A stretch of 32,528 nucleotides of DNA from Sediminibacterium sp. Its GTDB lineage: Bacteria; Bacteroidota; Bacteroidia; Chitinophagales; Chitinophagaceae. The notes under the pieces are model-generated. The model was not told the origin of the DNA. It saw nothing but the letters and a program-made list of their open reading frames with translations, and made no database searches. How positions within the stretch are numbered: the stretch's first letter is position 1; each line of letters starts with the position of its first letter. This document shows positions 1-32,528 of this stretch, piece by piece. The position numbers were made by a program, and so were the translations under genes. The stretch covers positions 1-32,528 of the forward strand of contig JBIKJM010000001.1 in NCBI GenBank assembly GCA_044360985.1, written 5' to 3'.

Positions 1-158
1 ACTACTTTTATTGTAAAATTTGCCGATGATGTTTTTGTATTTATTGTATCAGGAGAAATATTTATTGAAATTAATTCCGGAGAAAGAATATCTGATTGTG
101 AATAAATATTATCAAATAATAACACCAAGAGTAATGTTATAATAAATTGTTTATACAT
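1..158 (-). CDS. 5' part of a secreted protein (truncated by window edge; not in ORF track)
   Basis: Hand translation from ATG at 158 gives MYKQFIITLLLVLLFDNIYSQSDILSPELISINISPDTINTKTSSANFTIKV..., open to base 1. It has a Sec signal peptide with a Bacteroidota-type YS|Q cleavage site. Confidence 0.75.
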   Translation of the reverse strand, partial: MYKQFIITLLLVLLFDNIYSQSDILSPELISINISPDTINTKTSSANFTIKV

Positions 159-234
159 TTAAACATTTTTTGAGATAAGTATGATATGTAAATATAACTA
201 ATTTTATTAATATTAAAGATTTTCAAGGGTGTAT

Positions 235-441
235 TGTGGCTCGTCTTTGGGTTGTTTGTTTTGATTATCAATCTAATACAGTGATAATCGCAGAGTTTGT
301 TTTCAAAGGACGGCCCCAGCCAGTTCACAATCTAGCTTGTAATAAGCACTAAAAACTCCGAAATCGTCAAGAAATCGGAGTTTTTTTATGCCCTTGTGGC
401 ACGCTTTTGTAGTCTTTTGTATTGTTTTTTGTGGCTCGGTT
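235..441 (+). repeat. Intergenic att-like repeat, full copy 1
   Basis: TGTGGCTCG (235); GATTATCA..TGATAATC (263-289); CCCAGCCAGTTCACAA (315-330); hairpin AAAAACTCCGA..TCGGAGTTTTTTT (351-387); TGTGGCACG (395); TGTGGCTCGG (430). About 13 differences from copy 2 by hand alignment. Confidence 0.95.
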
Positions 442-617
442 TATAGAGTTGTTCATTATTAGGCTTTATTGAATAATAAATAGGGAGCTAAATACATAAG
501 ATGTTTAAGCATTTTGAGTGTTGAAGCCCTTATTTCATTTTCACACAATTTGCACACCTAAAGCAGATTAAAAACAAAATTCAGCCTTTAAGTTGTAACT
601 TATAAAAAATTAATAAT

Positions 618-1190
618 ATGAAATATCTCTTCTTCTTACTTATATTTCTGCAATTGCAGTCATATGCACAAGTTGCTGATAATGTTAATACTAGAACCTT
701 AGGTCGTTTTATTTCAAAAAGTGCTACTAATCCTAATTTATATGTGGAAATTACACCTACATACGCCTTCCATACTGGCGATTTAAGTGACATTTATAAT
801 AATGGATACGGTGGATTATTCTCTATAAATCATAGATTAAAATCATCTGAAATAATTTTTGTTGAATTAGGCTATGTAAGTTTTAAAGGGAAACAAATTA
901 ATGTAAATTATACATTTACTCCACCATCATTTATTCACATACCTATAAGTATTGGTGTAAAACAATATAAAAAGAATTTTATTTGGGGTATAGGGGTTGG
1001 AACTGGAATATCAAAACTCGATGGAGTTAATGAAAGTACAACAAAGTTAATGATTAATCCTATTCTAGGTTATGATTTTGGACCTATCACATTGGGTATA
1101 AATTATTCTATTACGGCAACAGAAAAAGAAGCTGGTATTACTCGTAATACAAATAAATATTTAGGGGTAAGACTTTCCTTGAAACTTTAA
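618..1190 (+). CDS. Outer-membrane beta-barrel protein (small, OmpA/PorT-like barrel)
   Basis: Signal peptide ending YA|Q, alternating amphipathic strands (FVELGYVSF, IPISIGVKQY, PILGYDF) and a C-terminal strand YLGVRLSLKL. Confidence 0.75.
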   Translation: MKYLFFLLIFLQLQSYAQVADNVNTRTLGRFISKSATNPNLYVEITPTYAFHTGDLSDIYNNGYGGLFSINHRLKSSEIIFVELGYVSFKGKQINVNYTFTPPSFIHIPISIGVKQYKKNFIWGIGVGTGISKLDGVNESTTKLMINPILGYDFGPITLGINYSITATEKEAGITRNTNKYLGVRLSLKL

Positions 1191-1324
1191 AATTCATCTT
1201 TTACACCCTCTTTGACTAAGGTAGCAAAGGTTGAGAATATTTGGTTTAATTTTTTGTCCCAAAGAAAATCATATTATAAAATAAACTACTTTTAAATAAC
1301 AATAATTTTTAAATTAAAATTGTT

Positions 1325-2599
1325 ATGAAAAATTTATATCCTCTTTTATTTTTAATTGTACTATCAAGTTGTACAAAATCATCAAAAGAAGATGTGATTC
1401 TTCCCACTCAAAAAGTTCCAAATGCACCCGCAAATTTAAAAATAGCTATTGTTTTAGTTGGCCAAATTGATTTAACATGGAATGATAGCTCAACAAATGA
1501 AACAGGTTTTAGAATTGAAAGAAAAACCGATTCTACTGAATACTCCGAAATTGCTACCACTAATCAAGATGTTGCAAATTTTACTGATAAAAATGTTCAA
1601 ATAAATACAACCTATTCATATAGAGTATATAGCTACAACCAAGCAGGTAAATCAAACCAGAGTTCCAATGAACGAACAGTAAAGACTTGGAATATTCCAA
1701 CACTTACTACAAATGTCATAACAGATATTAGAATATCTGGTGCAAAATCGGGAGGTAATGTTAGTTCTATTGGAGGAGTAAGAGATCTTATTGCAAGAGG
1801 TGTAGTATGGGGAACAAGTAGCAACCCAACAGTTGCATTAAGCACAAAAACAATCGAAGGAAACGGCACAATGTTTCCTGGTAGTTCTATCCCAGGTAAT
1901 GGAAATGGAACTTATACAAGTAATATTACTGCATCTAAAGAAGGTACTAAATATTATGTAAGAGCTTACGCTACTAATATTGTTGGAACAGCTTATGGAC
2001 AAGAGATCTCTTTCACTACCAATGTTTTTACCTTTAATACTGTTATAGGTGCAAATAATAGAGTTTGGATGGATAGAAATTTAGGCGCTGAAAGAGTTGC
2101 AATAAATAAAACAGATGAAGCCTCCTATGGAGATTTATACCAATGGGGAAGAGGCAAAGATGGTCATCAAATTCGAACATCAAGCACTACATATATTTCA
2201 TCAATTTCAGATACACCAGGTCATAATTTTTTTATTACAGGTATAGATTGGCGAAACCCACCAAATAACAATTTGTGGCAGGGAGTAAGTGGAGTAAACA
2301 ATGCATGTCCAATTGGTTTTAGATTACCAACTACAGAAGAATGGAATACAGAACTATCAAGCTGGAGCAGTGCAAGTCCAGAAGGTGCTTTTGCATCAGC
2401 ACTTAAGTTGCCTCTTTCGGGAGCAAGAGGAATAAATTCAGGTGGTCTAATAGATATTGACGTGTGGGGTTTCTATTGGTCAAGTTCTGTAGTTACAAAT
2501 GACAAATCCGCTTACTATCTAGCAGTCTCTGAAACCAAAACAGGTTCAGTCCCCAATGCAAGAGGCGTTGGAATGTCTGTTCGTTGTATAAAGGAATGA
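1325..2599 (+). CDS. Lipoprotein with FN3 domain, Ig/FN3-like stalk and FISUMP (Fib_succ_major)-like head
   Basis: Lipobox LSSC. FN3 motifs APANL..LTWNDSS.NETGFRIER..YSYRVYSYN. Head motifs WMDRNL, YGDLYQW, CP.GFRLPT..EW, YWSS, SVRCIK. Confidence 0.85.
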   Translation: MKNLYPLLFLIVLSSCTKSSKEDVILPTQKVPNAPANLKIAIVLVGQIDLTWNDSSTNETGFRIERKTDSTEYSEIATTNQDVANFTDKNVQINTTYSYRVYSYNQAGKSNQSSNERTVKTWNIPTLTTNVITDIRISGAKSGGNVSSIGGVRDLIARGVVWGTSSNPTVALSTKTIEGNGTMFPGSSIPGNGNGTYTSNITASKEGTKYYVRAYATNIVGTAYGQEISFTTNVFTFNTVIGANNRVWMDRNLGAERVAINKTDEASYGDLYQWGRGKDGHQIRTSSTTYISSISDTPGHNFFITGIDWRNPPNNNLWQGVSGVNNACPIGFRLPTTEEWNTELSSWSSASPEGAFASALKLPLSGARGINSGGLIDIDVWGFYWSSSVVTNDKSAYYLAVSETKTGSVPNARGVGMSVRCIKE

Positions 2600-2612
2600 A
2601 AATAGAAAATAA

Positions 2613-2818
2613 TGTGGCTCGTCTTTGGGTTGATTGTTTTAATTATCAATCTAATACAGTGATATTCGGAGAGTTAGTTTTAAGAGGTCGGCCCCAGCCA
2701 GTTCACAATCTAGCTTGTAATAAGCACTAAAAACTCCGAAATCTTACGAAATCGGAGTTTTTTTATGCTCTTATGGCACGCTTTTGTAGTCTTTTGTATT
2801 GTTTTTTGTGGCTCGGTT
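2613..2818 (+). repeat. Intergenic att-like repeat, full copy 2
   Basis: Colinear with 235-441: core 2693-2708, hairpin 2729-2764, boxes at 2613, 2772 (TATGGCACG) and 2807. Confidence 0.95.
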
Positions 2819-2842
2819 GATTTAGCTTAAATTGACGAATGG

Positions 2843-3754
2843 TTAAAAAGCCCTAATGGCACGAACATAGTATGAGCTTTCCTTGTCAGGGCTGCCCTCC
2901 AAACCAAGGTTGTAGAAAACCTTTATCCACGCGTATGGGTAGGTTGTTAAGCCCTGCGAAATGCGGGCGGACTCCGAAGAACTCCAATAGCCTTCCGTCT
3001 TAAAACCGCCAATCGCATCTTTATTTAGAAATAATTTATTTAATTCATTTTTACTTGGTAAAAACCAGTCATTAAATCCTCCACCATTATGCGCTCTCGC
3101 TAACCCTGCTGCATAGCGGGTAGCAGGAAAATCGGGAATTCCACCTTGAATTGTTATAATTTTATTGGTATTAACTAAGCCTGCGCCTATTGCAGTATCT
3201 GTTCCATATCCTGTAAATGAAAGATAAATAAGAGCATTAGGTGTTGGTAAACCAATAGCCCAAGGAACTTTATTAACCGACGCGTCTGAGGTTGCAGCAA
3301 TTAAACCGCGTTTTATCTTTGCATCATAACCAGGGTCTCCTGGCTGTAAAAAATACGCAACTATACCTCCTTGAAACTTTTGTCCAATTTTTATTAATCC
3401 CAACCTCATAGAATCATTAGCAGAAATTTTAATACAAGACAATAGTCTTAGAGTATCTTGAGTATTAGGTTTTAATACCCCCAACCTTACTGAGTCACAT
3501 CCAGTAATTTTGATGCAAGAAAGTAGTCTAATAGTATCTTGAGTATTAGGTTTTAATACCCCCAACCTTACTGAATCACAACCAGAAATAGACAAACAAG
3601 AAAGAAGTCTAATTGTATCATTAGTAGTTTTTAATAACCCTTGTTTTATAGAATCACAACCATTAACTTTATTCACAACTGGAGGAGTAGTTTCAGATTT
3701 TGAACATGAGTAAATGACTATAGAAATTAGAAACAATAAAACTAGTTTTTTCAT
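2843..3754 (-). CDS. Lipoprotein with Cys-containing tandem repeats and DUF1566-like head
   Basis: Lipobox IYSC. Head motifs IGQKFQGGIVAY, GLIAA, DWFLPSKNEL, YWSSSE, VRAIRAF. Confidence 0.85.
   Translation of the reverse strand: MKKLVLLFLISIVIYSCSKSETTPPVVNKVNGCDSIKQGLLKTTNDTIRLLSCLSISGCDSVRLGVLKPNTQDTIRLLSCIKITGCDSVRLGVLKPNTQDTLRLLSCIKISANDSMRLGLIKIGQKFQGGIVAYFLQPGDPGYDAKIKRGLIAATSDASVNKVPWAIGLPTPNALIYLSFTGYGTDTAIGAGLVNTNKIITIQGGIPDFPATRYAAGLARAHNGGGFNDWFLPSKNELNKLFLNKDAIGGFKTEGYWSSSESARISQGLTTYPYAWIKVFYNLGLEGSPDKESSYYVRAIRAF
3390..3661 (-). repeat. Intragenic tandem repeat, ~81 bp / 27 aa unit, ~3.4 copies
   Basis: GCDS(V/I)..G.LK...DT(I/L)RLLSC..I units. The 42 nt blocks 3452-3493 and 3533-3574 are identical and offset by 81. 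Confidence 0.95.
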
Positions 3755-3809
3755 ATTTTAATTTTTTTAAGTTTAACTAAAAAATATAATAAATAATATT
3801 ACCAAACTG

Positions 3810-3832
3810 TTGCCTCCCACCCTTTTTCTTGG
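3810..3832. repeat. 23 bp motif, copy A
   Basis: TTGCCTCCCACCCTTTTTCTTGG, 22/23 identical to 9133-9155. Confidence 0.85.
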
Positions 3833-3871
3833 GAAATTCCCGTAGAATTCGCTCAAATAGAGATAGATTTT

Positions 3872-3916
3872 AGCACTAAAAACTCCGAAATCTTACGAAA
3901 TCGGAGTTTTTTTATG
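3872..3916 (+). repeat. Att-like repeat, partial copy 3 (hairpin/terminator module)
   Basis: 45 nt identical to 2723-2767. Confidence 0.95.
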
Positions 3917-3951
3917 TATCTAAAGTTTAGTAACACATAAAATTCAAAAAT

Positions 3952-4827
3952 TTAAAAAGCTCTGATTGGAACGCTATAATAGTTAAAACCTTGCTTGGAT
4001 TTAATCAATTCTATATTATTGTCAAATGAATATGCTCTGGATGAATCAGCTTCACTAGAAGTCCATATTGGAAACGACGTACTTATTTGAAGTTTTCGCT
4101 GTTTTTCTTTTAAATTGTAAGCTATCATTGCTAAATATTCATCCCTACTTGGGATAAACCAATCGGAATAACCCTGGTATTTATTCGCATTTAATTTGAT
4201 AATACTATTCCCTATATACAATCCCATAGTAGGGCATCCTTTGTTTATAATTTTATCAGTATTAGATTTTCCTGCACCAATTATTGTTGATGTACCAAGA
4301 TTTATTTGTCCGCAATCAAATTTCCCACTTTCTACTGCTGGTCCACCAATAGCCTGTAGACCATGAGTTTCTCCATTAATAAACCCATTTTCTCCTTCCT
4401 TAAACATATAAAAAACAATTCCGCCAGGGCCCATCCATGAAACATCAACTGGAAGCTTCGTAGAAATCTCATTGCTATAAGAAGTTCCTATTTTATTAGT
4501 TGCAAATGCTCTTACGTAATAAATTTTATTCATAGTTATACCATCAATATTTTCTCGCATTGAAGAATCACCACTTTGTGAAATAAGTTTATTCCCAGAA
4601 CTTAATGAAAGATTTGGTGATACTCCCCAAATCACTCCTTGTTCAGTAATTGATGAGCCACCATTTTTAATTACACTTGCAATTACTGCAAATCTAGCGA
4701 TTGATTTTTCTTGAAAATCAACAGATACTGAAGATAAAACAGGAAGTGAAATTGATGCTGTGTTAGTATCATTTTTGGTACATGAGCAACATATTAAAAT
4801 CAGCACTAGGGCATAGCTTTTAAACAT
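3952..4827 (-). CDS. Lipoprotein with Ig/FN3-like stalk and divergent DUF1566-like head
   Basis: Lipobox CCSC. Stalk GGSSITEQGVIW..YYVRAFATN.IGTSY. Head GPGGIVFY, DWFIPSRDE, WTSSE, PIRAF. Confidence 0.8.
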   Translation of the reverse strand: MFKSYALVLILICCSCTKNDTNTASISLPVLSSVSVDFQEKSIARFAVIASVIKNGGSSITEQGVIWGVSPNLSLSSGNKLISQSGDSSMRENIDGITMNKIYYVRAFATNKIGTSYSNEISTKLPVDVSWMGPGGIVFYMFKEGENGFINGETHGLQAIGGPAVESGKFDCGQINLGTSTIIGAGKSNTDKIINKGCPTMGLYIGNSIIKLNANKYQGYSDWFIPSRDEYLAMIAYNLKEKQRKLQISTSFPIWTSSEADSSRAYSFDNNIELIKSKQGFNYYSVPIRAF

Positions 4828-5095
4828 ATATTGTATTTATTGCGTGAACAAAAAGTGTTTTTATTATATCATAAAATTAATGAATATAATAATGCAAAAC
4901 TCGGCTAGGTTCAGGACCAAAAATTTAACTCAAAAAGGGTAAAATAGCTGAAACAGGAGAAATATCAAACTATTTCAATCTTATACCCTTTAAATTATCA
5001 ATAAAAATAAAAGATGTAGAATACAAGTAGAAAATCTCGTAAATGTCTAAAATTTAGAAGGTACACGCCATATATTAATTTCAAAGTAAACACAA

Positions 5096-5188
5096 TGTGG
5101 TAAGTCTTTGGAATTACAAATTAGATTATCAAGCTATTACAGTGATATTAGCAATGTTAATTATAGTAGGTCTTCCCCAACCTATTCT
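5096..5188 (+). repeat. Att-like repeat, degenerate left-half copy 4
   Basis: TGTGG..GTCTTTGG..GATTATCAAGCTATTACAGTGATATT..AGGTC..CCCCAACC aligns to 235-330 with the same spacing. Confidence 0.8.
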
Positions 5189-5302
5189 TAGTGCTTTTAG
5201 ATGAAGGCAGCAACAGAATCTAACATATCATATTACAACATATTATATATTTTTTGAATTTTACAAAATATATGATTATTTTTAAAATAAAAACCAAATT
5301 TT

Positions 5303-5704
5303 ATGAAAACACTATTAAAAAGCTCCATCTTATTGCTATTCTTTTCATTCTCATTATTAGTATTTAACCTGAGTTGTAAAAAGGAATCAACCGCTCAGAA
5401 CACCTCAACAAGTATCCAAAATCTAGGTATTTTGGTTTTTACGAAAGTTAATGGTAAAGTAAATGAATTTTGGACTTCCAAATATGATGGATCTGGTCAA
5501 ACCAAAATTACAATTTCTTCGCTTCCCGCTAATGGAGAAATTGCTCATGAAAGTATTAAAATTTCACCTGATGGAAAGAAATTTTTCTTTTTTGTATTTT
5601 TTATTTCTACAAATACTAGCTCTGCAATATACTCATGCAATTCCGATGGGACAGGACTAACTAAAGTAGCTGATGATATTGATCAACTTTCTGATGTAAA
5701 GTAA
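5303..5704 (+). CDS. Small lipoprotein with TolB/DUF5050-like propeller blades
   Basis: Lipobox NLSC. Motifs WTSKYDGSGQTKI, ISPDGKKFFF, IYSCNSDGTGLTKV. Confidence 0.75.
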   Translation: MKTLLKSSILLLFFSFSLLVFNLSCKKESTAQNTSTSIQNLGILVFTKVNGKVNEFWTSKYDGSGQTKITISSLPANGEIAHESIKISPDGKKFFFFVFFISTNTSSAIYSCNSDGTGLTKVADDIDQLSDVK

Positions 5705-5734
5705 AGTGAAATTTAAAAAAAATAAACTTTTGAC

Positions 5735-5815
5735 AAAAACTCCGAAATCGTCAAGAAATCGAAGTTTTTTTATGCCCTTGTGGCACGTTACGGTATTGTT
5801 TTGTGTGGCTCGGTT
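5735..5815 (+). repeat. Att-like repeat, right-half copy 5
   Basis: Hairpin plus TGTGGCACG (5779) and TGTGGCTCGG (5804); matches 351-441 with a short internal deletion. Confidence 0.92.
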
Positions 5816-5989
5816 GGTGACTATGAAAAAACTTATAAGTAAGCTAACCGAATTCAGGGGGTATTTTCCTCACGCAGGGAAACTATAGAAATCAACCCCC
5901 ATAAAGATCACAAGAACTAAAAAAAATATATCTTAGAAGTCGCATTAATTTAACAAATTTAAGGCCTAGGTAAATAAATTAATATTAAT

Positions 5990-5997
5990 TATATTTG
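5990..5997 (+). promoter_or_regulatory. Putative Bacteroidota -7 promoter element
   Basis: TATATTTG matches TAnnTTTG and ends 17 nt before the ATG at 6015. It is a short motif in AT-rich DNA. Confidence 0.45.
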
Positions 5998-6014
5998 ATA
6001 TATAATTTAATTAA

Positions 6015-7289
6015 ATGAAACTAATCAATTTAGCACTTGTTTTGACATTACTCTCATGCAGTAAATCAAATAATGAAAAGATCGAAAAAGTTGAAAAAAT
6101 TGAAACCTCTCCATTAGCTCCTACTGATTTAAAGACTACTATTTTTTCAAAAGATCAAATAGATCTAACATGGAAAGATAATTCATCAAATGAAATTGGC
6201 TTTAAAATTGAAAGAAAATCAGGAACATCCAATTTTACAGAAATTGGCATAACTGACCAAAATATAGTTTCATTTTCAGATAAAACAGTGACAATTAATA
6301 CCAATTATATTTATAGAATTTATAGTTATAATAATGTTGGAAAATCTATTCAATATTCAAATGAATCGAATATACAACATATAAATATACCAACAATTTC
6401 AACAAAAAATATAACTGATATTTCTGGAAATAGCTCAAAAACTGGGGGAACAATCACATCTGATGGCGGTTCTTCAATCACATCAAGAGGTATAGTTTGG
6501 GATACAAAAAGTAACCCAACAATAGTATTAACGACTAAAACCACTGACAGTATAGGAATTGGCGAATTTAAAAGTTCAATATCTGGACTAATGACGAATA
6601 CAAAATATTTTGTTAGAGCATACGCCACAAATCTTGCTGGAACAAGTTATGGGAATGAAGAATCATTTACAACTTTAAGCTTTAACACAGTAATTGGAGC
6701 AAATAATAGAATTTGGATGGACCGAAATCTTGGTGCCACAAGAGTAGCAACTAGTAATTCTGATGAAGAAGGATTCGGCGATTTATATCAATGGGGCAGA
6801 AATTCAGATGGTCATCAAATAAAAACTTCTGGCACATCTAACAATTTGTCTAATACTGATTTAGTAAACAATAATTTATTTATAATTACTTCAAGTGAAC
6901 CTTATGATTGGAGAGTACCACAAAATAATTTATTATGGCAAGGCGTTAATGGTATAAACAATCCATGCCCTAAAGGATTTAGAATACCAACATATGAAGA
7001 ATGGGAAATAGAAGTAGCAAGTTGGCCCCCGCAATTAGTAAATAACAAACCAATTTGGGGTGTAATGAGCGCTTATTCATCTGCATTAAAATTACCATTG
7101 CCAAATACTAGGAATACCATTGGAAATATTATTTCTATTGGTTACTCAGAATATTGGACAAGCACTGTACCGACAGGAAGTTCAGGAGCGATAGCATTAA
7201 TATTTAATTCAAAAAGGAATGATTATGGCTTTACAACAGGTGGAGATCGACGTGCTAATGGCTTTTCATGTAGATGTATTAAAGATTAA
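6015..7289 (+). CDS. Lipoprotein with FN3, stalk and FISUMP-like head (paralog of 1325..2599)
   Basis: Lipobox LLSC, same length (424 aa) and shared blocks FNTVIGANNR.WMDRNLGA.RVA, GDLYQWGR..DGHQI, NNL(L)WQGV, SALKLPL, RCIK. Confidence 0.85.
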   Translation: MKLINLALVLTLLSCSKSNNEKIEKVEKIETSPLAPTDLKTTIFSKDQIDLTWKDNSSNEIGFKIERKSGTSNFTEIGITDQNIVSFSDKTVTINTNYIYRIYSYNNVGKSIQYSNESNIQHINIPTISTKNITDISGNSSKTGGTITSDGGSSITSRGIVWDTKSNPTIVLTTKTTDSIGIGEFKSSISGLMTNTKYFVRAYATNLAGTSYGNEESFTTLSFNTVIGANNRIWMDRNLGATRVATSNSDEEGFGDLYQWGRNSDGHQIKTSGTSNNLSNTDLVNNNLFIITSSEPYDWRVPQNNLLWQGVNGINNPCPKGFRIPTYEEWEIEVASWPPQLVNNKPIWGVMSAYSSALKLPLPNTRNTIGNIISIGYSEYWTSTVPTGSSGAIALIFNSKRNDYGFTTGGDRRANGFSCRCIKD

Positions 7290-7302
7290 ATTTATAAAAA
7301 AA

Positions 7303-7465
7303 TGTGGCAAAACTTTGAGTTTATAATCATGATTATCAAACTAATATAGTGATAATCGCAGAGTTAGTTTTCAGAAGTCGGCGTAGTGAAACGAAGCCAA
7401 CAATCCCAGATATGCAAAACTCCGAAATCGTCAAGAAATCGGAGTTTTTTTATGCCCCGTGGCAC
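7303..7465 (+). repeat. Att-like repeat, variant copy 6 with extra hairpin
   Basis: TGTGGC (7303); inverted repeat 7331-7357; GTCGGC-GTAGTGAAACGAA-GCCAAC-AATCCCAG (7377-7409); hairpin 7416-7451; GTGGCAC (7459). Confidence 0.92.
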
Positions 7466-7510
7466 AATCAAAAAATAAAATAAAGCAATTGTAGATTTTA
7501 AATCAATTTT

Positions 7511-9019
7511 TTATTTCCTAATAAATTTTGACCCATTCCATTCCCATCTGATATTGTCTTTTTTTTCTGCAGAAAAAATATCAACCATCCCATTTTTATC
7601 AATATCTTGAACTATCACGTGATAAAATCTGTTCGCTGTATGATTATCTATATAAAGTGTTGTTTTATCGGAATATGTTTTTCCCTTATCCTCTGATTTA
7701 TAAAAAGATATAAAATAAATAGGAGCCCCCCCAATAGAAAGGGAGTAATTACCACTTGGAATTATTTCTTTTATTCCATCTCCATTAATATCTATAAAAT
7801 CTATATTTTGTAAATACCAATCTCCTGACATACTAATAGAAGTTGAATTGCTTAGGTTAAACACTTTACCATTCCCCCACAAAATCCTAAAGTCATTTAT
7901 TCTACTTGCTCCATTTGGGTGAAAATTTAAAACTAAATCTAAAAAACCATCATTATTTATATCCACTAGTTCTGATTGATCAGCAACCGGAATATCTCCA
8001 ATCCCATTAAAATCAATAGTAAAATTGGCCTTCCCATCATTCCACATGATTCTACTTTTAACCCCATTTGCTTGGCTATGAAAATTAAATGTAATAATGT
8101 CTAAATCACCATCATTGTCAATATCTCCTGAACATCCTGTGTACCAAAAGCCTTGATCATTAAACTCTTTTACTAAAGAAAATCCATTTTTTGAATTTAA
8201 CAGAAGATGACAGTTATCATTTAAATAAGGGAACGGAACCCCAATAGGTGGATCTACAGCGACATTTGAAAATATATCAGGTAAAGAATCATTATTAAAA
8301 TCTCCAACTAACAATTTTGTACCATGGGGGTTTTTTATTGAAGAACCTGTGTAATTTGTTTGCTTTAAAACACTTCCATTGTTCATAAATATGGATGGAG
8401 GAGGATTGGGAGTTGGATTAATTTGTAAGTCATAACCTTCAAAGTAAAATAAGTCTTCTAACCCATCTCCATCAATATCTAATTGTACCGATTGCTCATC
8501 GATAAATGGATTATTAACATACTTACTTCCATCAGATTTATACAATTGGGCAGAAGAAAACCAAGTATCATTATTTGATAATTCATACGAAGACTTTAGA
8601 TAATTTTTATAAATCCTGCTTCTGCTGAAGGCATATTTTTGAATAACTGTATTCGTTGATGCTGATTTAGAAGTTAGTGTAATTCTTATATTGTAAGTCG
8701 CCTTTATATTTAAGCCTATTGCTTTAAAATTAATTGATGACTGAGAACTTGATGTATCAATTTTGTATACCGTAAGATTGGTATCGACTCTCTTTATTTC
8801 GATGCTATATAAAATTCCTTGGCTAGGAATTTTAGAATTTATAGCAATAGCAAAATCAAAAGTATCCTTATTTAAGGTATAACTATTAGAAGAAATATCA
8901 GGTGAGATGCTAAATTTAATTGCTTCTTCTTGAAAATCAACATTAGCTGGGGTTTTGATTTCTGTTTTCGTACAAGAATAAATAAATAAAACTCCCGCAA
9001 AAAAAATTACTCTATTCAT
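7511..9019 (-). CDS. Lipoprotein with N-terminal beta domain and FG-GAP/VCBS repeats
   Basis: Lipobox IYSC. Repeats DIDGDGLEDL, GDFNNDSLPDI, GDIDNDGDLDI, DINNDGFLDL, DINGDGIKEI, DIDKNGMVDI. Confidence 0.88.
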   Translation of the reverse strand: MNRVIFFAGVLFIYSCTKTEIKTPANVDFQEEAIKFSISPDISSNSYTLNKDTFDFAIAINSKIPSQGILYSIEIKRVDTNLTVYKIDTSSSQSSINFKAIGLNIKATYNIRITLTSKSASTNTVIQKYAFSRSRIYKNYLKSSYELSNNDTWFSSAQLYKSDGSKYVNNPFIDEQSVQLDIDGDGLEDLFYFEGYDLQINPTPNPPPSIFMNNGSVLKQTNYTGSSIKNPHGTKLLVGDFNNDSLPDIFSNVAVDPPIGVPFPYLNDNCHLLLNSKNGFSLVKEFNDQGFWYTGCSGDIDNDGDLDIITFNFHSQANGVKSRIMWNDGKANFTIDFNGIGDIPVADQSELVDINNDGFLDLVLNFHPNGASRINDFRILWGNGKVFNLSNSTSISMSGDWYLQNIDFIDINGDGIKEIIPSGNYSLSIGGAPIYFISFYKSEDKGKTYSDKTTLYIDNHTANRFYHVIVQDIDKNGMVDIFSAEKKDNIRWEWNGSKFIRK

Positions 9020-9132
9020 AAATTAACTTTTAAAACCCTTTCAGGTGATTTAAAAGTATCATTATTTAATCATATTATTAAATAAATTTATACATCTAGA
9101 CTGACTAAGCTCTATATTAAGAGTAATATTCT

Positions 9133-9155
9133 TTGCCTCCAACCCTTTTTCTTGG
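9133..9155. repeat. 23 bp motif, copy B
   Basis: TTGCCTCCAACCCTTTTTCTTGG; see 3810-3832. Confidence 0.85.
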
Positions 9156-9165
9156 TAATAAATAG

Positions 9166-9200
9166 AAACTTCGAAATCGTATAGAAATCGGAGTTTTTTT
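9166..9200 (+). repeat. Att-like repeat, last partial copy 7 (hairpin only); probable right boundary of the array
   Basis: AAACTTCGAAATCGTATAGAAATCGGAGTTTTTTT; I saw no further copies downstream. Confidence 0.85.
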
Positions 9201-9280
9201 ATTGCCTAAATGCATACTTTCCAGTCATTTGAACCCTATATTAAAGTACCAAAATATACAAGTTTTTCATACTTTTATAT

Positions 9281-10312
9281 ATGTCATCAATCAATTGGAA
9301 CGATTCTTTAAATTTAATCAGTAAACTCACACCAAAAAGAATTTGGAATGGCCTAAAAGTTTTATCCAGTTATTATGCAAGTATCCTATTCAATCGACCT
9401 ATTCAATGGGGCTACCCTGTTTCTATCTCTTTTGAACCCACTACCAGTTGTAATTTAAGATGTCCTGAATGTCCGAGTGGCTTAAGAGCATTCACACGCC
9501 CTACAGGCATGTTAGAGAAAAATTTTTTTAAAGAAACCATTGACGAAATAAATAAAGAACTATTATACCTCATTTTTTATTTCCAAGGGGAACCCTATTT
9601 GAATACTGATTTTCTAGAAATGGTTCAATATGCAAGTAGTAAAGGTATATATACTGCTACTTCAACAAATGCACATTATTTAACAGACGAAAATGCGAAG
9701 AAGACTGTTGAAAGTGGACTTGATAGACTCATTATTTCACTTGATGGTACCACTCAGGACACCTATAAGCAATATCGTATAGGTGGGAACATTGATAAAG
9801 TCTTGGAAGGTGCGAAAAACATAGTGAAATGGAAAAAAGAACTTAAAAGTAAAACCCCATTTGTATTTTTTCAATTTTTAGTAGTCCAACACAACGAACA
9901 TCAAATTGAAGACGTCAAGAAATTAGCAAAAGCAATTGGAGTAGATGAAGTTCGATTAAAAACAGCCCAAGTGTATGACTATGAAAATGATCCTAACCAT
10001 TTGATCCCTAAAAACGAGAAATATAGTCGTTACAAAAAGAATAATGATGGCACATTTAAAGCAAAAAATAAGCTAGCCAATCGTTGCTGGAAAATGCAAC
10101 ATGCCAATGTCATTACTTGGGATGGCTTAGTAGTGCCCTGCTGCTTTGATAAAGATGCATCTCATCAATTAGGGAATTTGAAAACCCAATCTTTCAAAGC
10201 TATTTGGGAAAATAGTAATTATCAGCAATTTAGATCTGAGCTCATGAAGAGCAGAAAAAATATTGATATTTGTGCTAATTGCAGTGAAGGCACTTCAGTT
10301 TGGCAGGATTAA
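9281..10312 (+). CDS. Radical SAM / SPASM(twitch)-domain protein
   Basis: CNLRCPEC (CxxxCxxC), GEPYL, ISLDG, and C-terminal C..ITWDGLVVPCC..LGN...CANC. Confidence 0.93.
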   Translation: MSSINWNDSLNLISKLTPKRIWNGLKVLSSYYASILFNRPIQWGYPVSISFEPTTSCNLRCPECPSGLRAFTRPTGMLEKNFFKETIDEINKELLYLIFYFQGEPYLNTDFLEMVQYASSKGIYTATSTNAHYLTDENAKKTVESGLDRLIISLDGTTQDTYKQYRIGGNIDKVLEGAKNIVKWKKELKSKTPFVFFQFLVVQHNEHQIEDVKKLAKAIGVDEVRLKTAQVYDYENDPNHLIPKNEKYSRYKKNNDGTFKAKNKLANRCWKMQHANVITWDGLVVPCCFDKDASHQLGNLKTQSFKAIWENSNYQQFRSELMKSRKNIDICANCSEGTSVWQD

Positions 10313-10334
10313 TTGTTTCAATGTAGATTAAACC

Positions 10335-12662
10335 TTATTTACAATACTGTGCAATTTGAGCCTCTACCCCAGGATATTTTTTTGCTTTTGCTGCTTGTAA
10401 AGCACTACATCCTGCCGCGTTATTACCCATTGCAATATAGGACATAGCCTTAAAGAATTCAGACTTGCCTGTATTGGCAGATGGTAAGTCAATGGCTCTA
10501 TTAAAATATTGAATGGCTTTTTCGTAGGACTTAGCGGTATAGTAGCAAATACCTATATTTTCAAAATGCGTGTAATTACCAGGCTCTGCTGCACTAGCTT
10601 GTAAATAATAATTTGCAGCTACAGTATACTTGCCTTTCTGAAAAGCTTGTGCACCTAAGGTTGCATAATTAGGTAAACTGCCAGTTGACACTGCAGTACC
10701 GTACAATAAAGATTTTGTTCTCACAAACATGGCACTATCTGCAGGGAATCTTGAAACCGCTGTGTCTAATAAAGCCCTGGTAACTGCTATAGGGGTTTGA
10801 TTGATCTCAATTAAGCCTAAAATGTATTGGTTCCATCCTTCCCCACTATCTCTGTATTTGATGTAGGTCTTAAACGCCTTGGTTGCTTCTGCAGTGTCTT
10901 TCATTTTAGCAGATGCAAAAATCATATTTTTATAATAGCTTGTTGCTCTTGGCCAATTATAGAATGCTTTTTTTGCATAGTAAAAAGTACTATCAAATTT
11001 ACCTTGTGTCGAAAAAATAGCCGTCTTTATAAAGTCATTGTAATGCAAGTATGGATTCACATTGTCACTTTCATTCAAAAGGCGCATGGCTTCGTCATTC
11101 ATCTTATCTCTTAAATAATACCTTGCCACCAATGCTTTAATTGGCAGAGTAGAGGTAGATAAATTAGGGATATCTGGGAATGCATCCTTCACATCTTCTA
11201 ATGCCATTTTGGGATCTTCATTGATCTCTCCCATCACAAATTTTTGAACTTTGAGGGATGTGTAGGTTTGATAGTTCACATAAATTGCACCTACAATCAA
11301 TAATAATGGGATGAGCAAGAATATAGATAATTTAAAATCTTTCTTTTGACTGTTGATATTTGTTCCTATTAAATAAATAGGTAAAAATAACAAAGCGGCA
11401 GACAAAGCAAACATCGTCTGCATGGAAGTTCTTTCTGCAGGGAAATTAAAAAAGGCATCTACAAAATAACATGCGATTGCCATTAACGCAATGGCTATGA
11501 TCAATTTATGCTGATCGTCTTTGGATTGCCTCCAAAATTGAATTGTAGTAATGCCAAGCAATACAAATAAAGCAGCAAAACTCAATCCGCCAATAATCCC
11601 AAGATCTGCAAACATTTCAATATAGTCATTGTGACAATGATAAGGCACAAATAAATCGTTGGTATACTCTTTTTCGTAGGGGATAGACGCTAATTTCCAA
11701 TTACCATACCCTGCCCCTAAAAATGGATGTTTGGTGGTATAATCAATAGCAGCTTTCCATAATTTTATCCTACTATTTTGTTCACTAGCTACATTGATAT
11801 CCCCTACTCTTTTTGTAACAGAACCATAACCGCCCTGGAACCCTTGTATGTCTACCGCTTTAGTCAACATGCCATTGGCAGCAAAAAAAGCAAAAATCAA
11901 AGGCAGGATAAAATAAGATAGCTTAGTTCCAATTACTTTAATGCCCTGTTTTTTATTCAATAAAGTAATGGCAGCAGTAAACATGACAAACAAGACACCT
12001 AAACCCACATAGGTTGACCTTGTATTTAAAATAAATAATGCCATTATCCCTAAGAACAAAACAATGAAGCCTGTAATTTTGCCAATTAATTGATTATGTA
12101 GAATCACAAAAAGTAAGAAAGGAAATTTGATCAACAAACTTGCAGCCATCACATTCTTATTACCATTCTTTCCGGTTAAGCTAATAATATTTGCATCCAA
12201 ATTCATATCCACCATATTCTTAGAGAAGCCTGTGATCACATATACAGCGTCAAAAAATAGTACCACCCCTACTAATATAGCAACCACATTAAAATGCGTT
12301 GTAAGTTCTTTTTTATAAAAAAGAATAGATAAATTGATGAAAATTAAGTAGGTACTCAGTAGCCTAGCCAAACAAACCAAGCTTTCAATGGCATTGATGG
12401 AATAGGTAATGGAAAGTAATGCCCAAATGACTAAAAAGCTATATACAATCGTGAATTTTAACTTTAAAACAGCATCTATTGATAGTTTATACTGTTGTTG
12501 ATTCAATAGAATATAAAGCAAGATCGCAAAGTCAACTACGCTTACATACAACCACTGGGATCCCATGACATCTGCCCCTCCAAAATCAGGGATAAAATGG
12601 ACTATTAAATATAAAAAGGTACAAAACCCAGCACCCCATGTATTCTTTGCTGCCTGACTCAT
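10335..12662 (-). CDS. O-antigen ligase-like (Wzy_C) polytopic membrane protein with C-terminal TPRs
   Basis: Multiple hydrophobic helices; NKN, TRS, SRIKLW, HPFLGAGYGNW, HCHNDYIE..D.GIIG motifs; TPR-like tail (YEKAIQYFNRAI). Confidence 0.88.
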   Translation of the reverse strand: MSQAAKNTWGAGFCTFLYLIVHFIPDFGGADVMGSQWLYVSVVDFAILLYILLNQQQYKLSIDAVLKLKFTIVYSFLVIWALLSITYSINAIESLVCLARLLSTYLIFINLSILFYKKELTTHFNVVAILVGVVLFFDAVYVITGFSKNMVDMNLDANIISLTGKNGNKNVMAASLLIKFPFLLFVILHNQLIGKITGFIVLFLGIMALFILNTRSTYVGLGVLFVMFTAAITLLNKKQGIKVIGTKLSYFILPLIFAFFAANGMLTKAVDIQGFQGGYGSVTKRVGDINVASEQNSRIKLWKAAIDYTTKHPFLGAGYGNWKLASIPYEKEYTNDLFVPYHCHNDYIEMFADLGIIGGLSFAALFVLLGITTIQFWRQSKDDQHKLIIAIALMAIACYFVDAFFNFPAERTSMQTMFALSAALLFLPIYLIGTNINSQKKDFKLSIFLLIPLLLIVGAIYVNYQTYTSLKVQKFVMGEINEDPKMALEDVKDAFPDIPNLSTSTLPIKALVARYYLRDKMNDEAMRLLNESDNVNPYLHYNDFIKTAIFSTQGKFDSTFYYAKKAFYNWPRATSYYKNMIFASAKMKDTAEATKAFKTYIKYRDSGEGWNQYILGLIEINQTPIAVTRALLDTAVSRFPADSAMFVRTKSLLYGTAVSTGSLPNYATLGAQAFQKGKYTVAANYYLQASAAEPGNYTHFENIGICYYTAKSYEKAIQYFNRAIDLPSANTGKSEFFKAMSYIAMGNNAAGCSALQAAKAKKYPGVEAQIAQYCK

Positions 12663-12703
12663 AAATTCATATTCTTAAACCTAAAGATAAGATAATCCTA
12701 CAT

Positions 12704-12741
12704 AAAAAAACCGTCCTAGTAGGATGTACAAGGACGGTTTT
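12704..12741 (-). terminator. Rho-independent terminator
   Basis: Stem AAAACCGTCCT/AGGACGGTTTT with a T tract on the minus strand, just downstream of the lipoprotein stop at 12761. Confidence 0.8.
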
Positions 12742-12760
12742 AAATAAGATAAAAAAGGGG

Positions 12761-13222
12761 CTACTTTGCACTAAGATCAAATTGCCTTGTGGCAAAATTT
12801 CCTGTATTTGAGATAGCGTTTATTTTTACAACAGCATAACAACGAACTCCAGGTTTTAATCCTGTTATTGTAATTGAATTACTAGCTTGATTAGACAAAG
12901 GAATTTCCCTTGTAAAAACAACAGCTGAATTAGGCACTTTAGGAAATACATCTACTACTATTTTAACTCCAGCACTAGGTAATGTGGAACTAATAGCTGC
13001 ATCGATAGTGACAGAAGTTCCTATAACAGGAAAATTGTCAGTATAGTTCACTACTGCACCATCAATCTTAACATCAAATGCGATAGCAGCGTCAGGCTTA
13101 GTGTTGTCCTTTGGTGGCGTAGAAGAACCGCTATCACCCCCTTTACTACATCCAGCAAAAGATAGCACAATAAAACTTAACGCAATAATGGTACTTGTTT
13201 TTACAAATTTAGTTTGTTGCAT
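12761..13222 (-). CDS. Small lipoprotein, beta-sandwich-like
   Basis: Lipobox FAGC and a G/S/P linker; starts 3 nt after the stop of the giant gene. Confidence 0.8.
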   Translation of the reverse strand: MQQTKFVKTSTIIALSFIVLSFAGCSKGGDSGSSTPPKDNTKPDAAIAFDVKIDGAVVNYTDNFPVIGTSVTIDAAISSTLPSAGVKIVVDVFPKVPNSAVVFTREIPLSNQASNSITITGLKPGVRCYAVVKINAISNTGNFATRQFDLSAK

Positions 13223-13225
13223 AAA

Positions 13226-16200
13226 TTATAATTTAACCATTTTAAATTGATGAGCTACTTTAAAATCAGGCGAAGCGATTCTTACAAAGTAAACGCCTGG
13301 GTTTAATTCATTGAATGTTAATCTCGAGCCTGCTGTAACACCTATTCTTGTTGCCATTTTAGCGCCAGTTGCTGCAGAGAATACATCTATATTCAATCTT
13401 TGATGCCCTTTGACAACAAAGTCTATATTCATAAAATTAATGAAAGGATTTGGAGTTAACTTAATAAACTCATCCCAACTTAATCTAATGATATCAGTTA
13501 CTAAGTAATAATAAGGACTACTGAATGCACTAGTACAACCATTAACAGTAGTATTAACTGTATAGCTACCAACTTCAGAAGGTCTAAATGTAGCATTTGT
13601 ATTTGAAATTTTCTCGCCATTTTTATACCAATTTAATTGGATTGTGCTAGAAGAAATTAGATTACCGGCAGTATCTCTAACAATTATTGGTGTAATAGGA
13701 ACAACATTAACTGTTAAATCAATTTTAGCTCTATCACTTTCACATCCACTCAATGAATCAACTTGACTTACATAATATGATGTAACACCTGCATTAGATA
13801 TAGTAGGTGTTGGTGCGATATTAGTAGCAGAACCACCTGTGGCATTTGTACCATACCAACTTAACCTGCTCTTAGCACTTGCTTTAGCAGTAAGTGGCAC
13901 AGCAACTGAATTTGTACACAAAGAAAGCGCTGCTACAACTGGATTTGCTGGTTTAGGATTAATTGCAATATTCATTGGTTTAATAACAGAACAATTATCT
14001 GAATTTGTTGCTTTGATATAATAAATTCCAGATGATGCAATTTTTGTAGGATCCTTGATAACTGTTATTTCATTTACATCATTAAAATAACTTAGATTAA
14101 AGGTGCCTGTACTTCCATTTCTATAATTAACATCGGTTAAATTAATTATACCAGGACTACAAATAGCTGCACTTGAAGTAACTGTCAAATTAGGCTTAGT
14201 TGTACAAGTAGAAATAAATTTAATGATCTTATCGGTGTTGATTCCAAAATCATCAATTGCACTTACTCTTACAGTTAGTGTATCTGCACTATTCAATTTT
14301 CGTTTATTTACAAGTACATTATCTCGAACATAGAAAGAGGCATTATTTAAATCACCAGTTCCAGAAACTAATTTATAAACAAAAGTTGCGCTTGAGCTAT
14401 TGTTTGTATTTGAATAAACTGCCTGTAATCCTGTCGCTAGTAATGATGAATCTATACCAGCATTATATCTAATAAAATCAGTACTTACACTATTCAATAA
14501 TATATTGTCTGCTGATTGTCTAACATAAATATTAAATGTTTTAACAAGATCACTGCCTAATGTGTCAGCACCTTTAATAACCAATTTATATAAAGTGTCG
14601 ATCAATTTAGACTTAAGCGTTAATGTATTTGTCACACTATCAAAAGCAAATATAGGGTTAGTGGCGCCAGTTCCTGTGACTAATGATAATTTATACTTAG
14701 CAGATACTTCTTTTGATATTGCTTTTAATATCACTTTAAAATTTGCAGAATCCCCTTTTCTAAAGTAATAATTAGTAGAGGTTGAATCATTAAATAAGAT
14801 ATCAGAAGGCGGCGAAGCTTCTTTAGTTTCACCTTGTGCAGATAAAGTAAACATTTTACGATCAGAGAAACTTGATCCTGCAAAAGAGGCATCTACAGCT
14901 TGTACAGAATAATAATACTTTCCTGGAGGTAATGCAATTTGCCAACTAGTGTCTTTTCCTACATTACCATCTTGAGGTTTCTTTTGCATTCCAGTTGCTA
15001 AATCAGATTCAACACTCACAACATCGGAGGTTGAATATCCTGTACCAATTGAAAGAGAATAAGTCAAACCCGAACTTGGTGTATTATCGTCTTTCGCTTT
15101 TTTCCAGTTAAATTCTACTAAATAGTTTTTGTCACGTTTTTTAAGTACGCTTAGGTTATTTAGTTCAGGTTTACTTGGAGCTGCATTGGCTATATAAATA
15201 GCTTCGTTTAATTCCTGATCAATCTTTTCAAGGTCATCAGCAAATGATTTCTTTGCACTTATTGACATTGATGTTTTTTGTCCAGTTGAATTGGTTTGAT
15301 TATTTGATGCTGGAAGAACTACTTTAGATGCAGCATTTCTTACATTCTGTAGAATTCTAAATGATTTATACAAATTAGAAGGATACAATGGATCTTTTTC
15401 ACTTCCAACCAACACAAATCCTAGCTGACCATCCCCAGCGATATCGCCCATTGAAGGAGTCAATTTAGAATAATTTCCAAAAGGGAAGGTTGTTAATTCA
15501 TTGAACTGAGTAAACCCTGAGGCTCCCTTAACAGATGTTGCCATTTTTGTTATAAAACCAGAGCCATCTCTATCGCCACTAAAAATGACATCAGGAAATC
15601 CGTCCCCATTATAATCACCCCAAGTTGTTTTAGAGTTTTGAACAGGTTGAAGTCCAGCTGTAGTCACATTAATGAAATTTAAACCATTTTGTTTAGTATA
15701 ATTATTTTGATATATATTAAATATTTCACCTATACCGCTAGCATAGCCAGTCATAGCAACATCCAATAAACCATCATTGTTGAAATCTACTAATTCAACT
15801 TTACCATTTTTAATTTTTGGTAATCTCATACCAGTAAATTTAGTGAATAAATTACTGTTTGTTGCGCTATCAAATACATTGGTATAAATATCAGTAAATC
15901 GAGCAAATCCAACACCTTCATAAGTTGTAATTAAATCAAAAGTTTTGTCTTTATTCAAATCACCGAATGCAAATTGAATATTTTGTGGATCATTTGCATT
16001 AATTAACTGCGTTAAATTATTTGGCAAAGTGGATACTCTGAAGTTGTTAGGGATAGTTTTATTTGTTGTATCCTTAGAAATCTTATAAATACTTACAGTT
16101 CCTACTCCATTCGCTTGAGTGCCCCCGTATATCATATCCATATAACCATCGTTATCAAAATCAGAAAATTCCAATTTCGGCGTTCTTAAAGGTTGTGGGA

Positions 16201-19200
16201 TTGCGAATTTAGAGGTTACATTCGTGAACCTAAAATTATTATTTTGATTTTGATATACCCTAAATGTTGGCGTTGAGCTAAAATTATTAGGGTCTTCTCC
16301 AGCAATTACAATATCAATAAAACCATCTGCGTTGATATCTACACATTTAACTTCAATATTTTTTAAACCAGTCAACCCTTCTAAACCAGTTGTACTAATT
16401 TTTGCAAATTTATTTCTCTGATTTTGATATACACCAGTAGGACCTGAACTAGAAATAGATTGACTACCTAAGTAAATAAAGTCAGATAATCCATCATTAT
16501 TGAAATCTGCCCATGCAAAGGCAGGATTATCAACTGGCTGAATTCTTCTGTCAATCAAGCCACCTTGGTTCACAAACTTCCATGGATAAGATATTGAGAA
16601 GCTTGACTCTTCTGAAAAATCAGAACTTTCAAAATTATTATCAATTGCCATAACAGACCAGAAATATTTACCTGGTAATAATTCTAAATAATATGAATTA
16701 CCACTAATTAATGCCGTATTAGATGTTAAGAGTTTAAACTTTCCATTCACTTTACTAACTGGCACGGACATAATTTCAGATCCGCCAGCAGTTGTACCCA
16801 CTCGAATTTGATAATACAAGCTATTTTGGGAGCTACGATCGTCTATAGGTGGCGTCCAAGATAATTTAATTCTTCCTAAACCAAAATCTGTAATATTTAA
16901 TCCAGTTGGTGGGGATGAAGGTGCTAAATTTTTATTATCACCTTGATTATTAATGAATACGGATAAAGCAGTTACCCCTTTATTTTCTCCAGCAACAAGC
17001 AAATCAACTGTTCCTGTATTATCAAAATCAGCCCATGCAATAGTAGAAGCAGAATATTGAGGCAAAGCAACATTTTTGACGGTATCAAAATTATTGAATC
17101 CGCCCATATTCAAAAGAATCTTAGTTGTAGGCGAATTAAGTTTATTCGTACCAGTATAACCTAAATCCAATAATCCATCATTATTATAATCTGCAAATTT
17201 TACAGAACCTTTGTCAACACTATCAATAACTGATTCTTGTGTGTATATATAATTATTGTAACTATTGGTTGATCTGCTTTCTTTTGTTAAATTTTTAATC
17301 ATCTTCACAATTGGAGTTGCTACAACATTAGACCCTCCATTTTGATTCGTGCCAATCAGGACAATATCCATATCACCATCATTATCAACGTCACCTAAAT
17401 CGAATTTTGCATTTGCTAAATTTAAGCCTTGTACATAATTAGTGCTAAATGAACTAATATAGTTGATTGTATTTTTAGGATCTAATAAAGTATTCACTTT
17501 GATGCCCCCTAAACCAATCGCTGTTGATTGATCTAATTTATTGCTTCCTGCGTAAATCAAATCAAGATCACCATCTAAATCAAAATCTATAAATCTAATA
17601 TCTCCATCACACATAGATGGAATAATTTGACTTGAGTTATCAACTACAAAATTACCTTTACCATCATTATTTAACAAATAAGATCTTGGATTACTTAGAG
17701 AGTCAGCGCCAATAATTACTAAGTCATTAGTTCCATTCGCATCATGATCTCCAAAAGCTATCGTAGAGTTTTTAAGAGCTGGTATTGACATCGGTTCAGT
17801 GATCTCAAAGAATGATTTCCTATTTGTAAATAATTGCACTCTATTTCTACTTGCAGTGGATTGTCCAACAGCCAATAAATCTAGCCAGCCATCATTATTA
17901 ATATCTGCCCACTTTAAATCACCATTTTGCAATGGAAGATTTGTTAATCCAAGATCAGTTAAAACTCCATTTTTATTTTGATAAATAGCCGTAACTGACT
18001 TTCCTTCATCATCTTTTCCCATTGCAGCCAAATCCATTAAACCATCATTATTAAAATCTCCCCATGACAACCTAGCATTTTCAAGACCAGGTAGAATATT
18101 ACTTAAACTTTTAGTCAACACATCTTTAGGTGTAAAAGATAATTGAGTTTCCGCACTTACATACCCATCAGGATTGACTGTTTGAATAGCAATATAATAT
18201 GGTTTTTTTGAACTTACTGCATTGTCTTTAAATGTAAGAGAATCTATATAAGATCCAAATTTCATTCCATCTAATACAATTGGAACTTTTGAATTTGAAG
18301 CTCTATAGTTGTGGAATGTATTTAATTTAGCATTCTTAAAGGTATTAGAAGTATCAATTTTAATATTATAAGTATTGACACTATTTGAAGCTTGATTTAA
18401 TACTTTATCCCATTTCACTTTAATTTCATAACCATTGTTGACTCCTGTTAGATTCTTTGGAGCTAAAAGCGTTGGTGAGGTAATTGATTTAGATGGAGTT
18501 TGAATTAAAGCTCTTAATACTCTAGCTGTATAATATGTATTCTGACTAGAAGCATATTCATTCCAAACCAAATCTTTATAACCATCATTGTTTAAATCTA
18601 ATAATCTGAAATTATATGGATAATTATTGCCTTGACCATCTCGATTGAAAGGATTGTCAAATTTACTTACATCCTTAAATCCATCTAACTGGTTGTTTAA
18701 ATAAATTTGGATAGTTCCAGAATTTGCAAATTGAGCAATATCAGGGAACCCGTCACCATTCACATCAGCAACATCAAATCTTCCATCTTGTAAATTAACT
18801 TTTAATTTATAGTCGATATTGAATGTTGTTAGTCTATTTGTCCTGTTATCGAATTTAAATGTATTGTATGCACTTGAACCACTTGTTCTTGCTATCACAT
18901 AAATTCCATGTTGTAAATTTTTCATTGCACCTATATACAATGAGGTATTATAGTCTAAAGAAACATTTGTATAAAACAATTCATAAGAGCCCATTTTCTT
19001 ATTGGATACAAATACCATTAACGGAGAACCACCAACAGATTGCAAGCCAATCCAATTATTCCAATTCGTAGTAGCAAAGACATCTTTGAGGCCGTCATTA
19101 TTTACATCTATAAATTTAATAAGTTTTAATGTTGCATTAATATTTTGGTAGTTAGTTCCTTCATTTGAAAATTGAGAAGCCCATTTAATCTGCATAGGAG

Positions 19201-22200
19201 AAACAACATATTCTTGTTTACCGTCAAAATTACCATCAATATAATCAGCATCATCACGAATGTTAGGCATTTCATGAGATCCCGTCATATAACTAATTTT
19301 CTTTGTAATTGTTGAATTAGATGGAATTACTCCATTAACTAATTGATCATAGTTACGAGTAAATACACCATAATAATTAGTTGTAGAATCATGAACAAAA
19401 TCCCATTTTTCATTGGTAATTTTACCTTTTAAGGTTATAATCTCTGTATTAACATCATAATCATATAATGTATTTCTTCTTCTAATAATAGGAATATCAA
19501 ATTCATCATCAAAATTGATATTAAAAGGAGGAAGTATTTTTTGATAATAATCTGCCATGGATGTTAATTTAATTTTGGCATTATAATTAAATTTAATACT
19601 ATTACTACCAGGGCCTTTAATTGAATTTAATACATATAAAGTATCATACTGATCTATTCTAGATTGATTGGTATCAACTAAACGATATCTATCATCATAA
19701 AAAATTAAATGCGGGAACTTATTATTTTCAGGATCAGAAGATAAGTTTACAAGATTAAATTTAAGTCTATCACTTGAATTATTATATTTTATAGAAGCAG
19801 TATCCGATAAGAAATTAACAGCAGGCACATTGATTGTGTCATTAGAATTCTTAATATTACTTATGCCGCTTAATTTGTTATCTGAAGTAACTAGTTTTAA
19901 AGCATAGAAATAAGTTTTTCCATTTGTAATAGTGTCTAGAATTTGAGTGGTTGTCTTAGCTAATTCTCTGAAAACTTTTACAGTATCTAATGCAGTTTTT
20001 AAGGTGTCTCTAAATAATTGATATTTACTCAATGACAAAGTAGAATCATAATTAAATGTGATAGACAAAATCTTTTTATCATTTATATCTCTATTTAATT
20101 CTAATAAAGTTGGAGCTGCGAAATAGTTTTTATTTTCATAAGCACCAATATCAATAGAAGACCCAGCAGGTAATGGCCTATTATTGAATTCGAAATCCTT
20201 GGTAGCTGCAAATAATGTATCACCACCCATAATTAAATATGGCGCTCCTTTTCCTAAAGCAGGAGAACTATTTGAAAGTTGATAAGAACCCGATGAAACA
20301 TCATTATATAATGGATCTTTATTAATGTTGCCAGCCTTTAATGAATATACCCTGTCATCCACAATTGAATTAACAACAAGATGATTTTCACTTGACCCAT
20401 CTTTTAACATAGTTGAACGATCATTATCCCAAATAATACAGTTTAAAAAAGGCATTTTGCTTCTGGTATTCCAAGTACTTACCTCTCCCCAGTTTGAATT
20501 ATTGATGATATTTGAATTTACAAACCTTACTGTTCTATAATTTAAACTTGTAGAATCGCTTTGTACAGAGAATAAATATTCATTATTTGAAATAATACAG
20601 TTAACAAATGTTGGAGCTGCATTATAAGATGCAATAGTTCTACGCCATTTATTATTTTGAATGATACAATTTTCAAAAATTGGACTAGTATTTTGAGTAA
20701 TACTTATGACTCCACTAGGATCCGGATAAGATATATTATTATAATACGTGAAATCAGAAATACTGAAACCGCTAATGACAGAAACAGGATAAGGTATGTT
20801 ATTATCTGTATTCCCATCTACTCTAATTAAATAACCAACTTTATTAATATCTGATATACTTGTCTTAGAAGGCCCACCTGTTGTTCTAATTAAAATACTT
20901 TTATTGGAAACTTTAAAAGATGCATAAACACCTGGTTTAACCAATATTGTATCCCCATTTTTAGCGTTATTAATGGTTGTTTGTAAGTTATTATAAGGGA
21001 ATTCATTTGACCCAATTTGAATTGAATTTGGCAAAGTATCAACATACCAAGAATTAGTCAATTTTAACTGAACTAAATTACTAATTTTACTAACTGCTCC
21101 TCCAGAATCAATTGATTTAACAGCAAACCAATAATTTGTATTTGCTACTAAATCTGTGACTTTATAGAAACCTGTGTCTACTCCATTAGCAATCACATTT
21201 AAACTATCTTTATTTTTACCTCCTAATACTAAATATTTTACCTGTGCACTAAGTTTTTCCCAAGTCAATAATGCAGATCTAGGAGCAGATGAAATATATA
21301 TTGAGTCTACTCGACCAGGCGGAATATTAGGAATTACACTAATTTCATTACTAAACGCACTAGAAGATGAAGTTCCAATTAAATTAGATTTAATTCTATA
21401 AAAATACTTTACACCATTATTGACAGTAGAATCAATATACTTTAAACTTGTATTGTTAGTAGTAATATAAATTGGCTTTAATATTGAATTCGTATCAGTT
21501 ATTTCTTTTGTATCTCTATAAATTGAAAAGCCACTTATTTTTCCTGTTTTATAAGGTTTTAAAATAAAAATCGTATTAATATTATCTCCGCCTTCCACAT
21601 TATCTAAAATAGGAGAAGGTAAATTACTAGTAATCTGTTCTGCTCCAATATCTATATTTGTAGTTCTAATATTTTTATAAAAATCGAATAATGGCACTTT
21701 ATAGTATGATATTGAAGATCGATTTAATAAATCATACACACCCTCTTTAATACCAATAAAATTAGACTTTATTTTATTTGAAACTGTATCAAACATTTTA
21801 GATATATCTTGATCATAAATATTCCCGCTTTCTGTAATATTATAATAACCTTGATTTTTGTAATTTTTCAAAGAATCTGTTAATGTATTATTTAAGAAAA
21901 TTGTTGATCTATTTCTACTAGAGTTATTATTTGGATTGTAGAACATTATATCGCCAGCAGGATTGTAAATTAAATTATTAGCAATAATCATTGTTCTATC
22001 CCCACTTAATGAAACATGAATTGCTAAACCTTTATTTTTAATAAATGTATTATTAATAATAAATGTAGAGTCACCGCCCCATCCTCCTGGCTCAATTACT
22101 GCACTTCTAAAACCATCCCAACTATGAGTAAAATCATTACCATTTTCGACAAATAAATTATTCGTAATAAAAGTCTTCCCCTTCCAACCATTAATTAATT

Positions 22201-25159
22201 GAGTAGCATTGTTTTCCTGACTATACTTGTTTCTAAAAAAGAAATTTTGCTCAATTCTATTACCCCATCCTTCTAATGAAATAACACCGATATTTGACTC
22301 TATTCTACTTTGACTTAATACTGTAGCATTTCTTAAATAAATAAAAGGACTATTAATATTATTTGAATTACCATTATTCTTAATTATACAAGCATAAATG
22401 GAAATGAAAGAAGACACATTAAATACAAGTCCATTGTGGTTTTGTATGGTTAACCCATTGATTGTAAATGTAGATGACCCAGTAAATAAAGTAAAATCCT
22501 TACCTCCTGTTACAATTGTTCCAGTAATATCAGCAGAATCTTTAGTCGTAAAGTAGTTAGAAGTTATAAATACTTGTTTTTCTACATTTAAATTAGCAGC
22601 GTTAGTATATGTACCTTTTGCTATAACGATCGTATCTCCTGTAAATGAATTGGTTAAAGCTTTAGAAAGTGTTCTTAATGGACTATCAGCACTTCCAAAA
22701 TTTGTATCATTACCTGTTGGAGCAACATAAATTTTATTAGCTACTTTTTGAGCAGTAACAATATCAGAGAAAGCAGATTCAACCCCATTTGCATCCACTG
22801 CTTTAATTCTATAGTAGTACACTTGCTTTCCTAAATTCGAATCTAAGAAACTAGTTGTTGTGTTAGCTAATGTTTTTACAATAAATGAAGTGACTTTGAA
22901 TGAGTCTAATGAACGATGGATTTCATAATTACCTGATGCTTGGCCAGTTTCATTAGTCCATTGTAATCTTACAACATTTGAAACAGTTTTTGCACTTACA
23001 GTATTAGGCAGTTTTACACCAACTTGAGGAGTAGCACTTTTAATATTACCGAATCCTGATACTGCACTATTCGATTTTGTAAATGAATTTAATTTATAGA
23101 AATATTTTGTGCCATTGGTTAAATTATTATCAGTGTAGTCAGGATTATTTAATGAGGCTTGCCCATCGTATTCGATAACAAATCTTTTGCTAATTTCATT
23201 AGGTAAGTCATTCCAACCTGAACCATAAACTTCTAAATAATCTTCCCCACCACCATTAGGTTCACCTGAATTATAGCCAAAATTTGTACCAGGCATATCC
23301 AATGTCATTGGTCTTCCATTAACCCAATACCAATTTCCTTTTGGCTCATCTAATTTATTGATTTGATATCCTCCAACCCATACAGAGGAGCCACCTAATA
23401 ATGCATTTAATCTACCTTGGAAATAAGCAGCTTCTTGTGGAGTTTCAAGAGATGCTAATTGTCCACCCTCCGCAATTGCTGTATTGCGTGCATCAGTCCA
23501 GAATTGAGTTAAATTTGAATTACTTACATAATATTCGGAACCATTAAAGCTACCTAAATAGGTATATTGACTAATATTGACAGGCTTCCCATATGAATTA
23601 ATTCCATAATTTAATTTATTTATGTCATTGAATACAGTTGCTACTTTTGAATAAGTACCTAAGCTATCAGTTGCACGGTGAACTTGAATTGAATCTACAT
23701 AAGTTGGGGGAATGGTTGGCATTGTCCATCTTAGATAATTCTTTTGTTGACCAGCCGTAACAGAACTTAATGTTGGTATAGCTGGCCCTACAATAATTGT
23801 ATTTGTAACAGTACAACCAGCCAAATTTCTATAAGTTACATCAGTTGAGCCATTTGCTACAGGAACAAAATTTGCAGATGTTGTTGAAGATGAAATTGTA
23901 CCTACTGAAGTATTTGAAGAACTCCAAGTATTACTTGAAGCAGCTGTTGCTGATCCAGTTAAACTTAAATTTGTTCCAACAACTGTGTAAAATTTACTTC
24001 CTGTAACAGTTACAGTTGGATTTGCATTGATTGTAGAACTTGGAATTGTGATACTGCCTGATACTGATCCAGTAGATGCTAAACTAATATTTCTCGCACC
24101 AAATGTAGAGGCAGTAGTTGATGCGTTTGCCTTTACTCTAACAAAAATTGCAGTTGCAGCAATAGAACCTGAAGATTGCAATAAAACAACAGTGTCTTGA
24201 TATCCAGAACTACTAGATATTCTAGAAACTTCATATCCAGTAGGTGCCGTAATGATTAAATTATTAGTCAAGTCTGAACTTGTTACTGTAAAGCTTTGAC
24301 TTGGAGATGCAGTTCCTACACAAGTAGTAAATGCAGAAATAGCTCCATTTGTAATAATTTTTGCAACACCTAAAGTGATGCTATATGCTGGAGATTCACA
24401 GCCTGTTGTACTATTTTTAACTCTTAAAGCAAATCCATAACTACCCGCGGTTTTTGAGGATGGTAAAGTTACATCCAAGCTTGTGCCAGAAATGTTTCCG
24501 GCAGAAATAGTAGAAAAAGAAATCAATGCTGGTGAACCTGTAATAACTGAATATTGATCCGGAGTCCCAGTGGTTGCAGTTAATGGAATTGAGAATTTAG
24601 TTGCATTGGTTAGTACACTTGTAATTGAACCAGGAGTTGCAGTTGGAATAGGCGATACGGTAGAACTTGGCATCGTTAACTGTAAATCTTGATTAGCTCC
24701 ATTAGATGCTATGAGTAATGTGCCAGTATATGTGCCTGCATTTGCAGATGCACTTAATCTTATAAACACTGTTGTTGTAGTTAATATTCCAGCACTTGTT
24801 TGTTGAAGTACTAAACTAGTGGCATATGTCCCTGTACTTGTTCCTGATATTTCAAATCCAGTTGGTGCTGTTAAATTAACAGTAGTAGATGCATTTAAAT
24901 TACTAGCAGAAACTGTTATTGTCTGAGTACTAGAAGCAATTCCTTGACAAGCACTAAAGCTTGTTAAGTTTGCTGTTCTGGTGATAGTACCAGAACCACC
25001 CGCATAAACCATTGGCGTAACAATTTCGCTTTTAGTCAAAGTTGCCTTAGGCAATAAATTTGTTAAGTTTTTCGTTTCTGCTTTAGCAAAACTTAAAAAC
25101 AGAAAAAACTGTACGAAAATAAGAATGTACTTTCTTGCACTAGAGTTAGATGAAATCAT
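13226..25159 (-). CDS. Giant T9SS-secreted multidomain surface protein / putative adhesin
   Basis: Signal peptide AKA|E; Ser/Thr-rich Ig-like repeats; C-type lectin domain; FN3 domains; two DUF1565/beta-helix regions (IYVAPTGNDTNFGSADSP; WYVD..GSNEFPYNNLQ); three VCBS/FG-GAP clusters each followed by an FN3-like unit; cadherin-like and Ig-like domains; type A T9SS CTD (PNPF..LNPGVYFVRI..KMVKL). Confidence 0.9.
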   Translation of the reverse strand: MISSNSSARKYILIFVQFFLFLSFAKAETKNLTNLLPKATLTKSEIVTPMVYAGGSGTITRTANLTSFSACQGIASSTQTITVSASNLNASTTVNLTAPTGFEISGTSTGTYATSLVLQQTSAGILTTTTVFIRLSASANAGTYTGTLLIASNGANQDLQLTMPSSTVSPIPTATPGSITSVLTNATKFSIPLTATTGTPDQYSVITGSPALISFSTISAGNISGTSLDVTLPSSKTAGSYGFALRVKNSTTGCESPAYSITLGVAKIITNGAISAFTTCVGTASPSQSFTVTSSDLTNNLIITAPTGYEVSRISSSSGYQDTVVLLQSSGSIAATAIFVRVKANASTTASTFGARNISLASTGSVSGSITIPSSTINANPTVTVTGSKFYTVVGTNLSLTGSATAASSNTWSSSNTSVGTISSSTTSANFVPVANGSTDVTYRNLAGCTVTNTIIVGPAIPTLSSVTAGQQKNYLRWTMPTIPPTYVDSIQVHRATDSLGTYSKVATVFNDINKLNYGINSYGKPVNISQYTYLGSFNGSEYYVSNSNLTQFWTDARNTAIAEGGQLASLETPQEAAYFQGRLNALLGGSSVWVGGYQINKLDEPKGNWYWVNGRPMTLDMPGTNFGYNSGEPNGGGEDYLEVYGSGWNDLPNEISKRFVIEYDGQASLNNPDYTDNNLTNGTKYFYKLNSFTKSNSAVSGFGNIKSATPQVGVKLPNTVSAKTVSNVVRLQWTNETGQASGNYEIHRSLDSFKVTSFIVKTLANTTTSFLDSNLGKQVYYYRIKAVDANGVESAFSDIVTAQKVANKIYVAPTGNDTNFGSADSPLRTLSKALTNSFTGDTIVIAKGTYTNAANLNVEKQVFITSNYFTTKDSADITGTIVTGGKDFTLFTGSSTFTINGLTIQNHNGLVFNVSSFISIYACIIKNNGNSNNINSPFIYLRNATVLSQSRIESNIGVISLEGWGNRIEQNFFFRNKYSQENNATQLINGWKGKTFITNNLFVENGNDFTHSWDGFRSAVIEPGGWGGDSTFIINNTFIKNKGLAIHVSLSGDRTMIIANNLIYNPAGDIMFYNPNNNSSRNRSTIFLNNTLTDSLKNYKNQGYYNITESGNIYDQDISKMFDTVSNKIKSNFIGIKEGVYDLLNRSSISYYKVPLFDFYKNIRTTNIDIGAEQITSNLPSPILDNVEGGDNINTIFILKPYKTGKISGFSIYRDTKEITDTNSILKPIYITTNNTSLKYIDSTVNNGVKYFYRIKSNLIGTSSSSAFSNEISVIPNIPPGRVDSIYISSAPRSALLTWEKLSAQVKYLVLGGKNKDSLNVIANGVDTGFYKVTDLVANTNYWFAVKSIDSGGAVSKISNLVQLKLTNSWYVDTLPNSIQIGSNEFPYNNLQTTINNAKNGDTILVKPGVYASFKVSNKSILIRTTGGPSKTSISDINKVGYLIRVDGNTDNNIPYPVSVISGFSISDFTYYNNISYPDPSGVISITQNTSPIFENCIIQNNKWRRTIASYNAAPTFVNCIISNNEYLFSVQSDSTSLNYRTVRFVNSNIINNSNWGEVSTWNTRSKMPFLNCIIWDNDRSTMLKDGSSENHLVVNSIVDDRVYSLKAGNINKDPLYNDVSSGSYQLSNSSPALGKGAPYLIMGGDTLFAATKDFEFNNRPLPAGSSIDIGAYENKNYFAAPTLLELNRDINDKKILSITFNYDSTLSLSKYQLFRDTLKTALDTVKVFRELAKTTTQILDTITNGKTYFYALKLVTSDNKLSGISNIKNSNDTINVPAVNFLSDTASIKYNNSSDRLKFNLVNLSSDPENNKFPHLIFYDDRYRLVDTNQSRIDQYDTLYVLNSIKGPGSNSIKFNYNAKIKLTSMADYYQKILPPFNINFDDEFDIPIIRRRNTLYDYDVNTEIITLKGKITNEKWDFVHDSTTNYYGVFTRNYDQLVNGVIPSNSTITKKISYMTGSHEMPNIRDDADYIDGNFDGKQEYVVSPMQIKWASQFSNEGTNYQNINATLKLIKFIDVNNDGLKDVFATTNWNNWIGLQSVGGSPLMVFVSNKKMGSYELFYTNVSLDYNTSLYIGAMKNLQHGIYVIARTSGSSAYNTFKFDNRTNRLTTFNIDYKLKVNLQDGRFDVADVNGDGFPDIAQFANSGTIQIYLNNQLDGFKDVSKFDNPFNRDGQGNNYPYNFRLLDLNNDGYKDLVWNEYASSQNTYYTARVLRALIQTPSKSITSPTLLAPKNLTGVNNGYEIKVKWDKVLNQASNSVNTYNIKIDTSNTFKNAKLNTFHNYRASNSKVPIVLDGMKFGSYIDSLTFKDNAVSSKKPYYIAIQTVNPDGYVSAETQLSFTPKDVLTKSLSNILPGLENARLSWGDFNNDGLMDLAAMGKDDEGKSVTAIYQNKNGVLTDLGLTNLPLQNGDLKWADINNDGWLDLLAVGQSTASRNRVQLFTNRKSFFEITEPMSIPALKNSTIAFGDHDANGTNDLVIIGADSLSNPRSYLLNNDGKGNFVVDNSSQIIPSMCDGDIRFIDFDLDGDLDLIYAGSNKLDQSTAIGLGGIKVNTLLDPKNTINYISSFSTNYVQGLNLANAKFDLGDVDNDGDMDIVLIGTNQNGGSNVVATPIVKMIKNLTKESRSTNSYNNYIYTQESVIDSVDKGSVKFADYNNDGLLDLGYTGTNKLNSPTTKILLNMGGFNNFDTVKNVALPQYSASTIAWADFDNTGTVDLLVAGENKGVTALSVFINNQGDNKNLAPSSPPTGLNITDFGLGRIKLSWTPPIDDRSSQNSLYYQIRVGTTAGGSEIMSVPVSKVNGKFKLLTSNTALISGNSYYLELLPGKYFWSVMAIDNNFESSDFSEESSFSISYPWKFVNQGGLIDRRIQPVDNPAFAWADFNNDGLSDFIYLGSQSISSSGPTGVYQNQRNKFAKISTTGLEGLTGLKNIEVKCVDINADGFIDIVIAGEDPNNFSSTPTFRVYQNQNNNFRFTNVTSKFAIPQPLRTPKLEFSDFDNDGYMDMIYGGTQANGVGTVSIYKISKDTTNKTIPNNFRVSTLPNNLTQLINANDPQNIQFAFGDLNKDKTFDLITTYEGVGFARFTDIYTNVFDSATNSNLFTKFTGMRLPKIKNGKVELVDFNNDGLLDVAMTGYASGIGEIFNIYQNNYTKQNGLNFINVTTAGLQPVQNSKTTWGDYNGDGFPDVIFSGDRDGSGFITKMATSVKGASGFTQFNELTTFPFGNYSKLTPSMGDIAGDGQLGFVLVGSEKDPLYPSNLYKSFRILQNVRNAASKVVLPASNNQTNSTGQKTSMSISAKKSFADDLEKIDQELNEAIYIANAAPSKPELNNLSVLKKRDKNYLVEFNWKKAKDDNTPSSGLTYSLSIGTGYSTSDVVSVESDLATGMQKKPQDGNVGKDTSWQIALPPGKYYYSVQAVDASFAGSSFSDRKMFTLSAQGETKEASPPSDILFNDSTSTNYYFRKGDSANFKVILKAISKEVSAKYKLSLVTGTGATNPIFAFDSVTNTLTLKSKLIDTLYKLVIKGADTLGSDLVKTFNIYVRQSADNILLNSVSTDFIRYNAGIDSSLLATGLQAVYSNTNNSSSATFVYKLVSGTGDLNNASFYVRDNVLVNKRKLNSADTLTVRVSAIDDFGINTDKIIKFISTCTTKPNLTVTSSAAICSPGIINLTDVNYRNGSTGTFNLSYFNDVNEITVIKDPTKIASSGIYYIKATNSDNCSVIKPMNIAINPKPANPVVAALSLCTNSVAVPLTAKASAKSRLSWYGTNATGGSATNIAPTPTISNAGVTSYYVSQVDSLSGCESDRAKIDLTVNVVPITPIIVRDTAGNLISSSTIQLNWYKNGEKISNTNATFRPSEVGSYTVNTTVNGCTSAFSSPYYYLVTDIIRLSWDEFIKLTPNPFINFMNIDFVVKGHQRLNIDVFSAATGAKMATRIGVTAGSRLTFNELNPGVYFVRIASPDFKVAHQFKMVKL

Positions 25160-25526
25160 AAAAAAATAATTACTGTTTTGTGTTCAAACAAAACTTGTTA
25201 ATTAATTAAAAAATATAACAATAATATTACACCTATAAGATATGAGGGTACTTAATGGGGGGAGTGTAGATGTTAAATATATTAACAAATATTAGGATAT
25301 AAATGATTTAAGCTTAGAACTTACTCTTTTAATATAAATTTAATGTTGATAATTGCCTTAAATAAACATTAACAATAATATATATATTATAATTTAATTA
25401 AATATAATAAATTCTTTTAGTATAATTTCAAGTTATAAAAATCTCTTAATAAATTAAATGATCTACCTCCATTTTTTATTCTTACTATTTTATTAATCAC
25501 TAAATTTATCTCCTAAAACACCCATT

Positions 25527-26363
25527 TTGGAAGATATAAGCTGTTATTACGACGAACAAATAAGCCCTTTTAGCCATAGTGGCATGTCTCTAAATGATTT
25601 ACTGATTCAAAGAGGGTATGGGATTTTTGACTACCTAAGGGTGGTGGACAACAAGCCTTTATTTGTTCAAGACCATTTAGACAGATTATACCAATCCGCA
25701 GCATTGATGCATATGGTTGTGCCTCAATCAAAGGACGATATATTAAAAATTGTGATGGAATTAGTGGCAAAAAATGATATGCCTTATTCCGGACTGAAAT
25801 TGATTGTTTCTGGAGGAGACAGTTCGGATGGATATACTTTAGAGCAACCTAGGTTGACGATTATTCAACAACCCTTACCTGTGCCTTCTAATCAATTTTC
25901 GGTGAGTCCTTTTGCATTGATGAGTCATCCGTTTCAACGTCAATTGCCTCAGGTTAAAACGACCGATTATTTGATGGCCATTTATTTGCAACCTCAATTA
26001 AAAGCTTTTGGTGGACAAGATATTTTATATACCCACGAGGGGATGCTCAGAGAATGTCCTAGGTCCAATTTTTTCTTAATTTCTGAACAAGGTCATATTG
26101 TAACACCTAAAGACCAAGTCCTAAAAGGGATCACTAGAAAAAATATTTTAGCGGAAGCATCTGAAAACGGCATCACCATCGAAGAAAGACCAATAGCCCT
26201 TAATGAAATTCACACTGCTAAAGGTGCATTCATTGCGAGTTCTACAAAACGTATCATTGCTGTTACCAAAATAGATGCAACTGAAATCCCAACCGACTCC
26301 CCTATTTTACAAAAAGTATTTGATTTACTAGTTCAAAAAGAACAAGCTTATTTAAATGCATAA
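25527..26363 (+). CDS. PLP-dependent aminotransferase class IV (D-amino acid / BCAT / ADC-lyase family)
   Basis: RGYGIFD, HLDRL..SA, VKTT (PLP lysine), EC.RSNFF, LKGITR. The start is TTG and uncertain. Confidence 0.9.
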   Translation: MEDISCYYDEQISPFSHSGMSLNDLLIQRGYGIFDYLRVVDNKPLFVQDHLDRLYQSAALMHMVVPQSKDDILKIVMELVAKNDMPYSGLKLIVSGGDSSDGYTLEQPRLTIIQQPLPVPSNQFSVSPFALMSHPFQRQLPQVKTTDYLMAIYLQPQLKAFGGQDILYTHEGMLRECPRSNFFLISEQGHIVTPKDQVLKGITRKNILAEASENGITIEERPIALNEIHTAKGAFIASSTKRIIAVTKIDATEIPTDSPILQKVFDLLVQKEQAYLNA

Positions 26364-26381
26364 ACGAAAAGTTCTAAACAT

Positions 26382-26424
26382 AAAAAAAAGGGCTAACTTA
26401 TTTTAAATGAGTTAGCCCTTTTTT
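26382..26424. terminator. Bidirectional Rho-independent terminator
   Basis: AAAAAAAAGGGCTAACT..AGTTAGCCCTTTTTT between convergent genes. Confidence 0.9.
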
Positions 26425-26439
26425 ATTGATCAGACCAAT

Positions 26440-28917
26440 TTATTTCAATTGCTTTCTTAAAGCATCTAATTTACCCACATATAAACTACGGCCATGCGTA
26501 CCTAAAATAATCTCATGGTCTCTTGGGTGAATTTCTAAGTCATGCACTGGGACACTTGCTGGTAAACCTTTTGTCCAAGCCATAGAACTATTACCTCCAT
26601 CCAAACTCACATACAAGCCACCATCGGTACCAACATACAATACTTGTTCAGAAACTGCATCTTCTTTAATTACATTCACTGGCTCTGATGGCAAGTCTTT
26701 CATGATTTGTTTCCATGTAGTTCCATAATCATCGCTTTGGTATACATACGCATTAAAATGATCGTTGCGATACCCATTTAATGTTACATAAACACGAGCA
26801 ACATTATACTTACTCGCAATCACTCGACTAACATATAAACCCTTTGGTAATTTTTGACTAATCATTGTAAAACTATTACCCCCATCTTTTGACACTTGCA
26901 CATTACCATCATCAGTACCTACATAGATCAATCCAAAACGAATTGGACTTTCACTAATTGTAGTGGTTGTTCCAAATGGTACATCTCCTTGAACAGGATT
27001 GGTTGTTAGATCATTACTTAAAGTCACTAAGCTATCGCCCTTACTCATTGAGCGGTGGAATTTATTTGAACCAAAATAAAATACATCTTGATTGTGGCGG
27101 CTCAATAAAATTGGTGACTGCCAGTTGTATCTTACTGCAGGCTCACCTAAATCGCGCATTGGACGCACATTTTTACGTTCCTTAGTGGCAAGATTTTGTC
27201 TGCTGTAAAAACCAAATTGTGAACCACTATACACGGTTTTATTATCTCTCCAATCTACTTGTACTTGCATGCCATCTCCTCCACCAATCATTGTGTAAGG
27301 ATTTTGACCATTGTCATACCAATCATAGTTTTCTTTAGTAGCACTTGATCCAAACCAAGTACCATTGTCTTGTAATCCACCATATACATTGTATGGCTTT
27401 GCCATATCAATTGCGATATTGTAAAACTGTCCTACAGCTGGTGTATTTGCTTTAAACCAATGTGCTCCATTGTCATAAGTAATATTACATCCACCATCGT
27501 TACCAATAATCATATGACTATCTCGCGCACCATTCATCCATACAAAGTGATGATCCGCGTGCACATTCTCTTTACCAATTGAACTAAATGTTTTTCCACC
27601 ATCCGTACTTAATAAAACGCTTACACCTGTAATGGCAATTTTATCTGGATTGCTTGGGCTAACAAATACTTTACCAAAATAATAGCCATAGGTGCTATAT
27701 AATTCTATTGGCTTAACATGTGTTTTAACCCAGCTTAAACCCGCATTGTCAGAACGATACACTTGAGCACCATAGATTGGTGTTTCAAATAAAGCAGTAT
27801 TTGCATCATATAAATAATCCCAAATACAATTAGGTGCTAATTTACCAGACTTTACATCTTGCTTAATATTTTCAGCACTGTATTTTGTTGGGATGCCATT
27901 TCTTGGAGACTTTAAAAAAGTATTTAATTTTTTATCATCTAAAGCAAGAAACTGTTCTACAGTCAAAGCTTTAAAATCTCTTAACACATATCTTGTGGTA
28001 TCTGCTGCTTTTTGCATCGCAGTATCCGGTTGATGAAAATTATTATCCACGATTGCATATACAATAGAAGGATTTTTTGGATACACAGCTAACCCAATCC
28101 TGCCTACACCATCTCCTGAAGGGAATCCGCTTGTTGGTGTTGAGATTAAAGTCCATTTGTCACCACCATCTGTACTCTTATAGATACCTGAAGTTTTTCC
28201 TGCTTCTTCAAAATTGGATGCTGTTCTTGTTCTATACCACATTGCGGCATACAACACTTGTTCGCTGCTTGGATCCATATCTACATCAATAGCACCCGTA
28301 TTGGCATCCAATGCTAAAGTTTGGTTCCAAGTTTTACCAGCATCTATGGTTTTGTAGATGCCTCTATCTTTACTCTCAGAATATAAATGCCCTAGTACAG
28401 CGACCCATGCAGTGTTAGGATCTTTTGCAGATAATTGAATCTTGCCAATATGATGACTCTCTGGCAATCCAAGGTATTCCCAAGACTTGCCATTGTTAGC
28501 CGAACGATACACGCCTAAACCAGCATAAGTAGAACGACTACTATTGACTTCGCCTGTACCTACCCAAATATGCCTAATCTGCCAGTTCACGGCAATATCA
28601 CCAATCGTTAACACATCCACTGAATCAAAAATGGGTGCAAAACTTTGTCCATTATTTTGTGTATGCCATAATCCACCAGAAGCATATGCAACATAAAACT
28701 CAGTGGGGTCCTGAGGATTTACCTCAATGTCCACCACACGACCACTCATAATAGAGGGGCCAATATTTCTGAAACTAGTTTCATTTAAAGTAGATCGACT
28801 CAGCAATTGCTTTCTTTGGTCAATTATTTTTAATCTTTCCTGAGCGGATGTCGCTTTAATTTGTGCTTGTACCAATAAAGTACAAAAAAGGGCTGAAATC
28901 GTTAATAGTCTTTTCAT
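26440..28917 (-). CDS. Secreted VPS10/sortilin-like BNR-repeat (glycosyl hydrolase-like) protein
   Basis: IGP..MSGRV, repeated S/T-x-D-G-G-x-x-W Asp boxes, HADHH, GNDGG, GGLQDNG, GGGDG, GTHGR. Confidence 0.9.
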   Translation of the reverse strand: MKRLLTISALFCTLLVQAQIKATSAQERLKIIDQRKQLLSRSTLNETSFRNIGPSIMSGRVVDIEVNPQDPTEFYVAYASGGLWHTQNNGQSFAPIFDSVDVLTIGDIAVNWQIRHIWVGTGEVNSSRSTYAGLGVYRSANNGKSWEYLGLPESHHIGKIQLSAKDPNTAWVAVLGHLYSESKDRGIYKTIDAGKTWNQTLALDANTGAIDVDMDPSSEQVLYAAMWYRTRTASNFEEAGKTSGIYKSTDGGDKWTLISTPTSGFPSGDGVGRIGLAVYPKNPSIVYAIVDNNFHQPDTAMQKAADTTRYVLRDFKALTVEQFLALDDKKLNTFLKSPRNGIPTKYSAENIKQDVKSGKLAPNCIWDYLYDANTALFETPIYGAQVYRSDNAGLSWVKTHVKPIELYSTYGYYFGKVFVSPSNPDKIAITGVSVLLSTDGGKTFSSIGKENVHADHHFVWMNGARDSHMIIGNDGGCNITYDNGAHWFKANTPAVGQFYNIAIDMAKPYNVYGGLQDNGTWFGSSATKENYDWYDNGQNPYTMIGGGDGMQVQVDWRDNKTVYSGSQFGFYSRQNLATKERKNVRPMRDLGEPAVRYNWQSPILLSRHNQDVFYFGSNKFHRSMSKGDSLVTLSNDLTTNPVQGDVPFGTTTTISESPIRFGLIYVGTDDGNVQVSKDGGNSFTMISQKLPKGLYVSRVIASKYNVARVYVTLNGYRNDHFNAYVYQSDDYGTTWKQIMKDLPSEPVNVIKEDAVSEQVLYVGTDGGLYVSLDGGNSSMAWTKGLPASVPVHDLEIHPRDHEIILGTHGRSLYVGKLDALRKQLK

Positions 28918-29031
28918 GCAATCAAATTTTTATTAAGGTTTTGAAGTTAATACTTTTTCAAAAGCAATCATAAAAAAAATGACTAGCGTGAATTCACTCC
29001 CTTTTCCTATCAATTTATCGTAATATTGAGG

Positions 29032-30018
29032 ATGCATATCCTTATCGTTAACAATACTAGTATCCCAGTCAAGCAATATGGGGGAACCGAACGGGTTATT
29101 TGGTGGCTCGGAAAGCAGTTGGTTAAAATGGAGCACAAAGTCTCCTATTTGGTTGCTCCAGGTTCTTATTGCGATTTTGCAACGAGTGTGCATGTATTAA
29201 ATCATGATATTCCATTTAATCAACAAATACCTGCTGGTGTGGATCTGGTTCATTTAAACTGTAAGGTCAATGAGACCCCTAAGATCCCTTATATTTTCAC
29301 CTTACATGGCAATACCAATGACCAAAATCCATTGGATATAAATACGGTCTTTGTGTCAAAAAATCATGCAAGCAGATACGGCAGTGATTCTTATGTGCAT
29401 AATGGCATTGATCCGGATGATTATGGAGATCCAGGATTAGATCAAAAAAGAAATTATTTTCATTTTTTAGGTGACGCGGCATGGAGGGTAAAAAATGTAA
29501 GAGGTGCTATTAAGATCGCACAAGATGCAAAAATAAAATTAAGGATATTAGGCGGCAAAAGATTCAACTTCAATCAAGGCATTCGACTGACTTTTGATCC
29601 TCGCATACAGTTTGATGGGATGATTGGCGGTACAGAAAAAAATAACCTACTTAAAGGTTCAAAGGGCTTAATTTTTCCAGTCCTATGGAATGAGCCTTTT
29701 GGGTTATCTATTGTGGAGAGCCTCTATTTTGGATGTCCAGTCTTTGGCACGCCTTATGGCTCCTTAACAGAAATCATTCACCCAAGTGTGGGCATTACAA
29801 GCAATTCATTGAGTGCACTGGTAGAGGGCGTTCAACATGCAGGTCAATTTGATACAAAAACCTGTCACCAATATGTGATGGAGAATTTCACAAGTACACA
29901 AATGACAAAGGCATACCTTTCAAAGTATGAAACGGTATTGAATGGTCAACATTTAAATGCCCAACCCCCTATTCTAAAGGAAATACAAAGCATTAAATTC
30001 CTCCCTTTTCTGCCTTAA
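29032..30018 (+). CDS. Glycosyltransferase family 4
   Basis: IPVKQYGGTER, VHNGID, EPFGLSIVESL..G.PV. I prefer the ATG at 29032 over the upstream TTG at 29026. Confidence 0.9.
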   Translation: MHILIVNNTSIPVKQYGGTERVIWWLGKQLVKMEHKVSYLVAPGSYCDFATSVHVLNHDIPFNQQIPAGVDLVHLNCKVNETPKIPYIFTLHGNTNDQNPLDINTVFVSKNHASRYGSDSYVHNGIDPDDYGDPGLDQKRNYFHFLGDAAWRVKNVRGAIKIAQDAKIKLRILGGKRFNFNQGIRLTFDPRIQFDGMIGGTEKNNLLKGSKGLIFPVLWNEPFGLSIVESLYFGCPVFGTPYGSLTEIIHPSVGITSNSLSALVEGVQHAGQFDTKTCHQYVMENFTSTQMTKAYLSKYETVLNGQHLNAQPPILKEIQSIKFLPFLP

Positions 30019-30052
30019 ACTAAGTAACTTAGCTGTATAATATAGTTCTTTC

Positions 30053-31249
30053 ATGCCCTTAAATCAAAAGAACAAGGACTTAAGATTCGAAGCACTTTTC
30101 AATTCAGCATCAATGGGTATCATTGTAGTGAATGGAAAAGGGGATATTGTTATGTCGAATCATTTTGCAAATAATTTATTTGGTTATCAAGAGGATGAAA
30201 TTGTTTCCGCAAAGCTTGAAAAATTAATTCCCACTAGATACCACCACGCACATGTAGGTCATAGAGATGGTTTTATAGAAAAACCACAAGCAAGGTCAAT
30301 GGGCTCAGGCATGACGCTTCGAGCACTGAGAAAAGACAATACAGAATTTCCTGTTGAAATTAGTTTGGGTCATTTTGAAATAGAAGCTTCAAAATATGTG
30401 ATCGCCTTCATTTCTGATATTACCAAAAGACATGAATCTGAGGCAGAAATTAGAAAACTCAACACGAGTTTAGAAGAAAAAGTAGTGAGTAGAACCGAAG
30501 AATTACAAAAAACTTTACTTGAACTTCAAGCTTCCAAAGAAAGTCTAACAAAGTCACTAGAAAAAGAGAAGGAAGTCAACGACCTCAAATCTAGGTTCGT
30601 TTCCATGGCTTCGCATGAATTTAGAACACCATTGAGTACCATCCTTTCTTCCATATCCTTATTGGCGAAATATGAAACAACCGAAGATCAACCTAAACGA
30701 GATAAACATATTGATCGTATCAAGTCATCGGTTAAAACATTAACAGATATTTTGAATGAATTTTTATCCTTGGGTAAAATAGAGGAAGGCAAGGTTGAAA
30801 TTGAATTCGAAAACTTTGATATGAACGAATTTATGAATGGGGTGATAAACGAAATGAATGTCTTGTTAAAAAAAGGGCAAACCTTAATTTATGAAAACCA
30901 TGGCGTCACTAGCTGTTATTCCGATGCAGGATTATTAAAAAATGTGCTTATAAATTTAGTTTCAAATGCCATTAAATTTTCACCAGAAAATAAAGCCATT
31001 CAAATTGTAACGAGCTATAACGACAAGGAGATTCAAATAAAAATAATCGATCAGGGTATAGGCATACCAGAAAAAGACCAAATACATTTATTTGAAAGAT
31101 TTTTCAGGGCAACCAATGTGACCAATATTCAGGGCACAGGATTGGGTTTGCATATTGTAGGCAGGTATATAGATTTAATCAAAGGACATATAAGTTACCA
31201 AAGTGCATTAGAAACAGGAAGTATTTTTTGCATCACAGTTCCCAATTAA
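30053..31249 (+). CDS. Cytoplasmic PAS-domain sensor histidine kinase
   Basis: PAS domain (RKDNTEFPVEIS), H-box SHEFRTPL, N-box NLVSNAIKF, DQGIGI, GTGLGL; no transmembrane segment. Confidence 0.93.
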   Translation: MPLNQKNKDLRFEALFNSASMGIIVVNGKGDIVMSNHFANNLFGYQEDEIVSAKLEKLIPTRYHHAHVGHRDGFIEKPQARSMGSGMTLRALRKDNTEFPVEISLGHFEIEASKYVIAFISDITKRHESEAEIRKLNTSLEEKVVSRTEELQKTLLELQASKESLTKSLEKEKEVNDLKSRFVSMASHEFRTPLSTILSSISLLAKYETTEDQPKRDKHIDRIKSSVKTLTDILNEFLSLGKIEEGKVEIEFENFDMNEFMNGVINEMNVLLKKGQTLIYENHGVTSCYSDAGLLKNVLINLVSNAIKFSPENKAIQIVTSYNDKEIQIKIIDQGIGIPEKDQIHLFERFFRATNVTNIQGTGLGLHIVGRYIDLIKGHISYQSALETGSIFCITVPN

Positions 31250-31270
31250 CAAAATCAAATTTAAAGCAAG

Positions 31271-32335
31271 ATGTACATGGAAAAGATATTACTGATCGAA
31301 GACAATGAGGCATTGAGAGAAAATACCGCTGAAATCTTAGCCCTTGCTAATTATGAAGTGATTACAGCAGAAAATGGTAAGCTAGGTGTTGAAATGGCAA
31401 GAATGCATCAACCCAATTTGATTATATGTGACATCATGATGCATGTATTAGATGGATATGGCGTTTTTCAAATCATGAAAAAGGAATTGGATTTACAAAA
31501 AATCCCATTCATATTTTTAACGGCAAAAAGTGAACGTAGTGATTTTAGAAAAGGAATGGAAATGGGTGCAGATGATTTTATTACCAAACCATTTACAGAC
31601 GCAGAACTCATCAATGCCATTCATACAAGACTAGAAAAAGCAAAACAAAATAAAGCAAATTCAGTAAAAGGTATTGAGTGTTGGTACCAAATTCTAACGG
31701 ACTTAGGCAAGAAAGACGAAATGCAAAACACAATTGTTCAACATGATATAGTTGAATACAAAAAGAAGCAAATTATATATGCAGAAGGGCAACATCCCAA
31801 CAAACTATATTATATTGAATCCGGCAAAGTAAAAATTTACAAGACGAGTGAATCAGGAAAGGAATTTATTACTAGTTTATTATCTGCAGGTGATTTTTTT
31901 GGCCATATCACATTGCTTGAAAATAAAACCTACTTAGAATTTGCAGAAACCTTAGAAGAATCAAAGATCCGTGTCATACCTAAAAAGGAATTTGAAGATT
32001 TATTGAGTCAACACCAAGAGATTGCATTAAAAGTCATTAAATTATTAGCCAATAACATTGCAGAAAAAGAAGATCAATTGGTTGCATTGGCTTATCATAG
32101 TTTAAGAAAAAGAGTCGCTGATGCTTTATTGACATTGAAGAAAAAATTTGAACATCAAGATGGTGAATTGTTCTCAATCGCCATATCTAGAGAAGATTTA
32201 GCCAATATTGCAGGTACAGCAACCGAGAGTTTAATTAGAACACTAAGTGACTTTAAATCAGAAAAATTAATTAGTATAAAAGATGGTAAAATTACCCTCT
32301 TAGAAGAAAAGAAATTGGCGAGTCTGTTTAATTAA
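31271..32335 (+). CDS. Response regulator with receiver and Crp/Fnr (cNMP-binding, HTH) domains
   Basis: LIEDN, CDIMM, FLTAK, KPF; GDFFG; HTH SREDLANIAGTATESLIRTLSDF. Confidence 0.93.
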   Translation: MYMEKILLIEDNEALRENTAEILALANYEVITAENGKLGVEMARMHQPNLIICDIMMHVLDGYGVFQIMKKELDLQKIPFIFLTAKSERSDFRKGMEMGADDFITKPFTDAELINAIHTRLEKAKQNKANSVKGIECWYQILTDLGKKDEMQNTIVQHDIVEYKKKQIIYAEGQHPNKLYYIESGKVKIYKTSESGKEFITSLLSAGDFFGHITLLENKTYLEFAETLEESKIRVIPKKEFEDLLSQHQEIALKVIKLLANNIAEKEDQLVALAYHSLRKRVADALLTLKKKFEHQDGELFSIAISREDLANIAGTATESLIRTLSDFKSEKLISIKDGKITLLEEKKLASLFN

Positions 32336-32337
32336 TT

Positions 32338-32528
32338 TCATTTTGCATTCATTGCATCTAATTTTTGATCAATAGTATGTTTCCATTGAATGAATTCATT
32401 TTCTAAATAATTCACTTGTAGCTTATCCTTCTTGAGTAAGGCTTGGTCTATGGTTTTACTCACCTTAAGCGCCGAAATATCCATATTAATCAATTGCAAA
32501 GCCGACTCTCTATTTAAAATTTGCTGTT
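32338..32528 (-). CDS. 3' end of a hypothetical helical protein (truncated by window edge)
   Basis: Open frame ...QQILNRESALQLINMDISAL...LENEFIQWKHTIDQKLDAMNAK, with the stop at 32338-32340 converging on the regulator gene. Confidence 0.55.
   Translation of the reverse strand, partial: QQILNRESALQLINMDISALKVSKTIDQALLKKDKLQVNYLENEFIQWKHTIDQKLDAMNAK

What the first reader, a model, noticed from the sequence alone, without database searches (positions are those of the whole stretch)
235..9200. Integron-like array of surface-protein cassettes delimited by a ~207 bp att-like direct repeat
Seen: seven full or partial copies of one non-coding element (235, 2613, 3872, 5096, 5735, 7303, 9166), all in the same orientation, separate units of one or two genes. 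Every cargo gene is a lipoprotein, secreted or outer-membrane protein, and genes lie on either strand. Copies 1 and 2 differ at only about 13 of 207 positions, while paralogous cargo genes differ at many synonymous sites. Established: tandem integrations by tyrosine recombinases leave directly repeated attP-like junctions. Inference: this is a recombinase-driven stockpile of non-autonomous ligand-binding or adhesin cassettes, functionally like an integron but not using attC. No integrase is in the window.
Basis: partly seen in the sequence, partly recalled or inferred. Interest (0 to 1): 0.9.

Follow-up and report, generated by a model that had tools for sequence, protein, structure and literature searches.

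The report
Stacked integrase-less cargo units at tRNA-Lys
In a lake bacterium (likely Sediminibacterium), genes for predicted surface proteins are stacked between the docking sites of a small DNA element that inserts at a lysine tRNA gene; most stacked units lack the element's integrase and are likely reshuffled only when an intact copy is present, a new variant of a known way bacteria build variable gene islands.

Summary
The repeat is real, but it is not an integron attC. It is the junction site of an integrative element: left arm, 16-bp tRNA-Lys(TTT) 3' end, terminator hairpin, right arm. The only other copies in the genome are on contig C7, one fused to the intact tRNA-Lys. Relatives show all four site types around the same core: empty, left end, right end and tandem junction. 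The likely parent is a 7-9 kb element with a tyrosine integrase, an HTH protein and a polymerase-A-like gene. It lies between these sites in several relatives and lake contigs, and the DNA just upstream of its integrase survives in the window at 3799 and 9132. So the window is a stack of integrase-deleted derivatives carrying mostly predicted secreted or lectin-fold cargo, and content and order differ between strains. Only two of the seven window copies are complete. About half of the scored units end at junctions where no left arm was found, which point to deletion or homologous recombination. The closest known systems are cis-mobilizable elements (CIMEs) in tandem accretion and additive tRNA islands. 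No circles or trans-mobilisation were shown.

The parts
3..158 (-).
   Evidence: translation
235..441 (+). Complete tandem junction (P-core-P'): left arm 235-314, core CCCAGCCAGTTCACAA 315-330 (tRNA-Lys 3' end), terminator-like hairpin 351-385, right arm 395-441
618..1190 (+). Cargo, 190 aa, signal-peptide-like start, no Pfam family
1325..2599 (+). Cargo lipoprotein-like, fn3 + Fib_succ_major, 424 aa
2594..2612 (+). Remnant of the parent's sequence just outside the left arm (module W); it overlaps the stop codon of the 424-aa gene
2613..2819 (+). Complete tandem junction, core at 2693-2708
2843..3754 (-). Cargo, 303 aa, weak Lcl_C match, 81-bp internal repeats
3799..3874 (+). Module U: DNA found directly upstream of the parent integrase gene (93% identical to L167)
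3872..3916 (+). att hairpin fused directly to U (no left arm, no core)
3952..4827 (-). Cargo lipoprotein-like, 291 aa, weak Lcl_C match
5094..5182 (+). Degenerate left arm, 72% identical, no recognisable core
5303..5704 (+). Cargo, 133 aa, lipoprotein-like start, no Pfam family
5735..5816 (+). Hairpin + shortened right arm (no core)
6015..7289 (+). Cargo lipoprotein-like, fn3 + Fib_succ_major, 424 aa; 51% identical to the first
7301..7465 (+). Hybrid junction: left arm + piece of the hairpin motif that lies downstream of the empty tRNA site in relatives + att hairpin; no core
7511..9019 (-). Cargo FG-GAP repeat protein, 502 aa; an 83%-identical copy lies directly behind tRNA-Lys in L146
9132..9202 (+). 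U remnant (9132-9158) fused to att hairpin (9163-9202); last copy in the array
9281..10312 (+). Radical SAM/SPASM gene beside the array; not a conserved boundary

Best explanation
The repeat is the joined end of two neighbouring copies of a DNA element that inserts at the 3' end of tRNA-Lys, and the array is a stack of such copies that have lost the integrase and are likely still excised, integrated or carried along when an intact copy supplies it. Shown: (1) a 16-bp core identical to the tRNA-Lys 3' end, with empty, left-end, right-end and tandem-junction forms in relatives; (2) an integrase-bearing 7-9 kb element between these same sites, laid out as tRNA - core - hairpin - right arm - antisense cargo - U - integrase - small ORF - polymerase-A-like gene - left arm - core; (3) window units keep the outer modules and lack the inner ones; (4) cargo and order differ between strains. 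Inferred: the TGTGGC(A/T)CG repeats are arm-type binding sites of that integrase; new units enter at the tRNA and push older ones outward; deletions remove the integrase module; junctions that lose the core become substrates only for homologous recombination; the hairpin terminates both the tRNA and the convergent cargo transcript; contigs C7 and C91 are two ends of one island.
For: Core and four site types: (101 distinct core contexts: B-P' 36, P-P' 29, P-B' 12, B-B' 8, 16 other or truncated). Filled versus empty: G033 has one 4.4-kb integrase-less unit between left and right ends, and G082 and G070 have the empty site with the same flanks. Integrase with Arm-DNA-bind_5, SAM_5 and PF00589 domains plus an HTH_17 neighbour lies inside att-bounded units in L167 and L152. 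It also lies behind tRNA-attL-cargo-U in L146, G108 and G164; G108 and G164 were fetched by protein search, independently of the att. G164 holds a complete element with a right end. U occurs in window and C7 units and in 28 of 47 units. Lake contigs join U directly to the left arm or hairpin at four different points. The integrase is present in all four lake runs laid, which also hold the window array. In G012 versus L125, host flank is 84% identical, a cargo gene 94% and an att copy 98%. The FG-GAP cargo is last in the window but first behind the tRNA in L146.
Against: No close relative of the integrase in G000, G012, G033 or G021, which carry arrays (completeness 66, 89, 94, 95%). 26 of 47 units end at a right arm with no left arm found, and only 2 of 7 window copies are complete, so many units cannot be standard integrase substrates. 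No circle was shown; contigs cannot tell a circle from a tandem junction. Only 17 of 53 breakpoints of shared blocks fall near a module in both partners, against 12% of bases near a module, so most do not map to att sites. Another, unrelated integrase (L136, G179) uses the same tRNA core with its own left arm. The parent has no relaxase or capsid Pfam match, so the route between cells is unknown.
Confidence: 0.55

Rival explanations
1. Dead relics. Each unit entered as a complete autonomous element and then lost its integrase module; afterwards it never moves by site-specific recombination and is kept only because the cargo is useful.
For: Several different deletion points; most window junctions are degraded; arrays exist in genomes where the integrase was not found.
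Against: Conservation rises sharply at the outermost TGTGGC repeat of the left arm and stays high through the right arm (43 left arms, 70 right arms), although left arms were picked by that motif. 29 distinct complete junctions exist. G033 and L125 hold integrase-less units with intact ends.
Confidence: 0.25
2. Homologous recombination is the main engine. The 90-200 bp modules act as homology anchors, so cargo is swapped, looped out or duplicated by host recombination, and the integrase only seeded the locus.
For: 25 distinct junctions are U fused to the hairpin without a core (18 + 7), a form integrase cannot make in one step but recombination at hairpin + right arm would propagate. Junctions are mosaics of modules. 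L001 and L104 share a 97%-identical unit but close it with different junctions.
Against: The empty and filled forms switch exactly at the 16-bp core, too short for ordinary homologous recombination (own knowledge); 12 distinct right-end sites of canonical form exist. This rival can act together with the best explanation.
Confidence: 0.17
3. True integron, REP/MITE repeat, or diversity-generating retroelement target array.
For: Short gene units between repeats; lectin-fold (Lcl_C, Fib_succ_major) C-termini are typical retroelement targets (own knowledge).
Against: No attC boxes on either strand; integrase scores 58.7 bits against a 265 cut-off for integron integrase; copies occur on 2 of 229 contigs only; no reverse transcriptase (PF00078) in 0 of 5 genomes, with the control ringing in 3 of 14.
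Confidence: 0.03

Closest known systems
Cis-mobilizable elements (CIMEs) in tandem accretion, streptococci (PMC7563491, PMC5704250; passages read)
   Same: Deletion derivatives that keep att sites but lose integration genes; stacked in tandem at the 3' end of a target gene; 1.2-13 kb with cargo; one published set targets a tRNA-Lys.
   Different: CIMEs derive from ICEs or IMEs and move by conjugation; here the parent shows no relaxase match and has a polymerase-A-like gene. Published composites have 2-3 elements; here about 4-7 units, often with no autonomous member. Cargo is strongly skewed to predicted surface proteins.
Tycheposons and cryptic integrative elements of Prochlorococcus (bioRxiv 10.1101/2020.12.28.424599; passages read)
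   Same: tRNA-targeting tyrosine integrase, excisionase, replication genes including polymerases, cargo; neighbouring elements separated by partial tRNA copies; elements rarer than the islands they build.
   Different: Different phylum; Bacteroidota-type integrase with an Arm-DNA-bind_5 domain. No homology to tycheposon hallmark genes was tested. Here the units keep whole att arms and a stereotyped layout.
Additive flexible genomic islands, e.g. fGI-2 of Ca. Methylopumilus (PMC10872708; passages read)
   Same: Freshwater bacteria, island at a tRNA-Lys marked by repeats of the tRNA 3' end, variable size and content.
   Different: There the repeat described is the last 20 nt of the tRNA; here about 200-bp junctions with arms are kept and a candidate parent element is identified.
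Integrons (IntI/attI/attC; definition recalled)
   Same: Array of short variable gene units separated by recombination sites, new units likely added at one end.
   Different: No resident IntI, no attC boxes, tRNA target, cargo mostly antisense to the array with its own upstream region.
NBU1-type Bacteroidota IMEs (named in PMC5704250 passages; details recalled)
   Same: Small Bacteroidota elements with a tyrosine integrase of the arm-binding type.
   Different: NBU1 encodes a MobP relaxase; none was found in the parent ORFs scanned.

Membership tests
Integron | IntI integrase next to the array | tested here: not met
   None of the 11 window proteins scanned is an integrase; only PF00589 hit in G000 is XerD-like on C44; candidate integrase 58.7 bits vs 265 cut-off for TIGR02249. 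The gap between C7 and C91 is unseen.
Integron | attC sites with RYYYAAC / GTTRRRY boxes on one long hairpin | tested here: not met
   No box on either strand; the fold shows two local hairpins.
Integron | Cassette genes co-oriented and read from one upstream promoter | tested here: not met
   89 of 104 genes after a right arm are antisense; the window has both strands.
CIME | Flanked by att sites of a site-specific integrative element | tested here: met
   Four site types around one core; met for unit 442-2612 and for G033, not for window units with core-less ends.
CIME | Lacks integrase and transfer genes | tested here: met
   (45 of 47 scored units without the integrase).
CIME | Derived by deletion from an autonomous element | tested here: met
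   U and W remnants, joints skipping the integrase module.
CIME | Parent is an ICE or IME (conjugative or relaxase-bearing) | tested here: inconclusive
   No relaxase or T4SS Pfam match in the L167 and L152 ORFs scanned; a relaxase-free oriT cannot be excluded.
CIME | Transfers by accretion and cis-mobilisation | not testable with these tools
   Needs excision and mating assays.
Tycheposon | tRNA-targeting integrase plus replication module, without conjugation or capsid genes | tested here: met
   For the parent only. The polymerase-A-like fold match is weak (Foldseek E 6.8e-5, TM 0.42).
Tycheposon | Hallmark genes homologous to the described tycheposon gene clusters | not tested
   No tycheposon sequences were compared.
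Additive flexible genomic island | Variable-length island at a tRNA with repeated tRNA 3' ends | tested here: met
REP/MITE | Many copies dispersed over the genome | tested here: not met
   Copies on C91 and C7 only; all G012 matches within about 23 kb of tRNA-Lys.
Diversity-generating retroelement | Reverse transcriptase and template repeat | tested here: not met
   PF00078 in 0 of 5 genomes, all incomplete; a template repeat was not searched for separately.

The most novel reading that the evidence does not exclude
A population-level cassette system. Lake Sediminibacterium keep stacks of miniature att-bounded units, each reduced to arms, terminator and a surface or lectin-fold gene. A rare 7-9 kb helper element with a polymerase-A-like gene passes through the population and supplies the integrase in trans, so surface-protein repertoires are shuffled integron-style without any resident integrase.
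Probability: 0.3. Interest if true: 0.75.

Novelty: new variant of a known kind. Interest (0 to 1): 0.48.

Why it matters
It shows, with every intermediate visible, how a variable island is built in an abundant freshwater Bacteroidota group: empty site, complete parent, single integrase-less unit, long stack, decayed junctions. It names a candidate integrase and its att site, so whether integrase-less units in additive islands are dead relics or cargo still moved by a helper becomes directly testable. The strong bias to predicted surface and lectin-fold proteins suggests turnover driven by adhesion, phage or grazer selection, which is untested.

Tried and rejected
Rfam scan of 1-10000: nothing above a gathering score; Yfr10 hits are the terminator hairpin. 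Viral collection: no match to the core pattern, the left-arm pattern or the integrase, so no phage parent was found. The L136/G179 integrase was rejected as cognate because it has its own left arm. Integrases of G012, G033, G001, G002 and G004 have no att match nearby (9 of 20 loci mapped). The home-made integrase HMM included one non-integrase ORF, which gave a false hit (L044); real hits were checked. Retroelement idea: no reverse transcriptase. No RNA holder listed. Circles: contigs cannot show them. L137 matches window 315-2805 at 99.7% but is only a contig broken at the repeats. The 344-aa cargo in L117 and L139 is 85% identical in DNA, so it was not counted as the same unit in two positions. 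The C7-C91 gap could not be bridged. The radical SAM gene was rejected as a landmark: not found at E<=1e-80 in 31 of 60 genus genomes, including G001, G002, G012 and G033, and in other neighbourhoods in the 7 of 25 loci mapped. Literature searches for this system found nothing specific. No supplements were read, and most subscription papers are not in the library.
Full report
Observation. All seven positions hold parts of one element in the same orientation. Copies at 235 and 2613 are complete and differ at 13 of 207 columns. The others are partial: left arm only (5094), hairpin plus right arm (5735), hairpin only (3872, 9163) and a hybrid (7301). Five of seven cargo proteins match Fib_succ_major, Lcl_C (below cut-off) or FG-GAP; two have no family. 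In the 1.44-Mb, 66%-complete assembly the repeat occurs only on C91 and C7, so it is not a dispersed REP or MITE.

The anchor. On C7 one copy begins inside an intact tRNA-Lys(TTT). The middle of the repeat, CCCAGCCAGTTCACAA, is the tRNA 3' end. Around this 16-bp core, upstream is either tRNA (B) or left arm (P), and downstream is either the native terminator (B') or the element's hairpin and right arm (P'). Among 101 distinct core contexts I counted B-P' 36, P-P' 29, P-B' 12, B-B' 8, and 16 other or truncated. This sample is biased toward right arms, because most loci were fetched with a right-arm pattern. G033 carries one 4.4-kb unit with a single large gene between a left end and a right end, and G082 and G070 show the empty site with the same flanks. 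This is the pattern expected of site-specific integration (established knowledge; also described in PMC5704250 passages). That C7 and C91 flank one island is inferred: genes right of the window array lie downstream of tRNA-Lys in G033.

Distribution. The repeat matched 14 of 36 same-genus genomes and 0 of 24 genomes of other families. Of the best 30 tRNA-Lys loci from a second search, 29 showed the tRNA and 7 had the right arm within 230 bp. Record titles of contigs with the left arm name Sediminibacterium for 5 of 7 loci, with one Ferruginibacter and one Chitinophagia; the genus of G000 is inferred from that and from synteny. G012 has the tRNA followed by four more att copies over about 23 kb, with different cargo and no integrase.

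The parent. A 404-aa integrase with Arm-DNA-bind_5, Phage_int_SAM_5 and Phage_integrase domains, followed by an HTH_17 protein, lies inside att-bounded units of about 9 kb in L167 and L152. It occurs in 5 of 110 metagenome loci. Its two closest relatives among 200 genus genomes (83% and 73%) both sit behind tRNA-Lys, left end, cargo and U, and G164 closes with left arm, core and native terminator. A 46% relative uses tRNA-Arg and lacks the TGTGGC arms in the stretches printed. The parent also encodes a 511-538 aa protein whose model (pLDDT 89) matches family A DNA polymerases weakly (best E 6.8e-5, TM 0.42; ESM Atlas lead). No relaxase or capsid family was matched. The DNA just upstream of the integrase (U) is present in the window at 3799 and 9132 and on C7, and a piece of the DNA outside the left arm (W) is at 2594. 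Lake contigs join U straight to the left arm or hairpin at four different points, skipping about 4.9-5.0 kb. The window units are therefore deletion derivatives of this element. The integrase is present, as short contigs of several variants, in all four lake runs laid; one of them may be the source of the window.

Anatomy of the stacks. Of 47 units scored, median 2.5 kb, 2 hold the integrase, 28 hold U, 21 end at a left arm and 26 end at a right arm with no left arm found by my pattern. This count includes near-duplicate contigs, drops ten overlapping loci, and under-counts long integrase-bearing units that run off contigs; the pattern also misses diverged left arms such as that in L146. Genes after a right arm are antisense in 89 of 104 cases and genes before U in 47 of 49, matching the parent's main cargo slot; L152 shows a second, sense slot before the left arm. 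By a crude rule 62 of 78 non-redundant unit proteins have a signal-peptide-like start, against 300 of 1005 genome ORFs, and 17 of 78 end in a lectin-fold-like tail against 5 of 1005.

Evidence of movement. The window's FG-GAP cargo (83% identical) is first behind the tRNA in L146 but last in the window. C7's first unit is 97% identical in L104 but closed by another junction and followed by another gene. Between G012 and L125 the host flank is 84%, a cargo gene 94% and an att copy 98% identical. Against a purely att-based model, only 17 of 53 breakpoints of shared blocks lie near a module in both partners, versus 12% of bases; some rows are host flank and rows are not independent. Independent lake contigs cover the window's units and overlap across the partial junctions, but none of the pieces listed bridges the two complete repeats, so the order there rests on this assembly.

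Mechanism. Most likely, complete elements integrate at tRNA-Lys and push older units outward, then lose the integrase module by deletion while keeping cargo and terminator. Units with intact ends would remain substrates for a visiting integrase (0.55). The alternatives are dead relics (0.25) and mainly homologous recombination at the shared modules (0.17), which best explains the core-less junctions and can act alongside. The arm-site role of the TGTGGC repeats, the terminator role of the hairpin and the route between cells are inferred or unknown.

Comparison. By the definitions in PMC7563491 and PMC5704250 (passages) the units work like CIMEs in accretion; membership is open because the parent is not shown to be an ICE or IME. 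The parent resembles tycheposons in layout (bioRxiv 10.1101/2020.12.28.424599, passages), and the island is an additive island like fGI-2 of Methylopumilus (PMC10872708, passages). It fails the integron tests. I found no paper on this system in six searches; the library is partial and no supplements were read. An earlier AI note on an integrase-less tRNA-Ser islet in another genome is a parallel, not support.

Verdict. Real, well resolved, and a new variant of a known kind. Interest 0.48; about 0.75 if trans-mobilisation of the miniature units is shown.

Noticed in passing
L136:8533-10046, L148, L116, L233 (G179:C30): A second, unrelated 407-aa integrase has its own left arm but uses the same tRNA-Lys core, so at least two element families compete for this site.
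   Followed up: partly
L172, L147, L125, L083; window 7374-7412: Some att right halves are joined to the end of a hairpin motif that lies downstream of the empty tRNA site and ends in ATCCC(A/T), like the tRNA T-arm; this may be a secondary insertion site.
   Followed up: partly
L146:4508-6597: The tRNA has one acceptor-stem allele (CGGGATC) while the next junction carries the other (CCAGTTC), so either the crossover lies at the right edge of the core or the stack came from another host lineage.
   Followed up: no
L152:3346-4881, L167:6845-8461, L232:1246-2796: Unannotated 511-538 aa family (81 homologues) with a family A polymerase-like fold and invariant acidic residues, in a small integrative element.
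   Followed up: partly
window 5845-5880: Short motif found 3 times in the genome and at high summed depth in lake contigs; also beside a tRNA-Met fragment in L133; possibly the end of another element family.
   Followed up: no
L036:11355-11732, L092:6002-6310: HigB-family toxin and an HTH partner recur just beyond the right end of the island in several relatives.
   Followed up: partly
window 12761-25159: A 3977-aa FG-GAP/fn3 protein with a 153-aa lipoprotein partner; a similar gene pair occurs inside an att-bounded unit in L074, so this block may be older cargo.
   Followed up: no
window 9281-10312: The radical SAM gene was not found in several close relatives and has other neighbours in more distant ones, so it may itself have been moved to this island edge.
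   Followed up: partly
window 3389-3662: Three to four 81-bp (27-aa) tandem repeats inside the 303-aa cargo gene.
   Followed up: no
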